Positions 1-64,000 of a stretch of DNA of 64,000 nt are shown here, piece by piece. The stretch spans positions 4,350 to 68,349 of the forward strand of contig LCKO01000006.1 of assembly GCA_001001485.1 (NCBI GenBank), read 5' to 3'. The number at the start of each line of letters is the position of its first letter. Position 1 is the first letter of the stretch. The notes below the pieces were generated by a model that ran no database searches, was not told the DNA's origin, and saw only the letters and a program-made list of their open reading frames with translations. The DNA comes from Candidatus Collierbacteria bacterium GW2011_GWB2_45_17. GTDB taxonomy: Bacteria > Patescibacteriota > Microgenomatia > UBA1400 > MFAQ01. The position numbers were made by a program, and so were the translations under genes.

Positions 1-468
1 ACTTTTTTAAACAGTGTCGACCGCTCCTACTACACAGAATTGATCGCCAACACCCTCCGCTCCCCTTCCTACCTTTCACTCGAGTACGTTTTGGCCAAAT
101 CCGGCCTCATCCCCGAAGGAGTCTTTGCTCTAGAATCTATTACTCTCAAATCGTCACGAGCCTACACTAACTTGCTCGGTCATTTTTCTTATCACAGCCT
201 CAAGCCCTCGCTCTTTACCGGCTACCACCAAATCACCTGGGACGACAAAGTTGTTCTCGAGGCGACCAGCGCCAAGGCCTTGTTTGATTGGCTCTATCTC
301 AAAAAAATGCTCGATGTTCGTGCTGAACTGACCCACGATCTGCGTCTTAACTGGGGTTATTTCTCATCTGCTGATTATCGCGAGTTTACCCAGTATGTTG
401 ACCTTTCCCACTCTCCAAAAATGCAGCAAATTAGTCGAATTATTCAAGAACTCTATGCTCATTCATGA
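1..468 (+). CDS. AbiEi-like antitoxin, C-terminal part (5' end outside window; apparent TTG at 40 is only the first in-window start)
   Basis: Frame is open from position 1 with no upstream stop. It overlaps the start of the downstream DUF1814/AbiEii-like gene by 74 nt, as AbiEi/AbiEii pairs do. The call rests on this genetic context more than on motifs. Confidence 0.35.
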   Translation, partial: TFLNSVDRSYYTELIANTLRSPSYLSLEYVLAKSGLIPEGVFALESITLKSSRAYTNLLGHFSYHSLKPSLFTGYHQITWDDKVVLEATSAKALFDWLYLKKMLDVRAELTHDLRLNWGYFSSADYREFTQYVDLSHSPKMQQISRIIQELYAHS

Positions 469-1288
469 TTTAAAATCGGTCTATCTATCAAATAAGCAGG
501 CGCACCCGGGATATTTGCGCAATCTCCTCAAAGAACGCTTGCAGTTCTACGTCCTCCAATTTGTAAGCGTTTCACCCTGGTCGCAGTCACTCATTTTCAA
601 AGGGGGGACATGTCTGCGCTTTTTCTTTGACTTGCCCCGCCTCTCCGAAGACCTAGATTTTGATGTTCAGGATGAGGCAAATTTCCAGATGTCTTCCTTT
701 GTCGAGGCCATTAGAAAACATTTTGTCTCTACGCTTCAATTTACCGAGCTTACGACCAAAATCGCGGGTAACGGCCGCACCCTCTACCTCAAATTTCCCA
801 TTCTAGATCAACTCGGCCTGAAACTTACGCCGTCGGACAGCCAGATTTTATTTATTCGGCTCGATTTTTCTCCGGCTATTGGGCATTCCTACGCTGTCGA
901 GCTAGCTACCAAATCCACCCTTAATTTTTCCTTTATCATCCAGCGCTATTCTCTCCCCGACCTCATGGCTGGCAAAATTGCCGCCATCATCAAGCGGGAA
1001 ACTCTGGAAGGTACCATAAAACAACCACGCATCAAGGGCCGTGATTATTACGATCTCGTTTGGTATCTCGAAAAAAATATTCGGCCTAATTGGTCATACG
1101 TCAAAGATTTAGTTGGGCTCTCCAAAACCGATGTTCTAAAACTCCTCCTACAAAAGATCAAGGTCATCGACCCCGCCCAGCTCAAAGCCGACATTGCCCC
1201 CTTTTTCCCCGATCCTCAATTTGTCACCTCTTTCAGTCAAAACATTCACGCGCTTTTTACCAGTCACTTTAAGAATCTAAAGGATTAG
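395..1288 (+). CDS. AbiEii/AbiGii-type nucleotidyltransferase toxin (DUF1814 family)
   Basis: 297 aa. The motif 'FKGGTCLRFFFDLPRLSEDLDFDV' matches the DUF1814 'KGGTAL…R.SEDiDf' nucleotidyltransferase signature. It overlaps the upstream partial ORF. Confidence 0.7.
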   Translation: MLTFPTLQKCSKLVELFKNSMLIHDLKSVYLSNKQAHPGYLRNLLKERLQFYVLQFVSVSPWSQSLIFKGGTCLRFFFDLPRLSEDLDFDVQDEANFQMSSFVEAIRKHFVSTLQFTELTTKIAGNGRTLYLKFPILDQLGLKLTPSDSQILFIRLDFSPAIGHSYAVELATKSTLNFSFIIQRYSLPDLMAGKIAAIIKRETLEGTIKQPRIKGRDYYDLVWYLEKNIRPNWSYVKDLVGLSKTDVLKLLLQKIKVIDPAQLKADIAPFFPDPQFVTSFSQNIHALFTSHFKNLKD

Positions 1289-1297
1289 GCATGGATG

Positions 1298-2878
1298 TTA
1301 GGCGTTTTCGCCATGTTGGCCCAGCTGTTTGGGTGAGAAGTCCATCATATGGCCCAGGAAACGCCAGCCGGCCATGAAGAGGAATTTGATGTCGTCCAGA
1401 TGCCTGATTTCCTTTACCTTACGAAGCATGAATTTGGGGCTTAAGAAGGATTTATAAAGATCTTGGGTGAGTTCCAAGACTTGTTTCTCCGTCAGAGGGG
1501 ATTTCATGACCGGCTTGCGCATGTCGTAGTCATCGTAGTCCTCGGAGAGAAGCCATCCTTCCTTCTTGCACTCTTTCCAAAGAGGCGTTCCCGGGTAAGG
1601 AATAACCACGGTGGCTTGGAGAGTGTCGACAAAACCCTTATCAAAACATTTCTTGGCCAGATCGACCGTTTTCCTGGCGTCTTCGTAAGTTTCCCAAGGA
1701 TAGCCCATCATGATGGTCAAGTGAGGATCCAGACCGCCCTTCTTGGCCATGCGGACACCTTCTTCGATCTGGTCAACCTTGACACCCTTATCCAGGTGAT
1801 CTAAGGTGTATTGATTGGCGGACTCCATACCGTAGAGAATGAAACGGAAGTTGGCTTTTCCCATTAGATCATAATGTTCTTGTTTGAGGGCGTTAAGGCG
1901 CATGTTACAACCAAAAACAACTTTTTTATGATAGCCGGAATCAATTAACAAATTACAAAAATCAATTAGCGGTTTACCGATCATAAAAGTGCCGGCATCG
2001 TCGAAGATTTCTTTGACGTGGTACTTATCGACGACGTGCTTGACTTCGTCAAATAGTCTTTGGGCCGTAAATCGGCGGTAGGAGCCGATGGGATTGATGG
2101 TATGGTCCCAGACACAGAAGGTACAGCGATTCCACCAGCAGTCGCGACCGGAGTACATGTAGGTGGCCGGGGTGTATTTGTAGTTACCGTTGTAGACGGC
2201 ATAGAGTTCCCACTTAGTAAGGTCTCGATCCACAAAAGGAAGAGTGTTCAGATCGTGTCCGATACTGGGTTTACCGGAATTGGCATAAACTGACGTTCCC
2301 TTTCTTTTGATGGTTTCGACCGGTTTTTGTTTAATTCTCTTATCCCCGATTCTCCACCAGACGCCACCTTCCAGCTCGGCGCCTTTGGATAAGTGATCCA
2401 GCAAATTGACGATAACAAAGTCGTAGTCACCTCCGGTGATGAGGTAGTCTACATTACTATTGTCCATCATTTCTTCCGGAGCAAAAGTGACATGATCCCC
2501 TACCCAGACGAGAAGGAGTTTGGGGAGCTCCTTTTTGAGGATCTTGGTCAGTTGCCAGTGTTTTTTGACGATCGGGGATTTGGTCTCGACCATGAGGACA
2601 TCAGGCTTGAACCTCTTAATTTCTTTTAGCCACTGCTCAAAAGTTTGTTCCTCCGCGATGCCATCCATCCATTTCACCTGGTAGCCATGAGCCTTCGCAT
2701 TGGAGGCGGCATAAGCCGGAACCATGGGGTAGATGAAGGTCTTGGCGTTGAAGTACTGAAACTGACGATTTTGGGAGAGTAACATGATCCCTTTGTCTGA
2801 GGGAGTGGGTGGATAACCGACAACAAGCCTTAAAGAGTGTTTGGTGCGGGGTGGTTGGTGCGAAGTGTTTTTAATCAT
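1298..2878 (-). CDS. B12-binding-domain radical SAM protein (class B-like)
   Basis: 526 aa. The N-terminus is a Rossmann-like B12-binding region ('PMVPAYAASNAKAHGYQVKWMDG…KPDVLMVETK'). A cysteine triad 'CWWNRCTFC' (Cx4Cx2C) follows ~110 residues later, as in a radical-SAM core. Confidence 0.65.
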   Translation of the reverse strand: MIKNTSHQPPRTKHSLRLVVGYPPTPSDKGIMLLSQNRQFQYFNAKTFIYPMVPAYAASNAKAHGYQVKWMDGIAEEQTFEQWLKEIKRFKPDVLMVETKSPIVKKHWQLTKILKKELPKLLLVWVGDHVTFAPEEMMDNSNVDYLITGGDYDFVIVNLLDHLSKGAELEGGVWWRIGDKRIKQKPVETIKRKGTSVYANSGKPSIGHDLNTLPFVDRDLTKWELYAVYNGNYKYTPATYMYSGRDCWWNRCTFCVWDHTINPIGSYRRFTAQRLFDEVKHVVDKYHVKEIFDDAGTFMIGKPLIDFCNLLIDSGYHKKVVFGCNMRLNALKQEHYDLMGKANFRFILYGMESANQYTLDHLDKGVKVDQIEEGVRMAKKGGLDPHLTIMMGYPWETYEDARKTVDLAKKCFDKGFVDTLQATVVIPYPGTPLWKECKKEGWLLSEDYDDYDMRKPVMKSPLTEKQVLELTQDLYKSFLSPKFMLRKVKEIRHLDDIKFLFMAGWRFLGHMMDFSPKQLGQHGENA

Positions 2879-3230
2879 GATTTTTTAAATATTTTATTAA
2901 AGCGTTGATGGAAATTATCAGTTTTTCGTATTTTGACTTGATAATTTCATAATCAGCGAGATCAATGTATTTTAGTTTACTGCATATTCGCAACAAAACT
3001 ATTGTCTCCCCTATTGAGCCCCTTGAAATAACAAGAAAGTGTCTGAAATCTTTATGTGTGTCTCTGTAAAAACCCTCGGCGATATTGGCACAGACTGAGA
3101 CTGTTGCTCTAGATATTTGAGATGATAGCCCAAATTTTTCCACCGCGGGTAGGCTCTTGATTACCGAGTATATCTGCAAAGTAATTTCTTCTGCTTCATT
3201 AAGAATTTTGATATCTTCTAAGGTTTTCAT
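2871..3230 (-). CDS. four-helix-bundle protein (TIGR02436-like, the family commonly encoded in 23S rRNA intervening sequences)
   Basis: 119 aa. Characteristic 'ANIAEGFYRDTHKDFRHFLVISRGSIGE' core. Confidence 0.8.
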   Translation of the reverse strand: MKTLEDIKILNEAEEITLQIYSVIKSLPAVEKFGLSSQISRATVSVCANIAEGFYRDTHKDFRHFLVISRGSIGETIVLLRICSKLKYIDLADYEIIKSKYEKLIISINALIKYLKNHD

Positions 3231-3266
3231 TGCACTATTAACTTTGCACTAAGCACTACGCACTAT

Positions 3267-3533
3267 TCAGGGAAAGAGTTGTTTTCCAGTTTTGTCTTTA
3301 ATTATGATAGCAAGAACGGGGCAAGAACGTGCGGCCTCCATAACAGCATCGAGAGTGTCGCCATCAGGATCGCTAATGATGGCCTTGCCATCTGAGTCTC
3401 GTAGCAAAAAGGTCAGGGGGGCGGCGATGGAACAGGGACCGGCGGAGATACATTTATCGAGATCAACGGTGATGGTGTGGCCATCTTTGCGGACGGCTTC
3501 GCTTTTTGATTCGGTGGTGGTTACCTTGGACAT
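3267..3533 (-). CDS. small mono-cluster [4Fe-4S] ferredoxin
   Basis: 88 aa. 'ITVDLDKCISAGPCSIAAP…DSDGKA…AARSCPVLAI' fits the divergent Fer4 (Cx5C…CP) ferredoxin pattern. Confidence 0.65.
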   Translation of the reverse strand: MSKVTTTESKSEAVRKDGHTITVDLDKCISAGPCSIAAPLTFLLRDSDGKAIISDPDGDTLDAVMEAARSCPVLAIIIKDKTGKQLFP

Positions 3534-3567
3534 TGGTGTTTTATTTTAGCAGGAAAAGGTTAGGTAT

Positions 3568-3608
3568 GAGATTGCCACGACCCGCCATAGCGGGCCTCGC
3601 AATGACGG
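3568..3608. repeat. module A repeat copy (divergent) within the six-frame ORF upstream of the HigB-like start
   Basis: 'gagattgccacgacccgccatagcgggcctcgcaatgacgg'. Confidence 0.65.
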
Positions 3609-3649
3609 TGATGATTGATTTCGGTTATTGTTTGGTATTAAATGGAGGT

Positions 3650-3988
3650 ATGGATAAATTTAAAGTATTCAGCTATGAAGATCGTAGCGGAAAAGATTTG
3701 ATTATCAAATCAGTTAAAAGGTTTACAAAATCTCAAAAATCAAAATATATTCGTCAAACTCTATTTCTAAGAAACTATGGTATCACTCGGAACAATCCCG
3801 TACTTAAAAAAATCGTAGGGACTCGAATGTGGGAGATGAGAAGCCTAGGAAAAGACAATCTTCGAATCTTTTGTGCTGAATACAGAGATGGTGTTGTTTT
3901 GCTACATGTTTTTATTAAAAAAACGCAAAAGACCAGTTCTGGCGACTTGTTACTTGCCCAAAGAAGACTTTCAGAACTACTTGACTGA
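3650..3988 (+). CDS. HigB-like / phage Gp49-like (RelE superfamily) toxin
   Basis: The six-frame ORF opens at 3506 inside a copy of repeat module A, but the likely start is the ATG at 3650, preceded by GGAGG. The sequence 'MDKFKVFSYEDRSGKDLI…MWEMRS…NLRIFCAEYRDGVVLLHVFIKKTQKT' fits the Gp49 family, and an XRE antitoxin gene follows immediately. Confidence 0.55.
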   Translation: MDKFKVFSYEDRSGKDLIIKSVKRFTKSQKSKYIRQTLFLRNYGITRNNPVLKKIVGTRMWEMRSLGKDNLRIFCAEYRDGVVLLHVFIKKTQKTSSGDLLLAQRRLSELLD

Positions 3989-4015
3989 ATATACCTTTTA
4001 TGGTATATTGTCTTT

Positions 4016-4303
4016 ATGAGAAACCTAAAGACAATTAATGAGTTCACCAAGGAGCTGCTTAAAGATCCCGAAGTCAAGGCTGAGTATGATAAACTCGAGC
4101 CTGAGTATCAACTCATGTGCGCAATTATTGAGGCAAGAAGAGAAAAAAGACTTAGTCAGAAGCAACTAGCCGTAAAGGCCAAGACAACCCAAGCCAAGAT
4201 TTCTATGATTGAAGCCGGTTTGTCAAACCCGACGATTCAGACAGTAAATTCAATTGCTATGGCTTTTGGGAAGAAATTGAGGATCGAATTTGTGTCTCGT
4301 TGA
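4016..4303 (+). CDS. XRE-family helix-turn-helix antitoxin (HigA-like)
   Basis: 95 aa. The HTH 'LSQKQLAVKAKTTQAKISMIEAG' starts 28 nt downstream of the toxin stop. Confidence 0.7.
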   Translation: MRNLKTINEFTKELLKDPEVKAEYDKLEPEYQLMCAIIEARREKRLSQKQLAVKAKTTQAKISMIEAGLSNPTIQTVNSIAMAFGKKLRIEFVSR

Positions 4304-4383
4304 GTAGAAGGAACACTTTCCAAAACGGAAATAGTTGGAGTAGAAAGTAATGTGCAATAATTGCACATTGTTCCAAAATGGAA

Positions 4384-5382
4384 CTATCTGGCTAACTTTT
4401 TCGTAAACAGGAAGCCTTGGAGAAAGCGAAGGCCGTACCAAAGATGGGTGATGAAGATGATTGGAATAGAGAGAAGAGATTGGAAGATGTTTTTTGAGAC
4501 GCCGGCTATCCAAATAGCATTGGCAATGAGAGATAGAAAATATCCTTTGAATAACAGCCAGCCAATCCGGTGAAAATAGTTTAATGGTGGTTGGTTTAAC
4601 CAACTAAGAAAAAGCAAGTAAAATATGCCTAGAACCAATAAGGACGGGCCAAAATAGACCAATTGAAGGGAGGTTTGGGGTAGAATTCTGGCAAAGAAGC
4701 CCCGATGAAGACCGAAGTTTCCATTTTGCCTAAGATGAGGGAACAAAATAGGTCGACGGTGATGGTAGACCAAGACTTGGGGATCGTATATAATTTTTTT
4801 ACCTAGTCTGTGAGTGAGATCGAGACAGAGCTTGGTATCTTCACCCGGCCAGAAGTTTGAGTCAAAACCACCAACTTTTTCGAAGTCCAGTTTGCGGACG
4901 GCTAGATTCATAGAAGGATAGTCTTTGACGAATCTTTTTTGGAAAAGCAGAAATCTATATAAATAAGGGCCGGAACCGATGGGAGAGGCAGAAGCCCAAC
5001 CGGAGGCGGCTTCTTGCCAACTGACTCCTGGAGGGGTGACTCCGGGACCACCGACACCGGCAATCATTGAATCCCTAAAGTGTGGCATCATATTTTTTAG
5101 CCAGTCCGGACTAGGAAATGCATCGTCGTCGATAAAGGCCAGGATTTCTCCTTTCGCCATTTTAGCTCCCACATCTCGCTTCTCGGCCGGGCCGACGTAG
5201 TGGCCGAAGTATTTTTGACGAAGTTTTGGGTAATTTAACTCAATCTTATAATCGCAGATCAGAATAATTTCGAAGCGTCGATAGGACTGTTTTTGAATAG
5301 CATCCAAACACTCTGCCAAATATGGATTTTTCTTTTTGTAATCGACAATGATGATAGAGACAATGGGGGGGGCTTTGTTCAT
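4384..5382 (-). CDS. glycosyltransferase family 2 (GT-A) with C-terminal membrane segments
   Basis: 'VSIIIVDYKKKNPYLAECLDAIQKQSY..FEIILICD' GT2 N-terminus with a DDD/DxD region, followed by a hydrophobic C-terminus. Confidence 0.75.
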   Translation of the reverse strand: MNKAPPIVSIIIVDYKKKNPYLAECLDAIQKQSYRRFEIILICDYKIELNYPKLRQKYFGHYVGPAEKRDVGAKMAKGEILAFIDDDAFPSPDWLKNMMPHFRDSMIAGVGGPGVTPPGVSWQEAASGWASASPIGSGPYLYRFLLFQKRFVKDYPSMNLAVRKLDFEKVGGFDSNFWPGEDTKLCLDLTHRLGKKIIYDPQVLVYHHRRPILFPHLRQNGNFGLHRGFFARILPQTSLQLVYFGPSLLVLGIFYLLFLSWLNQPPLNYFHRIGWLLFKGYFLSLIANAIWIAGVSKNIFQSLLSIPIIFITHLWYGLRFLQGFLFTKKLAR

Positions 5383-5463
5383 GGGGTGATTGACTATACG
5401 TGTCTAATGGGTTATATTTCTCTTAGTTAAGGACCAGCGTGAGCGGATTGCCATGGCTGGTCT

Positions 5464-6186
5464 TTACCGTATCTTGAGCCTAAATAAATAACTTGGGTTG
5501 ATTTTTGAGGCTATTTTCCTCCTAATAAATTTGATTTTCACTCTCTGAATTGGAGTCAATTTTGCACTCGAACCCTTATTTTCATAATAAAAGCGAGAAA
5601 TCAATGCCATACTGTCCGCTAGTTCAACATCGGGATCACGATTTCCCTTTGTAACGTAACTTAATGAGGTTACGTGTTCGCGGTATGTAGGACTATTCGA
5701 TTGATGATAATGATGAGCTCTTAATAGAAAGATATCTTGGTTCGTGTCTGATTCGGCTATTATTCTTCCATATAACTTTGTCTTCGACAAATTAAGTTTG
5801 AATTTTCTTAAAAGGGATCTGTAAGAGCGATTTAAAATCGTGTTAAGTTCCCAATTTCTTTTTTGGGCATGTTCCTTATTTACTATAATTGTAACAAAAC
5901 AGATCTTTTCATCGTTAATTACATTTATCAATTCTGACCAAAAATTTGTTTCCGCAACAGGGTCTTTCAGGGAAGCAAAAGGGCCGGCTTTACGGAATAT
6001 GTCACGCCCGTGAAGGATTATTTCAGAGTCACCGAAATATTTATCTTTTATTTTTGAGAGTGATCGATAAATCTTGTTTCTTCTTGATTCCTCGATAATA
6101 ACTCCACAAAGGATAAAATATTTTGATGGATGTCCATACGAAGCCTTGCCCGATTCATCAATAGAGAGTAGTTTGTATTTGTTCAT
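5464..6186 (-). CDS. DUF3800-family protein
   Basis: The N-terminus 'YKLLSIDESGKAS…YFILCGVII' matches the DUF3800 'iDESG' signature. Confidence 0.55.
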   Translation of the reverse strand: MNKYKLLSIDESGKASYGHPSKYFILCGVIIEESRRNKIYRSLSKIKDKYFGDSEIILHGRDIFRKAGPFASLKDPVAETNFWSELINVINDEKICFVTIIVNKEHAQKRNWELNTILNRSYRSLLRKFKLNLSKTKLYGRIIAESDTNQDIFLLRAHHYHQSNSPTYREHVTSLSYVTKGNRDPDVELADSMALISRFYYENKGSSAKLTPIQRVKIKFIRRKIASKINPSYLFRLKIR

Positions 6187-7007
6187 TTATAGCGGAGTTT
6201 GAGATGGGGGTCACCCTCCCAGTGGTCGGATCCATCATCGTCGTAGTAGTGAAGAATATAAGTGCGGTAAATAATGGCTAGGTAATCGATAAAGAAATTT
6301 TGAACCGAAGAAAGTCCAACATTGCTCATAAAATTGCTGGAAATCTCGACTGGTGATTCATAGATCCGCTTAAAACCAACCCTGTTCGCGATGGTGAGCA
6401 TCTCGAGGTCAAAAGCCCAACGCTTGACGATCATCCTGGGGAGGACTTTGACCAGGACGGATCGTTTAAAAACTTTGAGGCCGGTTTGAGTATCTGAAAC
6501 ATTCAAACCAAAAAAGAATCTGGTGGCTCTTTGAACGATATGCGAGAGAATTTTCCTCTGCCAAGGATACTTGACCTTGCTGGCGTGATGCCGCTTACTT
6601 CCGATGATAATATCGGCATCGTACCACTTCATGTGTTCGAGAGCCAAACCAATACCTTTGGCATTGAGGTCTGAACCGGCATCAATAAAAGCGATTATTC
6701 CCCCCTTGGCTCTCGCCATACCAAAACGAACCGCATAACCCTTACCTTTGTTTTGTTTATATGAATAAACCTTGATATCTTGCCGACGCGTTTTTTTGGC
6801 TAGATGATAGGTTTTGTCCCGAGGTGATATACGACCATCAACCACGCAGAGAATCTCGTAGGGGCGATTTAATTGACTCAGGTAGTACTTAATTACAGTA
6901 AGATCGGTGACGATGGTTTTGCAGTTATAGGCAGGAACAATCACCGAAAGAAGCGAAGGATCAACTTTTCCGATTTTTATCTTTTTTCTTTTGGTGACCT
7001 TAGGCAT
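6183..7007 (-). CDS. glycosyltransferase family 2 (polyprenyl-phosphate sugar transferase-like)
   Basis: 'LSVIVPAYNCKTIV…YEILCVVDG' GT2 signature. 4-bp overlap with the downstream gene. Confidence 0.75.
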   Translation of the reverse strand: MPKVTKRKKIKIGKVDPSLLSVIVPAYNCKTIVTDLTVIKYYLSQLNRPYEILCVVDGRISPRDKTYHLAKKTRRQDIKVYSYKQNKGKGYAVRFGMARAKGGIIAFIDAGSDLNAKGIGLALEHMKWYDADIIIGSKRHHASKVKYPWQRKILSHIVQRATRFFFGLNVSDTQTGLKVFKRSVLVKVLPRMIVKRWAFDLEMLTIANRVGFKRIYESPVEISSNFMSNVGLSSVQNFFIDYLAIIYRTYILHYYDDDGSDHWEGDPHLKLRYK

Positions 7008-7031
7008 GAAAGAATTTTACATCCAATAAAG

Positions 7032-8288
7032 TTATTTTGAATGGGGAGTTTGCCGACGGTAAAAATACACGAGCAGGGACAGGACCAAAAGGAAGTGAAT
7101 CGTAAGGTTCGACCAGATAATGCCGGAAAGGGAGGTACGGTTCATATATAAGAGCACTGGCTGAACGATGGTGGCTATCAGGAGCAGGTAGTTCGCCTGA
7201 GGGCGGCCCGTGGCCATGAGGAAAGAAAGGATAAACTGACTGAGAGCAAAGAAGACCATGGAAAATGCGAACAACCACAGATAAGGGGTGATGGCTAAGT
7301 ATTGGGATCCGGAAAGTATCCTGACAATGAAAGCCGGAAAAAGACTAAAAATACCGGCGCCTATGATCCCTAGAGCAAGGATTAGAACACCAAGCTTAAC
7401 CAAGACCGATTTGGCGGAGCCGGTGGCGGTATGACGATGGGTGGCAATGGGGAGGGTGAGAGCGATGAGAGGTGTAAGACCAAAAAGAATCATTCTGCCA
7501 AGAATGGACAGAGCGGAGTAGAGACCGGAGAAGTAAGAATCCGAAAAGGCTCTGACGACCAAAATATCGGTGGAGATGAGAGAAAGAGTACCTAGGGCAA
7601 AGAGGAAACTAAAACCGGTAAATCCTCCGAGTGAAAACCGTGGTGCTTTTTTGACTGTTAGGCGGGGAAAAATAGAGGGCCGGATCCTCCAAAAAATAAT
7701 GAGGGTGCCAATGATACTCGCGATCAGTTGACCAAGAACTGCCCCCGTAGCACCCAGGCCAAGACGGATAAGGAGAATGGATAAAACAATCGATAGAAAA
7801 ATACCGACAAAGCCGACGAGAGAGATAAAAATAAATTTCTGGAAAGCGGTAATGTAGGAAGTAACAATGGTTTGAAAAAGAGAGACAAACATACTAAGAC
7901 CAAGTACCACAAAGGCAGTGGGGTGAGCTTTGAACAAGACTGATAACGGACCGGCAAAGAAAATGAGAGCCAGGCCAAGGGTGACAGTAATGGGACTAAG
8001 AGTCTTCAAGAGATAGTAGAAGAATAGATTGGTAGAGACAGAGTCATCTTTCGCCTTGAAATCGGTGACGAACTTGGTGACCACGGTGGCGACGGTACCC
8101 ATGGGAATACTTAGGATATAGATTAGAGATAGATAAGACAAAAACTCCCCGTACTCGGCCGGGACAAGGAACCTCAGTAAAATCAGATGAAACAAATAGC
8201 GAAAAATGTTTTGGGTGAAGCTCGCCACGTAAAAGACCATAGTGCTTTTGGCTGTGGGAGTGGAGAGAGAATTGAATATTCGTTTCAT
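7032..8288 (-). CDS. oligosaccharide/polysaccharide flippase (Wzx/MOP superfamily)
   Basis: 418 aa with about 12 predicted TM helices. The N-terminal 'FRYLFHLILLRFLVPAEYGEF' is typical of polysaccharide biosynthesis (flippase) proteins. Confidence 0.6.
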   Translation of the reverse strand: MKRIFNSLSTPTAKSTMVFYVASFTQNIFRYLFHLILLRFLVPAEYGEFLSYLSLIYILSIPMGTVATVVTKFVTDFKAKDDSVSTNLFFYYLLKTLSPITVTLGLALIFFAGPLSVLFKAHPTAFVVLGLSMFVSLFQTIVTSYITAFQKFIFISLVGFVGIFLSIVLSILLIRLGLGATGAVLGQLIASIIGTLIIFWRIRPSIFPRLTVKKAPRFSLGGFTGFSFLFALGTLSLISTDILVVRAFSDSYFSGLYSALSILGRMILFGLTPLIALTLPIATHRHTATGSAKSVLVKLGVLILALGIIGAGIFSLFPAFIVRILSGSQYLAITPYLWLFAFSMVFFALSQFILSFLMATGRPQANYLLLIATIVQPVLLYMNRTSLSGIIWSNLTIHFLLVLSLLVYFYRRQTPHSK

Positions 8289-9775
8289 TGGTTTAGCTTG
8301 AAAATATAACTTGTGAAGACGCCGGAAGAGACAGTGGCGATGGGAGTATTCATATCGGAGTAGGAAATGACTTCGGAGATGACCACGCGGTAGAGTAGCT
8401 TTTCACTGGTAAATTCATCCGGATAGATCCAGCCGAAATACTCATCGGCAGAACTACTACTTGGGTGATTGCCGTAGGTTTGGAAGAGATAGCGCCAGCC
8501 ACCATATGGGTGGTATGGCCGAGGATCTTTTCCTACGGTCTCCAAACTAAAGGGGCTATTCCCTATTAGAGGCATAATTTGATTGATTAAATTCCTGCGA
8601 GTAGTAAGACCATATTGGGACTGGGTGGTGGTGAAGATGGTGACAGAGTTTATGGCGATATAGATGGCAAAGAGTGGTGTAAGAAGTTTCCAGCTTACTT
8701 TCTCCAAGAAAAGTCCCAGGACTATCGTAGTCATAATAAAGAAGCCTAGCAGATAGTATTCACAGCCAATGGAGGGGTAGAGGAGATAGAAAAGAAGAAT
8801 GGAAACGATCATCCAAGCGAGAATTTGAAACTTTCTTTCTTTTATCGCCTTCCGGAAAAACCAAACAAAAATCAGGACAACGAAGAGACTGATAAGGAAA
8901 ACTGGTCGAGTCATATCGCCATGGGCTCCTAGACCGTGTTCTTCTTGAATATTGGTGTAGGGCTTGAGGTAAAGTGCTCGACTGATCGAGAACCAAACAT
9001 TGTTTAGGTGATAGATAAGCTGGTCGAGACCAAAGACCGAACCCGAGGTTTTGGGGCTCAGGACATACCGGATGGGACCCAGGAGATCGTCAAAGTTGTG
9101 ATTGATATCGAAGACGATGAGGGGTGAGACGACGGCGAGATAGGAAAAGATAGAGATCATCCAGATAGAAAGAGAAATTTTCTTAATATTTTTCAGAACA
9201 AGGAAAATAACGAGTGGCCAGTAGACCATGAGTGATAGATGAAGGTGGAGGCCGGAAGCCATGATAATAGTGGAGAGAATAAACCAGCGAGTGTCCTTCT
9301 CTGCCCGGTACAAAGAATAAAGAAGCCAAATGGTGACAAAGGCAATGGGAGTGGGATTCCAAAAACGATGATCAAAATAAATTAGTAGCGCCGAAAAGCC
9401 ATAAAGAATAGCGGAAATCAAACCAACTTTTTTGGAAAATATCCTGGAGGCTACGAAATAGAGACTTATGGTAGTGATAATGCCAAAGAAAGAGGAGAAG
9501 TAGGCTAGGACAGAGAGATCACCGTTGCCGATCCAAAATAAAAGTGCGTTGAGATAGGTAAAGGCCGGACCCAGGTAAAAGCCAAAGTTACTGGCGCTCA
9601 CGCCGATCCAGATGGGATGAAAATCTTTGACTTGAGACCAGGCTAAGAGGGCTTGATACTCCTCATCAAAGTTAAAAGAAAACCACTCGGCTGATTTCCA
9701 AAATCGGAGAACTATCAGAAAAATAAACAGAAGAATCGGAATTATTTTGGTCGGAGTAATCTTTAACTTGGCCAC
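8285..9775 (-). CDS. polytopic membrane protein, GT-C-fold glycosyltransferase-like
   Basis: 496 aa. Highly hydrophobic multi-TM protein with an acidic 'FNFDEEYQALLAW' first loop, in an operon of glycosyltransferases. Confidence 0.45.
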   Translation of the reverse strand: MAKLKITPTKIIPILLFIFLIVLRFWKSAEWFSFNFDEEYQALLAWSQVKDFHPIWIGVSASNFGFYLGPAFTYLNALLFWIGNGDLSVLAYFSSFFGIITTISLYFVASRIFSKKVGLISAILYGFSALLIYFDHRFWNPTPIAFVTIWLLYSLYRAEKDTRWFILSTIIMASGLHLHLSLMVYWPLVIFLVLKNIKKISLSIWMISIFSYLAVVSPLIVFDINHNFDDLLGPIRYVLSPKTSGSVFGLDQLIYHLNNVWFSISRALYLKPYTNIQEEHGLGAHGDMTRPVFLISLFVVLIFVWFFRKAIKERKFQILAWMIVSILLFYLLYPSIGCEYYLLGFFIMTTIVLGLFLEKVSWKLLTPLFAIYIAINSVTIFTTTQSQYGLTTRRNLINQIMPLIGNSPFSLETVGKDPRPYHPYGGWRYLFQTYGNHPSSSSADEYFGWIYPDEFTSEKLLYRVVISEVISYSDMNTPIATVSSGVFTSYIFKLNQ

Positions 9776-9790
9776 AGAGATAGTTTAGCA

Positions 9791-10924
9791 TCAGCCGATA
9801 AAGTAGCCACGGGTGAAGAAGATAATTGAAAGTATAGAAAAAACTATAGTGGAAAAATAATAAACGTATTTAGTAAATGGGTGCTGGCGCTCTAACCAGT
9901 AGGCCAAATACATAAAGACTGGAAACATGACAAGTGTGTATCGCGGAACACTGGCAAAAGTGCCGGAGAAGCTGGGAAGGAGATAGGAAAGTAAGACAAA
10001 TAGCCAATAGGAAAAGCGTATTTTTTTGAAGGAAAAGATTAAGACACCCAAGACTAGTGTGGCAGAGAGAAGTTCCAATACGACTGTAAAAAATAAGGGG
10101 TCCCAGTGATCGGTAAAAATAAGCATTTTGGCGTAGCGAAAAAAGACCTGATGAAGCAGAATTAGCTTATTGACCGTCCGGCCGGTAAAGTTTGTTTGAA
10201 TTGTGGCGAAAAACAAGGCGTCTCCCGTCTTGAGAAATTGGAAACGCATAAATGACAGAAGCCCTAATGGTGGAAGGGTCAACCAGATGGCAGATGGATT
10301 TAAACATTTCTTGATATCTTTTCCGTAATAAACCCAGAATTCGTAGATAAGAGCCGGCCAGAGAAAAATGCCGGTGATTTTGGTGGCAGACGCGATAGCA
10401 GCCGCTATACAAGCCAAGAGGAATTGATTGCGGCGAGCAAAGTAAAAGCTGAGGACCGCCAGAAGTAGAAAAAGAGATTCTGTGTATACAGAACCAAAAA
10501 AGAAAGCTGTGGGAAAAAGCAAAAGGAGATAGATGGTTGATTTGGCAATTTTGGATTTGAAATCCAGAGCGACTAGTTTATAAAGGAAATAGAGAGCCAA
10601 AATAATACAGAGATGAGAAATAATTAGTCCGGAGGCGAGATAGTTATCGAAAAAATTGAAAGTGCGAATGGTCCAGGGGTAGATAGGGAAGAATGCATAG
10701 TCCATGTCTGTCTTGTGTTGGTAGCCGTAACCAAACTCGGCCAAGTCCAGATAATGAAGCCCGTCGAAGTTGGACCACATGGAAAAAAGATTACTCGCTG
10801 AAGGTATCTCGGTGAGATTGGTGAATCTGGTGCGTGGGGTCAGAAGAAACATGGCCGGAAGGGCGATGAGAATAATCAGCAGTCTCCAACCGAGGACGAG
10901 TTTAAGGATTTCTTTGATTGTCAT
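9791..10924 (-). CDS. membrane mannosyltransferase-like protein (PIG-V/GT-C-like)
   Basis: 377 aa multi-TM. 'WSNFDGLHYLDLAEFGYGY' resembles the WDxxHYxxIAxxGY motif of PIG-V/GT76-type mannosyltransferases. Confidence 0.45.
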   Translation of the reverse strand: MTIKEILKLVLGWRLLIILIALPAMFLLTPRTRFTNLTEIPSASNLFSMWSNFDGLHYLDLAEFGYGYQHKTDMDYAFFPIYPWTIRTFNFFDNYLASGLIISHLCIILALYFLYKLVALDFKSKIAKSTIYLLLLFPTAFFFGSVYTESLFLLLAVLSFYFARRNQFLLACIAAAIASATKITGIFLWPALIYEFWVYYGKDIKKCLNPSAIWLTLPPLGLLSFMRFQFLKTGDALFFATIQTNFTGRTVNKLILLHQVFFRYAKMLIFTDHWDPLFFTVVLELLSATLVLGVLIFSFKKIRFSYWLFVLLSYLLPSFSGTFASVPRYTLVMFPVFMYLAYWLERQHPFTKYVYYFSTIVFSILSIIFFTRGYFIG

Positions 10925-10936
10925 TTAATTTATATA

Positions 10937-11018
10937 GATTGCTTCGTCGTTTCACTCCTCGCAATGACGGGTGGAGTGAGATTGCCACGTCGCGATTACA
11001 CTCTTCGCAATGACGTGG
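10937..11018. repeat. two tandem module A copies at the 3' end of the GT4 gene
   Basis: 'agattgcttcgtcgtttcactcctcgcaatgacgg' followed by 'gagattgccacgtcgcgattacactcttcgcaatgacgtgg'. Confidence 0.8.
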
Positions 11019-12027
11019 AAAGAATGTGTTGATAAACGGCGAGGGTGAGTTTGGCGGTTTTGGCCCAAGAAAAGTCATGGGAACGTTCTTTGGCAAGATT
11101 AATTTGTTTCAATTTGGCTTCGGGAGAAAGTTTTAAAGCTTTTTTGATAGCTTTTTCCATGGATTTTAATTTCCTCGGACTAAAGGTAATCGCCTCTTCA
11201 TGATATATTTCCGGAAGGCTAGATTTTTTGGAACTGGCTATCAAGCAACCGGCCGTCATGGCTTCCAGTAACGGCAAACCAAAACCCTCGTACAAGGACG
11301 GCTGAACATAAAGCGAGGCTAGGTGAAACATGGCGTTAAAATCTTCATCCGGGACGAAACCCGGGTAACTGATGTGGTTGTAGACTTGTAAACGAACCAA
11401 ATCGATTAATTCCGGGTGAACCGGTTTAATAATTTCTTGGAGCATACCCTTACCAACGATTACTAATGGTATTCCGAGTCGATCCGTAACTTCAGCTAGT
11501 GAGGGGAGATTTTTATTTGGATTTGGCCCAGCGGCAAGCGTGAGGATAAATTTATCGGGAAGATGATATTTTTCTTTGATTTCGGCAATCTTTGAAGAAG
11601 AGGGGGGCTTTTTGTAGATCTCTGCTACCGCCAATGGGGTAACAAAGATTTTTTCTGGGGAGATACGAAAATATTTTTCGATATCTTTTTTGGAGTTTTC
11701 GGAGTCGGTAATGATGGCTGAAACCGATCTCAGAGACCACCACTGACGTAATAGATTGAGAGTACCCTTGATACCCTTAGGATACCGGCTGGACATAACG
11801 AGGGGTGTCAGATCATGAATAGTGACGATGGTGGGTTTTTCCTTTTTTACCGGAAAGGTAGCGTAAAAAAGATCAAAGAAGGGGAAGTGAATAATATCCG
11901 GATTTTTATCCGTCAAATCTATATCAGGAAGTTTAGCTAATGCTCTGGATAGATTTTCGGAATAAACTCCAACTCCCCTACCAGCGGAATGATCGCCTCC
12001 ATTTAGAAATACTTTAATTTTTTCCAT
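10996..12027 (-). CDS. glycosyltransferase family 4 (GT-B, 'group 1')
   Basis: 'EGFGLPLLEAMTAGCLIASS' EX7E-type C-terminal domain. Its last 6 codons and stop lie inside a copy of repeat module A. Confidence 0.8.
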   Translation of the reverse strand: MEKIKVFLNGGDHSAGRGVGVYSENLSRALAKLPDIDLTDKNPDIIHFPFFDLFYATFPVKKEKPTIVTIHDLTPLVMSSRYPKGIKGTLNLLRQWWSLRSVSAIITDSENSKKDIEKYFRISPEKIFVTPLAVAEIYKKPPSSSKIAEIKEKYHLPDKFILTLAAGPNPNKNLPSLAEVTDRLGIPLVIVGKGMLQEIIKPVHPELIDLVRLQVYNHISYPGFVPDEDFNAMFHLASLYVQPSLYEGFGLPLLEAMTAGCLIASSKKSSLPEIYHEEAITFSPRKLKSMEKAIKKALKLSPEAKLKQINLAKERSHDFSWAKTAKLTLAVYQHILSTSLRRV

Positions 12028-12898
12028 AATCTTCGTCTTTGTAGAGTTCCCAGAGCTTCATATAGGAAAAGGCGTGATGAAAACCTGAGTAAAGAGAGAA
12101 TACAAACCCTGGAAAACCATCCATAAAACCACGATAGCGGATATACAGACTAAGGAAAGTACCTAAAGGTTTAAAGAATAAATAATTTAGGGTGTTGAAA
12201 AAATTGATTTTGACGCCATCTCTTTTATAGAAACCGGCTTGGAGACTGGAGTAACGATTCTCTCGGAGTAAGTAGCGAGAAAAATTGGGGGTGGCAAAGT
12301 GATCCAGGTCAGAACGTAACCAACCGACACTTCCTTTAACAATCATTTGCTCATGGACATCTTTGGCGGGAAGTTCGGCCTTACCACGTTGGAATAGTCT
12401 GATCACCGGATCCGGGTACTGTCCAGCGTTCTTTAAATATCGATTGAGAAAGAAATTTTTTCTGGGTAACCAGTAGGCGGCGGCCGGTTTGGTGAGACGA
12501 TACGGCTCAGGAAAAAAGGGGAGAAATTTGTTGATGGTTGATTTTAATGGTGAAAGCCAACTGTCGTAACCAAAGTAGTCGCCATCGAGAATACCGATAA
12601 TTTCCTTTTGCATTACCGGCGTTATTCGCTCGTCAGCATCTAGCTGAAGAATCCAGTCAGACTTGGCTTCGCGATTGGCAATGTCTTTTTGGATGTGGAA
12701 GACCGGATTGTTTTCTCTGAGTAGCACCTTGGCACCCAGCTTGCGGGCGATCTCAGCCGTCTTGTCCGTAGAATGGCCATCCACCACGATGATTTCATCT
12801 ACCCAGCCCTTGACCGAGTTTAAGCAGTCGGCGATACAGTCCTCGTTGTTATACGAGGCTAAAGTGACCGAGATAGTTTGACGTTTAGATTTTTTCAT
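12014..12898 (-). CDS. glycosyltransferase family 2
   Basis: 'ISVTLASYNNEDCIADCLNSV…DEIIVVDGHSTDKT' GT2 signature. Confidence 0.75.
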   Translation of the reverse strand: MKKSKRQTISVTLASYNNEDCIADCLNSVKGWVDEIIVVDGHSTDKTAEIARKLGAKVLLRENNPVFHIQKDIANREAKSDWILQLDADERITPVMQKEIIGILDGDYFGYDSWLSPLKSTINKFLPFFPEPYRLTKPAAAYWLPRKNFFLNRYLKNAGQYPDPVIRLFQRGKAELPAKDVHEQMIVKGSVGWLRSDLDHFATPNFSRYLLRENRYSSLQAGFYKRDGVKINFFNTLNYLFFKPLGTFLSLYIRYRGFMDGFPGFVFSLYSGFHHAFSYMKLWELYKDEDYGKN

Positions 12899-14580
12899 TT
12901 GGTGGAGAGGAATTTGAACATTATAGCCCCTGCCGGAGAAAGAACCGTGCCAATTACTTTGGTGTCATCTACTTTTTCCTCGGCGGTAATGAGAAGAGTG
13001 TTGGGTAACAGCTTGTCTTGTTCGTAATTGATAGTGCGGAATTCGTATTTACCCAGCTTGCGGCCGGTAGCAAAGCCGTAGTGATCCGGTTCAGACATGA
13101 CGATATCTCTCTGAAGATCTGCCGGAGGATATTTGGTGAAGAAGGCGATCAAGATATATGGCTGGTCGTAACGATCGGTGATAATAATATGATCATATTT
13201 GTTGTAGTTTTCTTTAGTGAAGGCAGCAACTTGATCAAAACCGTATTGCCAGGCGTAGGGTAGTTCCTTCGGGTAGTGGACATAGTACATATGAAGATAA
13301 CGGGCAAATGAATAAAAACTCAAAAAACCAAAAATACAAAAAATCAAAATTTTGTAGACGAATTTATATTTTTTAATTAATTCAAAAAACTCATAAGTCC
13401 CCAGGGCGGCGATGATCATGAGTGGGACAGACATGTTCTCGGCTCGGAGGGCATGGGGTGACTGGTAGGTAATAGAGGCGGCTAGGGGGGCAATCAGGAA
13501 CCAAGCCAGAACGACTTTCTTACCGTTGGAGTCGAGCATTATTAGAGAAAGTAGTCCTAGGGCGAAGAATGGGAGAAGGAAGAGAAGACTTTGCCCCGTT
13601 TCCGGAACTTTGCTTCTGGCTATAGCATCCCCATTGAGGAATAGAAAATCAGGAGAGTAATGAGAAAGATAGTTTTGGACGAATCTCATGGAGTAAGAGA
13701 GATAACGATTGTGAATTAATCTGACTTGTAAACTGCTTTTATCCTCATGCTCAAGACGGTAGTTAGTGGCTTGCCAGTCCGGACCGGAGTCGGCAAAGAT
13801 CGAGACGCCGGAAAAACGAGACTGACCCTCTTTGGAGAGAAGTTGGCTGGCGATGGGGAGGGAAAGAAGAAGGCCGAGGAGGGTGGCAATGATAATAGTT
13901 TTCAGTTTTGAGTTCTCAGATTTCAGGTTTCTGATGCCGGAGAATAATTCTTGACGGTAGATGAAGACGAGAGAGAGGGCAAGAAGAGGAGAAATTATTC
14001 TGGCCGAATGATAAGTGTAAAAGCTTAAGGCAAAAGAGGTAACGAATAGGTAAAAATATTTTTGATTTTCCAAACCTTTTAAGAAACCCCAGACACCAAG
14101 AAGGATGAGGAAAGTAGCGGCGTTGACTTCCCAGCCACCCCTGGAAAACTGGAGATGCCAGGGAGATAGGGCGAGAAAAAGAGCAGAGAGTAAGGGTAGG
14201 TGGCGTGAGATTGCCACGTCGCGTTCGCTCCTCGCAATGACGGGAGGGAAGAGAAGTTTGATAATCAGGTAGACGAGAAGGACGCTGGCGATACCAAGGA
14301 GGGCCGATGGCAAACGAACCGCCGTGACAGTCAAACCCAAGAATTTGACAAAGGGTAAAACCAAATAAAAATAAACCGGAAGTTTGTAATCGTCGAAGGA
14401 CCGGAAGACCAAGGGCCAGGCTATGGAGTGCTCGTCTTTACCCGTTTGGATCAATGACCAGGCGTTATAGCCGATGGCGGCTTCATCGGCATTCAAACCG
14501 GCAGGGAACTGATCGAGAGAGTACAGTCTGAGAACAGCGGCGAAAATGAGGATAGCGATAATTAAAAAATGTTTTTTCAC
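12895..14580 (-). CDS. ArnT/PMT-like GT-C glycosyltransferase (GT39/GT83-like), paralog 1 of a tandem array
   Basis: 561 aa. N-terminal TM helix, then the DE-containing loop 'GLNADEAAIGYNAWSL', then more than 10 TM helices. Repeat module A is inserted in frame ('VIARSERDVAISRH'). Confidence 0.7.
   Translation of the reverse strand: MKKHFLIIAILIFAAVLRLYSLDQFPAGLNADEAAIGYNAWSLIQTGKDEHSIAWPLVFRSFDDYKLPVYFYLVLPFVKFLGLTVTAVRLPSALLGIASVLLVYLIIKLLFPPVIARSERDVAISRHLPLLSALFLALSPWHLQFSRGGWEVNAATFLILLGVWGFLKGLENQKYFYLFVTSFALSFYTYHSARIISPLLALSLVFIYRQELFSGIRNLKSENSKLKTIIIATLLGLLLSLPIASQLLSKEGQSRFSGVSIFADSGPDWQATNYRLEHEDKSSLQVRLIHNRYLSYSMRFVQNYLSHYSPDFLFLNGDAIARSKVPETGQSLLFLLPFFALGLLSLIMLDSNGKKVVLAWFLIAPLAASITYQSPHALRAENMSVPLMIIAALGTYEFFELIKKYKFVYKILIFCIFGFLSFYSFARYLHMYYVHYPKELPYAWQYGFDQVAAFTKENYNKYDHIIITDRYDQPYILIAFFTKYPPADLQRDIVMSEPDHYGFATGRKLGKYEFRTINYEQDKLLPNTLLITAEEKVDDTKVIGTVLSPAGAIMFKFLSTK
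14205..14244. repeat. module A copy, in frame inside ArnT-like paralog 1
   Basis: 'gtgagattgccacgtcgcgttcgctcctcgcaatgacggg'. Confidence 0.85.
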
Positions 14581-16247
14581 TTGTCTTTGGTCTTTATTAT
14601 TCTTAAAGAAATGTCTCCATTGGGGAAAAGCACATCAACGTGTTTTTCTATCGTGGGTAGAGAGAAATCAAAGTTTTCCGGAAAGTTGCCTATGGTTCCC
14701 ACAAAGATAGTGCCAAACTGATTACTAACTTCACTCAGACCGGACTGGTGGAACTCGGCCAGACCAACTTTGGCAACATTGCCAACGTCGTAACCGCCAG
14801 ACTGAAATTCATTGATCTTTTGATAAGTAGCCGGATCAAAACGGGAGTAAAAAAGATAGAAGATATATGGTTGACCCAAAACGTCGGTCATGACAACTTT
14901 GTCCTGCGGATACTGATTGATAAACTGCATGGCTTCTTTGTAGCCATATTGAAATTCTTTGGCATAAATGAAGTTTGAGTGAACAAAGAGAAGATCAAGA
15001 AAATAGACAAAGAAAACTATCGAGAGAAGGGCGACGAAAAAGAAAAGTGGCTTTATTTTCGTCAGCGCATAATAGGCTCCCAGTCCGCAAATAACTGCGA
15101 GGGGAATGGTGAGGAAAAGAGCTCTAACCGTCGAGTACTCGGAAAGGGTGAGAGATCCCGGAAGTGGGGCGAGCAGTAGTAAGCCGGCAATCAGGAGAGA
15201 GTTTTTTAGATTTGGGGATCTAACTAGAAAGATAACTCCTAAAACAAACCAAATAAAATCGAAGGGTAGAAGCATCCCCATACCGGGAACGTGTCCCCTT
15301 TCAACTATTCCTGTGCCTTCGTAAAATAGAACCCCCGGACTAAGGTGCTTCAGATACCGACTGGCAATCAGCCTAGTTGTCAGTTGTGGTTGGTTGTGAA
15401 AAAGACTGAGACTTAAGGAGTTGTTACTATCCGTGGCTCGGAGCTGTTCGCTGATGCCGGGATGATAGCCAAAGATGCTGAGTCGCTTCAGGCGATTGGC
15501 ACTTTCGCCGGACATGGTAGACAGTGTAAGCGAAAGGAAGAAGGCCAAGACAAAGGCGACAACGGCTTTATTTTTTTTGACGGAAAAATAGAGTTTAAAT
15601 TGATCTCTAAACTCTGACCAATAAAGTAGGACAGGAAGAACCAAAACCAGAGGAGTAAAAAGTTTGGCTGCTTGGTAGGTAAGGAAAGTCAGAAGAGCCA
15701 AGATGAGGGAGAAAGTCAGGAATTTGCCGGAACGAATAAAGACGAGAAGAAAATAAAGAGCGAAGAGAAGTAAGGTGACGAAGACATTGGTTTCCCAAGC
15801 CCCACGACTGAAGTGAATGTGCCAGGGCATGATGGCTAGAGAGAGGGCGGCGTAAGATCCCAGTTCACAGTTCTCGGTTGTCAGTTCTTGGTTTTTTGGT
15901 TTTGATTTTTTGGAAAATAGTTCATTGGTCAAAAGAAAGATGCCGTAAATGGCGAGGATGCCGGCGAGAGCGCTGGGGAGTCGGACGGCAAATTCGGTGA
16001 GTCCCAGAACAGCGATGGGTGGAATGGCCAGATAGACGTAAAGTCCCGGTTTAAAATCTCCGAAGCTTTTGAAAATGATCGGAAGAAACTTTCCGAATTC
16101 ATCTCGACCGGTTTTGATGATTGAATAGGCGTTGTAACCCAGAGCCGCCTCATCCCAAGTTAAGGCATTGGGTAATGATCCGAGCTGATAAAGTCTGAGG
16201 ACAGTTCCCAAAATAAGAGCGAGTATCAATAGCCAGTACTTCTTCAT
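14577..16247 (-). CDS. ArnT/PMT-like GT-C glycosyltransferase, paralog 2
   Basis: 556 aa. 'LTWDEAALGYNAYSI' loop. An AGAACT-type module is inserted in frame ('SKPKNQELTTENCELGS'). Confidence 0.7.
   Translation of the reverse strand: MKKYWLLILALILGTVLRLYQLGSLPNALTWDEAALGYNAYSIIKTGRDEFGKFLPIIFKSFGDFKPGLYVYLAIPPIAVLGLTEFAVRLPSALAGILAIYGIFLLTNELFSKKSKPKNQELTTENCELGSYAALSLAIMPWHIHFSRGAWETNVFVTLLLFALYFLLVFIRSGKFLTFSLILALLTFLTYQAAKLFTPLVLVLPVLLYWSEFRDQFKLYFSVKKNKAVVAFVLAFFLSLTLSTMSGESANRLKRLSIFGYHPGISEQLRATDSNNSLSLSLFHNQPQLTTRLIASRYLKHLSPGVLFYEGTGIVERGHVPGMGMLLPFDFIWFVLGVIFLVRSPNLKNSLLIAGLLLLAPLPGSLTLSEYSTVRALFLTIPLAVICGLGAYYALTKIKPLFFFVALLSIVFFVYFLDLLFVHSNFIYAKEFQYGYKEAMQFINQYPQDKVVMTDVLGQPYIFYLFYSRFDPATYQKINEFQSGGYDVGNVAKVGLAEFHQSGLSEVSNQFGTIFVGTIGNFPENFDFSLPTIEKHVDVLFPNGDISLRIIKTKDK
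15861..15915. repeat. module B-like oligo-repeat (cagttctc variants), in frame inside ArnT-like paralog 2
   Basis: 'cagttcacagttctcggttgtcagttcttggttttttggttttgattttttgg'. Confidence 0.55.
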
Positions 16248-17992
16248 GGAAGTTCGATTATTTTAAAAGCGGTTGACCCATCCAGAAAATTGATGGTTTT
16301 TAAAACGTTGGCTCCTGTCGGAAGATGATCCGGCGAAGCAACCATCAAACTGTTGGATGTCGGAATCTCTCCGCCACTTTCCAGAGGTAACGAGGTGATC
16401 TTGCCGACCGGAATTTGCCAGTCGTTAACGAAGTAGACGTTATCGATTTTGTCCGTCCAAAACCAGTCCGATTTTTCAAACCGAATATTGTCCCCGCCCG
16501 GTTGTAATTTTTCAGGGGCAAGTTGGTTATAAAAAGCATAGAAAATATGGGCTTCACCATAGCGTTTGGAGATAAAGACTTTGGAAAAGTTTTTCTGAGT
16601 ATTAATAAAATCGAAGACTTGCCGGTAACCATATTGCCAAGACTCCGAGTAGGTCTTGGAGTAGTTAGTGAAGTAGTCGTCTGAATAAATGACGAAAACG
16701 ATAATAGCCACTGTCATCACTAAAGCAATTAAAAATGTTTTGGCAAAAGCCGAGAGACGATCCGCAAGAAAAAATAAACCTAAAGCGGCAATAATTACGG
16801 TAGCAGGAATCATGGGGTTTGGACGTAGAGCTTGTGGGGGATCGACTGTTAGGGCAGAAGCAACAGGAGAGAGCAAGAGCCAAGAAAGAATGAATTGATT
16901 CGATTTTTCACTTGGATTTTTAATTAAGTAAAATATCCCAATTAAAAATAAAACCATAATGGGAAAGCCAAGAAGGTTTCTGCCGGGGATAGCGAACTGG
17001 AACTGGGCTCCCCTGCTCTGATTGAAGAAATCCGGAGCGAAGTAACCAAAATAATTATTGATGAAAGTCTGGGCAAAATACAAAGGTCGGTTATAGACAA
17101 ATTTGGCGATGATGGGAGGTAAGCCACTCTCCAGTCTTTTCTGTCCTAGGGTGTAGGCAGTTGATTCGGTGATGATATTTAATTTGCCATAACGGGCAGT
17201 GCCGGTACCAGTAAAGATCTGATAAGCCACAATGGTGGCGAAAAAGGCAAGAATTAATATTGCGATCACCATCTTGATCCTGGATTGCCACGTCGCAAAC
17301 GCTCCTCGCAATGACCGCCAGTAAATAATGATAAAGGCCAAAATAATTGTGGGGACAAAAATTCTAGAAGTATTGTAGGTATGAAGAGATAAGCCAAAAA
17401 GGAAAGCAGAAGCTATTAGTGCGAAGTTGTTGGTTCGAGGTTCGTTGATAGAGCGTATTAGAAAGTAGGCTGCGAAAATTATTAGAGTTAGTGAAAGATT
17501 GGCCTCCAATGCCGGGCGGGAAATAAAGAAGTGCCAGGGCATAAAGGCAAGGAAGAAAGCGGAGATAGTTGGCAGATTACAGATGTCAGATGACAGTTTA
17601 GGTAATTTGTTTATGGACTTGTTGTTATTTCTGAGAACTGAGAACTTAGAACTGAGAACTAATTGATTTGCGAGAAGGTAGATACCTGGAATGGCGAGGG
17701 TGCCGGCAAGGGCGGAGATAAAGCGGATTGAAAAAACCGAAAGACCAAAAGCCCAAACAGGGAAGACCGTCAGATATATATAGAGGGGCAGTTTGTAATC
17801 GCCAAAAGCTCTGAAAATTAGGGGTAGTCTAGTTCCCCATTCGTCTTTTCCGGTAAGAAGAATTGAGTAGGCGTTATAACCATGACTGATTTCATCCCAG
17901 TTAGGGGCGACCGGAAAACGATCTAACCAGAAGAATCTGACTAAACCACCCAACAAAGTTAAAATTAAAAGAATCAGAAGTTGTTTTTTCAT
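16244..17992 (-). CDS. ArnT/PMT-like GT-C glycosyltransferase, paralog 3
   Basis: 582 aa. 'NWDEISHGYNAYSI' loop. Carries in-frame copies of modules A ('SLRGAFATWQS'), B and C. Confidence 0.7.
   Translation of the reverse strand: MKKQLLILLILTLLGGLVRFFWLDRFPVAPNWDEISHGYNAYSILLTGKDEWGTRLPLIFRAFGDYKLPLYIYLTVFPVWAFGLSVFSIRFISALAGTLAIPGIYLLANQLVLSSKFSVLRNNNKSINKLPKLSSDICNLPTISAFFLAFMPWHFFISRPALEANLSLTLIIFAAYFLIRSINEPRTNNFALIASAFLFGLSLHTYNTSRIFVPTIILAFIIIYWRSLRGAFATWQSRIKMVIAILILAFFATIVAYQIFTGTGTARYGKLNIITESTAYTLGQKRLESGLPPIIAKFVYNRPLYFAQTFINNYFGYFAPDFFNQSRGAQFQFAIPGRNLLGFPIMVLFLIGIFYLIKNPSEKSNQFILSWLLLSPVASALTVDPPQALRPNPMIPATVIIAALGLFFLADRLSAFAKTFLIALVMTVAIIVFVIYSDDYFTNYSKTYSESWQYGYRQVFDFINTQKNFSKVFISKRYGEAHIFYAFYNQLAPEKLQPGGDNIRFEKSDWFWTDKIDNVYFVNDWQIPVGKITSLPLESGGEIPTSNSLMVASPDHLPTGANVLKTINFLDGSTAFKIIELP
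17282..17317. repeat. module A copy, in frame inside ArnT-like paralog 3
   Basis: 'ggattgccacgtcgcaaacgctcctcgcaatgaccg'. Confidence 0.85.
17573..17665. repeat. composite of module C ('agattacagatgtcagatgacag') and module B ('tctgagaactgagaacttagaactgagaact'), in frame inside paralog 3
   Basis: Direct sequence match to the copies at 48585-48611 and to the module B blocks. Confidence 0.75.
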
Positions 17993-19653
17993 TGCTTAAA
18001 GTCAAAGACTTCCATAATTATCTCACCTGTCGGGGTAGTAACTTGATGCAGAGTGTGTCTTTCACTTGGTAGCAGGGAATTCCCCTGCCAAACATAAAGA
18101 GTTTCAAGATTTTTATCTTCCGGCCAATCTAATTTTTCGAATGAATATTTTCCCAATCTATATTTACCCATTTGATCCAAATAATCGACCGGATTTTTTT
18201 GCATTTCCTTTTCCCAGTCTGCAGAAGCTGCTTGAAAGACTGGTGGAGGTGTCTTAAGGTAAAAAGCAATGAACGATTGCCCTTGTGTCCCCTTATCGAC
18301 CATAACAGTATCGTAATTCCTCTGAATCTTTGAAATAGCATTCACGGTATCTCTCCAGCCGTAAGACAAGGCTTTGGGGTAGGTAACAACCGAGTTGAAA
18401 AAGTAATCCTCGAAATAGAATCCGGTCAGGATAATGGCCAGTCCGATAAAAAGTCCCAGGATTTTTTTAGAGTACTTATTTTTTATTTCCAGGAATCTAA
18501 CAAAACCAAAAGCGGCGATTATTTCCCATAGACACAAAAAGGAACCGGCACGGTTTGGGCGGTAACCTTCTTTAGTAAGCGCTGCCGGGATGGCGGCAAG
18601 GAGGAGCCAAATAAGTAGAGGTCTGGCATCGTAGTCTTCATCTTTTATCTTCTTAAGAAGAAGGAAAAGACCAAAAAGAACGAGAGGTAACATCCAGAAA
18701 AGAAGGAGTCCCCTACCTGGAATAACCGAGTAGGTTATTTCCCGACCACCTTCGGTAAACCAAAATGGTAAAGAGAAATAACTAAGATAATTCTCTCCGA
18801 ACCGAGAGATGACGGTAAATATTTTTCGGTGAAAGAGACGTGGTATTTTTGGGTTTATCTTTGCAAGTGGGGAGTAGAAAGATTGATCATCGATTTGTTT
18901 TAAATTGACAGTATCGAGTTTAGATACCAGAAGATCCCCTCCCCTTTTGGCGGAGTTGCCAAAAACTGAGTCTATAACTAGAGGACTTAAAAGAATAATA
19001 ATTGTCAGAAGGGCAGGCAGTAGTGATTTTAAACCTTTTGAAAAAATCTGCCGGCGATAAAGGAATAACAGCGAAAGGGCAAAGAGAGGAATATAGATTT
19101 TAGCCGAGTGATAGGCATACAAACTGAGACCCCAAAGAATGGCGGTGTAAATAAATTGTCGATGGTCTTTGAGTCCTCTCAAATATAAATAAAGTCCCAA
19201 GGGAAACAAAAAGGAGGTGAGGTTCACTTCCAAGGCAGTTCTTGAAAACTGGATATGCCAGGGAGAGAGGGCGAGAAAGATAGCACTATAGAGTGGAAGG
19301 TGTTTATAGTTAGGGAATATTTTGCCGGTGAGTAAATAAATCGCTAAGATGGCCAAGACCCCAAAGATGGCACTAGGGAGGCGCGCGGCAAATTCATTTA
19401 GCCCGAAGATTGCAACACTGGGAATCATCAAATAGGTCTGGAGGGGCGCTTTGTAGTCCAGAAATGACTTGAAAGAAGAAATCGGCCAACCCAATCCCCA
19501 CTCGTCCTTACCTGTTTGCAGAAGACTGTAGGCGCTATACGCCTGACTAGCTTCGTCTGGAGAAAAGCCGGCGGGTATGCGACCGAGGTAGGTGAAGCGT
19601 AGGAAAAGCCCCAGGATTAGGATTAAGGCAAGGAGGACTTTCCCGATTTTCAT
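17989..19653 (-). CDS. ArnT/PMT-like GT-C glycosyltransferase, paralog 4
   Basis: 554 aa. 'FSPDEASQAYSAYSL' loop. Confidence 0.7.
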   Translation of the reverse strand: MKIGKVLLALILILGLFLRFTYLGRIPAGFSPDEASQAYSAYSLLQTGKDEWGLGWPISSFKSFLDYKAPLQTYLMIPSVAIFGLNEFAARLPSAIFGVLAILAIYLLTGKIFPNYKHLPLYSAIFLALSPWHIQFSRTALEVNLTSFLFPLGLYLYLRGLKDHRQFIYTAILWGLSLYAYHSAKIYIPLFALSLLFLYRRQIFSKGLKSLLPALLTIIILLSPLVIDSVFGNSAKRGGDLLVSKLDTVNLKQIDDQSFYSPLAKINPKIPRLFHRKIFTVISRFGENYLSYFSLPFWFTEGGREITYSVIPGRGLLLFWMLPLVLFGLFLLLKKIKDEDYDARPLLIWLLLAAIPAALTKEGYRPNRAGSFLCLWEIIAAFGFVRFLEIKNKYSKKILGLFIGLAIILTGFYFEDYFFNSVVTYPKALSYGWRDTVNAISKIQRNYDTVMVDKGTQGQSFIAFYLKTPPPVFQAASADWEKEMQKNPVDYLDQMGKYRLGKYSFEKLDWPEDKNLETLYVWQGNSLLPSERHTLHQVTTPTGEIIMEVFDFKQ

Positions 19654-19654
19654 A

Positions 19655-21319
19655 CTACTTACTATTATATGGCTTGGTACCGGTCAAAATGTAGAAAAGA
19701 GGTTGACCGAAGATATTTTTTTGAGTGGCAAGAACTTTGGTGTTCTCCAAAGGGTTTTTACTCCAGTCCCAATCCCCTATCCCTTCGCGTCCTTGGACGG
19801 CGAGATAAAGATCATTGTTCGTCAGGAGGACTTTGAGCTCATCCAGATTGGGTGACTCTCCAAAATAGTATTTGTCCGCAAATTGGAACCCGTGGAAAGA
19901 TCTGGCTTGATAAGTATCAACCACATCAGTGACAAAGTTTTTTTGGAATTCCTTAGGTGAGTACCTGGTATAGAAAAGAAACATGAGAAGGGATGGCTGA
20001 TGGGTATTGTTGATGTAGACCTTGTCGTATTGAGGCAGTAGAGGTTTTAATTCAGTAAAAATATTTTTGAAACCATATTCCCAAAGAGAGGCAGACTCGT
20101 AACGGTAATGAGCAGAATAACGGTGAAAGTAACCGGCAAAAGAAACGGCGAGAATTATTAAGAAGATGAAGATCGTTGATTTGATTAATTTACTGGAGAA
20201 GAAACTTAGAAGATAAGTACCGCCGAGAGAGGAAATTAATATTAATGGAGGCAGCATTAGAAAAAGACGGGTGGCATGAGTGCCACCATCTACGGTGAGA
20301 CAGCTAGGTATTGGGGAAAGAAGAAGCCATAATAACAGTAGGCGGTTATTCTTTTCGGTAATATTTTTAAGCATGAAAAATAAACCAGCAAGAAATAGTG
20401 GAAGTAAGATTGTAAGAAGCTCACCGACCATTGAAACTGAGTGTCGGAATTGAGGATCGCCTTTTATAAAAAGAAACTGTGGGGAGAAAGCGGTGAGGTA
20501 GTTATTCATGAACGCCGAAGAAATGGCGAGATATTTGTTGTGAAAAAGGGTTTCAACAATTGATTTACCAACCCAGGGATCTGTTCTTTGGAGGATAACC
20601 GTTTCAATAATTTTTGAGTCACTAAAAATACTCACTAAATTGAAACGACCACCGGCTTGGCCAAAAAATACGTTGTAAATTACCGGAAAGAAGATGATTA
20701 AAGGGAGAATAAGACGGATCCAATTTGTTTTAAGATTAAGTCTTGGTTTAAAAACAAAAAGAAGAGAAAGAACAAATAAAGGGGTAAAGACCATGGCAGT
20801 CGAATAAGTATAGAAAGTGAGGACAAAAGGAATTAGACCGGCAAAATATTTTTCTTTCAAGAAGAGATGGGTACCGAGCATGACCAGGAAAATTAAGGGA
20901 ACGACCTCAAAAGCGGCTCTGGAAAAATGAATGTGCCAGGGAGTAAAAGCAAGTAATAAAGCCGATAAAAGAGCAGTTCTTTTGTTTTTAAAAATTGTTA
21001 AGCCGAGAAGGTAAATTAAATAAATGCTGGCGGAACCGAGCAGAGCTACGGGAAGTCGTACAGCCAGATCGGTGGGACCAAATATCCCTACAAAGGGAGC
21101 GGTGATGTACATGAGAAGCGGGGCGCGCCACTCTGAAAGGCTTTGGATATAGGTAGGTAAGAGGTGCCCCATGTAATCGCGACCGGTAGTGATGAGAGAC
21201 CAAGCCTGATAACCAACGTCTATTTCATCTCCAAAAAGAGCAATAGGAAGACTAGTGAGACTCTGGAGCCGAAAAAAAGCCCCGGCTGCAATAATGATCG
21301 CCAGAAAAGCTTCTATCAT
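19655..21319 (-). CDS. ArnT/PMT-like GT-C glycosyltransferase, paralog 5
   Basis: 554 aa. 'LFGDEIDVGYQAWSL' loop. Confidence 0.7.
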   Translation of the reverse strand: MIEAFLAIIIAAGAFFRLQSLTSLPIALFGDEIDVGYQAWSLITTGRDYMGHLLPTYIQSLSEWRAPLLMYITAPFVGIFGPTDLAVRLPVALLGSASIYLIYLLGLTIFKNKRTALLSALLLAFTPWHIHFSRAAFEVVPLIFLVMLGTHLFLKEKYFAGLIPFVLTFYTYSTAMVFTPLFVLSLLFVFKPRLNLKTNWIRLILPLIIFFPVIYNVFFGQAGGRFNLVSIFSDSKIIETVILQRTDPWVGKSIVETLFHNKYLAISSAFMNNYLTAFSPQFLFIKGDPQFRHSVSMVGELLTILLPLFLAGLFFMLKNITEKNNRLLLLWLLLSPIPSCLTVDGGTHATRLFLMLPPLILISSLGGTYLLSFFSSKLIKSTIFIFLIILAVSFAGYFHRYSAHYRYESASLWEYGFKNIFTELKPLLPQYDKVYINNTHQPSLLMFLFYTRYSPKEFQKNFVTDVVDTYQARSFHGFQFADKYYFGESPNLDELKVLLTNNDLYLAVQGREGIGDWDWSKNPLENTKVLATQKNIFGQPLFYILTGTKPYNSK

Positions 21320-21348
21320 AGATCCATTATAGCCATTTTTTCATTTTC

Positions 21349-22491
21349 CTAAATAAAGGGGATTTTTAATGTCAGGAATAAATTTAGAAAGTGAAAAAGA
21401 CTCAGAGTAACGTAACCGACCCACCAAGCCGGATTCTCTGCAAAAGTAAGTAGTCCAAAAATAAGAGCCGGGGCGAGGTGCCTCTCATGCACTCTCGTCT
21501 GCAGAAAGAAAACGGCTAGGGCCCAGATGAATAAAGAGTTCAGGAAAGTTCTTGGGTATTGGTTCTTGGATACTCTGATAAGTAGATACACAAGTAGAGA
21601 TATAAGAAGGACGATGGAGATTGTTCGCACAGAGAGTAGTCCCAGGTGAACGGAGTCTTCGGCTCCAGCCGGATATAAAAGATACCAAAAATTCCAGGCC
21701 GCATCGGAAACGCCGGTAGAGGACCCACTGAGAGTGGCAAAATAATTTTTAAGCGCGGCAAAGGGGCTCAAGCCGAAGGGCAAGTAACTGGCAAAGAAAA
21801 CAAGGATCGAGTAGAAGGCTCCTGCCAGAAGTTGTCGAACAGGAAGATTCTTTAGCCAAAGAAAGAGATAAAAGGGCGCGAACCAGAGAGCTGTTTGTTT
21901 CGTCAGAGTGGCAAAGATAAAAAATATTAATGATGAGGATTTAGCCCGATCCGTTTTACCGAGAAACATGAGGTAGAGAGAAAGTAAAAGAAAAAAGTTA
22001 GTTATCGGTTCGATTTGACCCCAGACCGAACTGAGGTATATAACCGCCGGATTAAATAAATAGAGAGATGTTAGTAAGTATGGATGTTTAATTTTTCTGG
22101 CTTGGAAAAACTTGAAAATTAGAAGACCGGTACCCAGATCTGCGAGGATTCCGGGTAACTTGAGAAAACCGTAGCTCATATTTTCGTGATTAAACAAAGG
22201 AATGATAAATGACGGAAAAAAAGAAAAAGAATTATTTAAGAAAGTAAATAAATTGCGTAGAAGGGAAAGAAATAGATTGGAAACGGCGAAAAGGTAAATT
22301 GCTAATGGTGGATAATTGGCATCGTTAAAGCCGGTGAAGTGAGTTGAATAAAGTCCGATCGTGTTCGTCAGAGCGGCATTTCCCCAGACCAAGTGATTTT
22401 TGACATCTCCCGAGTACTGAGGAAATAGAAATATTAAACGTAGCAAAAAAGCTACTACCAAGATCACGTAAATTGACTTAATCTTTTTCAT
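21349..22491 (-). CDS. polytopic membrane protein, GT-C-like (DUF2029/GT87-like)
   Basis: 380 aa, multi-TM. 'SGDVKNHLVWGNAAL' early loop. Confidence 0.4.
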   Translation of the reverse strand: MKKIKSIYVILVVAFLLRLIFLFPQYSGDVKNHLVWGNAALTNTIGLYSTHFTGFNDANYPPLAIYLFAVSNLFLSLLRNLFTFLNNSFSFFPSFIIPLFNHENMSYGFLKLPGILADLGTGLLIFKFFQARKIKHPYLLTSLYLFNPAVIYLSSVWGQIEPITNFFLLLSLYLMFLGKTDRAKSSSLIFFIFATLTKQTALWFAPFYLFLWLKNLPVRQLLAGAFYSILVFFASYLPFGLSPFAALKNYFATLSGSSTGVSDAAWNFWYLLYPAGAEDSVHLGLLSVRTISIVLLISLLVYLLIRVSKNQYPRTFLNSLFIWALAVFFLQTRVHERHLAPALIFGLLTFAENPAWWVGYVTLSLFHFLNLFLTLKIPFI

Positions 22492-23647
22492 AATCCACCA
22501 ATAACCAAATCAATACAGCTATTATTCCAGCTCTGGATATTTGAACTATTTCTAAAAAGTAAGAAGACTTCGTCAGAGATACCGGTAAAGCAAGTTTTGA
22601 ATGAATAAACATCTGCAAGTGTAAGGAAGGATCAAAGGAAAACAGGATAATTAACCAACAGATTATTAAAGTGAAATAAAAAAAGTAGTCAGCCTTAGAA
22701 ATAGAATAGATGACGAGCCAAGGCATGATCCATACTAGCCACTGAGGGTGGAAATGAGAAAAAGCTAGAGAGGCCAGAAGGGCAGAACCAATCGCAGTTG
22801 GTAGAGATAGCCTCTTCTTCCATACCAGGATTAGAATTAAGGTGTAGAAGATGAAAAAGAGAGGAATGTCATGACCGGAAGCGATGGAGATGGAGGCGTA
22901 GGTACTTTTACCTATTTGTTCGGCGAAGAGGGCGTAGTAACGATAGGCGGCAGATCCAAGATAGGGAAGAATTCCAAGTAGATAAACTCCAAGGCCGGTA
23001 ACAGCTAATAGCAGAGATTGAAGGAGCTTTTTGTGAGTAGCCAAATAATGGAGAGCCAGAATGGGGATGAGGATCAATCCCGCTGGCTTGATGAGAGCCG
23101 AAAGGGCAATCAGAAGCACCGAGAGAAAGGGTTTGCCTTTCTGGTAATAGTAGAGACCAAGGGTGATAAAGAGAGCAATGATGATATCTACTTGACCGAC
23201 CATTGAACTAACATAAATTGCCAGAGGGTTGAAAGTCCACAAAAGCATGGCAAGTTTTTTATGATTCTGTTTTTCAAAAAATTTAGGGAGTAACCACAAA
23301 AAAGCTAGATCTGCCAAAATCATAGGGAGTTTGTATAGAAGGAGAAGAACGTTGAAGTTGGGACTTGAAGGTAACCAGTCTTGATTGGCGAAAATTTGGC
23401 CGGTTTCTTTTACCACTGCTTGAAACGGCAAATAGATGAGGGAGGGAATTAGATAAGCTAAGGGTTGGTAGTTGAAGACTACGTTGGTATTTGGAGTGTC
23501 GTAGAAAGTAAATAACTTTCCCTCACCAATGATCAGTTTTCCGGCTATTGAAAAAGCCCCGATATCCGACTGATAAGTAAAAATTGAGACAACCACCCTA
23601 ATTAAAAAAGCAAAACAAATCAGATATTTAAACCATGAACTATTCAT
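22478..23647 (-). CDS. polytopic membrane protein, GT-C-like
   Basis: 389 aa, multi-TM. 14-nt overlap with the next gene. Confidence 0.4.
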   Translation of the reverse strand: MNSSWFKYLICFAFLIRVVVSIFTYQSDIGAFSIAGKLIIGEGKLFTFYDTPNTNVVFNYQPLAYLIPSLIYLPFQAVVKETGQIFANQDWLPSSPNFNVLLLLYKLPMILADLAFLWLLPKFFEKQNHKKLAMLLWTFNPLAIYVSSMVGQVDIIIALFITLGLYYYQKGKPFLSVLLIALSALIKPAGLILIPILALHYLATHKKLLQSLLLAVTGLGVYLLGILPYLGSAAYRYYALFAEQIGKSTYASISIASGHDIPLFFIFYTLILILVWKKRLSLPTAIGSALLASLAFSHFHPQWLVWIMPWLVIYSISKADYFFYFTLIICWLIILFSFDPSLHLQMFIHSKLALPVSLTKSSYFLEIVQISRAGIIAVLIWLLVDYEKD

Positions 23648-24453
23648 CTTTTTACAGTTTTAATTATTTTCTGCCATTTTTGACCCGCCCAAAGAACTAG
23701 ATTTAGTATAGCTGAGCCAATTACTCCGTGATATATCTGGGCGGACTTGGCTAAAGGACTTTTAAGATGACTGACAAAATTACCACTAGCACCATGAGCG
23801 TGTTGAACCTTGGCTTTGGGCAAGTAATAGATGGGGAAGCCAAACCGATGAAGGCGGCGACAGAACTCGATGTCTTCATAATACAGAAAGTAGGCTTCGT
23901 CTAGACCACCAACTATGTCAATCGTAGATTTAGGAATCAAAAAGGCAGCCATGACAACAACATCTACTTGGGTAGTTTCCTCCCCAGGATTGTATTTGTT
24001 AAAGCAGTTCTTACAGTTGAAGAAGTAATACTTGATAGCGTTCAGAATGGTGGGAAATTTGTAACAAGAAGGTTGAAGATTGCCGTCATTATTTAAGAGC
24101 CGAGGAGCAACAGCACCAAGTTTGGGAGTTTTTTTAGCGAAGTCAAGAAGATTTTTTAGAGCAGAGCCAATAATTCTGGTGTCGGGGTTGATGATGAGAA
24201 TATAATCCCCTTTCGAGATTTTAATACCCTGATTGATGGCTTTGCTGAAACCAATGTTTTCCAGATTTCGAATGACGGTTGGTTTCAGAGAATGTTTTTC
24301 GGCTTTGTCAGCTCCTTTATCCGATGGGTAATTATCGACGACGATAATTTCTTTTTTTATACCATCCCGATTCTTTTTGATAGAATCCAAAAAAGGAACA
24401 ATCGTATTTTCCGAACGATAGCCGACCGTTATTATGGACAGCTCAGGTTTCAT
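23644..24453 (-). CDS. glycosyltransferase family 2
   Basis: 'LSIITVGYRSENTIVPFLDSI…EIIVVDNYPSD' GT2 signature. Confidence 0.75.
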   Translation of the reverse strand: MKPELSIITVGYRSENTIVPFLDSIKKNRDGIKKEIIVVDNYPSDKGADKAEKHSLKPTVIRNLENIGFSKAINQGIKISKGDYILIINPDTRIIGSALKNLLDFAKKTPKLGAVAPRLLNNDGNLQPSCYKFPTILNAIKYYFFNCKNCFNKYNPGEETTQVDVVVMAAFLIPKSTIDIVGGLDEAYFLYYEDIEFCRRLHRFGFPIYYLPKAKVQHAHGASGNFVSHLKSPLAKSAQIYHGVIGSAILNLVLWAGQKWQKIIKTVKR

Positions 24454-25327
24454 AAGGCGTGTTTACCAATTTAAAAACTTCCTGGTCAGAGATGGGGAGA
24501 GATTGCCGCTTGCCTTTGGTAATGAATTCTTTTAGGGCGGCAAAGATGACCTTTAAATATCGAGGGTGTCTCAAGGAGTTGGAAAAAAGAAAAAGTTTGT
24601 GCGAAAGAAGCATCCGTAGATCAGAAAAATTTTGCCAGGTAAAAAGAAGCTCGTTTCTTTGTTTAATTAAATTCATATATTCCTTGTTTTTTAGTCCAAA
24701 GGTGGATTCGTGATGGTGGACGACAATTGGTTCCGGTGTCCAGATTATTTTGTATCCCGAACGCCAGGCGCGCCAGCCAATATCGATATCTTCCCAGTAA
24801 GCCGGACTATATATTTCATTGAAACCTCCCAGTTTATCCCAGATTGACCGCCTTAGGATACAACTGCCGCCGGACGGCCAAGCGGAGTAATGCGGGGTTT
24901 TTTTATCTTCCCCCCGGACAAACTGAAACTTGCCGGAGTGCCAGGAAACTTGTGGCCAGGATGAATTTTCTTCGTTGAAGTTCACCGCAAAAACTTTAAG
25001 GTCATCGAAGTATTCCATGGATTTTTCGATGTAACCCGGTTTGGGATAGACATCGTTATTGATAAAGATAAGAAAATCGGCCTTCGAATATGAAACTCCT
25101 TCATTGACCGATTTAGAAAAACCAAGATTTTCCGAGTGCCGAACACAGATCACTTTGGGCAACCATTTTTCCAGATATTTCGGAGCATCGTCCGTACCGC
25201 CGTCGTCTACGACGATAATTTTATTTACTTCCGGTGAGGTTTTAAGTACCACCGGTAAATTCTTTTCCAACAGCCATTGGGCGTTGTAAGAAGGGATGAC
25301 GATGTCGATCGTGGGCTGTTTGGCCAT
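24443..25327 (-). CDS. glycosyltransferase family 2
   Basis: 'IDIVIPSYNAQWLLEKNLPVV…IIVVDDGGTDD' GT2 signature. Confidence 0.75.
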   Translation of the reverse strand: MAKQPTIDIVIPSYNAQWLLEKNLPVVLKTSPEVNKIIVVDDGGTDDAPKYLEKWLPKVICVRHSENLGFSKSVNEGVSYSKADFLIFINNDVYPKPGYIEKSMEYFDDLKVFAVNFNEENSSWPQVSWHSGKFQFVRGEDKKTPHYSAWPSGGSCILRRSIWDKLGGFNEIYSPAYWEDIDIGWRAWRSGYKIIWTPEPIVVHHHESTFGLKNKEYMNLIKQRNELLFTWQNFSDLRMLLSHKLFLFSNSLRHPRYLKVIFAALKEFITKGKRQSLPISDQEVFKLVNTPYET

Positions 25328-25360
25328 ATTCTTAATTATAGCTAACTCAACAGGAATCTA

Positions 25361-27631
25361 TTAGTATTTTATTCTAAATACTAAATACAGGAAAAAGACG
25401 GCTAAAGTAACCAGCGACAAGTAGACTCCCTTCTTAAAATCCGGGTTATTATAACCAAAGGTGATCTTATGCTCGCCTTTGGGAACTGACACTTCTTTGA
25501 AGGTTTCCTTGAACTTCTGAATCGTGACCGGAGTATCGTCGATATTGGCTTGCCAATGGTCGGAGTAGTTTTCCATCAAAACGAAGCGGTTGTCGGTGGT
25601 AGTATTTACGGTAAATTCCCAAAAATCGTCCGCTTTGTTCGTGAGAAGTATTGAGTTTTTTGGATTAGTCTCGGAGAAAAAGTACGGAGGGGTGTAGTTT
25701 TGATTTTCTAAAATAACTACAGTACCTTCAGTAAAAACAGGTTTCCAGATTTTCTGATTAATACTATCAGCGATTTTCCCGTCCTTATCCGGAATCGAAA
25801 CCTCGCTTCTCTTTAGAGCCATAAAATACTTCACTCCAAATTCGTCAAGCTTATCTAGGGCTGCACCATTCTCAAAGTAACGACTGATACTGCCATGGAC
25901 GTCTTGATTTTTCATATACTTTTCGTACTGCAAGGGAGCAATCGGATCGTAACCGGAAGTAGAATAAAAGCCGAATACCTCCCACATATTGGGTGGCAGG
26001 AGCTCTCCGGACTCTCTCTCGAACCGGAAAAGATTAGGGGTTTCTGAATACTTTTCTTTGACAAAGGTAATCGATGGTGTTTCCGGAAAGTATAAATTTT
26101 TGGGAACAAAGGGAGTTACTTTTTTAAAGAAAAGAAAACCTTCGAAAAAAGCCAATAGTAAAACGACGTAGACCGCTAGAGTTTGTAATTTCCGGAACCT
26201 CAGCCCAGTCGCCAAGAGTCCAAAAAGAATTATGTAAATACCAAAAGGATACACTGAGTTTCTAGCCGCCGTGGTGAAATTGGCTTTGATTGCTTGATAA
26301 TAGCTTGACATGCCGGGACCGTCTTGGGCGATGACATAAAGCGACCCAAGAAGAATGCTGTAAAGCAGTAAAAAGAAAGCGATAAATATGACGTTAGAAA
26401 ACAAAAGTGATTTGCCATCTACTTTCCTTGAGAGAAAATCTTTGATCCCTGAGCTTGCTAAAATCACCCCGCCGAAAATGGCGAGAATAATGCTTCTCCC
26501 GGCCGGACTGCTGGATAAAAATGGCAGATGATATTGATAAACCAAAAATCCAAACGGGTACCTGGTAGTTAAAAATATACCCAGTAATAACAATACCAGG
26601 CCAATGACACCTAAAGAATCTATCTTTCTGGACCGAAATACTTTAACAATTTGGTAGATAGCAAAAAATAAAGGGATTGTACCAAAGTTGACTAATTTTT
26701 CTTGGAAATTATAATCTCCGCCAAAGTAATTCCCAGTGGAAGGATTGCCAAATACATTTACAGAGAAGAGGGTGGCCAATAATTTACTCCAAGGTATGAA
26801 CCCAAAATTTACTCCCACAAGTGTTTCAAGTGATCGAATTGAGTGGCTAATAATACTTAGGCTTGGGAAAATGGCGGGAGCGGTAAGAAGTAGAGAAATA
26901 ATAATTATGCAGAGTGGCTTTATGAAGGATAGTAGCCTGTTCTCTCCACGGGACAACATTCGAATTGAAGTCCAAAGGTAAAAAATAATGAGACAATAAC
27001 CGATGGTTTGGGGGTGTCCTGAGAGTATTAAAAAAACCAAAGAGAGAGTACATAAGAACGTAAAATGTTTCTCGAAAAAATATAATACCCAAGGAAGCAT
27101 GGCTAAGGCGAATGAAATAGTTCCCCAAGTAAGCCAGCCAGTGAAGAAGCTAGACATGCTCCAGCCAATAGCCAGAAGCCAGCCGGAAATTGGTGAGGCG
27201 AAGACAAATGAACCCAAAAGATATCCACCTAGTAAAGACAGAAAGACCTGAGAAATTACAATGAAGGACATGGCATCTATTTGGGGAAGAAATGTATAGA
27301 AAATATTTAAGGGTGAGAAAAGCATGGTATGGAACCATGGTGACATCTCGTAGCCGGAGAAGGAATATGGATTCCAAATATTTATTTTTCCCTTTAACAA
27401 GTCGGTGACTCCACGATTTCTCCAGATCCAAAATTGAGAGATAGTATCTGATATTAGGGAATTTTTTACCGGTGGGCGGACGGCATAACCATAACTTTCA
27501 TTCAACCAGGGATAGTACATTCCGACCGGGATATCGATAGGTAGGGGGGTGTTTTTATTCTTAAAGTAGGGAAAAAATAGAACTCCGATGATACTCAAGA
27601 TGACGAGGTTGACAATAAGTCTTTTCATCAA
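25361..27631 (-). CDS. YfhO-like large membrane protein (GT-C-related)
   Basis: 756 aa. About 14 N-terminal TM helices, then a C-terminal extracytoplasmic domain and a terminal TM segment. Confidence 0.45.
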   Translation of the reverse strand: MMKRLIVNLVILSIIGVLFFPYFKNKNTPLPIDIPVGMYYPWLNESYGYAVRPPVKNSLISDTISQFWIWRNRGVTDLLKGKINIWNPYSFSGYEMSPWFHTMLFSPLNIFYTFLPQIDAMSFIVISQVFLSLLGGYLLGSFVFASPISGWLLAIGWSMSSFFTGWLTWGTISFALAMLPWVLYFFEKHFTFLCTLSLVFLILSGHPQTIGYCLIIFYLWTSIRMLSRGENRLLSFIKPLCIIIISLLLTAPAIFPSLSIISHSIRSLETLVGVNFGFIPWSKLLATLFSVNVFGNPSTGNYFGGDYNFQEKLVNFGTIPLFFAIYQIVKVFRSRKIDSLGVIGLVLLLLGIFLTTRYPFGFLVYQYHLPFLSSSPAGRSIILAIFGGVILASSGIKDFLSRKVDGKSLLFSNVIFIAFFLLLYSILLGSLYVIAQDGPGMSSYYQAIKANFTTAARNSVYPFGIYIILFGLLATGLRFRKLQTLAVYVVLLLAFFEGFLFFKKVTPFVPKNLYFPETPSITFVKEKYSETPNLFRFERESGELLPPNMWEVFGFYSTSGYDPIAPLQYEKYMKNQDVHGSISRYFENGAALDKLDEFGVKYFMALKRSEVSIPDKDGKIADSINQKIWKPVFTEGTVVILENQNYTPPYFFSETNPKNSILLTNKADDFWEFTVNTTTDNRFVLMENYSDHWQANIDDTPVTIQKFKETFKEVSVPKGEHKITFGYNNPDFKKGVYLSLVTLAVFFLYLVFRIKY

Positions 27632-27634
27632 TAA

Positions 27635-29467
27635 TTATTTTTGATTGGATATCGGGAGGTAGGTCTTATTTCCCTCTGCGTCGGAGAAGAAAATAGTGCC
27701 GGAAGAGAAAATCTTCTCTTCTCTGATTTCGATGCCGGGTAGGAGATTTCTGTCGATTGTCTCCTTGTCAAGCGAAGGATGGAGTTCACCAATGAATCTG
27801 GGGAATTTATCCGGGATTACCTGTCTGAGGTCCTCGTCTATTAGTGGCTGGCCGATGATAGTCAGATTGGATAAGGCTAATAAATATTTTCCGTTTTCAC
27901 TCAATCTGGAGAAAACGACATACACATTTTTTTGCGTTCTCGCCTTGGCATTCTTGTCCGGGACAATTTCGATTTTGCCTGCCGGGTCGAAGCCGGGAGA
28001 GAGATGTTCCCACTTCCAAACTGTTTTCCACTGGTTGTGTTCGATGACAAAGTTTAGCTCTTGGTTACTACTAAATTCACCAAAGTCCGTCAGATACTTG
28101 GTATTTAATTTCCCCCGATGAATAGTGTCGGTATCGACAATATCGGTGATAGAAACTTCGATTTTTTTGACCCGTAAAGTAGTATAAAAGTTTTCTAAAA
28201 TAGATTGGAATTTATCTTCCGGAAACTGAGATCTGGTTTTCCGGTCGATACTGCGATAGAGCTCGCGATAGGCCCGGGTATTGAGGAAGTGAGACACGGG
28301 TTCGGTGTGGCCGGGTAAATTTCTAACTGTAAGTGTCGGCAGCAGTATTGAGAGATTGAGGAAAGCCAGGATAAGGATAACTGGCGTGAACTTCCGGAAA
28401 AAAAAGAGAATAAAGAGAATAAAGAGAGGAACAACAGGCATGAGGTAGCGCGCCCAAAAGGGAATGACGGTGTTGACGGCGAGAACTGCCATGCTAAAAA
28501 GAGTGAGATAGATCCAAAAATACTCTTTTTTCTTGAGACTTAAGGCAAATATCACAACTGAGAGGATAACTCCCAAAGGCAGGATGAGGGACCAGTCCCC
28601 CAGCCCAGTCTGAGCACCACCCACCCAAAAACCTTTGTAAATATTCAGAAAGATCCCCCGCCACTGATTGAGATAATCTATGGAATCAACGCCACTATGG
28701 AGATAAAAATCTAATGGCTTTTCGTGAAGCCGGAGCCATGGAATTGGATTTGGATGGTGAATGAAATAAGAGAAAAAAGAAATGACGTACCCGGCAAAGA
28801 CCGAAGATAAATACAGAAGAGTGTTCAAAAATTTTCGAGAACTTAAGAATACCAGAATCAAACCGATGAGCAGAGTCAGCGGAGTGTAAACTCCAATCTT
28901 GGTCCCGGTCGCGAGCCCGAGGAAAATGCCCGCCAAGATAAGGTCTTTCGGCGTGAATCTCTTAAAAAACTTAACAAAGAAAAGAGTGTGAAGAGCAAAG
29001 AGGGCTGTAAGAGGCAGATCCAGCATAGTTTCTTTGATCTGGGTGGCGATAAAAGGAGTGGTGATAAAGAGAAAAAGGCCGAGTAGGGCTGTAGTCCGAC
29101 CGACAAAGAGTTCAAGACAGAGTAAGTAGATTGCTAATCCCGTGAGGAGGTAAAAACCTAAACTAATCCAGTAGGGGTTCCCCATCGAGTATTCCGCCAG
29201 TCCATAGAGATACTTGGCAAAAGGGGGAACTTCGTAGTTGATGTTAAACGGATTTTCACCCTCCACTAGCCGATACCCGACAAACTTGTAGAGCTCGCCA
29301 TCGGAAATTCCCCGAGAACTCTGGGGAACGTTCCACTGAGAGTTGTAATAATAGTTTTCGTAGTACTCGGGATTGTATTTGTAAAAGAAAATCTGTCGGG
29401 AGAAGTAAAGAATGGAAACCGTGACTAGACCAATGAGAAAGAGGAGAATTACGTCTAGTTTTTTCAC
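27635..29467 (-). CDS. polytopic membrane glycosyltransferase-like protein (GT-C)
   Basis: 610 aa. The first TM helix is followed by an ~80 aa loop, then a multi-TM core and a C-terminal soluble domain. Confidence 0.45.
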   Translation of the reverse strand: MKKLDVILLFLIGLVTVSILYFSRQIFFYKYNPEYYENYYYNSQWNVPQSSRGISDGELYKFVGYRLVEGENPFNINYEVPPFAKYLYGLAEYSMGNPYWISLGFYLLTGLAIYLLCLELFVGRTTALLGLFLFITTPFIATQIKETMLDLPLTALFALHTLFFVKFFKRFTPKDLILAGIFLGLATGTKIGVYTPLTLLIGLILVFLSSRKFLNTLLYLSSVFAGYVISFFSYFIHHPNPIPWLRLHEKPLDFYLHSGVDSIDYLNQWRGIFLNIYKGFWVGGAQTGLGDWSLILPLGVILSVVIFALSLKKKEYFWIYLTLFSMAVLAVNTVIPFWARYLMPVVPLFILFILFFFRKFTPVILILAFLNLSILLPTLTVRNLPGHTEPVSHFLNTRAYRELYRSIDRKTRSQFPEDKFQSILENFYTTLRVKKIEVSITDIVDTDTIHRGKLNTKYLTDFGEFSSNQELNFVIEHNQWKTVWKWEHLSPGFDPAGKIEIVPDKNAKARTQKNVYVVFSRLSENGKYLLALSNLTIIGQPLIDEDLRQVIPDKFPRFIGELHPSLDKETIDRNLLPGIEIREEKIFSSGTIFFSDAEGNKTYLPISNQK

Positions 29468-29487
29468 TCCCTAAGTTTAGCAAACTT

Positions 29488-30570
29488 TCAGAGGAGCGAG
29501 GTAAGTTTTTTATTGAACTCGGAGATAGAAAATGTTTTGGCTCGAGCGATAGCCCCTTTGGACATCGCTTCTAAAGCTTGAAGATTTTTAATAAGATGCT
29601 GGGTGGCTGAAGCAATTTCGTCGGGTGTGTTACAAAGTACTCCCGAGTTTTCGGTGATAATTTCTTTCTGGCCACCTTTGTTGATGACTAGGGGGATACA
29701 ACCGGCGGACATGGCCTCGACCGTGGCCATGCCGAAGTGCTCGACTTTTTCGGGATCGGTTTGCTCATTAATTTCGTAACCGGCGGCATGCCAGAAGAAC
29801 TTGGCTTGAGAATAGAGCTTCTTTAATTCGTTAAAGTCAGGGTTGGTTATAAATTCAACAGACAGACCTTTGGCGAGATTTTTTAACTTTTTGATAGTTG
29901 CCTCATCCCCTATCAATCCACCGGCTAAAATTAATTTATAGCCTTTGGTTTTTCCGGATAGTATTTTAAATGATTCGATTAGAGCATCTTGACGTTTGCT
30001 ATGAGAAGGGGAGTCAAAACGGGCAACAGAGAGAATCAAATTCTCTTTTTTCCCCGACTTAAAGCTTTCGGTATCGATCGGGGGATAAAGGACAAAACCC
30101 TTATCTTTTTGTAAATTCTTTTCTAAGACATTTCTGGTAAATTCAGAGTTGTAGACAAACTTTCGGACGAAGACAGTCTTTAGATTATTGATGATGCTGT
30201 TACTGCCCAGTTTTTTGAAGGGAACCTGAAAGTGTATCAGATTGTTTTTCGAGAATAAAAAGGGGAGACTGCCGTCGCTCACCCAGAAAATTAGATCGAA
30301 GTCTTTGGTAAATTTCAGTCTTTCGGCATAATCGGTTTTCTGGCTACAGAGGTCGTAGATCCCCTGATCGAGAGTGATTTTGGACAGATCGAGTCCAAAA
30401 CGAGTTTCCGCGGCTAGAAGATCATTTTTGGCTGGCCAGGCAAGAACGACCGAGTAACCATTTTGAATTAGTCCTAAAGCAAAGGTAAGCACGTAGCGCT
30501 CCCCTCCTCCGAGAGTGTCAATGTAGGGATCGTAAATTAAAGCTTTTTTCATGATTTTTTCTCTTCCCAT
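29488..30570 (-). CDS. glycosyltransferase family 4 (GT-B)
   Basis: 'HFGMATVEAMSAGCIPLV' GT4 C-terminal motif. Confidence 0.75.
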   Translation of the reverse strand: MGREKIMKKALIYDPYIDTLGGGERYVLTFALGLIQNGYSVVLAWPAKNDLLAAETRFGLDLSKITLDQGIYDLCSQKTDYAERLKFTKDFDLIFWVSDGSLPFLFSKNNLIHFQVPFKKLGSNSIINNLKTVFVRKFVYNSEFTRNVLEKNLQKDKGFVLYPPIDTESFKSGKKENLILSVARFDSPSHSKRQDALIESFKILSGKTKGYKLILAGGLIGDEATIKKLKNLAKGLSVEFITNPDFNELKKLYSQAKFFWHAAGYEINEQTDPEKVEHFGMATVEAMSAGCIPLVINKGGQKEIITENSGVLCNTPDEIASATQHLIKNLQALEAMSKGAIARAKTFSISEFNKKLTSLL

Positions 30571-31355
30571 TCGGCGAGAATCTGTTTGTCGATGTTATCA
30601 TAAGTCTCTTTAAGTGTCGGTTTTCTTTGCATCTCCCAAAGACGCTCGTAGGTGATGAACTTACTGAACATCTGGTAAATAATTTCGACCCAGCCCTCAG
30701 TACCATCTCTCCAAAGTCTTTGCTTAACTGCTCTACTCCAAAACTCGGTCAGAATTATCCGGATGAATCGCCAACCGGCCATAGGAGGATGGTGGGCATC
30801 GAGGAGTAGGTTGGCTTCCGTCTTCGACCACTCCAAAGTGTTGGAGAGTTTTTCGTCAATGTTTTTATGAGAAAGGTGAACCATTTGCTGTTTGAGTTTT
30901 CCAGTGGTGCCGGTCAATTTTGGTTGTTCATGAAGACGGCCTTCCCAGCGCTTAAGGGCGACTCTTTTCATTAATCTCAAAACACGAGGGTCGGGCCAGT
31001 GGTCAAGGTGTTTACCTAAAAAGATTTCATAGCGACTGATGGTATAGGCGGAGTGTTCCGGTTTGTTGATAGTATCGATAATTTCTTTGGCTAGTTTGAC
31101 AGGAACTCTTTCGTCCGAATCAAGGTACAAGAGCCATTCTCCTTTGGCTGTCTTAGCTCCATCGTTGCGCCACTTGGCAAAACTGTCCCCGGTCGTGTGG
31201 ACGATTTTGGTGCCAAATTTTCGACAGATATCAAGAGTGCTGTCCGTAGACCCGGTATTGACCACTATGATCTCATCGGCGAATTGCGAAGATTTTATGG
31301 CAGGGATAATTTCGTGAGCTACGTTTCGGACGAGAATGATGACAGATAGTTTCAT
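30549..31355 (-). CDS. glycosyltransferase family 2
   Basis: The six-frame ORF extends to 31535. The likely start is the Met of 'MKLSVIILVRNVAHEI' at 31355, which abuts the upstream gene's stop at 31357. Confidence 0.65.
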   Translation of the reverse strand: MKLSVIILVRNVAHEIIPAIKSSQFADEIIVVNTGSTDSTLDICRKFGTKIVHTTGDSFAKWRNDGAKTAKGEWLLYLDSDERVPVKLAKEIIDTINKPEHSAYTISRYEIFLGKHLDHWPDPRVLRLMKRVALKRWEGRLHEQPKLTGTTGKLKQQMVHLSHKNIDEKLSNTLEWSKTEANLLLDAHHPPMAGWRFIRIILTEFWSRAVKQRLWRDGTEGWVEIIYQMFSKFITYERLWEMQRKPTLKETYDNIDKQILAEWEEKKS

Positions 31356-31356
31356 A

Positions 31357-32262
31357 TTATTTTTTCCAACTCCCCCAGCCGAATTTTTTGGTGAAGTAGT
31401 CTCTGACCGCGATTTTTTGAGCGGGGGTACCGATAATAAGTTTTTTAATTGCTTCGCGAAGAAGGGCAATTTTGGTACGAGTGCGGGCATAGGTAAATCC
31501 GAATAAAAGTCTGTTCCGAGTAAGAAAATAATCATTTAAAGGAGAACCAATTCCCGAACTCTGAGCCACTTTATGACCGATTTTAATTTGTGGGTCGACG
31601 AGCAATTTATAACCGGCTTTTTTAACGCGAAGACACAGATCTGAGTCTTCGAAGTAAAGACAGTATCTTTCGTCAAAAAGGCCGACTTTTTCTAAGATTT
31701 CGGCCCTGACAATAAAGAGACAGCCTGTGACAAAATCGGTATTTCTAATTTGGTCGAATTGGCCCTTGTCGACTTCGTCTACACCTATGTGGCTGGCATA
31801 GACATTGTCCCAGTCGTGTTTCCCGCCTGCGTACCAGATGACTTTTCCCAAATCTTCTTTTTGGTAATTTTCTTTAAATTCAAAACCTTTGGAAAAGTAG
31901 ATAAGACCTCCAACAACTCCGATATTTTCATCACTAATGGGTGAATTAAGAATATTTGTCACGAAGTCAGCCGGAACAACGGTATCGTTATTTATGAGAA
32001 CTATAATATCTGCCTTATCTTTGAGGGCGCGTTTCATACCGAGGTTGTTGCCAGCGGCAAAACCAATGTTTCCCGGGGAATCTAGGTAGATGGCGTGTTT
32101 GAATTTGCCCAGATTCTTCTTGAGGTTTTTCGAGAGGGAGTTGTCCACACAGTAAATAACAATCTCAACGCCTTTGGGTAAGATATTGGCTTCGAGTTGA
32201 GTGACTACCTCAATGGTATCCTCGTCACTGTGAAAACCAACCGTAATAAAGGCAATTTTCAT
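31357..32262 (-). CDS. glycosyltransferase family 2 (rhamnosyltransferase-like)
   Basis: 'KIAFITVGFHSDEDT…IVIYCVDNS' GT2 signature. Confidence 0.7.
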   Translation of the reverse strand: MKIAFITVGFHSDEDTIEVVTQLEANILPKGVEIVIYCVDNSLSKNLKKNLGKFKHAIYLDSPGNIGFAAGNNLGMKRALKDKADIIVLINNDTVVPADFVTNILNSPISDENIGVVGGLIYFSKGFEFKENYQKEDLGKVIWYAGGKHDWDNVYASHIGVDEVDKGQFDQIRNTDFVTGCLFIVRAEILEKVGLFDERYCLYFEDSDLCLRVKKAGYKLLVDPQIKIGHKVAQSSGIGSPLNDYFLTRNRLLFGFTYARTRTKIALLREAIKKLIIGTPAQKIAVRDYFTKKFGWGSWKK

Positions 32263-32305
32263 TGTCTTAATTATACTGCCTATCGGTACGGTAAAAAAAT
32301 CCCCT

Positions 32306-33223
32306 TTATTTTAGGAGGCGGCGTTGGAGCTTGAGGAAGAAAGCTTCGGTTTTCGAACGGGAAGATTGGAGCTTGGAGGTAATAATCCAGTAACGGAATT
32401 CTTTGAATTTTTCCTTAAAAATGGTCTGCCAGAGAGGAGTGAACTCTCTTTCCTTGATGGGTTTTTGGTCTTCAGACTGCCAGACCTTGAGATAGATAAG
32501 TAGGATGGAGAAAAACTGGAGCAGAGCCATGATGAGACCGTGAAGACCATCTTTGTAGCCTTCACCGGCAAAGAAGCGGGAGAGAAATTCACCAAGGGGT
32601 TTTTTTACTAAATCAGCCGGATCAAACACATAGCCGGACTTGATCAGCTCTTTGGCTTGCTGGGTTGAGTAGCGAAGAGAGCGGGTAAAATATTCGTCAA
32701 TGGTGCGATAGTGGTGGTGTTCTATGGCAAAATCAGAGTCGTCCTGCAGATTGAAGCCATTACCGAAGGTTATCGGAACGGAATGGATCTCATCTTGCCA
32801 CTCGACCGAATCCTTTTTGAAAAAACGAATATTGTAGTCCGGCCACCAGCGTGAATGCTGAAGCCACTGGCCAAAAACCAAGTTTTTCCTGGGGATCCGA
32901 ACAAAGTCCAGCTCGTTCCGATCCGCAATCTCGATTAGCTTGGCGGCGAGAGTTTTGGGAACACGCTCGTCGGCATCGATAATCAGAATCCAGTCTCCCA
33001 GTGCTTTTTTGATGGCGAAGTTTCTGGCCGGTTCGACAAAACCGACAGCCTGATGATCATAAATCCGATCGGTAAACTGCTGAGCTATCTCCTTGGTGTT
33101 GTCCGATGATTCCATGTCCACGACAACAATTTCATCACAGAACTTTAGAGTCTTCAGACAATCAAAGAGATTTTCAGATTCGTTTCTAGTATTGACAACT
33201 GCTGAAATTTTTATCTTGGACAT
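32306..33223 (-). CDS. glycosyltransferase family 2
   Basis: 'ISAVVNTRNESENLFDCLKTLKFCDEIVVVDMESSDNT' GT2 signature. Confidence 0.75.
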   Translation of the reverse strand: MSKIKISAVVNTRNESENLFDCLKTLKFCDEIVVVDMESSDNTKEIAQQFTDRIYDHQAVGFVEPARNFAIKKALGDWILIIDADERVPKTLAAKLIEIADRNELDFVRIPRKNLVFGQWLQHSRWWPDYNIRFFKKDSVEWQDEIHSVPITFGNGFNLQDDSDFAIEHHHYRTIDEYFTRSLRYSTQQAKELIKSGYVFDPADLVKKPLGEFLSRFFAGEGYKDGLHGLIMALLQFFSILLIYLKVWQSEDQKPIKEREFTPLWQTIFKEKFKEFRYWIITSKLQSSRSKTEAFFLKLQRRLLK

Positions 33224-33226
33224 GGG

Positions 33227-36200
33227 TTAGTTAAATTTATATATGTTAATTTCTCCCGAGTCAAAGATTTTCTTTAAGTTTAAGTCTCCCGGATGGAGTT
33301 TAAGTTTTTGGAGAGGAGTTTCGTAGACGTACAAAATGTTGTTTTTGGTTAAAAACTCTATCCCCCATTGTTTATCCTCAGTATTGTAGAGACGCTGGAT
33401 GTCTCTAGCCTTTTCTTTGTAATCAAAGCCGGTGATATCTAAGTTAATAGTATCCGAAAGGAATTCCGGTCGTCCTGAGATGGCTGAAATGTAAGCGGTG
33501 AAGACGTAGGAGTAGAGAGGTTTGGGGGCATAGATTGATCTTGAATCGTTTTGGTTGAATAACGGAGACAAGACGATACCTTTTGGCTGATCTCTAAGTT
33601 TATCCAAAGCAAGCAGTTCGGTGTAACTGATTCGTGAAGCAGAGAAGAAACCAATGTAGTCTTTTAGAGTACCGACCGAAGTTAGAATGGCGAGGAAGAG
33701 CACGGGAACTAGAAGATAAATATTTAACTTAGATAGAGCTTTGGCGGTGAAGATGGCGAGAAAGAAAAGAGCGTAGTACATAAACTGAATGGTGTTCCAA
33801 GGATTGACGTTTTGAATAAACAAAGTGGGAAGAAGTAAACCAAAAAGGATGATCCAACGAACGATAGTTTCCGAAGAGGTAACGGATTTTGTTTTGTAGA
33901 TCTCAAATAGTCCAATAAGGCGCAGGCCAAGGTTACCGAGTAAAAAGACGGCTAAGGCAAAAAGATTAACCAAACCCAGTTTGACAAAGTTACCGGAGGC
34001 CTCGTAAGCTTGCCAAGCAGACACTAGTTGTGGCCAGTAGAAACGATCGAAGGAAGCGAAGAGACTTCTGGGAAACCATAGAGGAGAAAATAGAAAAGGT
34101 GCCGTTCCCCCAAGAGTGATGAAGGGCAGAGATATCAAGCCGCCGAGAAGTAGGACTCCAAAGAATAGTTTATATTTCCGTGAAAAAAGAAGAGCGCCGA
34201 GAAGAAGAATAAAAGCATAAATTTTTGTTTGGGAGAGGAGGGCACCGAGGAGGAAGAGGGAAAAGAGAGTTGTCAGTTTATAGTTCTCAGTTCTCAGATT
34301 GTGGTTCGTGGGGATGGATTCCCGATCAGGTCGGGAATGACTTTGGTGAAGATTGAGGAAGAGAAGGAGGACGACGATGGAGAGGGCGAAGGGGGGGTTT
34401 AAAAAAATGGAAACAGATTGATTGGACCAGAAAGCGGATTCTCCGGAAAAGATGTCCTGACCGTTTAGGAGTTTGGGAATAAAACCGAAAGACCCGGCTA
34501 AAAATATCAAGACTAAAGCCAGTAACCTTTCTGCGCGGGAGTAATTCCAGCTCTTGAGCAATTTATCGAGAAGAAAAATAATCGCAAGGCCGGTAAGGAC
34601 CGGAAAAATCATGAAGTAAAAATTGATAGCCGAGACTCCGAAAATTTTGACAATAATTCCGGAAAGGAAATCAAAAATAAAGTGATAGTTGGATATCTTT
34701 TCTCCGGCTATTTGAGGATGAGAAAGACTAAAGGGAGCACCGGCGAACTTTTCGATCATAGATAAATGGAAAACGGCGTCGTGACCGTTTGGTCCCCAAA
34801 AGCCCATACCAAATGACTGGAGGGTACCGCTCCTAATAACGGTTAGTGAAGCGAGAAGGGCGACGGAGATGCCAATTATCAAGGTGGAGTGAGATTTACC
34901 CGCAAGGGGTATCCAGGAGAGCCACGTCGGAGTACCTTCTCGCAATGACGAACCTTTTGACCTTTTTATTTTTTTTGCTACGAAGATTGTAATTAGAACA
35001 ATTAATAGCCAGAAGAGCCAGGTATAGGAGTTGGTATTTTTGAAGGGGGTAAACGGAGTTAAGTTCCAAGTGGTGATATTCTTCTCTCTGCCAACCTTAA
35101 TGTCTTTGGAAGTGATGGCTGGTGCCGTAAAACCGGAGAAGGAAATTTTGTCAGGAAATAAAGTCAGTGTTTTGTTTTCCAGTTGGAAAGAAATTTCCCA
35201 GTTGTCCCATTGTTTGGAATGTATAGGAGTAGCTTTCTCCATATCTATAGACATGATTAGCTCAGAGCCAGGAAACTTGATGGAGTCGATGACTGCTGGA
35301 ATTTCGTGGAAGAGATCGAGACTTTGATTTGGAGTAGCGAAGTTGTCTTCATAAATGTCTCGGTTGTAGACGCGGAAGTCGATTATCTTGGTTTCTCCAT
35401 TAACCGATTTAAGGCCGATTCTGTAAAAAGGACTTTGGTACCAAAAGACTTTACCCGGGTCGGTTAGCTTAAGGTCGGTAGATTGATAGAAATAAGCCGG
35501 TGAACTAACCGGATAGCGGGCTTTAAACCAGTCACCAAAGTCCGAAAGAGAGATTGGATGAAGACTAAATTTGTCGTGATTTTTTTTGAGGGTGATAAAA
35601 ACATTTTTAATTTCGTCTTTATAGTTCGGAAGGTAATAATCGTTTTCCAAGCCGATGTTGACATAGGTAAATTCATTAAAGAACTTCTGCTCGTATTGAT
35701 TGATAAGTTTTTCGAAGTACTTGGTGTCTTGACCCATGTTCAAGTAATCATTGACTTGGACGGAATAAGCCGACTCCGATCTGTAGCCATAAAAATTAAA
35801 GAGGTCTCTTTGTGCCCAACGAACCATGGCTAAATCGACCCGATTTTCTTTACTTGAGGCAGGAATCAAAGAATTATTTTTGTCCGGGAAGTAAGGACTA
35901 CCGAGATACCCGCCCCATAGACGATATTTGTCGGTGGAGTATTGATCGTCGCAGTTCATGGCGGTCAAGACCGAGTACTTGGACTGGAGATACTGGAGTG
36001 AGTAACTATCTAGATGCCAAGCAGAGACAGACTTGGGATAAGAACCGAAACGAGCGAAGAAAGCATTCATGTAGGTATCGATCAGCTTGATTCTGTCTTG
36101 AATGGTGTAACCGGAGAGAAAAATGCGATTGGCGTTAAAAATAGAAATTCCGGGAGGATATGAAATGTTGGTAGCCTCTGTTAGTTTAGGGGTGATCTCC

Positions 36201-36550
36201 AAGAAAGCTCCGAGAGATTGATTTTTGTCCGTCTCTACAAGATTATTAAAGAAAGCCGACATGGTAGCGTCTTGTACCGCGTCGTATCGCAGAAGCCAAG
36301 TGATGGGAAAAGCTGAATGGGTAGATTCATTGTATTGATAGAGTGGAAGAGCCAATGGGTCTTGACCAGGAGTTTGCCAACCTTCAGTTCCTCGAATGGG
36401 ATTGGCAAAGGTAACAAAAGTTTCCGGCTTGAAAGCTAGAGCTTGTCCGGTAGCCGCAAAGAAAAAGAGAGCTAGGAGGATAAATATTTTTCTAAGCATG
36501 TTTAATCTTAAAGTAACTAAGGGTGTCCGTAAAAAATGATTTGCCTTCAA
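33227..36550 (-). CDS. large (~1100 aa) membrane protein: signal peptide, ~500 aa extracytoplasmic domain, then a polytopic GT-C-like domain
   Basis: N-terminal 'LLALFFFAATGQALA' signal. The C-terminal half is highly hydrophobic. Contains in-frame copies of module A ('TPTWLSWIPLAGKSHS') and module B. Confidence 0.45.
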   Translation of the reverse strand: MKANHFLRTPLVTLRLNMLRKIFILLALFFFAATGQALAFKPETFVTFANPIRGTEGWQTPGQDPLALPLYQYNESTHSAFPITWLLRYDAVQDATMSAFFNNLVETDKNQSLGAFLEITPKLTEATNISYPPGISIFNANRIFLSGYTIQDRIKLIDTYMNAFFARFGSYPKSVSAWHLDSYSLQYLQSKYSVLTAMNCDDQYSTDKYRLWGGYLGSPYFPDKNNSLIPASSKENRVDLAMVRWAQRDLFNFYGYRSESAYSVQVNDYLNMGQDTKYFEKLINQYEQKFFNEFTYVNIGLENDYYLPNYKDEIKNVFITLKKNHDKFSLHPISLSDFGDWFKARYPVSSPAYFYQSTDLKLTDPGKVFWYQSPFYRIGLKSVNGETKIIDFRVYNRDIYEDNFATPNQSLDLFHEIPAVIDSIKFPGSELIMSIDMEKATPIHSKQWDNWEISFQLENKTLTLFPDKISFSGFTAPAITSKDIKVGREKNITTWNLTPFTPFKNTNSYTWLFWLLIVLITIFVAKKIKRSKGSSLREGTPTWLSWIPLAGKSHSTLIIGISVALLASLTVIRSGTLQSFGMGFWGPNGHDAVFHLSMIEKFAGAPFSLSHPQIAGEKISNYHFIFDFLSGIIVKIFGVSAINFYFMIFPVLTGLAIIFLLDKLLKSWNYSRAERLLALVLIFLAGSFGFIPKLLNGQDIFSGESAFWSNQSVSIFLNPPFALSIVVLLLFLNLHQSHSRPDRESIPTNHNLRTENYKLTTLFSLFLLGALLSQTKIYAFILLLGALLFSRKYKLFFGVLLLGGLISLPFITLGGTAPFLFSPLWFPRSLFASFDRFYWPQLVSAWQAYEASGNFVKLGLVNLFALAVFLLGNLGLRLIGLFEIYKTKSVTSSETIVRWIILFGLLLPTLFIQNVNPWNTIQFMYYALFFLAIFTAKALSKLNIYLLVPVLFLAILTSVGTLKDYIGFFSASRISYTELLALDKLRDQPKGIVLSPLFNQNDSRSIYAPKPLYSYVFTAYISAISGRPEFLSDTINLDITGFDYKEKARDIQRLYNTEDKQWGIEFLTKNNILYVYETPLQKLKLHPGDLNLKKIFDSGEINIYKFN
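34272..34301. repeat. module B-like copy inside the 1107-aa protein gene
   Basis: 'gtcagtttatagttctcagttctcagattg'. Confidence 0.6.
34897..34960. repeat. extended module A copy (A with the internal insert 'tttacccgcaaggggtatccaggagag'), in frame
   Basis: 'ggagtgagatttacccgcaaggggtatccaggagagccacgtcggagtaccttctcgcaatgacg'. Confidence 0.85.
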
Positions 36551-37991
36551 AAAAATAAATTGCTAGAGAATAAATGGCGGCCGAGCTCATGACGATCATG
36601 ATTAGAGCAGGAAAGGAGTTTATGAAACGGATAGTAAAAAATAAAAATGAGGACATGAAAGCAGTAGCGGCTAAGGGAGTTTTAACAATCGCTAAAAAAC
36701 TAAAATCGACATGTTTCTTGGCCATAAAAATGGTAACTATGGAAGAGGTAGCAATAATACCGGTGGCGTAAGCGACACCGAGGTAGCCGAATTTAATTGC
36801 CAGTAAGGGCATAATAGCCCAAGTGAGACCGGTCCACATGAGCATTAGTTTGAAAGTAGACTTGATGTGCCCGGTGGCATTTAACAGATTGGTGAGACTG
36901 GTACTGATACTGGCCCAGGCGGAGTTGTAGAGATAGATATAGAGAGGAATGATGGCGGGTAGCCATTTGGCGTAGTGGGGAATCAGGTGAGTCATGGGTG
37001 GTGCCACAAAACCCATGCCGGCGAGAATGGGGAAAGCCAAGAGGCACATGTACTTGAGACTGACTTCAACTGCTTTGGCCAGTTTTTCTTTGTCGTGTTG
37101 GAGTCTGGCAAAAGTCGGGAAGGAAACTTTGGTGAGATTGTCCATGACAATACGGAGAGGTAAACCGGCCCAGCGAGAAGCCCAGCCAAGGTAACCCAAG
37201 CCTGTAGTGCCGATGATCCTGGTTAGAATAATGGTCATGCCATCGTCTTTTAGGACAGCGAGAAAAGTATTGGCTTGGTAGGGTAAACCAAAACGAAGTA
37301 GATGAGAAAGAGACGGACGACTTATGCCAAATCTCGGTCTCCAAGGATAAACGAGGTACATGGCAACCAGGCCGACCACTCCCCTACCAAGAACGGCGTA
37401 AGTGAAAGCGGTAACCCCAAAACCTTGCCAAGCAAAGTAAACGGCTAAACTGTTGAAGGTGAGCGTTTCCAAAACTTGAGGGAGGATAAGTTTATTAAAC
37501 TTGATTTCTCTTTCGAGCATGATGGAAGGAATAGTTTTTAGAGAACTAAGGAAGAGTGAGACACCCATGGCATACAACAAGTACATGCCTGCTTGGTCTA
37601 TTTGGTACTGAGTCCGAATAATAGGAGAGAGGACAAAGAGAATAACAAGCAATGTCACGACTAAAACTTGCTGAACCGTAAAGGTGGTGGAAAGATCTTC
37701 TTTGGTAATGGCCTCTTTCTTTTGGATCAGAGCGGCGGCGAGACCAATATCGGAAAAATAGGCTAAGAAATTTACCACCGAAGAAACTAAATAAAATATC
37801 CCGTAAGTGTTGGGGTCTAGGAAAATAGTGAGCGCCAGGGTGGCGATGAAGGAGATTATTTGAACGATGAAAGTTCTAGATATGAGAGCCAAGACACCGG
37901 AAACAGAACGGCGTTTTACCTCTTGGAACTCTAGAGTCGATGGGGCGTCAGGGGAGTTCTGTCTGCCGGCAGACAGGATTTCATCGATCAT
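36492..37991 (-). CDS. oligosaccharide flippase (MOP/Wzx superfamily)
   Basis: 499 aa with about 14 TM helices and the typical polysaccharide-biosynthesis-protein architecture. Confidence 0.6.
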   Translation of the reverse strand: MIDEILSAGRQNSPDAPSTLEFQEVKRRSVSGVLALISRTFIVQIISFIATLALTIFLDPNTYGIFYLVSSVVNFLAYFSDIGLAAALIQKKEAITKEDLSTTFTVQQVLVVTLLVILFVLSPIIRTQYQIDQAGMYLLYAMGVSLFLSSLKTIPSIMLEREIKFNKLILPQVLETLTFNSLAVYFAWQGFGVTAFTYAVLGRGVVGLVAMYLVYPWRPRFGISRPSLSHLLRFGLPYQANTFLAVLKDDGMTIILTRIIGTTGLGYLGWASRWAGLPLRIVMDNLTKVSFPTFARLQHDKEKLAKAVEVSLKYMCLLAFPILAGMGFVAPPMTHLIPHYAKWLPAIIPLYIYLYNSAWASISTSLTNLLNATGHIKSTFKLMLMWTGLTWAIMPLLAIKFGYLGVAYATGIIATSSIVTIFMAKKHVDFSFLAIVKTPLAATAFMSSFLFFTIRFINSFPALIMIVMSSAAIYSLAIYFFEGKSFFTDTLSYFKIKHA

Positions 37992-39762
37992 GGCGGAAGA
38001 GTTTTATTAATAGAATGATGGAGAACAAAGTAATTAAGTCTGAGAAAAGACGAACTTTGGTATAGCCAATTTTTGAGTAGACGGAGTGGGTGCCTTGATC
38101 AACACTAACGACGACTCTACCCAAGTCCGGATCAATTTCAGTCTTAACTTTTTTGCCGTCAATTTTGGTAACCAAACCCGGGAAAGTATATAAAGGCAAC
38201 ATCACTTTGGCTGAAGGAGAAGAGACATTCACTTCAAAGTTCATCCAGTTGGTGCCGGAGTGAAAATTAAGGACTCCGCCATAACCTTCAGAAAAAATAG
38301 GAATAGTAAAAGCCGGAGCGCCAGGTGGCTTGGGAGCTGACCTGGGTAAATAATCGAAGATGCCTCCGGTCACTTGATTTTCCCAACTGTGGCCGGATAA
38401 CTTTTCTTGAAGAGTCATTCTGACATGTCTTTCGAAGCGGAAGAAGGGCAGATTAAAGAAAATGATAAATAAAATAAGAATCGAAAATAAAATGGGTTTA
38501 AAAATCTTCGACAAATAGAGAGTCGAGAGATAGCCGGCGGCAAAGGAAAAGTAGAAAACTGTTAAAGCGACTAGTCGCCAAGGGAATTGAGAGTACTGGA
38601 GTATGCCAATTCTTTCCCAGATAGGGTTTGACCGGCTGTGAGTGAGGAAGGCATAAGCAAAACCAAAGGCAATGGTCATTAAGATCATGAGATTGATGGA
38701 GTGAGATTTACCCGCAAGGGGTATCCAGGAGAGCCACGTCGCTTCGCTCCTCGCAATGACGGATGTGGATGGAGTGAGATTCCTCGACTTCGCTCGGAAT
38801 GACATACGGAATACAGCCAATATAGCTGCGAGGATGGCACCGATCCATTGAATGTGTCCGATGGAAAAAGACATGCCGTCTTCCGGACCCCAAGTAGAGC
38901 CACCGTAACCCCAGAAGCGGGATAAAAATAACTGTTTGATATCGGCGAAATGGGCCAGATAGTTGAAGTAGCCAATGGTCATGGTGTCGACATGGACGAA
39001 TTTTTGCTCCAGAATTACCGGCAGAAAGAAAAAGGCTGAAAGACCGACACCTAGGAGACCGGCAAAAAAGAGATCTTTCATGGCGGTGAATTTATGGGTT
39101 TTCCACATCCAAAAAAGTGCCCAGATAATAGCCGTGGGAGCGAAGACCAGAGTCATAACGTTGTGAGAGGTTAGCTGGAGTGCCAGAGCGAGAGCGAGAA
39201 ATAAAAGATTTTGTTTGGGTTTGTCTTTGGTAATAAGACGATAAATATAGAGCAGGATGAAGGGGAACCAGACCATTCCCCAACCTTCATTCATGGCACC
39301 ACGCACATAAATATCGACCGAGTGATAAGGGGAGTAGACGTAGAGAATGGCGGAGAGAACCCCGCCCCATTTGCCAAAAAATTCTTTGGCTAGTAAATAC
39401 ATTCCCAGACCACTGAGGAAAAAAGCGAGGGCAAACATGACTTTGACGGGTAAGAAATAACCGGCTCCGAGAAGAACCATCAGTTCCATGGGATAGTAAG
39501 GCATGGGTGGATAAAACTGCATCAGGGGATAACCGTAGCCAAAACCCGGGTCAGGTACCCAACGGCAAGGAATTTGACCGTCTAAGACACATTTATGAAC
39601 CTCATAGAGTCGAAATACCTGAAGATCGTCGTGCATAGGGAAAAAGTTCGGTCGAAAAATATCCCACGCGGCCGGAACTATGAGAAGTAACAAAATTATT
39701 TCCAAGCGGAATCGCCAAATAAACTTTGACAAAGATATTAGCATGTGGGAAAGAAAGCGCAT
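37981..39762 (-). CDS. polytopic membrane protein, putative GT-C glycosyltransferase
   Basis: 593 aa. Two tandem module-A copies read in frame ('SFRAKSRNLTPSTSVIARSEATWLSWIPLAGKSHS'). Confidence 0.4.
   Translation of the reverse strand: MRFLSHMLISLSKFIWRFRLEIILLLLIVPAAWDIFRPNFFPMHDDLQVFRLYEVHKCVLDGQIPCRWVPDPGFGYGYPLMQFYPPMPYYPMELMVLLGAGYFLPVKVMFALAFFLSGLGMYLLAKEFFGKWGGVLSAILYVYSPYHSVDIYVRGAMNEGWGMVWFPFILLYIYRLITKDKPKQNLLFLALALALQLTSHNVMTLVFAPTAIIWALFWMWKTHKFTAMKDLFFAGLLGVGLSAFFFLPVILEQKFVHVDTMTIGYFNYLAHFADIKQLFLSRFWGYGGSTWGPEDGMSFSIGHIQWIGAILAAILAVFRMSFRAKSRNLTPSTSVIARSEATWLSWIPLAGKSHSINLMILMTIAFGFAYAFLTHSRSNPIWERIGILQYSQFPWRLVALTVFYFSFAAGYLSTLYLSKIFKPILFSILILFIIFFNLPFFRFERHVRMTLQEKLSGHSWENQVTGGIFDYLPRSAPKPPGAPAFTIPIFSEGYGGVLNFHSGTNWMNFEVNVSSPSAKVMLPLYTFPGLVTKIDGKKVKTEIDPDLGRVVVSVDQGTHSVYSKIGYTKVRLFSDLITLFSIILLIKLFRHDR
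38697..38809. repeat. extended module A copy plus a divergent A copy in tandem, both in frame
   Basis: 'ggagtgagatttacccgcaaggggtatccaggagagccacgtcgcttcgctcctcgcaatgacgg' + 'atgtggatggagtgagattcctcgacttcgctcggaatgacatacgg'. Confidence 0.85.
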
Positions 39763-39791
39763 GTGAGTTAATTATATACGGGGAAAGAGGG

Positions 39792-41312
39792 TTATTTTAA
39801 GCGGAAGAAGAGGAGGGACTCGTGAGTGCCGTCCAGTCTAGCCGACTTGGGATATTCTTTAATTAGTTCCAGTTTAGCCATTTCGGAAGCCGGCAGTTTA
39901 TTTCTAGAAGCGTTAATAATATAGAAGCGGAGATTGTCTTTGGAAGTATTTAATAATCCCGAGGGAATTTCGGTGTTGTGAGGGTCCGAGCCAACGATAG
40001 TGATATTTTTGTGACCTTCGGTATAGATTTGTAAACCATCAGGCAAGGTGCCAAAGAAACCCTCGGTAAAGACGACAACTTTGTTACCATTGGCCTCTTC
40101 ATTGAGAATATAAGTAGCGATTTCTTTTTGACCGTAACCGGCAGTCCATTCTTCGAGATAACCACTACGCATATCAAAGGACATGGGAGCGGCGGTGGGT
40201 TTCAAGAGATAGACAAAGGTGATTATCAGGGGAACGGAAATAAAGATTATTATCGAGGCTTTGATAAGGAGCCCTTTCCGACTAAAAAGCCAGTGAAGAC
40301 CGAGACCGGCTATAGGAATTAAAGGCAGGGTGGTATAAAGAATGTAACGACTAGTGTAGACTCTGGCAATAGCCGCTTGAAAAAGTAGCGGTAAAAGGGA
40401 AACTAGTATTAAAAAAAGATATGACCGCCTGGTTTGGGAATTTAAATAACCCAAGACACCGAGTAGTAGGACAGTGGGAGTCAAAAGGAGAAATAACCAG
40501 TTACCGGTTTTTTGAAGATTTTCGATAAGAGGAACAGTTGGGTGGCTGAGAACCTCTTTAACGGTGTAGACGTAGTCGCCGTTTCTGGTGCCGATCATCT
40601 GGAAACCAACCCCCAAACGGAGAACATTGTACATGGCTTGGGAAATAACTAATGCCAAAAACAAACCCCAAAGGAGTCTGGCTAAAGTAGTTAACTTTAA
40701 TTTTTTAAAGTCGAGGAAGAACAGAGCGGTGACAATAACCCACACATAATAAACAGAGGCGGGTGACTTGGTTAGAAGTCCCCCGCCGATAGCAAAGCCA
40801 AGATACATGGCATACTCAATCTGGAGTGTCTTGACAAATTTGATAGCAAAGATCAGAGACCAGATACCAAACATAGCCAGAAGACTATCCGCCAAGGCCA
40901 TGCGGTCGAAGAACATAGTGAAAGGAATGATGGCGTAGAGGAAAGAGCTAAAAAGGGCGATGTAAACTTCGGCAAAAAGAACGTAGGCCAGAACGCCAAC
41001 GCCGATGAGCGACCCAAGTCCGGCGACGACCGAAAGTAGACGGCCGGCAATAAGAGGATCGGACGTTAACTTAAGAAAGGGTATGGTGGTCCACATAAAG
41101 AGTGGTTGTTTGCCGTCCTGAAGCGGTAGGAAACGGAGGGTTGGTTCCGACCTCATGACTTGCGACCAACGAACATAAATAGCTTCGTCAACAAAGACCG
41201 GAATCTCATTTAATCGATAGAGACGAAAAAATAAAAAAAGAATCAGAGAAATAATGGATATTCCAATTAGCCAAAGTATATTATTTTTGGTCATATTTGC
41301 CTTGTATATCAT
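39792..41312 (-). CDS. ArnT/PMT-like GT-C glycosyltransferase
   Basis: 'RLNEIPVFVDEAIYVRWSQVM' DE loop after the first TM helix. 506 aa, multi-TM. Confidence 0.65.
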   Translation of the reverse strand: MIYKANMTKNNILWLIGISIISLILFLFFRLYRLNEIPVFVDEAIYVRWSQVMRSEPTLRFLPLQDGKQPLFMWTTIPFLKLTSDPLIAGRLLSVVAGLGSLIGVGVLAYVLFAEVYIALFSSFLYAIIPFTMFFDRMALADSLLAMFGIWSLIFAIKFVKTLQIEYAMYLGFAIGGGLLTKSPASVYYVWVIVTALFFLDFKKLKLTTLARLLWGLFLALVISQAMYNVLRLGVGFQMIGTRNGDYVYTVKEVLSHPTVPLIENLQKTGNWLFLLLTPTVLLLGVLGYLNSQTRRSYLFLILVSLLPLLFQAAIARVYTSRYILYTTLPLIPIAGLGLHWLFSRKGLLIKASIIIFISVPLIITFVYLLKPTAAPMSFDMRSGYLEEWTAGYGQKEIATYILNEEANGNKVVVFTEGFFGTLPDGLQIYTEGHKNITIVGSDPHNTEIPSGLLNTSKDNLRFYIINASRNKLPASEMAKLELIKEYPKSARLDGTHESLLFFRLK

Positions 41313-42039
41313 TTTTCTTGACTTGAATGATTTGCATCAACATATCGATGGACTCAAAAACAAAACCTCTCTGCTTGCTGTTGGAAGTGTCTTCGTCTTT
41401 CCAAGTGACATCGACTTCTTTGAGTTTATATCCAAATTTTTCGGCCAGAAATAGAAGCTCGACATCAAAAGCGGAAACGGTCCAACCTTTTGAAGCAACT
41501 TTTTTGGTCAAGACTGAAAGAATTGGAAAAATTCTCTTGGCGGCTGTCAGCTTCATAGCTTTGAAACCACACTGGGTATCGATGACGTCGTGAAGAAGCA
41601 TGGCTCCTCTAATAGAGCGAAAAGTCCAGGAAGCAATCTGGCGCAGTAAGGGAAAATTTTTCCGCATCTTACCTCTGGAGCCAAAGACGACATCAAAGCC
41701 TCGATCAAACCACGGTAGTAATTTTTCGATCTCTTTCAAGGGAGTGGATTGGTCCATGTCGGTGTAGAGAACTATTTCTCCTTTAGCTACTTGAATGCCG
41801 TTCCAGATACCGGCGGCTTTACCTCCGTGCTGGCCTCGGATCAGCCGGAAATTGGAATGAGTTTTAACAAAATTTTTAATAATGACATCTCCCCCATCAG
41901 TTGAACCATCGTCGTTGATGATGACCTCCCAGTCAAATCTTACCGTAGACAAGAAAGAGTTCATTTCATCGAGTACTCCCCTTTTGAGATTGGCGTGTTC
42001 GTTGTAGTTACTGAGAATTATGGAAAGTTTGGGGGTCAT
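41281..42039 (-). CDS. glycosyltransferase family 2 (polyprenyl-phosphate glycosyltransferase-like)
   Basis: 'LSIILSNYNEHANLKRGV…WEVIINDDGSTDG' GT2 signature. Confidence 0.75.
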   Translation of the reverse strand: MTPKLSIILSNYNEHANLKRGVLDEMNSFLSTVRFDWEVIINDDGSTDGGDVIIKNFVKTHSNFRLIRGQHGGKAAGIWNGIQVAKGEIVLYTDMDQSTPLKEIEKLLPWFDRGFDVVFGSRGKMRKNFPLLRQIASWTFRSIRGAMLLHDVIDTQCGFKAMKLTAAKRIFPILSVLTKKVASKGWTVSAFDVELLFLAEKFGYKLKEVDVTWKDEDTSNSKQRGFVFESIDMLMQIIQVKKNDIQGKYDQK

Positions 42040-42581
42040 TTAAAAAGGTTGGCTTGGTAGTATTTTAACTCATCGATGGACTCTAAAATGTCGCCTTTGG
42101 CTCGGTGAGGCTCCATCTTGGGATAGTCGGGGATGTTGGGGTACCAGCGGTGCAGAAGCTCCTTTATGGTGTTGGTGTCGACAATCCGATAATGGACAAA
42201 GTCGTAGAGCTTGGGCAGGTAGATTCTCAAAAATTCCCGATCAATGTAAATCGAAGAGCCGGCCAGTAAAGCCGTATGAGGAGCGCAGTACTTTCTTAAA
42301 AAATCCAATGTCTCTGCTTCTGCTTGAGCAATGGTAATCGAAGACCTCCGAATCTCCTCCAGCAGTCCGGACTGGCTGAAGTGTTCTCTGTTCCACCGAG
42401 CCATACCGGTAAGAGTCGATTCCGGCTGATGAATAACCAGGTCCGGCCCCGTGCCAAGCACTTTCAAACTTCCATCGGTAACCACAGTAGCAATTTCGAC
42501 GATGACGCCTTTATTAACATCCAAATCGGTAAATTCCAGATCGAGCCAGATCAGTGGTGAGCTGGGTAAAGTAGAACTCAT
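42036..42581 (-). CDS. orn: oligoribonuclease (DEDDh 3'-5' exonuclease)
   Basis: 'LIWLDLEFTDLD' Exo I motif, 'SSIYIDREFL' and C-terminal 'HRAKGDILESI'. Confidence 0.8.
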   Translation of the reverse strand: MSSTLPSSPLIWLDLEFTDLDVNKGVIVEIATVVTDGSLKVLGTGPDLVIHQPESTLTGMARWNREHFSQSGLLEEIRRSSITIAQAEAETLDFLRKYCAPHTALLAGSSIYIDREFLRIYLPKLYDFVHYRIVDTNTIKELLHRWYPNIPDYPKMEPHRAKGDILESIDELKYYQANLFK

Positions 42582-44065
42582 TTGGTGTGAACTAAGCGAT
42601 AAATTTTTAAATAATCAATGTTCCACTGACCCTCTACGTGAGAAGGGCCGAAGACGGCGATCTGCCAAGCGGGATGGCCTTCCGGCTGACAGCTATCCCC
42701 ATCTTCACAGATAACAAAAAGTTGGTCGACTATCCTTTCCTCACCTCTCACTAAATTGGCTTTTTTGTTCTCCAAGAAATAGCGGTAAGACTCATCGTAG
42801 TTTTGCTTAGCAATGAGACCGAAGTTAAAAGATTCGCCTTTTGACTCTTGAATAATCAGATCGACGGTGGCTGAAGTGCGCCAGAGTTGGCGATTGGGAT
42901 TTTCTTTGACTGGGCTAAAAATCAAACTGTAAGAAAATAGAAAAATTATTAAGGTCAATGAAAAAAATTTAAGAACAAGATTTTTTTCAAAAAGGAAACC
43001 GAAGACCGCGCCGAGCAATAAATAGATGGCAGGATAAATAAAGCCCAGATAGTGAACGTAGACATGTTGTTTATAAACACTCAGACCGAGAATTGCAAAA
43101 CCCAACCAAACAAAAAGTAATTTTAACGATGATTGCCACTTTGATTTAATAAAGACCAGGATCGAGAGGATAAAAACCATGATGGCGGTGAAAGGAGCCA
43201 GCAGTGTCTGACGCGCCAACACCATATCGGAGACCGTCATGAGGATTGTCGGCAAGAAACGATCCGATCGGACGGGATTGAGGTTGACCGTAGTTTGTCG
43301 GTCGGTAAAAAAGGCACGAAAGGCGTTGAAGTTTAGCCATTGATGTTTAATGTCAAAGAGGAGTAAAGGCGACATTAAAATCAAAAAACTCAAAAAACCA
43401 AATAAAGAAAAACGTAAAAAACTTTTTTTGGATTTTAGATCTTTGGATTTATTGATAGAAATCAAAGTAAAGAGCCAGAAAAGACCGAGAACCGGAATGA
43501 GGAGTAGTCCGAGATAGTGCATCTGCAAGGCAAAGGCGAAGAAAATACCGACTAAAGATAACCAGAAATATTTTTTATTTCTCCAAACTTCATAAATTCC
43601 CCAAATACAAAGCAAGGAGAAAAGGGGCATGGGGTTCGGGTTCCAAGAAGAACGAGAATAGATAATGGCGACCGGTGAAACGGCATACAAAAGAGCGGCC
43701 ACGACTCCGGCGGATTTGCTAAACCAAACTCGACCAACAAACCAGGTAAGCCAAACGGTCAGAGTTCCGATTAGAGCGACCGCTATGGCAGGGCCGATGG
43801 GACTAAGACGAGAAAGCAGCAAAGCAGGGGCCATCAGATAGTAATAGAGGGGGCCAAGGTACATGTTACCAATGCTGGTTTGGGGGCCAATGAAGACCAG
43901 ATTTCCTTTGGTAACGAGATCCCGAACGATGCGAACGTCACGCCCTTCGTCTCCCAAGAAAGTCATAAAATCACCAATACGATACAGACGAAGGAACAAG
44001 GCGAGAAGTAAAATTAAAATCAACAAGACCGACTCGAATTTGTTTTTTTTGATGAAGTCGATCAT
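42578..44065 (-). CDS. ArnT/PMT-like GT-C glycosyltransferase
   Basis: 'GDFMTFLGDEGRDVRIVRDL' DE loop. 495 aa, multi-TM. Confidence 0.65.
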   Translation of the reverse strand: MIDFIKKNKFESVLLILILLLALFLRLYRIGDFMTFLGDEGRDVRIVRDLVTKGNLVFIGPQTSIGNMYLGPLYYYLMAPALLLSRLSPIGPAIAVALIGTLTVWLTWFVGRVWFSKSAGVVAALLYAVSPVAIIYSRSSWNPNPMPLFSLLCIWGIYEVWRNKKYFWLSLVGIFFAFALQMHYLGLLLIPVLGLFWLFTLISINKSKDLKSKKSFLRFSLFGFLSFLILMSPLLLFDIKHQWLNFNAFRAFFTDRQTTVNLNPVRSDRFLPTILMTVSDMVLARQTLLAPFTAIMVFILSILVFIKSKWQSSLKLLFVWLGFAILGLSVYKQHVYVHYLGFIYPAIYLLLGAVFGFLFEKNLVLKFFSLTLIIFLFSYSLIFSPVKENPNRQLWRTSATVDLIIQESKGESFNFGLIAKQNYDESYRYFLENKKANLVRGEERIVDQLFVICEDGDSCQPEGHPAWQIAVFGPSHVEGQWNIDYLKIYRLVHTK

Positions 44066-44778
44066 TTTAACTTGTACCAGAGTCTAAATAAATCGACAAA
44101 GCTTTGGATGATAACATCCATGTTCGCGCCGGTGCCTTCTCCTTGGCGGCGAGGGAAATGATTGACGCCGATTTCGACAATTTTAAAACCGGCCTTTTGG
44201 GCTTTGATGAGAAACTCACTACTGATAAAAGCACCTCGCTCGCTTTGAAGAGGCTCAATTTTTTCCAATACTTTTTTGGAAATGAGTTTGAAGCCGCAGT
44301 CAATGTCTCTCACCGATAAGCCGAAAAGAATCTTGACGAAGATCTGCCAGGCAAAAGTATTTATTTTTCTTGAAAGCGAAACTTTTCTACTTAAGTAATA
44401 GCCGATGACCAGGTCGGCACCAGTCTCCGCCTGAGTAGCCAACAAGCGACTGATTTCCGAAAAGTCGAACTGACCATCCGAATCGATGAAAGAAATCCAG
44501 GGGTACCGACAGGCATAGAGACCACTTTTAAGGGCCGCGCCGTACCCTCGGTTGGGGTGATGGTGGATGACCGAGATGTTTTTGTCTTGATGACTAAGAT
44601 TGTCGGCAATTTCCCCGGTCTTATCTCTTGAACCGTCATTAACAATAATCAGTTCCCATTCCGAAACATTTTTTTCCAGATTTTCGACTACGTTTTTGAC
44701 CGTATTTTTGAGACTGGCTTCTTCGTTATACGCCGGCAGAAAGACAGACAATTTTTCTATTTGTCGCGACATATTCAC
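44062..44778 (-). CDS. glycosyltransferase family 2 (polyprenol-phosphate sugar synthase-like, ArnC/DPM1-like)
   Basis: 'LSVFLPAYNEEASLKNTV…ELIIVNDGSRDKT' GT2 signature. Confidence 0.75.
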   Translation of the reverse strand: MNMSRQIEKLSVFLPAYNEEASLKNTVKNVVENLEKNVSEWELIIVNDGSRDKTGEIADNLSHQDKNISVIHHHPNRGYGAALKSGLYACRYPWISFIDSDGQFDFSEISRLLATQAETGADLVIGYYLSRKVSLSRKINTFAWQIFVKILFGLSVRDIDCGFKLISKKVLEKIEPLQSERGAFISSEFLIKAQKAGFKIVEIGVNHFPRRQGEGTGANMDVIIQSFVDLFRLWYKLK

Positions 44779-44797
44779 CAGTATATACTAGAGGTAG

Positions 44798-45913
44798 ATG
44801 AAACGAACGTATTTATTCTTGTTGTCGGCCTTGTTTACGTTGGCAATATGGATTCCTTTTGGACTAAAAATGAAACTTCCCCTTTGGGGTTTGGACTTCT
44901 CCGAAGGGACTAAAATCCTTTGGCAAAATTACGACGGACCAAACTACTTGATTGTAGAAAAAACTTGGTACGACAAAGAAATGATTAAGACTTCGTTCTC
45001 GACTACTGAACCGACCGAGTATTTCCCGGCACACTTTCCTCTTTATCCGGCGGTAATTTCTGTATTTGATCCATTTCTAAAAGGTCCAAGCGCCATGCTC
45101 TTAGCCACTCTTATTGGATCCGTTCTCTGTTTCTTGATGTTTTATAAATATTTATTGGAATTTAAATTAAGTGTTGATCCGTTCTGGCTGACTTTAGTAT
45201 TTATGATTTTTCCCGCCAGATGGTTGGCTCTAAGAGGGGTGGGCTCACCCGAACCATGGTTTATTTTGTTTATTCTGGCTAGTCTTTTTTACTTTAAAAA
45301 AGAGAAATACATACTGGCAGGAATATTTGGAGCTTTAGCTCAACTAACAAAAAGCCCGGCAGTGATACTATTGGCCGCTTACGGAATATTTGCTATTGTT
45401 CAGTCAATTAAAGAGAAAAAGATTCAGTGGAAATATTGGCCTCTGCTACTTCAGGCTTTAGCTGTCGTTGGTTTATTTTTGTTTTTCAAAATCAGAACCG
45501 ATGACTTATTGGCTTATCTCCATAGTGGTGATAATATTCATCTTTTTTGGCCACCGTTTAGTGTGTTTGCTCCAAAGGGGCAAGTATGGGTGGGAAATTT
45601 CTGGCTGGAAGATATTATCTGGACCTGGTTGGTTTTCGGAATTGGAATTATGAAACTCAAAGAAAAGAAATTGGATATTGAGTATTACTTTGCCGGATTA
45701 TTTTTTCTGTCGACTCTCTTTATTGCTCATAGGGATATCAGTAGATATATTTTACCCGCGACTCCATTAGTTCTTATCGGTTGGGATAATCTGGTACACA
45801 AAAAAGAATTCAAATTAATTGCTTGCTTACTGATATTCCCGATCTTTCTGTTTACTTGGAACTTCTTGCTGAACAACACCGCCCCAATAGCCGATTGGGC
45901 ACCATATTTGTGA
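44798..45913 (+). CDS. polytopic membrane protein (GT-C/DUF2029-like)
   Basis: 371 aa, multi-TM. Only large plus-strand gene within the locus, divergent from the GT2 gene at 44062. Confidence 0.4.
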   Translation: MKRTYLFLLSALFTLAIWIPFGLKMKLPLWGLDFSEGTKILWQNYDGPNYLIVEKTWYDKEMIKTSFSTTEPTEYFPAHFPLYPAVISVFDPFLKGPSAMLLATLIGSVLCFLMFYKYLLEFKLSVDPFWLTLVFMIFPARWLALRGVGSPEPWFILFILASLFYFKKEKYILAGIFGALAQLTKSPAVILLAAYGIFAIVQSIKEKKIQWKYWPLLLQALAVVGLFLFFKIRTDDLLAYLHSGDNIHLFWPPFSVFAPKGQVWVGNFWLEDIIWTWLVFGIGIMKLKEKKLDIEYYFAGLFFLSTLFIAHRDISRYILPATPLVLIGWDNLVHKKEFKLIACLLIFPIFLFTWNFLLNNTAPIADWAPYL

Positions 45914-45926
45914 AACAAATATGGAA

Positions 45927-45996
45927 AGAACTCAAGGAATCAAGGACACAAGAACTCAAGACAGGCAAAATATTAAACAAAAGAACTCAAGGCAAT
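45927..45996. repeat. AGAACTCAAG oligo-repeat block (module B), left flank of the four-helix-bundle gene
   Basis: 'agaactcaaggaatcaaggacacaagaactcaagacagg…aagaactcaagg'. Confidence 0.8.
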
Positions 45997-46000
45997 TAAA

Positions 46001-46354
46001 GTGATAAGTACAAAGCAAAGACTGGAAGATAGATTGCCAATTTTATTACGGTCGGTCGTTCGATTGTGCAAAAAATATCAGACTGAATTAATTGCCAAAA
46101 GAATTATTCCACAGCTCGTCGCTTCAATCGGGTCGATTGGTGCAAACTATCAAGAGGCTACGGCCGCGATGAGTAAGAAGGACTTTGTTAAATGTCTTAA
46201 GATCGCACGAAAGGAAGCTCGAGAAAGTATCATTTGGTTAGAAGGAATGGACGAATTGTCTGATGGTGCAGATAAACAAATTCCAGAAATAACTCAAGAG
46301 GTAAAAGAGGTGAGTTATATTCTTACAAGTATTATCTCGAAAACTGAGTCTTAA
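46001..46354 (+). CDS. four-helix-bundle protein (TIGR02436-like)
   Basis: 'IGSIGANYQEATAAMSKKDFVKCLKIARKEARESIIWLE' core. Second copy of this family in the window. Confidence 0.8.
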   Translation: MISTKQRLEDRLPILLRSVVRLCKKYQTELIAKRIIPQLVASIGSIGANYQEATAAMSKKDFVKCLKIARKEARESIIWLEGMDELSDGADKQIPEITQEVKEVSYILTSIISKTES

Positions 46355-46366
46355 CCTTTTTCTTTA

Positions 46367-46409
46367 CTTGTCTTGAGTTCTAGATTCCTCGAGTTCTTGA
46401 GTTCTTATC
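46367..46409. repeat. module B block in inverted orientation, right flank of the four-helix-bundle gene
   Basis: 'cttgtcttgagttctagattcctcgagttcttgagttcttatc' is the reverse complement of the left-flank motif. Confidence 0.8.
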
Positions 46410-47583
46410 GCTTTTTCCAAATCACGAGGTTGTAGATGAACCAGTTGAGGGGGACGGTGATCGCGAAGACGGCGAGGACGAGGAAGAGGGTGCGGTATTG
46501 GTCACCGAATACTTGTGTACCGACGCCGATCACCAGGCTGGGCAGAACAATCCCCGAGACGACGGAGCTGAGATTGAAGGTGGTAAATTTTTTGACTAAG
46601 GTGGTACCCCAGATCAGCTTTTCGTTTTTGAAGGTCCAAAGGTTATTGAGAATAAAGTTGCTGATGATCGAAAATTCGGCGGCAAGGGCATTTGCTAATG
46701 TATTTCTAACCCCAACGACGCTGATCAAATTGCTAAGAAGCTTGGCAAAGATATCGAGGCCGACCTTGTTGATGACAAAGCCAAAAAGACCGATAGTGCC
46801 AAATTTGATAAACTTTTGGGTGGTGGAGTCGTTCCATCTGAGTAAAACAGCTGTTCTGAGAATATCTTTGGCTGTCTGCGGTTCAATCTTGGACTCACCC
46901 GTTTCTCTGAGGCCAAACTGTAAAGGGATTTCCTTAATCTTGGCACCTAATTGAATGGTCTTGTAAATAAACTCCAGTTTGTAGCCAAAACTTCTGGAAT
47001 ACAAATGATCCATGTCCATGGTGTCGACAAAGCCTTTGATACGGGTAGCCTTTAGGCCGGTGGTGGGGTCGGTAAGGCGGAAAAAGTTTTTGGTTGGAAA
47101 GAACATGAAAATCCTTGCAGCTAAGCCACCTACTTCACTAAAGAAAAGTCTCTTGAAACCCCAACCTTTGGGATTACTACCACCTTTGATCTTGCGGGAG
47201 CCCAAGACATAATCATAACCTTCATCAATAGCCTGAAGCATGATGGGGATGGTGGTGGGCGGGTGCTGAAAATCACTATCGAACTCGATGACTACATCGG
47301 CGTCGTGCTTACTCATAGCTCTTCTAAAACCCTTTACATAAGCTGCACCAATCCCCTCTTTTTTGGTTTCGATCAGAAGATCAAGATCTGGGTATTGCTT
47401 TTGTTTGTCTTGAATTATTTTCCAAGTACCATCTGGGGACTTGCCATCGACGTAGAGTAAAACACATTTCCAGTTGGAGATTTTGGGAAAGGTTTTGATA
47501 AAAAGATAATCGATCATCCTCGCAGTGTGCCCTGCTTCATTGTAAGTGGGGATGACAATGACGGCGACGGGGAGTTGCTTCAT
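46405..47583 (-). CDS. GT2 polyprenyl-phosphate glycosyltransferase fused to a C-terminal GtrA-like membrane domain
   Basis: N-terminal 'VAVIVIPTYNEAGH…' GT2 region. The C-terminal ~120 aa holds 4 TM helices of GtrA type ('FIKFGTIGLFGFVIN…'). Confidence 0.7.
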   Translation of the reverse strand: MKQLPVAVIVIPTYNEAGHTARMIDYLFIKTFPKISNWKCVLLYVDGKSPDGTWKIIQDKQKQYPDLDLLIETKKEGIGAAYVKGFRRAMSKHDADVVIEFDSDFQHPPTTIPIMLQAIDEGYDYVLGSRKIKGGSNPKGWGFKRLFFSEVGGLAARIFMFFPTKNFFRLTDPTTGLKATRIKGFVDTMDMDHLYSRSFGYKLEFIYKTIQLGAKIKEIPLQFGLRETGESKIEPQTAKDILRTAVLLRWNDSTTQKFIKFGTIGLFGFVINKVGLDIFAKLLSNLISVVGVRNTLANALAAEFSIISNFILNNLWTFKNEKLIWGTTLVKKFTTFNLSSVVSGIVLPSLVIGVGTQVFGDQYRTLFLVLAVFAITVPLNWFIYNLVIWKKR

Positions 47584-47586
47584 TGA

Positions 47587-47814
47587 TTATTTATCTTTGC
47601 AACAATCGCCACCGCAACAGTTATCGTTTTTTTCAGAAATTTCTTCACGTTTTCCGGTTTCGTCGTACCAGTAGAGTTTTTTTTCGTCCTCGCCGACAGT
47701 CTTGGTGTGGGATCCGTCACAAAAGGGTTGGTTTTTTGATAAGCCACACATACAGATATGTTTATCTCCTACCTGAACGGGAGTGTGGGCGGTTTTTTTT
47801 ATTAGTCTGGGCAT
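47587..47814 (-). CDS. CDGSH-type iron-sulfur domain protein
   Basis: 'CMCGLSKNQPFCDGSHTK' CDGSH motif. The six-frame ORF extends 12 codons further upstream into the module B block, so the start is taken at the Met of 'MPRLIKK'. Confidence 0.6.
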   Translation of the reverse strand: MPRLIKKTAHTPVQVGDKHICMCGLSKNQPFCDGSHTKTVGEDEKKLYWYDETGKREEISEKNDNCCGGDCCKDK

Positions 47815-47828
47815 GAGGATATTATATA

Positions 47829-47868
47829 GCTCAAGAACTCGAGAACTCAAGGAATCAAGAACTCAAGC
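47829..47868. repeat. module B block, intergenic between the CDGSH gene and trmD
   Basis: 'gctcaagaactcgagaactcaaggaatcaagaactcaagc'. Confidence 0.8.
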
Positions 47869-47880
47869 TATAATTGGAGT

Positions 47881-48525
47881 ATGAAGATTGATATTTTGAC
47901 TATATTCCCAGAAATGTTTGAGGGAGTGTTTAAAACCTCGATTATCGGCCGGGCGACAGGGACGAGGGTGGTGGACATCAAGGTTCACAATCTGCGCGAC
48001 TGGAGTGATGATAATTATAAGAGTGTGGACGATCGGCCTTTTGGGGGGGGCGCGGGCATGGTGATGAGAGTGGATGTGGTGGAGAGAGCAATTAAAGAAC
48101 TCAAGAACTCAAGAACTCAAGAACTCAAGACTAGGGTGATATTGATGGATACGAAGGGGAAAATGTACGACCAAAAAGTAGCCGAGAAGCTGAAACTCGA
48201 AGAACGCCTAATTTTGATTGCGCCCCATTTTGAAGGTATCGACCATCGGGTACATGAACACTTGGCGGATGAGGTTTATAGCATCGGGCCTTACGTCCTG
48301 AGTGGTGGAGAGCTACCGGTGATGGTGGTGGTGGACAGTCTTTGCCGCTTGTTGCCCGGGGTGCTGGGGAACTCCGAGTCGCTTAAAGAAGAGTCTTACA
48401 GTGAGGAAATGGAGATAGAGTACCCGCAATACACCAGACCGGCGGAGTACAAGGGTTGGAAGGTGCCGGAGGTACTTCTCTCGGGTGATCACAAAAAAAT
48501 TGAGGCGTGGAGGAAGAAGCGGTAA
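47881..48525 (+). CDS. trmD: tRNA (guanine37-N1)-methyltransferase
   Basis: 'MKIDILTIFPEMFEG…SIGPYVLSGGELPVMVVVDSLCRLLPGVLGN' matches TrmD. An in-frame (AAGAACTC)x4 insertion encodes 'KELKNSRTQELKT' at 48095-48131. Confidence 0.85.
   Translation: MKIDILTIFPEMFEGVFKTSIIGRATGTRVVDIKVHNLRDWSDDNYKSVDDRPFGGGAGMVMRVDVVERAIKELKNSRTQELKTRVILMDTKGKMYDQKVAEKLKLEERLILIAPHFEGIDHRVHEHLADEVYSIGPYVLSGGELPVMVVVDSLCRLLPGVLGNSESLKEESYSEEMEIEYPQYTRPAEYKGWKVPEVLLSGDHKKIEAWRKKR
48095..48131. repeat. module B tandem octamer repeat inside trmD
   Basis: 'aagaactcaagaactcaagaactcaagaactcaagac'. Confidence 0.85.
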
Positions 48526-48534
48526 ATTTATATA

Positions 48535-48581
48535 GATTGCCACGTCGGATTACCTCCTCGCAATGACGAATGGTGGGAGGG
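48535..48581. repeat. module A repeat copy (intergenic)
   Basis: 'agattgccacgtcggattacctcctcgcaatgacgaatggtgggagg'. Shares the 5' flank 'aatttatatagattgc' with the copy at 10925. Confidence 0.8.
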
Positions 48582-48590
48582 AAAATAGAT

Positions 48591-48611
48591 TACAGATGTC
48601 AGATGTCAGTG
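48591..48611. repeat. module C repeat 'agattacagatgtcagatgtcag'
   Basis: The same 20-mer (1 mismatch) occurs at 17573-17596 inside a GT-C CDS. Confidence 0.7.
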
Positions 48612-48886
48612 TAATGTAAAGGTTTAGATTTTTTCTGGGCGAGTTCTCGAGCTTCCTCGGCTGTCGTGGCAAGACCGTTTCTTAAATATTTCATTGCTTT
48701 TAGATATTGATCAGGATCCGGAAGTATTTCAGCCAGATCTCCAGCAATTTCTAAATACTCAGCAGTCTGCAACTGCTGAATTCTTTTGAATTCATTGCCT
48801 TTTCTCTCTGCATCAGAACTGTCATTTCTTTCTTCATTCAAACGGTTGACCTCTTTGTCTCTTAGATATTTCACAAGTGGTTCCAT
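48599..48886 (-). CDS. hypothetical protein
   Basis: 95 aa ORF, charged/helical. No recognisable family. Confidence 0.35.
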   Translation of the reverse strand: MEPLVKYLRDKEVNRLNEERNDSSDAERKGNEFKRIQQLQTAEYLEIAGDLAEILPDPDQYLKAMKYLRNGLATTAEEARELAQKKSKPLHYTDI

Positions 48887-48894
48887 ACGAAGGA

Positions 48895-49665
48895 TTATAA
48901 CTTAGGGATTCCGAAGGGGATGAGATAAATGATAGTATCGGATGAAGGAATTGTCACCAAGTCTTTTATTTTTAATTCGTCAAACGAACTGATGACTACC
49001 ATTCCCAATCTAAGGCTTTCAGCTTGAAGATAGAGACTTTGAGCCACATGACCGGCTTCGAGATAGACTTCTTTGTCGTGGCCGATGCCACCATAAGCTT
49101 CGGCCATCTTACCCATATTGCCGGTGATTACCAGGACCGCCGGAGCTTTTTTGAAAGAACTTTCGTTTAGAGCCTCGTAAAGAGCCTGTTGGAGCTCAAC
49201 TGATTGGATGGGTTTTAGCTGATGAACCGGAGTTCTGTCTCCCGGAAGATATTGGTACTCACCAGCCTCTAAACCGGTAACTTTGGAAGCTACCAGAAAA
49301 ATCGATAGAGGGTAGGTTGACTTGGCTGAAGGAGCCGTCCGGCCTCCCCAGTCTACAGTGACCCCTTGCGCGGACCAGAGCATCTGAGAGACTTGTTTGA
49401 GAGAAAGTTCTTTATCCTGGAAGTCTCTCCTGGTGCGGCGATTCTTTAAAGTCGCCTCGACAGAGTTACTGCTCCTAAATTCTGGGCTGGGTAGAGAAAT
49501 ATTTTCGGCCGGAAGAATGGTGGCAGAAGCGGTTGATTCCGGACTGCCGGTGGTAGGAGAAGTTTTTTTAATAACTATCGTACCCAGAAGGATAAAAAAT
49601 ACAACTAAAGCAGTCAGCGCCGGTGTTAGCCAGTGTTTGAGAGGTGAAGGCGCTGTCTTTTTCAC
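48895..49665 (-). CDS. nitroreductase-family protein (SagB-type dehydrogenase-like) with N-terminal signal/TM
   Basis: 'RRTRRDFQDKELSLKQVSQMLWSAQG' nitroreductase-fold N-terminal motif. 256 aa. Confidence 0.55.
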   Translation of the reverse strand: MKKTAPSPLKHWLTPALTALVVFFILLGTIVIKKTSPTTGSPESTASATILPAENISLPSPEFRSSNSVEATLKNRRTRRDFQDKELSLKQVSQMLWSAQGVTVDWGGRTAPSAKSTYPLSIFLVASKVTGLEAGEYQYLPGDRTPVHQLKPIQSVELQQALYEALNESSFKKAPAVLVITGNMGKMAEAYGGIGHDKEVYLEAGHVAQSLYLQAESLRLGMVVISSFDELKIKDLVTIPSSDTIIYLIPFGIPKL

Positions 49666-49668
49666 AGT

Positions 49669-50322
49669 TTAGATAAAACTGACCACCTTAGCCGTCTTCC
49701 TGATACCGGTAAACCATTCTTGGGTTTTGGCGTAGACTTCCTGCTGATAAAGGGTGTCTTTGATATTGGAGGCCACTTCTTCCAGTTTCTTACCCGTAAA
49801 AAGGGTGCCGTTGTCGGTAAAATACTTTTTAACTGCCTCGTCGGAAACTTGGATCTGGTAAGTTTTTTCGATCATCTTTTTTAAACTCAAACTCTGTTTG
49901 ATGGACTCTTTGGCCTTGGCTTCAGTTAAGCCGTACTGGGTCAGAGCGGCCTTGAAAGCGTCTTCACTGCCGTAGTCTTTGACTATTTTGGCCATCTCAT
50001 CGGCAACCTCATTCTCCGTAACAGTGATGTTGTTTTTCTTTACCTCCTGGAGAAGAAGTCTTTCCGAAACAATTTCATCAAAGGCTTGCTTGCCATACTT
50101 CTCAGACATCCTTTTATTTAGTTCGTAACGAGTGACCGGAACCGAGTTGACCGTGCCGGCGAGAAATAGTCCGCGATACTTTTGAGCCAGCAAGAAAAGG
50201 AGCGAGCCGAGGGCGATGATTAAGATTAACTTGCCGTAAAATCCAAACGGTGAATGTTTCACTTCGCGTAGCTCTTTAATCATTTTAATAGATTTGACGG
50301 TTTTGACGGTTGGTTTTTTCAT
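49669..50322 (-). CDS. SurA N-terminal-domain/PpiD-like periplasmic chaperone, membrane anchored
   Basis: The likely start is the Met of 'MKKPTVKTVKS…' (the six-frame ORF extends to 50556). The TM anchor is followed by 'VTRYELNKRMSEKYGKQAFDEIVSERLLLQEVKK'. Confidence 0.5.
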   Translation of the reverse strand: MKKPTVKTVKSIKMIKELREVKHSPFGFYGKLILIIALGSLLFLLAQKYRGLFLAGTVNSVPVTRYELNKRMSEKYGKQAFDEIVSERLLLQEVKKNNITVTENEVADEMAKIVKDYGSEDAFKAALTQYGLTEAKAKESIKQSLSLKKMIEKTYQIQVSDEAVKKYFTDNGTLFTGKKLEEVASNIKDTLYQQEVYAKTQEWFTGIRKTAKVVSFI

Positions 50323-50338
50323 GGATAAATTTTTATTA

Positions 50339-50725
50339 TTAATATATATTATCACTTTCCAGGTCGATAATATTATCGAAGAAAGGAATGACCGGATCAG
50401 GCAGTTCGGTGCCAAAATTAATGATGTTCTGGCGGATCCATTCGTAGTCGGAGACAGAAGTTTTTTCGAATGTCGGCTGAAGAACTCCGATGTCCGGAGG
50501 AAGAAAAACAGGTTTGTCTGAGCCACGGAAGATGGTTTTACCGATAGATAGAGCAATTAAAAGAACAGTGATAATTCCACCACTGATAATAAACCACTTA
50601 TACCGAATGGCTTTGGCTTTCAGTGGCACGAAAAAGGCACCACTTTTAAGATCGTTTATCAATTTTATCGCTTCCGGATTGGTTATCTTATCGGTTAGGT
50701 TGAGCATAGTTTTTTTCCAGATCAA
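50339..50725 (-). CDS. hypothetical membrane-anchored protein
   Basis: 128 aa with one TM helix. Confidence 0.35.
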   Translation of the reverse strand: MIWKKTMLNLTDKITNPEAIKLINDLKSGAFFVPLKAKAIRYKWFIISGGIITVLLIALSIGKTIFRGSDKPVFLPPDIGVLQPTFEKTSVSDYEWIRQNIINFGTELPDPVIPFFDNIIDLESDNIY

Positions 50726-51296
50726 TGAGACGATCTATCCAGTCCCGTTGAAGAGTTTGGATCTCGGCCATTTTTTCGACTCTCGAGGAAAAAAAGATTT
50801 CAGCATCGGCTGATTCTTCGGCCTCAAGAAACTCCAAGTTCTTGGCCAGTAGATCAATTTTTACATCAACCACCTTGGCACTTTCGCGCAGTTCCCGAAT
50901 CCTGGCCGTAACGGTAGCGGGAAGAGAGCCGGGTAGCTTGGAGACCAAATTCTCTAAAGCAATGTTGGAGTCCAATTGAGTCCTCACTAAAGTGGCAAGT
51001 TTGTTGGCGATGATACCGAACTTAATCATCCGATCGTGATGGGCCACGGACTTGGTATATGTTAGAGTAAACTTTTTTAAATCCTCCTGAGTAATGACAG
51101 TCTGGGACTTTTCAGCCTCGGCCAGATAAAACTGTCTGGAAGCGGCAAGAGAAGAAATAATGGGTTGAATTGGCGAATAGTCGGTTTTGGTATTGCCGAT
51201 GAGATCCAAAATGTACCAGCTGAATGAAGCCTTGGCCAAGTCTCGAGAGAGAATCGTTTGTTTGGCTGATAAAATAACTTTTTGCTGATTATCCAA
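50688..51296 (-). CDS. hypothetical protein
   Basis: 202 aa, helical. No recognisable family. Confidence 0.35.
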   Translation of the reverse strand: MDNQQKVILSAKQTILSRDLAKASFSWYILDLIGNTKTDYSPIQPIISSLAASRQFYLAEAEKSQTVITQEDLKKFTLTYTKSVAHHDRMIKFGIIANKLATLVRTQLDSNIALENLVSKLPGSLPATVTARIRELRESAKVVDVKIDLLAKNLEFLEAEESADAEIFFSSRVEKMAEIQTLQRDWIDRLIDLEKNYAQPNR

Positions 51297-51412
51297 ACTA
51301 GAAGTGTTTAAGTAGTCGGCTTTAAGGAGTCGGTACTCTGGATAATATTGACGGTATTGACCGTATTGAAAGTCGTAATCTGACTTGGCGGAGGCACTAC
51401 TAGTATAACTGA

Positions 51413-52315
51413 TTATATTTTAGGCAGGCTCAGACCTTGCCCCAAAAGAAGTTCGACTACAGTCTGCCAGGAGGAAAAATGAAGATCGAGAGTTTCTTCG
51501 GTGATTTTAGTTTTTAGACCACCCCAAACTGGATAGCGATTTGGATTGGTTTGGGTTTTTAAGAATTCGTGAACAGAGATAGATTTAATGACAGAAGAGT
51601 CAGCACTGAGATGATCAATGACGAAGGTAATAAGTTCATAGGGAGTGGTGGTGTCGGAAGAACAGTGGAAAACCCCGTGAGAGCCGGTCTCGATAATTCT
51701 ATCGAGAGCTTCGGCAATTTCGTCGATAAAGGCAATGCAGATTTGCTGATCCCTGAACAGGGGGTACATTTTGCCATCGGCGTATTTTTTGAGAGCTCCT
51801 CTAATGTAGTCAGATTTCGGTTCAAATTTGACACGGACTGGGTAAATAATTCTAAGGATGGTTCCACCATTGTCTCTGACTATTTTTTCGGCTCTATTTT
51901 TGGTCCAACCGTACCAAGTAAGTTTTTCGCTGGAGTCGGGTGGTGTTTCTGGTTCTTCGTATGGACCGGGCTGACTTAAGTCCCCAGGAAAGACCATGTC
52001 GGTAGAAATTTGGATGAAGTTTTTTGATTTGAAAGAATCGGAAAGGTTTTTTGTCCCCTCAACGTTCACCTGCCACGCCGGTCCGGTTTCATCTCCGGAT
52101 TGGGCTTCGGAAGCGTTGACATCGGTAAAAGCGGCGAAGTTGACGATCCAGTCAGGATTTTCTTTTTCCAGTAACTGACTGACTTGTTCTTTATTGGTAA
52201 GGTCAAATTGGGGGTATTCGGGAGTAACAAAGTTAAATTTATCGGAGTATTTTTCGATGAAGCGGGAACCGACTAAACCACTGGCGCCGGTGACAAGGAT
52301 TTTGAGTTTGGACAT
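51413..52315 (-). CDS. rmlD: dTDP-4-dehydrorhamnose reductase
   Basis: 'KILVTGASGLVGSRF' Rossmann N-terminus and the RmlD-like substrate-binding region. Confidence 0.7.
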   Translation of the reverse strand: MSKLKILVTGASGLVGSRFIEKYSDKFNFVTPEYPQFDLTNKEQVSQLLEKENPDWIVNFAAFTDVNASEAQSGDETGPAWQVNVEGTKNLSDSFKSKNFIQISTDMVFPGDLSQPGPYEEPETPPDSSEKLTWYGWTKNRAEKIVRDNGGTILRIIYPVRVKFEPKSDYIRGALKKYADGKMYPLFRDQQICIAFIDEIAEALDRIIETGSHGVFHCSSDTTTPYELITFVIDHLSADSSVIKSISVHEFLKTQTNPNRYPVWGGLKTKITEETLDLHFSSWQTVVELLLGQGLSLPKI

Positions 52316-52318
52316 AAC

Positions 52319-52882
52319 TTACATTATCTCAGGTTTGACGAAATCAAAAGAAACAACCTTTGGATCGATACGACATTCCTGGGTATTTTCGTTGGCGACG
52401 AAGAATTGATCGGTGAAGTAATTGAGTGTGACTGAATCATTATTGGGATTGATGAAGCCATGAGCCACGCCGGCCGGGATATAAACAAATTTATCGGCCG
52501 AGAGAATAATCTTCATCTTCGTCAGATAAGAAGATGATTCAGGACGATAATCGATCAGACCCAGAATGATGGTGCCATTGGTAGTCCAGATTTCATTTTG
52601 ACTCGGATGAATGTGCCAAAAACGTTTGGTTTTGGGAGCCAAAAATGAGGTATTGGCTTGAACGGGGCGGAATTTGATGCCCAAGTCTTTAAGAGTCACG
52701 GTATACCCTTGGGGATCAAGACGGATGGTCTCTTTGAACCAGCCACCGTAGTCATCGGCGAAGGTGCTGACCTTAACGACGTGGACATCTTGGATACCTT
52801 CAGCCTTCTCGTACGTTTGACGGTAGAGTTTAATCTTTTTGGGTAGGGCAATGGATCTATTTTTAATTCGTTTAAGTCCCAT
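52319..52882 (-). CDS. rmlC: dTDP-4-dehydrorhamnose 3,5-epimerase
   Basis: Cupin fold. 'FWHIHPSQNEIWT…YIPAGVAHGFINPNND' RmlC motifs. Confidence 0.8.
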   Translation of the reverse strand: MGLKRIKNRSIALPKKIKLYRQTYEKAEGIQDVHVVKVSTFADDYGGWFKETIRLDPQGYTVTLKDLGIKFRPVQANTSFLAPKTKRFWHIHPSQNEIWTTNGTIILGLIDYRPESSSYLTKMKIILSADKFVYIPAGVAHGFINPNNDSVTLNYFTDQFFVANENTQECRIDPKVVSFDFVKPEIM

Positions 52883-54622
52883 TTATGGTTGATGATTGTA
52901 AAAGTTTTCTGAGGTAATTTTCATATCTTGCCACCACCATTTGTTTGCTCGGTACCAAGCGACGGTTTCTTTTAAGCGTTTGTAAAAGGGTTCTTTTGGC
53001 TCCCAACCAAGCTCTTTATTGATTTTTTTCCAACTGACGGCGTAACGACGATCGTGTCCCGGTCTATCCGTGATGTATTCAATTCGGTTAGGGGGGAGTT
53101 TCATGATCTTGAGAATCTTTTTGGCCACTTGAAGATTGCTGACGTCTTTTTTCATGCCACCGACGGTGTAGCTACCGCCGATCTTGCCTTTGAGTAGAAC
53201 CATTTCGATGGCCCGACAGTGATCTTCCACATACATCCAGTCGCGGATGTACCGTCCGTCACCGTAGATTAAAATATTTTTTCCGTCTAAAAGATTGGTG
53301 ATAGCTCGGGGAATAAATTTTTCGGTATCCTGGAAAGGGCCGAAGTTGTTACTGCAGTTGGTTATGGTCACCGGCAAACCAAAGGTGGTATGGTAAGACA
53401 TAACCAAGTGATCGGAGCTGGCTTTGGAGGCTGAGTAAGGCGAGTTTGGATTGTATTTAGTTTTGCCGTTAAATTTATTTTTTGAGTTTAGTTTCAAAGC
53501 TCCGAAGACTTCATCGGTTGAGATATGGTGGAATCTGGAGCCATACTTTTTGGCGGCTTCCAAGAGAGTCTGGGTTCCCAACACATTGGTTCTGGTAAAA
53601 ATCATGGGGTCTTCGATGGAGCGATCGACATGGGTTTCAGCCGCAAAATGAACAACCATATCCACCTGAGAGACTAGGCTGTCGACGATTTTTGGATCGG
53701 TGATATCCCCTTTGACGAAAGTGTAATTTTGATTATTTTCAATATCTTTCAGCGATTCTTGATGTCCGGCATAAGTAAGACTATCTAGATTGATGATTTG
53801 ATCGGCGGGGTGTTTCTTTAGCCAGTAGTGAATAAAGTTTGAGCCGATAAAGCCGGCACCGCCGGTGACCAAAAGTCTCCTGCCAGACTTAACTTTTTTG
53901 GCTTTTTCGGCCATGTGCTGGCCGGCATGCAAGAGGCTATCAAAAGTACCGGCATCCTGCCAGTAACTATCAAAGACATAAGCCTTTAACTCTCCCCTCT
54001 CTAAGTAGGTATTGTTGATACTGTCCTGACCATTAATTTCCAGTTCTCCCCGCGGTGATGGCTTGAGATTCTTGGCCATGTCGACCACCCGATGATCGTA
54101 AGTGTATAAACCGACAGAAACATACATAGACTTGGGTTGGCTGGGTTTTTCTTCGATAGACAAAACCTGGTTATCTTTGTCTAGTTCGACGACACCAAAT
54201 CTTTTGACTTCTTCAAGATTGTCTAGCTTCTTGACGTAGATTTGTCCACCGGACTTGAAGGACTTGATTTGTTCGGAAAAATCTTCATCAATAATGTTAT
54301 CTCCGAGAATCATGGTGACGTCATCGTTATCAAGAAAATCTTCTCCAATAATAAATGCCTCAGCCAAGCCGCGTGGTTCTTTTTGAATGGCGTAACTAAA
54401 ATGGACGCCAAATTCCTCACCGGTTCCGAGTAAGTTTAAAAATAGGCCTGAGTTTTCCGGAGCCAAGACAATAAGAATGTCCTTTATCCCCGCTCTGACC
54501 AGAGTTTCAATAGAATAGTAGATCATGGGTTTGTTGTAAACAGGCAAGAGCTGTTTACTGATAACCCACGTCAAAGGCCGCAGTCTGGTCGCACGTCCAC
54601 CGGCTAGGATAATTCCTTTCAT
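52883..54622 (-). CDS. rmlAB: fusion protein: glucose-1-phosphate thymidylyltransferase (RmlA, N-terminal) + dTDP-glucose 4,6-dehydratase (RmlB, C-terminal)
   Basis: N-terminus 'MKGIILAGGRATRLRPLTWVISKQLLPVYNKPMIYY' matches RmlA. From about residue 240, 'LLVTGGAGFIGSNFIHYWL…YSASKASSDHLVMSY' matches RmlB. Confidence 0.8.
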   Translation of the reverse strand: MKGIILAGGRATRLRPLTWVISKQLLPVYNKPMIYYSIETLVRAGIKDILIVLAPENSGLFLNLLGTGEEFGVHFSYAIQKEPRGLAEAFIIGEDFLDNDDVTMILGDNIIDEDFSEQIKSFKSGGQIYVKKLDNLEEVKRFGVVELDKDNQVLSIEEKPSQPKSMYVSVGLYTYDHRVVDMAKNLKPSPRGELEINGQDSINNTYLERGELKAYVFDSYWQDAGTFDSLLHAGQHMAEKAKKVKSGRRLLVTGGAGFIGSNFIHYWLKKHPADQIINLDSLTYAGHQESLKDIENNQNYTFVKGDITDPKIVDSLVSQVDMVVHFAAETHVDRSIEDPMIFTRTNVLGTQTLLEAAKKYGSRFHHISTDEVFGALKLNSKNKFNGKTKYNPNSPYSASKASSDHLVMSYHTTFGLPVTITNCSNNFGPFQDTEKFIPRAITNLLDGKNILIYGDGRYIRDWMYVEDHCRAIEMVLLKGKIGGSYTVGGMKKDVSNLQVAKKILKIMKLPPNRIEYITDRPGHDRRYAVSWKKINKELGWEPKEPFYKRLKETVAWYRANKWWWQDMKITSENFYNHQP

Positions 54623-54658
54623 AGACGACTATTATACCTTATGACACAACTTTAGCCT

Positions 54659-54910
54659 CTAAAAAAGTCCTATAACAATAAAACAACCAAGGAGGGCAAA
54701 AAGGACGTATTCAGTCACGATTTTTGAGTGATATGTATGTTCTTTTAGGTGATGAACTATACCCCATATAATATATAATAGGGATATTCCTAGAACCACA
54801 AAACGTTGAAATATAGGGTTGCCGTTATAAATTAAGATCAGGACAATGCCGGTAGAAACGAGGAGACAGAGGACTAAATAATCGAGAAGATGTCTGAGAG
54901 GTTTTTTCAT
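54659..54910 (-). CDS. small two-TM membrane protein
   Basis: 83 aa, hydrophobic. 4-bp overlap with the upstream gene. Confidence 0.4.
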   Translation of the reverse strand: MKKPLRHLLDYLVLCLLVSTGIVLILIYNGNPIFQRFVVLGISLLYIIWGIVHHLKEHTYHSKIVTEYVLFALLGCFIVIGLF

Positions 54911-55743
54911 AGAATGATTCCTTGGCGGATAATCAGAAGGATAATAGCCATCCCGGCGAAGTAAGTTAGGTGAGCCCAGGTTTTACCGGAAAGTCGAATA
55001 AGATTGTACCTTAAGACAAAGATCCAGTCGAGACTAAGGGCAAACAGAATTAAGATCACAAAGGCGAGTGACCAAGACCGCGAAAGATCTAGAGGGGATA
55101 AACCCGATGAAGGAATGATTTTTTCACTGGCTAAAACCGGCAGGGCATCGACCGTACTGGAAGCGATGCGGGAAACGGAAGTCTGGGGGGTACCAAACAT
55201 TTGAACAACAATGGTGGTCTCGACACCGTTTATGTAGCCATCCATGACGGCAACTCCGATGTCTTGGTAACGGCTATCCAGCAAATTTTTCTTGTGGGTG
55301 GAAGAAGCCATCCAAGCCGAGACGATGTCTTTGGGATTGCTAAAGTCACGAGCCAAGTTTTCACCGGCGTGCTGATATTTGTAACCGGCATTGGAAACGA
55401 AAGTCCAAGGCTCGGTACCCTGGGGCGAAACATGGGCCCAGTAATTATTGGCAAACATGTCGGTGGCCTTGGCGAGGGCGGCTTGAGACAGTTCCGGACT
55501 TGATCTGACGATTTCGAGACCGGCATTAAGCCTTTGATTGTTGGTCAATTCGATCACTTTGGCCACGTCAATTTGAGAAGCATAACCGAGAACTCCCGGA
55601 AGAAGCCCAATGGTGATATCGACGATGGACCGGCCCATGATAAAAAGACCAATGAGAATGACAATTGAACGAGGCCAGAGAAGCCTTGCTTTGTGATTGT
55701 TGTGGGGATGTGGAACAAAAAGAGTGAGGGCAGGGTGCGCCAT
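54907..55743 (-). CDS. CAP (SCP/PR-1-like, YkwD-type) domain protein flanked by TM segments
   Basis: 'NNYWAHVSPQGTEPWTF…GYKYQHAGENLARDFSN…SAWMASSTHKKNLL' CAP motifs. Confidence 0.6.
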   Translation of the reverse strand: MAHPALTLFVPHPHNNHKARLLWPRSIVILIGLFIMGRSIVDITIGLLPGVLGYASQIDVAKVIELTNNQRLNAGLEIVRSSPELSQAALAKATDMFANNYWAHVSPQGTEPWTFVSNAGYKYQHAGENLARDFSNPKDIVSAWMASSTHKKNLLDSRYQDIGVAVMDGYINGVETTIVVQMFGTPQTSVSRIASSTVDALPVLASEKIIPSSGLSPLDLSRSWSLAFVILILFALSLDWIFVLRYNLIRLSGKTWAHLTYFAGMAIILLIIRQGIIL

Positions 55744-55854
55744 AACTTAATCCATTATAAGAGCTTGCTCGTCTTCTTTACAATAACCAAGTTATTGTAA
55801 TATCCAGACTGCGCTTCCTCTTATAATCCCTTGTAACTTCGTTACAATGTTGGA

Positions 55855-56154
55855 TTATGGCACAAAATAAATCGGCTCCACTGGGCTGTTTTGACCATTG
55901 ACCGGAAGGCCGAGGGCAAAACCTAGCGTGTTGGCGATGGCGACCCCGATGCGAGTGCCGGTGAAAGAGCCGGGGCCGAGATTCACCAGGATTTCCGTGA
56001 TATCTTCTTGTTTCAAGCCCTCCTCTGCCAAACAAGATAGAAGAAAGCCAAAAACGTCTTGATTTCTGGGAGAGTCGACTTTGTTCACGAATTCTTTATT
56101 ACCCAGACGGATGATGACTTGAGTGTTGTTGGTGGAGTCGAGATAGAGTTTCAT
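55855..56154 (-). CDS. tsaB: TsaB-like (YeaZ) t6A biosynthesis protein, short N-terminal-domain-only form
   Basis: 'ILVNLGPGSFTGTRIGVAIANTLGFALGLPV' motif. Only 99 aa. Confidence 0.55.
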   Translation of the reverse strand: MKLYLDSTNNTQVIIRLGNKEFVNKVDSPRNQDVFGFLLSCLAEEGLKQEDITEILVNLGPGSFTGTRIGVAIANTLGFALGLPVNGQNSPVEPIYFVP

Positions 56155-56161
56155 ATATGGA

Positions 56162-57037
56162 TTATATATTTTCGCTGGCTATGTCGGTTAGACACTTGAC
56201 GGAATTGGTGATGTTACCCAGGGTAAAAATGCTAATACCGTTAATTCCCAGTTCTGGAGTGTTTTTTTCGGCTAGCTCGGTTAGGAGGTACCTGGGTGAA
56301 AAGCCGGTAATCATACCTGTAGCCAGAGACATTGCTAATTTTGGTTTTGACTTTAAAAAGGCCATGGCGTCTTTGATACCGATAGTCTCTAAAACCTTGA
56401 CAAAGGAATTCCACTTCAGTTTTCCGAGAAGTCCGAGCTCGACCGGTAAATAAACACCTCTTTGTCTAATTTCCATAAGCCAATTAAAAAGAGTGTCGGC
56501 ATCGAAAAACATCTGTGTGACTATTTCCATTTGCACACCTGCCTTCTCGGCAAATTCTTGTTTCTGTAGTAACACTTCGATCGGATCCATATCCATTACC
56601 GGATTGCCTTCCGGGTAACCGCCAATTCTTATTTTTTTGGGCAATATCCCTCTAATTAATAAACCATTAAGAACATCTTCAGTCTTTTTGAAGTCTTCGA
56701 AAGATGGGTCACCATCTCCTCCAACAATGAAGGCTTTTTCCATGCCGGCGTTTATTAATCTAAGAGAGACCTCGTCAAAATGATCTTGACTATAAATACG
56801 TCTGGCGGCGAGGTGTGGCCAAACTCTTTTCATTTTTTCCGGTCCCAGCATCTCAGCAAAATGCACCGTCTCTTCAATACCGGTGGGTCGACAGGTGACA
56901 CTAATCGTATTGGTTTCGGGGATGATATTTATCAAATCCAAAGCCTTTTCGGTCGGTAAGACTTCGTAATTGGCTTCTGTGATCCACTGTTTTAGATATT
57001 CCGGAGGGGTAAGTCTTTCGGCTGATTTTTCGAGCAT
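56162..57037 (-). CDS. methylenetetrahydrofolate reductase-like TIM-barrel protein
   Basis: 291 aa with MTHFR-like topology. Assigned from overall similarity only. Confidence 0.45.
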   Translation of the reverse strand: MLEKSAERLTPPEYLKQWITEANYEVLPTEKALDLINIIPETNTISVTCRPTGIEETVHFAEMLGPEKMKRVWPHLAARRIYSQDHFDEVSLRLINAGMEKAFIVGGDGDPSFEDFKKTEDVLNGLLIRGILPKKIRIGGYPEGNPVMDMDPIEVLLQKQEFAEKAGVQMEIVTQMFFDADTLFNWLMEIRQRGVYLPVELGLLGKLKWNSFVKVLETIGIKDAMAFLKSKPKLAMSLATGMITGFSPRYLLTELAEKNTPELGINGISIFTLGNITNSVKCLTDIASENI

Positions 57038-57044
57038 GTTCAGA

Positions 57045-57479
57045 TTAATAAGAAACTATTTTTATTTCTCTCTGGTCATCACCGGTGGCTTTGAAGAAGA
57101 TATCGATTCGCTTTTGGGGTAGAATATCAATAAATTTTTCCGGCCACTCAATAACCATTAAGTTGGTAGGATCGTACCAGATTTCTTCAACATCAAAGGC
57201 TTTGATTTCAGCTATGGAGCCCAGACGATAGAGATCAAGGTGGTAAAAGGTTTTAATTACCGGATGGTTGGTGATCGGATACTCGCGCATGATAATAAAA
57301 GTGGGAGAAACCAAACGGGGAATAGTGAAGAAAGAAGCCAGTCCTTGAGTAAAAGTAGTTTTCCCCGCGGCCAGAGCCCCATAAAGACAGATGGTAGTCC
57401 CCTCTTCTAGCCCAGAGGCAAGGTTGTGGGCTATTGCTTGAGTTTCTTGAGCGGAGCTACTAATAAAGAGCTGTTCCAT
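57045..57479 (-). CDS. tsaE: tRNA threonylcarbamoyladenosine biosynthesis ATPase TsaE
   Basis: 'ICLYGALAAGKTTFTQGLA' Walker A and 'VSPTFIIMREY' TsaE motif. The start is taken at the Met of 'MEQLFISS'. Confidence 0.7.
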   Translation of the reverse strand: MEQLFISSSAQETQAIAHNLASGLEEGTTICLYGALAAGKTTFTQGLASFFTIPRLVSPTFIIMREYPITNHPVIKTFYHLDLYRLGSIAEIKAFDVEEIWYDPTNLMVIEWPEKFIDILPQKRIDIFFKATGDDQREIKIVSY

Positions 57480-57820
57480 AATTGGTGTTTGATAATGATT
57501 AAAGTGGAGATAACTAAACCGATGGAGTCGATGCCCACATCCCAAAGCTTACCGGCCCGGAAAGGCACAAACAGTTGATGAATTTCGTCGGTAAAGGCAA
57601 AAATTATGGAGAACAAAAAAGCTTTGGCCGGATTCTTTATCCCCACCGCCCGGTACATCAATAACATGAGCAGGATGTATTCCAAAACATGAGCAAATTT
57701 CTTGGAAAAAAAGTCTTCGGCGACGGTGCCATTGACGGGGAGGTCGGACCTCGCAGAAAAAGAGAACATCAGAATCATCCAGAGTATTACCGGCATGTAT
57801 CTCAATAGAAATTTTCCCAT
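57431..57820 (-). CDS. VanZ-like membrane protein
   Basis: 129 aa with 4 TM helices and the 'DEIHQLFVPFRAGKLWDVGIDSIG' VanZ motif. Confidence 0.5.
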   Translation of the reverse strand: MGKFLLRYMPVILWMILMFSFSARSDLPVNGTVAEDFFSKKFAHVLEYILLMLLMYRAVGIKNPAKAFLFSIIFAFTDEIHQLFVPFRAGKLWDVGIDSIGLVISTLIIIKHQLWNSSLLVAPLKKLKQ

Positions 57821-57829
57821 GTGATTATT

Positions 57830-58981
57830 CTAATCTTTTTTATGCCTAAAATACAACCAGCCACCAGAAACGGTGCTTAAGATAGCGCCAAAAACAAAAG
57901 TGTATTTGAGGATTATGTTACGGTTTGGATTTGTTTCCATTGACGTCGGTATTGATTCGGGCGGGATTAATCCCGCCCCTACAGGGGAATCAACAAGGTT
58001 GGCGGAATCGGTGGATTCGCCGAGGACCGAGGAGGGTGTTGCAGTAGCCTGCAAGGCCTGGCCTTGCAGGGGCTTGATGGATGGAGTTGAGGTCGGGGTT
58101 TTTGTAGGAGTTGGTGTCGGCGATTTTGTAGGAGTTGGAGATGGTGTGGGTGTCGGAGTAGGTGCAAGTGTCGTTTCTACAATATTTTTTGAGAGGATTG
58201 GATTAACTTCAAAACTTTCTCCAGAATTGAATGTTTTTTGCTCACTCCAGTCAGCGTAACCTTGTTTGACAAGCTTGATAGTATGGCTACCAAGATCACA
58301 ACTAACTTCGTTTGAATCGTCACAATGACAACCGGCGCAAAAATAAATTGACTCCGGCGCGTAGTGATGGGTATAACCACCGTCAACAAATATCTTAATG
58401 TTAGACAAAGTGGCTCCGTCGGAATCCTTGACAGAATTTATTTTGTAAATAGATTTTGCCGGAGTTGGTGTAGGAGTTTGAGTGGGGGTTGGTGACTCGG
58501 TGACGGGAGAAGCTGTTGGACTGGGAGTAGAGGTGGGGCTTGGAGAGGGACCGGCAACCGCTATCAAAGTAACGTCTGAAGATTGAGAAAAACTAGTACC
58601 ACTAGCAGTGTAACGGCCCACTTTGAAGTAGTAATCTCCAGCTGGTTTGTCCGAGTCGAACTTAAACTTCATCTGGCCGTTCCAACTCCCCGATTCAACT
58701 TTGAAATAACTTGACGGAGATCCGGATAAGTTAACCCACCCTCCAGAATTGTTTTTTGTATAGCCAAAGTAGGAGGTACTGGAGTCAGGATAGAAGAAAA
58801 CCCCCCGGATATATGAGGAACCACAACCGGAACATGTTAAAACCACGTCGACGGTTAATTCTTGGTCCACCATAATTGAGGATGGAACGCTTCCAGTGCT
58901 AATAGAGGAGGCGGAAATAATAACTTTTGGGAACAGAATAACCCAGACAAAAAGAAACAATACGGGCAGGATTTGTTTCAC
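57830..58981 (-). CDS. secreted/cell-surface protein with Pro/Thr/Ser-rich linkers and a C-terminal TM anchor
   Basis: Signal peptide 'LPVLFLFVWVILFPKVIISAS'. Tracts 'PSPSPTSTPSPTASPVTESPTPTQTPTPTP' and 'PTPTPTPSPTPTKSPTPTPTKTPTSTPS'. C-terminal hydrophobic segment followed by 'RHKKD'. Confidence 0.55.
   Translation of the reverse strand: MKQILPVLFLFVWVILFPKVIISASSISTGSVPSSIMVDQELTVDVVLTCSGCGSSYIRGVFFYPDSSTSYFGYTKNNSGGWVNLSGSPSSYFKVESGSWNGQMKFKFDSDKPAGDYYFKVGRYTASGTSFSQSSDVTLIAVAGPSPSPTSTPSPTASPVTESPTPTQTPTPTPAKSIYKINSVKDSDGATLSNIKIFVDGGYTHHYAPESIYFCAGCHCDDSNEVSCDLGSHTIKLVKQGYADWSEQKTFNSGESFEVNPILSKNIVETTLAPTPTPTPSPTPTKSPTPTPTKTPTSTPSIKPLQGQALQATATPSSVLGESTDSANLVDSPVGAGLIPPESIPTSMETNPNRNIILKYTFVFGAILSTVSGGWLYFRHKKD
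58045..58073. repeat. 25-bp palindromic element 'cctgcaaggcc(t)ggccttgcagg', in frame inside the surface-protein CDS
   Basis: A perfect 10-bp inverted repeat around one central base. A second copy lies at 59027-59059. Confidence 0.75.
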
Positions 58982-59026
58982 TAATTAAAATATAACAGAA
59001 CACAAAACACTACAAGGAGACTCCTC

Positions 59027-59059
59027 GTAGAGCCCTGCAAGGCCAGGCCTTGCAGATAC
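59027..59059. repeat. 25-bp palindromic element copy (intergenic, upstream of the surface-protein gene)
   Basis: 'gtagagccctgcaaggccaggccttgcag'. Confidence 0.75.
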
Positions 59060-59205
59060 TATGTATGCTTAAAAGTAAGCGCTTGCCCGTCTTCTGCTCA
59101 ATGGTTGTTATATGGCACTAAACGTGGTATAAATAGGTTAGACAGTAATTCCTCAATCGTGGGATTCCGGATGGTTTCTCATAAAAGCGATTGGGGTTTG
59201 TTGTA

Positions 59206-59841
59206 CTAAGGAAACAAAAAGCTTTCTTCTACGATGACTTTTTTAATAATGTCGTAATACTTTGAATCTCCCCGCTCGTATTTTCGGAATATTGACCATG
59301 ATATAAAATCTACTGCTTGTAACTGTTTTACTTGTCTGGGAGTTTTGACTTCTATATTTATTTTAACTTTGTGTTTACTAGTTACTTGAGTTTTTAAATA
59401 ACTTTCAAAATTTTGATTTAAAAAACGATTTGTCTCGCGCTTTGAAGCGATTATGGTAATTGTATTTGAATCAACAATTTTTTTTGAAAAAATTCTATCC
59501 AACAATATGTTGGTTACGAAATTGTACAAAACATGTTTTTCATTTTGGAGTTTGGTATATACCTTTGATTTGTTTAGACAAATTATCATAACCCTTGGTT
59601 TTAGGGTTACTAATTTAGACAAGAGTTTTTTTCTTGTTTTTGGAGATTCTTTGACAGCATGGAGTACTCCTCCAGAGAGTCTCTTCACCTTTTTTCGTAA
59701 ATTAGAGTGAGTTAGTTTGACAAGCTTTTCGATTCTTTTTTCTTCTTCGGTAAACAGAATTGTAACTATAAAATACTTTGATACTCTTTTTGTTTTTGAA
59801 AATCCTAGGTCGCCACTTTCATCTAAATATATCGTTGCCAT
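59206..59841 (-). CDS. DUF3800-family protein
   Basis: 'MATIYLDESGDLGF…YFIVTILF' DUF3800 N-terminal signature. Confidence 0.55.
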   Translation of the reverse strand: MATIYLDESGDLGFSKTKRVSKYFIVTILFTEEEKRIEKLVKLTHSNLRKKVKRLSGGVLHAVKESPKTRKKLLSKLVTLKPRVMIICLNKSKVYTKLQNEKHVLYNFVTNILLDRIFSKKIVDSNTITIIASKRETNRFLNQNFESYLKTQVTSKHKVKINIEVKTPRQVKQLQAVDFISWSIFRKYERGDSKYYDIIKKVIVEESFLFP

Positions 59842-59853
59842 TATTTTTGTAAA

Positions 59854-61077
59854 CTATTTAAGATGGAGGTAGAGTGTCATTTTTCCATTATTTTGGAAAA
59901 GCCGAACATTGTTTCCAAAACTGGTTGATCCTCTATAGAAGTAAGCCACACCATCGTCAACCGCCCTGACAATAGTATCATTCGATCCAGACAAGTCGAG
60001 TCCATGATGGAAATTGTCTCTATAATAATAAAAATACGGTGTATGTCCGTAACACTGGGTAACTCTTACTTCATTCATTGGCCATGAAGCAGAGCCATTT
60101 CCAAAATCTTTTGTAACCGATGAATTTCGAGTGTCGTCACAAGCATCTTTATAAAAAAATATATTTCTTCGTGAAAGAACGCTTTCTGGATTTAGACTTT
60201 TATCACCATACCAACTAATATCTCCTGTTGAATAATTAGAGTGGTCTTTTTCTGAAAGATTATAGTAACCGAAATGGAGATGAGCCCCCTTTGAAAAGCC
60301 GGTATTCCCCATTACTCCAATAATATCTCCCTTTTTAACATCCTTTTTGCCGGTAAATTGTGATGAAGCCAGAGATGTTAGCTCCGCTGTTGCCTCAGCT
60401 TTGAGGGATTGAAATTTCTTTTCATCATTCTGAAATTGAACAAGCAGGACTTGCTTGTCGGCCACTTGTGAATCAAGAACTTTTTTTTGCGAAATGAGTT
60501 TTGCCTTTAGTTTTTCAACTTCCTTTTGTTTCGTGACTTTGTCCTGTTTTCTCTGATCGTAGTCGAGACGCGAGCGTTCCAGCTCCGAAAGAATCAGTTG
60601 ATCCTTGGCCTTAATGGTATTAAGGTATTTTAATTTAGTTAAGAAGTCTCCAAATGAACTAGTCGAAAAAATCATGTCTATCGGAGTCACACGGGAACGG
60701 CGGTAGCTTTCTCTGACTCTCGCCAGATAGATTTTTCCCAGCTCGTCCATGGACTCGTTCACCGTTTCCAAAACTCCGCCTAAAACGGTTATTTCTTTTT
60801 CCAGAGAGTTAATCTGGATCTGGGTTCGATTGATCTCAGCCCGAGCAAGATTTATTTTTGAATTTAAGGTAGATATCGCTTGTTGATAAGTAGCTATTTG
60901 GCTTTCTGATGTGGAAATCTTCTCGTCACAAGCTTTACTTACATTGTCCCAAAAAGTAATTAATTGATCCGGAGGAAGCCCAGATTGTGGTTTGTCTTCA
61001 CAGTAAACAGCATGAACACCAGTTGGAATCAAAAAAGCTCCGAGGAGAAGAAAAAGAAAGATGAGAGTTTTTTTCAT
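59854..61077 (-). CDS. EnvC-like coiled-coil M23 metalloendopeptidase; the M23 sequence motifs appear in permuted order
   Basis: Signal peptide, then ~200 aa of coiled coil. 'GDIIGVMGNTGFSKGAHLHF' (normally the C-terminal M23 motif) follows directly after the coil. 'FHHGLDLSGSNDTIVRAVDDGVAY…MTLYLHLK' (normally the N-terminal HxxxD…HL motifs) lies at the extreme C-terminus. Confidence 0.6.
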   Translation of the reverse strand: MKKTLIFLFLLLGAFLIPTGVHAVYCEDKPQSGLPPDQLITFWDNVSKACDEKISTSESQIATYQQAISTLNSKINLARAEINRTQIQINSLEKEITVLGGVLETVNESMDELGKIYLARVRESYRRSRVTPIDMIFSTSSFGDFLTKLKYLNTIKAKDQLILSELERSRLDYDQRKQDKVTKQKEVEKLKAKLISQKKVLDSQVADKQVLLVQFQNDEKKFQSLKAEATAELTSLASSQFTGKKDVKKGDIIGVMGNTGFSKGAHLHFGYYNLSEKDHSNYSTGDISWYGDKSLNPESVLSRRNIFFYKDACDDTRNSSVTKDFGNGSASWPMNEVRVTQCYGHTPYFYYYRDNFHHGLDLSGSNDTIVRAVDDGVAYFYRGSTSFGNNVRLFQNNGKMTLYLHLK

Positions 61078-61979
61078 TTTGACCGCTTGACGAACCTGGC
61101 GGCGGCGAAGAAACTAGAGATAAAGGAAAGTATCAAGCCAAAGACCAGTAGAGAGAGAAGTAACAAAAGAATGACTTCGGGGCGGATGGGAAAGGAAATA
61201 ACCCCACCAAGTCTAGGAGCGAGGAAGGGGGTAGAGTAAAGAAGGGTGATGTAGCTTAATACCCAGCCAAAAAGAGCACCGACGAGACCGTAGATAACTG
61301 ATTCAAGGAGGTATGGCTTGATAATGTAGAAGTTCCGAGCACCGAGAAGTTTGAGAGTACCTATCTCCAAACGACGGGAGGAAATCTTCATGGAAATAAT
61401 AATCATGATGGTCAGAACGCAGACGATGGTCAGAGCGATGATGAGTAACAATCCAGCCATACGAATGGCATTGGTCCACTTGGTCAGCTCCGAAATGACA
61501 TCTTCGGGAAAGTCAATTTCCTTTTTGCTCGCCGGAGTCTCACTGACAACATCGGACTTTTCCAAAATGGAGACAATGGTTCCGAAAGACTTCGGATCAC
61601 TGGCGGTAATCTCGACACTGGCAGGCAGGATATCGGCGGTGACAATGCCCCAGTCGGTGACTGTACCCAAAAGTATCGGATCGTTGCCGACGCTTTTTTT
61701 ATAGAGCTCCAGTGCATCTTGTTTGCTGATATAAATGGCGTTTTTGACCCCTTGAGTGGAGGTGAGATTACTTATCAGGCCAGCAACCTGATCGGTGGTA
61801 TGGCCGTCCTTTAAATAAGCGATGATCTGGGGTTTGGTTTCAAAGTTTAAGAGTATGGAGTGCGAGGCGAGGGTGACCAGGGTAAAAATGCCAACGACAA
61901 ATAGAGTAATGGAGACGACAAAAATGGCGGCTAATGCTTGAAAGGGAGTGCGGCGGATATTTTTTAAAGCGGTGTTCAT
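61074..61979 (-). CDS. ftsX: cell-division ABC transporter permease FtsX
   Basis: 301 aa. N-terminal TM helix, periplasmic domain, three C-terminal TM helices. Confidence 0.7.
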   Translation of the reverse strand: MNTALKNIRRTPFQALAAIFVVSITLFVVGIFTLVTLASHSILLNFETKPQIIAYLKDGHTTDQVAGLISNLTSTQGVKNAIYISKQDALELYKKSVGNDPILLGTVTDWGIVTADILPASVEITASDPKSFGTIVSILEKSDVVSETPASKKEIDFPEDVISELTKWTNAIRMAGLLLIIALTIVCVLTIMIIISMKISSRRLEIGTLKLLGARNFYIIKPYLLESVIYGLVGALFGWVLSYITLLYSTPFLAPRLGGVISFPIRPEVILLLLLSLLVFGLILSFISSFFAAARFVKRSK

Positions 61980-62668
61980 TTATTTTTCGTTTTGGGTTTT
62001 GTAGAGTGAGATTCGGAGTCTGAGATTATCTTACCTTTTTCCAGCATAATTCGCCTGGCAGAGCTTAGATCGATGAGGGTGACGTCGTGGGTGGCCATGA
62101 TGACGGTGGTACCATCGGAGTTTATTTTTTTTAGCAAATTAAATATTTCAATAGAAGTTTCTTTGTCTAAATTTCCGGTGGGCTCGTCTGCAAAAAGAAT
62201 GGGTGGATCGGCCGCTATGGCTCTGGCGATAGCCGCTCTTTGAATTTCACCTCCGGAAAGCTGGACGGGGAAGAGATTTTCTTTTCCGGGAATACCAACC
62301 ATGTCCAACAACCGATTAATTTTGTCCGAAATCTTTTTTGGGGAGTAACCCCCTATTTCCAACGAGAGGGCAATGTTCTCTCCAACTGTCTTGTCCGGAA
62401 TTATTTTGTAATCTTGGAAGATAAAGCCGATTTTCCGACGAAGAGGTGGAATGTTTTTGGGCTTGATCTTGGAAAGATCCTCGCCATCGATAATGATTTT
62501 ACCTTTGGTGGGTAGCAAATCACGGATAAGAAGACGGCCTAAAGTAGTTTTTCCCACACCGGACTTGCCGGTAATGACCACGAACTCTCCGGGAGAAACG
62601 GAAAAATCAATATCGTCTAAGACTGTGTCACCAGAATAAGTTTTGGTGACGTGAGAAAAATCAATCAT
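61976..62668 (-). CDS. ftsE: cell-division ABC transporter ATP-binding protein FtsE
   Basis: 'GKSGVGKTTL' Walker A, 'LSGGEIQRAAIARAI' signature and 'ILFADEPTGNLD' Walker B. The start is taken at the Met of 'MIDFSHV'. Confidence 0.8.
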   Translation of the reverse strand: MIDFSHVTKTYSGDTVLDDIDFSVSPGEFVVITGKSGVGKTTLGRLLIRDLLPTKGKIIIDGEDLSKIKPKNIPPLRRKIGFIFQDYKIIPDKTVGENIALSLEIGGYSPKKISDKINRLLDMVGIPGKENLFPVQLSGGEIQRAAIARAIAADPPILFADEPTGNLDKETSIEIFNLLKKINSDGTTVIMATHDVTLIDLSSARRIMLEKGKIISDSESHSTKPKTKNK

Positions 62669-63189
62669 TTTGGTAGAGGCATGTTCAGATTTTCGACCTT
62701 CACACGACCAACATCCATCAACCAACCTGCCTTTTGACCTTTAAAGGTTTCTCCCCAAACAGTGATTTGGTGACCCACTAAAGTATCAAGATCGATAACT
62801 GAGCTAGTCATATAAACAGTTTGCGAGATGCCACCTGGACGGACTAGTTTGTGAGTACCCTCACCGTTTAGACCACCTTTGTCCAGAACACCGGTGGCTG
62901 AAGTATTGAAGGCTTTTTCGTCGGCCGAGCCATAGATATCTCCCACCTTGACGCCTGTTTGAGGAACTTCTGCTTGGATATTTTTTAAATCACCTGAAGT
63001 GCCACTCGCCAGTTTGCCGGAAATACGGGTCTTCAGGCTTGCCCCGATATAAAAACCAACGATAGCCACAACTAAAAAGATAATGACTGTCAGGTAATTT
63101 GATCTCTTTTCGACTACCAAAACCGGTTGGTCTATCGCCGGTTCGGTGCCTGGATCTAGTTTGTCTAGATCAATCGTCTTTATTTCCAT
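62665..63189 (-). CDS. hypothetical membrane-anchored protein
   Basis: 174 aa with one TM helix followed by an extracytoplasmic domain. Confidence 0.35.
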   Translation of the reverse strand: MEIKTIDLDKLDPGTEPAIDQPVLVVEKRSNYLTVIIFLVVAIVGFYIGASLKTRISGKLASGTSGDLKNIQAEVPQTGVKVGDIYGSADEKAFNTSATGVLDKGGLNGEGTHKLVRPGGISQTVYMTSSVIDLDTLVGHQITVWGETFKGQKAGWLMDVGRVKVENLNMPLPK

Positions 63190-63192
63190 AAC

Positions 63193-64000
63193 TTAGTTTA
63201 TCATCTTTAACTCCGACTCGATAAAACCATCGAGATTGCCATCCAGAACAGAGTCCGGATTGGTTTCTTCATACTGGGTTCTTAGATCTTTGACCAATTT
63301 ATACGGGTGGAGAACGTATGAGCGAATTTGATGTCCCCAACTGGCGATAGTCACACTGCCTTTTATCAAGTTGAGTTCTTCTTGGCGTTTGGCTTCTTGA
63401 ACTTCCCAAAGTTTAGACTTAAGAACTTGCATGGCAATTTTGCGATTGGCATCTTGATAACGCTGAGTTTGACACTCCACCACGATACCTGAAGGGAGAT
63501 GCTTGATGCGAACTGCGGTGCTGACCTTATTGACATTCTGGCCGCCGGCACCACTGGCTCGGCTGGCTTCGAACTCCAGATCTTCGTCGCGAATTTCAAT
63601 TTCTGTTTCTTCCGGAAGAAGAGGCATAACCTCGACCCCGGCAAAAGATGTCTGTCTCAGCTTATCGGCATTAAAAGGAGATTGACGGACTAATCGATGG
63701 GTTCCTTTTTCGTTTTTTAAATATCCGTAGGCAAAACGTCCACGAACCAAATAGGTAACGGACTTGATACCAACTTCTTCCCCGGCCGAGTACTCAATCG
63801 TCTCAAAAGTCCAACCTCTTTTCTCGAAGAAACGAGTGTACATCCGAGACAACATGCTAGCCCAGTCCATAGCTTCGGTACCACCCTGACCGGCTTTGAT
63901 CGAGACGATGGCTTCGGAAAGATCGTATTTTCCCGACAAAAAAGTAACCAGTTCGACTCTTTCGACACTTTTAACTAAGGTTTGAAAAAATATCTCCACT
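63193..64000 (-). CDS. prfB: peptide chain release factor 2 (partial; N-terminus outside window)
   Basis: 'RQSPFNADKLRQTSFAGV' SPF tripeptide motif and 'SGAGGQNVNKVSTAVRIKHLP' GGQ motif. Confidence 0.85.
   Translation of the reverse strand, partial: VEIFFQTLVKSVERVELVTFLSGKYDLSEAIVSIKAGQGGTEAMDWASMLSRMYTRFFEKRGWTFETIEYSAGEEVGIKSVTYLVRGRFAYGYLKNEKGTHRLVRQSPFNADKLRQTSFAGVEVMPLLPEETEIEIRDEDLEFEASRASGAGGQNVNKVSTAVRIKHLPSGIVVECQTQRYQDANRKIAMQVLKSKLWEVQEAKRQEELNLIKGSVTIASWGHQIRSYVLHPYKLVKDLRTQYEETNPDSVLDGNLDGFIESELKMIN

What the first reader, a model, noticed from the sequence alone, without database searches (positions are those of the whole stretch)
45927..48131. AGAACTCA(AG) oligo-repeat (module B): in frame in trmD, flanking a four-helix-bundle gene as inverted repeats, and inside GT-C paralogs
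An (AAGAACTC)x4 block is inserted in frame into the essential trmD gene (48095-48131), encoding 'KELKNSRTQELKT'. This lies between the conserved 'GGGAGMVMRVDVVERAI' and 'RVILMDTKG' segments of TrmD. The same motif forms the 5' leader of the CDGSH gene and the trmD upstream region (47829-47868). It also brackets the four-helix-bundle gene as imperfect inverted repeats (45927-45996 and 46367-46409). The complementary form (cagttctcag) occurs in frame in ArnT paralogs 2 and 3 and in the 1107-aa protein. In-frame 8-mer x4 (32 nt, completed to a multiple of three by flanking bases) in a housekeeping enzyme is unusual. It suggests a second stop-free insertion module, or a slipped-strand/contingency-type repeat.
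Basis: seen in the sequence. Interest (0 to 1): 0.65.

Follow-up and report, generated by a model that had tools for sequence, protein, structure and literature searches.

The report
Octamer-repeat arms of a four-helix-bundle cassette
The AAGAACTC blocks are copies of one small repeat that normally brackets an Avd-like four-helix-bundle gene as inverted arms. In this group of ultra-small bacteria the repeat has also spread, readable and stop-free, into housekeeping genes such as trmD.

Summary
The core observation is real. Four AAGAACTC-type octamer arrays of 36-44 nt lie between 45926 and 48131, and nowhere else in the 64 kb.

- **trmD copy:** it is in frame and is an expansion relative to 209-aa TrmD relatives. 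It is not a contingency locus, because unit number is fixed among close relatives.
- **Four-helix-bundle gene:** the two arrays around the PF05635 (Avd-like, "23S rRNA IVS protein") gene are its inverted arms. This architecture is general. In 73 of 85 dereplicated PF05635 loci, the gene is bracketed by inverted arrays of lineage-specific 7- or 8-nt repeats. The RNase III-processed 23S IVS of Coxiella has the same layout.
- **Spread:** in Collierbacteria-type genomes the same element is dispersed. It sits in frame, always in the sense orientation, in LeuRS, CysRS, TopA, UvrD, YchF and other proteins.
- **Origin of the trmD copy:** the unexpanded trmD already reads AAAGAACTCAAGAC (KELKT), which is one unit plus the array terminus. 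This suggests homology-guided copying, which I infer rather than show.
- **GT-C paralogs:** the repeats there are heptamers of another unit, so they belong to the same class but not the same motif.

How the element spreads, and what the four-helix-bundle protein does, remain unknown. I rate this a new variant of a known kind.

The parts
45926..45969 (+). W1: the 5' arm of the cassette. Octamer array AAGAACTC AAGGAATC AAGGACAC AAGAACTC AAGAC plus a tail. It starts 13 nt after the stop codon of the upstream 371-aa membrane-protein gene.
   Evidence: Inverted repeat I1 with 46363-46406. TRF period 8. It forms the closing stem in the RNA fold.
45977..45999 (+). An extra partial copy (ACAAAAGAACTCAAGGCAATTAA) between the 5' arm and the GTG start codon. 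It can pair alternatively with 46362-46381.
   Evidence: Direct repeat family D2 and inverted repeat I9.
46001..46354 (+). Four-helix-bundle gene, 117 aa. It belongs to PF05635 (23S_rRNA_IVP / TIGR02436), the Avd-like family.
   Evidence: Pfam E = 2.3e-12. A profile of the family matches PDB 2rld. Orthologues at 51-97% identity all carry inverted arms.
46363..46406 (-). W2: the 3' arm, which is the same array in reverse complement. Its last two bases overlap the stop codon of the convergent GT2-GtrA gene (46405-47583, minus strand).
   Evidence: It is also 88-91% complementary to W3 and W4 (I2 and I3).
47829..47868 (+). W3: a solo array that fills the spacer between the two divergent TATAAT-like boxes of the CDGSH gene (minus strand) and trmD (plus strand). 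Its reverse complement supplies a TTGAGT -35-like hexamer for the CDGSH side.
   Evidence: The promoter scan gives 10 of 12 matches on the minus strand at 47850-47821. The array is absent from the orthologous spacer in L004, is 3 units long in L001 and L093, and carries a nested palindrome in L007.
47881..48525 (+). trmD, the tRNA (m1G37) methyltransferase gene that hosts the in-frame array.
   Evidence: Pfam PF01746, E = 2.2e-51. It is 100% identical to a Candidatus Collierbacteria TrmD.
48094..48132 (+). W4: the in-frame array A(AAGAACTC)x4 AAGACT, encoding KELKNSRTQELKT (TrmD residues 72-84).
   Evidence: The base state in L216 is AAAGAACTCAAGACTGAAAATACTAAA. In the AlphaFold2 model, helix 64-76 is followed by loop 77-83 and strand 84-95.

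Best explanation
The AAGAACTC blocks are copies of one short repeat element. It has 3-5 octamer units, and in the arrays tabulated the first unit is perfect. An AAGGAATC-type variant is often internal, and the end is usually AAGAC or AAGAT. Its home is as the two inverted arms of a stand-alone IVS-type cassette, which brackets an Avd-like four-helix-bundle gene (PF05635).

**Shown**
- The cassette architecture is conserved. In W, L007, L093, L128, L130, L132 and L134, and in most PF05635 loci sampled from metagenomes, the gene sits between an A/C-rich array of lineage-specific 7- or 8-nt tandem repeats and the reverse complement of that array.
- The two arms change unit sequence together (AAGAACTC paired with GAGTTCTT, AAAAACTC paired with GAGTTTTT).
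- The same element also occurs as solo copies, and as gene-less inverted pairs, scattered through Collierbacteria-type genomes.
- Inside genes it is found only in the stop-free sense orientation, where it is translated as hydrophilic KNSRTQEL-type loops in housekeeping proteins.

**Inferred**
- In the transcript, the arms pair into a stem of about 40 bp that closes off the four-helix-bundle ORF. Such a stem would be a double-stranded RNase III substrate, as shown experimentally for the homologous S23p-containing 23S rRNA IVS of Coxiella.
- The trmD copy arose when three extra units (24 nt, in frame) were copied from a nearby array into a native KELKT codon string (AAAGAACTCAAGAC). That string already equalled one unit plus the array terminus. 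The likely route is gene conversion or template switching guided by short homology, not transposition and not stepwise slippage.
- The trmD copy is a tolerated extension of a helix end and loop. It is not a switch.
- W3 is a solo arm sitting between two divergent promoters.
For: **Cassette**
- A 44-nt inverted repeat brackets the PF05635 gene.
- In the RNA fold of 45915-46415 the arms form the closing stem. The z-score is -4.7, and 0 of 100 shuffles fold as well.
- Orthologous and paralogous cassettes at three different positions in the same glycosylation gene cluster all have inverted octamer arms.
- The arms co-vary: the G-C pair at unit position 3 becomes A-U on both sides in the AAAAACTC lineages.

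**Generality**
- 73 of 85 dereplicated PF05635 loci have flanking inverted repeats that beat all 100 shuffles (median z = 8.8). Only 13 of 230 control windows beat their shuffles.
- The best arm period is 7 nt in 50 (5' flank) and 57 (3' flank) of the 85 loci, and 8 nt in 18 and 16.
- A Phycisphaerae cassette uses AAGAACWC units.
- The Coxiella 23S IVS contains an S23p ORF, a 28-bp terminal inverted-repeat stem cut by RNase III, and 2-3 tandem heptamers upstream of the start codon (PMC4990558).

**Dispersal**
- A scan of genome contigs found the array on many contigs of Collierbacteria-type MAGs.
- All 14 arrays inside long ORFs are in the sense orientation.
- Pfam places eight of ten checked arrays between or within domains of LeuRS, TopA, CysRS (two arrays), CCA-adding enzyme, YchF, a GT2, a RimK-like ligase and a pseudouridine synthase; the UvrD array lies after its last reported domain match, and a second, shorter RimK-like ORF has a match only on the N-terminal side.
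- Arrays of a cassette's own arm type occur in its flanking DNA about 7 times more often than foreign arm types (0.32 against 0.045 hits per locus). These include gene-less inverted pairs.

**trmD**
- Relatives of 209-210 aa lack the expansion.
- The L216 base state is ATC AAAGAACTC AAGAC TGAAAAT.
- L217 carries (AAAAACTC)x2 in the same linker. L134 carries (AATTTCCA)x4 starting inside the GCAATT codons.
- Arrays share a higher-order unit order, so they are not pure 8-mer runs.
- The inserted residues map to a helix end and loop, with pLDDT about 80.
- In the alignment to S. aureus TrmD (PDB 3ky7), the chain has a 4-residue gap here.
Against: - **RNA pairing lacks the expected signal.** In the aligned arms, G:U and A:C mismatches are equal, 82 each. 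The complementarity could therefore be kept at the DNA level, for example as terminal repeats recognised by a protein, or by concerted evolution.
- **No processing or expression data exist** for any stand-alone cassette.
- **The cassette has probably been at this site for a long time.** L130, with a 4HB protein only 60% identical, has it at the same site. Its absence in L004 may therefore be a loss, which weakens the argument for recent mobility.
- **No target-site duplication was noticed** in the few junctions read by eye. Pfam found no transposase, integrase or reverse transcriptase among the 25 most frequent of 48 families matched in the window, although the other 23 were not listed.
- **Some cases look like remodelling, not insertion.** In YchF the array region replaces an ancestral charged segment of similar length (+0 to +4 aa).
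- **The link is not strict.** In L134 the trmD array unit (AATTTCCA) differs from the arms of the adjacent cassette (AAAAACTC).
- **Other phyla differ.** Many arrays in Acidobacteriota and Poribacteria have no PF05635 gene within 8 kb.
Confidence: 0.6

Rival explanations
1. The four-helix-bundle protein is a sequence-specific nucleic-acid-binding oligomer, as Avd-like proteins may be, and the 7-8-nt arrays are its binding sites. The arms would then autoregulate its own gene. Solo arrays at the CDGSH/trmD promoter and inside mRNAs would place those genes under its control. This could be true alongside the best explanation.
For: - Gene and arrays are conserved together while the unit sequence turns over, which suggests co-evolution.
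- Arrays have about 3-5 units. PDB 2rld is listed with five chains, although its oligomeric state was not examined.
- Arm polarity relative to the gene is consistent: A/C-rich at the 5' end, T/G-rich at the 3' end.
- W3 lies exactly between two -10 boxes.
- The equal G:U and A:C counts fit recognition of the units themselves, not selection on an RNA helix.
Against: - No binding data exist. That the Bordetella phage Avd pentamer binds nucleic acid non-specifically is my recollection, not something tested here.
- In the Coxiella IVS the protein is reported as probably not expressed (PMC4990558).
- In-CDS arrays are explained more simply by tolerance of a stop-free insert.
- In L134 the trmD array does not match the arms of the adjacent cassette.
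Confidence: 0.15
2. The cassette is a classical DNA transposon or MITE-like element. On this view the arrays are terminal inverted repeats bound by a transposase encoded elsewhere, or by the 4HB protein as an accessory. Solo arrays and gene-less inverted pairs would be non-autonomous derivatives, as REPINs are for RAYT.
For: - The 4HB gene is flanked by its own repeat in inverted orientation, as RAYT genes are by REPs.
- The cassette is found at three positions in one gene cluster and is absent in L004.
- Gene-less inverted pairs of the same unit lie near cassettes, in L174 at 160-240 and in window 43377-43450.
- Own-arm copies are enriched nearby.
- The equal G:U and A:C counts fit a constraint at the DNA level.
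- The Coxiella paper cites older proposals that IVSs are transposition remnants or mobile elements.
Against: - No target-site duplication was noticed at W1/W2, W3, W4 or in the relatives' junctions read.
- No transposase was seen.
- The 4HB fold has no known catalytic activity.
- The cassette is old at its present site (60% identical orthologue).
- The trmD and YchF cases look like homology-guided expansion or replacement at sites that already resembled a unit.
Confidence: 0.12
3. The arrays arose independently in place by slipped-strand expansion of local 8-mers, in a genome with a mutational bias towards such repeats. On this view they are not copies of one element.
For: - Unexpanded trmD already contains AAGAACTC AAGAC.
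- The YchF segment drifts gradually towards array-like sequence.
- The intergenic array W3 differs by whole units between relatives: about 4.5 units in W, 3 in L001 and L093.
Against: - One and a half units cannot slip to four in a single in-frame step, and any intermediate would frameshift trmD.
- Arrays at different loci share a higher-order unit order: a perfect first unit, an internal AAGGAATC, and an AAGAY end.
- L134 trmD has a perfect (AATTTCCA)x4 with only a 5-nt local seed, and that unit is the arm unit of other PF05635 cassettes.
- All four window arrays lie within 2.2 kb, and there are none in the other 62 kb.
Confidence: 0.1
4. The trmD array is a contingency locus. On this view, unit gain or loss by slipped-strand mispairing switches TrmD on and off or changes its level.
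For: It is a perfect 4-unit tandem repeat whose unit length is not a multiple of three.
Against: - trmD is a conserved housekeeping gene.
- The segment is identical in five sequences at 98-100% identity. It has the same length in every 214-aa relative listed, from independent assemblies.
- Relatives carry point-mutated, imperfect versions, which are poor slippage substrates.
Confidence: 0.03

Closest known systems
23S rRNA intervening sequences carrying an S23p / PF05635 ORF (Coxiella burnetii, Leptospira)
   Same: The protein family is the same. The ORF is enclosed by terminal inverted repeats that form a long stem. In Coxiella, 2-3 tandem heptamers (GACAGAT) lie just upstream of the start codon, within the IVS 5' region where RNase III cuts at the start of the first repeat, and their number varies between strains (PMC4990558).
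   Different: The cassette here lies between protein-coding genes, not in helix 9, 25 or 45 of 23S rRNA. Its unit is 8 nt. Its arm sequence is also dispersed as solo copies, some inside coding regions. RNase III processing has not been tested for it.
Rickettsia palindromic elements (RPEs)
   Same: Both are dispersed small repeats found in frame inside conserved housekeeping genes, adding hydrophilic surface peptides without destroying function. This comparison rests on my own knowledge of Ogata et al. 2000. The MITE review PMC10969869 turned up, but I did not read it.
   Different: From memory, RPEs are roughly 100-150-bp palindromes in Rickettsia. The element here is a 24-40-nt direct tandem array, tied to a specific gene cassette, in CPR bacteria.
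REP / REPIN elements and their RAYT genes
   Same: In both, a gene is flanked in inverted orientation by the same short repeat that is dispersed through the genome, and each lineage has its own repeat sequence (PMC3116915).
   Different: The gene here is a 117-aa four-helix bundle, not an IS200/IS605-type tyrosine transposase. The repeats are direct tandem arrays, not palindromic hairpins.
Cyanobacterial STRR heptamers and Beggiatoaceae TAACTGA direct repeats
   Same: Both are dispersed arrays of 2-6 tandem 7-nt units, mostly intergenic and oriented with respect to genes, with unknown function (PMC4679880; the STRR comparison is from my own knowledge).
   Different: A term search of PMC4679880 found no mention of PF05635, S23 or intervening sequences. 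Here the arrays are tied to the cassette and are frequently translated in frame.
Avd, the accessory protein of diversity-generating retroelements
   Same: PF05635 proteins are homologous to Avd (PMC10053308).
   Different: No reverse transcriptase appeared among the Pfam families listed for the window, and template/variable repeats were not looked for. Unit variation in the arrays is not adenine-specific.

Membership tests
S23p-type rRNA intervening sequence (IVS) | Encodes a PF05635 / S23p four-helix-bundle ORF | tested here: met
   Pfam PF05635, E = 2.3e-12, 47.5 bits against a cut-off of 33.8. The family profile matches PDB 2rld.
S23p-type rRNA intervening sequence (IVS) | Terminal inverted repeats that form a stem enclosing the ORF | tested here: met
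   44-nt arms, 82% complementary. They form the closing stem in the minimum-free-energy and centroid folds, z = -4.7.
S23p-type rRNA intervening sequence (IVS) | Short tandem direct repeats in the 5' arm upstream of the start codon (a feature described for Coxiella) | tested here: met
   Four octamer units at 45926-45957. The Coxiella IVS has heptamers.
S23p-type rRNA intervening sequence (IVS) | Inserted in a helix of the 23S (or 16S) rRNA gene | tested here: not met
   The flanking genes encode a 371-aa membrane protein and a GT2-GtrA glycosyltransferase. Rfam finds no rRNA or other family in 45000-49000.
S23p-type rRNA intervening sequence (IVS) | Excised from the transcript by RNase III | not testable with these tools
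   This needs RNA end-mapping or an in vitro cleavage assay.
Simple-sequence contingency locus | Repeat-number polymorphism between close strains or reads that switches the reading frame | tested here: not met
   The TrmD segment is identical in P0001, P0002, P0004, P0005 and P0065. It has the same length in all 214-aa relatives. Reads were not available.
Simple-sequence contingency locus | The host gene is dispensable or adaptive when switched off (for example surface or restriction-modification genes) | tested here: not met
   The host is trmD (PF01746), a conserved tRNA methyltransferase.
Rickettsia-palindromic-element-like in-frame selfish repeat | A dispersed repeat family inserted in frame in several unrelated conserved genes | tested here: met
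   TrmD plus ten proteins in related MAGs. Pfam domains lie on both sides of the array in eight of the ten.
Rickettsia-palindromic-element-like in-frame selfish repeat | The element is a palindrome of roughly 100-150 bp | tested here: not met
   The element is a direct tandem array of 24-40 nt with no internal palindrome.
REP/REPIN-RAYT system | The gene flanked by the repeats is a Y1 (IS200/IS605-like) transposase | tested here: not met
   The flanked gene is PF05635.
MITE / terminal-inverted-repeat transposon | Terminal inverted repeats plus target-site duplication | tested here: inconclusive
   Inverted repeats are present. No direct duplication was noticed in the W, L007, L128 and L130 junctions read by eye, but the array ends would hide a short one. 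No systematic test was run.
Diversity-generating retroelement | An Avd gene next to a reverse transcriptase and a template/variable repeat pair, with adenine-specific variation | tested here: not met
   No reverse transcriptase appears among the Pfam families listed for the 56 window ORFs, although only the top 25 of 48 families were shown. Unit variation is at positions 1, 4, 6 and 7 and is not restricted to A. A template/variable repeat pair was not searched for.

The most novel reading that the evidence does not exclude
Stand-alone Avd-like four-helix-bundle genes, together with their inverted arrays of 7-8-nt repeats, may be an unrecognised and widespread class of self-propagating element. 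On this reading the small protein binds its own repeat units and promotes copying of arm sequence into new sites that share a few bases of homology. The copying could go through an RNA or cDNA intermediate made by a host or DGR reverse transcriptase. That would seed solo arrays, gene-less hairpin pairs and in-frame peptide inserts in essential genes. The enigmatic heptamer repeats of cyanobacteria and Beggiatoaceae, and the rRNA IVSs, would then be facets of the same system.
Probability: 0.15. Interest if true: 0.9.

Novelty: new variant of a known kind. Interest (0 to 1): 0.7.

Why it matters
PF05635 "23S rRNA IVS proteins" and dispersed 7-8-nt tandem repeats have each been unexplained curiosities for decades. 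This locus, with the 85-locus survey it prompted, ties them together in three ways:
- The repeats are the paired arms of the gene.
- Each lineage has its own repeat unit.
- The arms escape as solo copies.

In CPR bacteria those copies are translated inside core enzymes (TrmD, aminoacyl-tRNA synthetases, topoisomerase I). This resembles the Rickettsia palindromic elements, but in a very different group with tiny genomes.

The result gives testable handles on what the four-helix-bundle protein does, through binding and RNase III processing assays. It also warns annotators and structural modellers that short KNSRTQEL-type loops in CPR proteins are repeat-derived.

Tried and rejected
- **PF05635 genes next to arrays in other phyla.** jackhmmer and a CPR-based HMM searched the loci from the genome scan. 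They found only the Collierbacteria orthologues, one Phycisphaerae cassette (L099) and a second window gene. None lay near the Acidobacteriota or Poribacteria arrays, which are instead followed by GC-rich hairpins and no ORF. I therefore make no claim of association for those phyla.
- **Wobble test for RNA-level selection.** G:U and A:C mismatches are equal at 82 each, so the test does not separate RNA pairing from DNA-level terminal repeats.
- **DGR-type adenine mutagenesis.** Unit variation is not A-specific, so this was rejected.
- **Rfam.** The search of 45000-49000 at E <= 1 returned only one chance hit.
- **Viral contigs.** Seven array hits appeared, including one gene-less inverted pair. 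None was obviously linked to this lineage, and I did not pursue them.
- **Literature.** Elhai et al. 2008 on cyanobacterial small dispersed repeats could not be retrieved. Searches found no paper linking PF05635 genes outside rRNA to flanking tandem repeats. Absence from this library does not prove novelty.
- **Strict matching of units.** I considered that each trmD array would always match the adjacent cassette's arm unit. L134 rejects this.
- **Recent gain at this site.** I considered that the cassette was recently gained in the window lineage. Orthologues at the same site with 60-79% protein identity argue that it has long been there, and that it was lost in L004 and replaced by a GIY-YIG gene in L216.

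Full report
**What is there**

The window comes from a Candidatus Collierbacteria genome (CPR/Microgenomates). Its TrmD is 100% identical to a Collierbacteria database entry.

Four arrays of the octamer AAGAACTC, with variants AAGGAATC, GAGAACTC, TAGAACTC and AAGGACAC, lie within 2.2 kb:
- **W1:** 45926-45969, plus strand.
- **W2:** 46363-46406, reverse complement.
- **W3:** 47829-47868, plus strand.
- **W4:** 48095-48131, plus strand.

A two-unit probe with up to 3 mismatches hits 12 times, against 0.9 expected. No shuffle out of 100 reaches 12, and the rest of the 64 kb is essentially empty of the motif.

W4 is four perfect units plus AAGAC, in frame in trmD, and reads KELKNSRTQELKT. W3 fills the 66-nt spacer between the divergent CDGSH and trmD genes, lying between two TATAAT-like boxes. 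On the minus strand it supplies a TTGAGT -35-like hexamer. W1 and W2 are 44-nt inverted arms, 82% complementary, around a 117-aa PF05635 four-helix-bundle gene.

**The claim about GT-C paralogs**

The repeats inside the GT-C paralogs and the 1107-aa protein are heptamer arrays (CTGAGAA/AGTTCTC, and also CAGATGT). They are not the complement of the octamer. The CTGAGAA and CAGATGT arrays at 17573-17660 add residues that the four tandem paralogs lack. The arrays at 13897 and 34268 lie inside their ORFs, but I did not compare them with homologues. I treat all of these as the same class of element but a different unit family.

**Is the trmD segment an insertion?**

Yes, relative to the wider clade.
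- Among 120 TrmD homologues, most are 209-210 aa with a 9-residue linker (ADLKKPGSK, KELKTENTK).
- A Collierbacteria subclade has +5 residues, as in the window. Others have +12, +16 or +19.
- In DNA, the relatives' segments are recognisably the same octamer array with point changes. This is not the 'unrelated nucleotide sequence' that would have refuted the finding.
- The segment is identical in five sequences at 98-100% identity, and has the same length in all 214-aa relatives. There is therefore no sign of unit-number instability in the gene.
- The intergenic array W3 does differ by whole units: about 4.5 in the window, and 3 in L001 and L093.
- An AlphaFold2 model places residues 72-84 at the end of helix 64-76 and in loop 77-83, before strand 84-95, with pLDDT about 80.
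- In the alignment to S. aureus TrmD (PDB 3ky7), the chain has a 4-residue gap here.

**The base state of trmD**

The 209-aa TrmD of L216 reads ATC AAAGAACTC AAGAC TGAAAATACTAAA. That is already one octamer plus the AAGAC terminus that ends the W1, W2 and W4 arrays and several others. The window gene equals this sequence plus three more units (24 nt), with GAAAATACTAAA replaced by AGG.

Two other lineages carry different arrays in the same linker:
- L217 has (AAAAACTC)x2.
- L134 has a perfect (AATTTCCA)x4 that begins inside the GCAATT codons for Ala-Ile.

AATTTCCA-type units are the arm units of other PF05635 cassettes. One and a half units cannot slip to four in a single in-frame step. The simplest reading is therefore copying from another array, guided by short homology at the junctions. 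I infer this; it is not shown.

**The four-helix-bundle gene and its arms are one unit**

Orthologues and paralogues of the 117-aa protein at 51-97% identity all carry inverted octamer arms:
- At the same site (L007, L128, L130).
- Between a GT2 and a PMT_2 gene (L132).
- Directly upstream of trmD (L134).

The unit changes in both arms together: AAGAACTC/GAGTTCTT in the window clade, AAAAACTC/GAGTTTTT in others. The transcript 45915-46415 folds with the arms as the closing stem (z = -4.7).

A profile search of metagenome contigs gave 80 more distant homologues. Pooling all loci and removing duplicates gave these results:
- 73 of 85 have flanking inverted repeats that beat every one of 100 shuffles (median z = 8.8). 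Only 13 of 230 control windows beat their 30 shuffles.
- The arms are tandem arrays. The best period is 7 nt in 50 (5' flank) and 57 (3' flank) of the 85 loci, and 8 nt in 18 and 16.
- The arms are A/C-rich upstream and T/G-rich downstream.
- Unit sequences differ widely between loci.

A second PF05635 gene in the window (2871-3230, minus strand) has TAGTGCN heptamers upstream and a partly complementary downstream flank.

**Link to what is known**

The Coxiella burnetii 23S IVS has the following features (PMC4990558):
- An S23p ORF.
- A 28-bp stem formed by terminal inverted repeats and cut by RNase III.
- Two or three tandem GACAGAT heptamers just upstream of the start codon, varying in number between strains.

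The window cassette has the same anatomy but lies between protein-coding genes. I therefore treat it as an IVS-type cassette outside rRNA. I infer that its arms pair in RNA and are likely to be an RNase III substrate. The inference is weakened by the wobble test, because G:U and A:C mismatches in the arms are equal at 82 each. A DNA-level constraint is equally possible.

**Dispersal**

Many hits are plain microsatellites in unrelated bacteria.

In Collierbacteria-type MAGs, heterogeneous arrays of the same design occur on many contigs. These MAGs include several titled 'Pseudomonadales' or 'Woesebacteria'. At least some of these are Collierbacteria-like by synteny or by TrmD and YchF identity.
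- About half of the arrays are intergenic, often abutting stop codons.
- The rest lie inside long ORFs, and all 14 are in the sense orientation.
- Pfam confirms real genes. Domain matches lie on both sides of the array in LeuRS, topoisomerase I, CysRS (two arrays), CCA-adding enzyme, YchF, a GT2, a RimK-like ligase and a pseudouridine synthase. The UvrD array follows its last reported match, and a second RimK-like ORF has only an N-terminal match.

In YchF the array-like stretch replaces an ancestral charged segment of similar length. It is not a clean insertion. This again fits conversion at a site that already resembled the array.

Across 50 cassettes, copies of a cassette's own arm type occur in its flanking 2-3 kb about seven times more often than foreign arm types. 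These include gene-less inverted pairs such as L174 160-240. Window 43377-43450 is a similar gene-less pair of an AAAAACYC-type array.

**What remains open**

- **Spread.** I do not know how the arrays spread. The few junctions read by eye show no target-site duplication, and no transposase, integrase or reverse transcriptase appears among the Pfam families listed for the window. Unit variation is not adenine-specific, which argues against DGR-type copying.
- **Age.** The cassette is probably old at its present site. It appears to have been lost in L004 and replaced by a GIY-YIG gene in L216, which keeps an AAAAACTC-type 5' array. Recent mobility is therefore not demonstrated.
- **Protein function.** Whether the four-helix-bundle protein binds the units is untested.

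**Verdict**

The finding is real and more interesting than a curiosity of one gene.
- The trmD block is a fixed, translated copy of a repeat whose home is the arms of an IVS-type four-helix-bundle cassette.
- It is not a phase-variation device.
- Literature searches in the held library found the rRNA IVS, Rickettsia palindromic elements, REP/RAYT systems and dispersed heptamer repeats. They found no description of stand-alone PF05635 cassettes with tandem-repeat arms whose copies enter coding regions.
- I rate it a new variant of a known kind, with interest 0.7.

Noticed in passing
window 2871-3230 (-), flanks 3232-3266 and about 2835-2870: A second PF05635 gene is present (best Pfam E = 3.7e-31 among the two window members). 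TAGTGCN heptamers lie upstream of its start codon. The downstream flank, rich in GCACCA, is only partly complementary to them.
   Followed up: partly
window 3571-3606, 10938-10968, 10981-11014, 14210-14241, 17259-17315, 48536-48567: A hairpin-type element, ATTGCCACGTCG...CTCCTCGCAATGAC, occurs at least six times. The copy at 14210 lies in frame in GT-C paralog 12895-14580, where it reads PPVIARSERDVAIS. In L217 it sits between the CDGSH and trmD -10 boxes, where the window has W3. In L074 it directly follows an octamer array inside UvrD.
   Followed up: partly
window 17573-17660 and 48585-48612: The heptamer arrays CAGATGT and CTGAGAA add about 20 residues (LSSKFSVLRN...KLSSDICNL) to GT-C paralog 16244-17992 relative to its four tandem paralogs. 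A near-identical AGATTACAGATGTCAGATG block lies just downstream of trmD.
   Followed up: partly
window 43377-43450, inside ORF 42578-44065 (-); also 13314-13349: A gene-less inverted pair of AAAAACYC-type arrays is translated in frame in a PMT_2 protein. The A-rich arm reads KSKDLKSKKS. The T-rich arm reads FSLFGFLSFLIL and looks like a transmembrane helix. L130 has a similar pair in its orthologous gene.
   Followed up: partly
L007 9955-9974 and 10236-10256; L016 1368; L045 959; L128 about 4620: A perfect 20-nt palindrome, CCTGCCTGCCGGCAGGCAGG, is nested inside both the intergenic array and the trmD array of one Collierbacteria genome. In TrmD it is in frame and reads PCLPAGR. It also occurs elsewhere, once in a Kuenenbacteria contig. 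A YchF relative (P0358) has a similar ARGGQA insert within its array.
   Followed up: partly
L216 1391-1678 and 4728-5015: In a relative with unexpanded TrmD, 95-aa GIY-YIG genes with their own hairpin repeats occupy the four-helix-bundle site and the site downstream of trmD. An AAAAACTC-type 5' array remains. These intergenic sites appear to be hotspots for small selfish genes.
   Followed up: no
L032, L037-L039, L064, L066, L082, L087, L088, L091, L114, L123 (Acidobacteriota); L014, L040, L054, L055, L108, L111 (Poribacteria): Two Acidobacteriota MAGs carry many AAGAACTC/GAGAACTC/AAGGACTC arrays, each followed by a GC-rich hairpin (GGAGGACGGC...GCCGTC). Poribacteria carry AAGAAATC arrays followed by GGTATGAATGCC...GGCATTC hairpins. 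No PF05635 gene was detected within 8 kb of any of them.
   Followed up: partly
L134 3486-4208: This 240-aa TrmD carries two in-frame repeat inserts. One is (AATTTCCA)x4 in the linker. The other is GCCCTGAGCGAAGTCGAAGGGC (ALSEVEG) near the C-terminal domain.
   Followed up: partly
L022, L028, L036, L053, L056, L057, L069, L073, L080, L096, L103, L109, L110, L216: Several MAG records titled 'uncultured Pseudomonadales' have 38-47% GC. Two of them, CAYGCQ (L216) and CAYTOI (L069), show Collierbacteria synteny or TrmD and YchF identities. Their titles look mislabelled.
   Followed up: partly
window 47815-47880: Each of the two divergent genes has a TATAAT-like box only about 6 nt upstream of its start codon. 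This suggests leaderless or near-leaderless mRNAs.
   Followed up: no
window 395-1288 and 12895-21319: An AbiEii-type toxin gene lies at the left end of the window. Five tandem GT-C (PMT_2-like) paralogs lie within a large glycosylation gene cluster.
   Followed up: no
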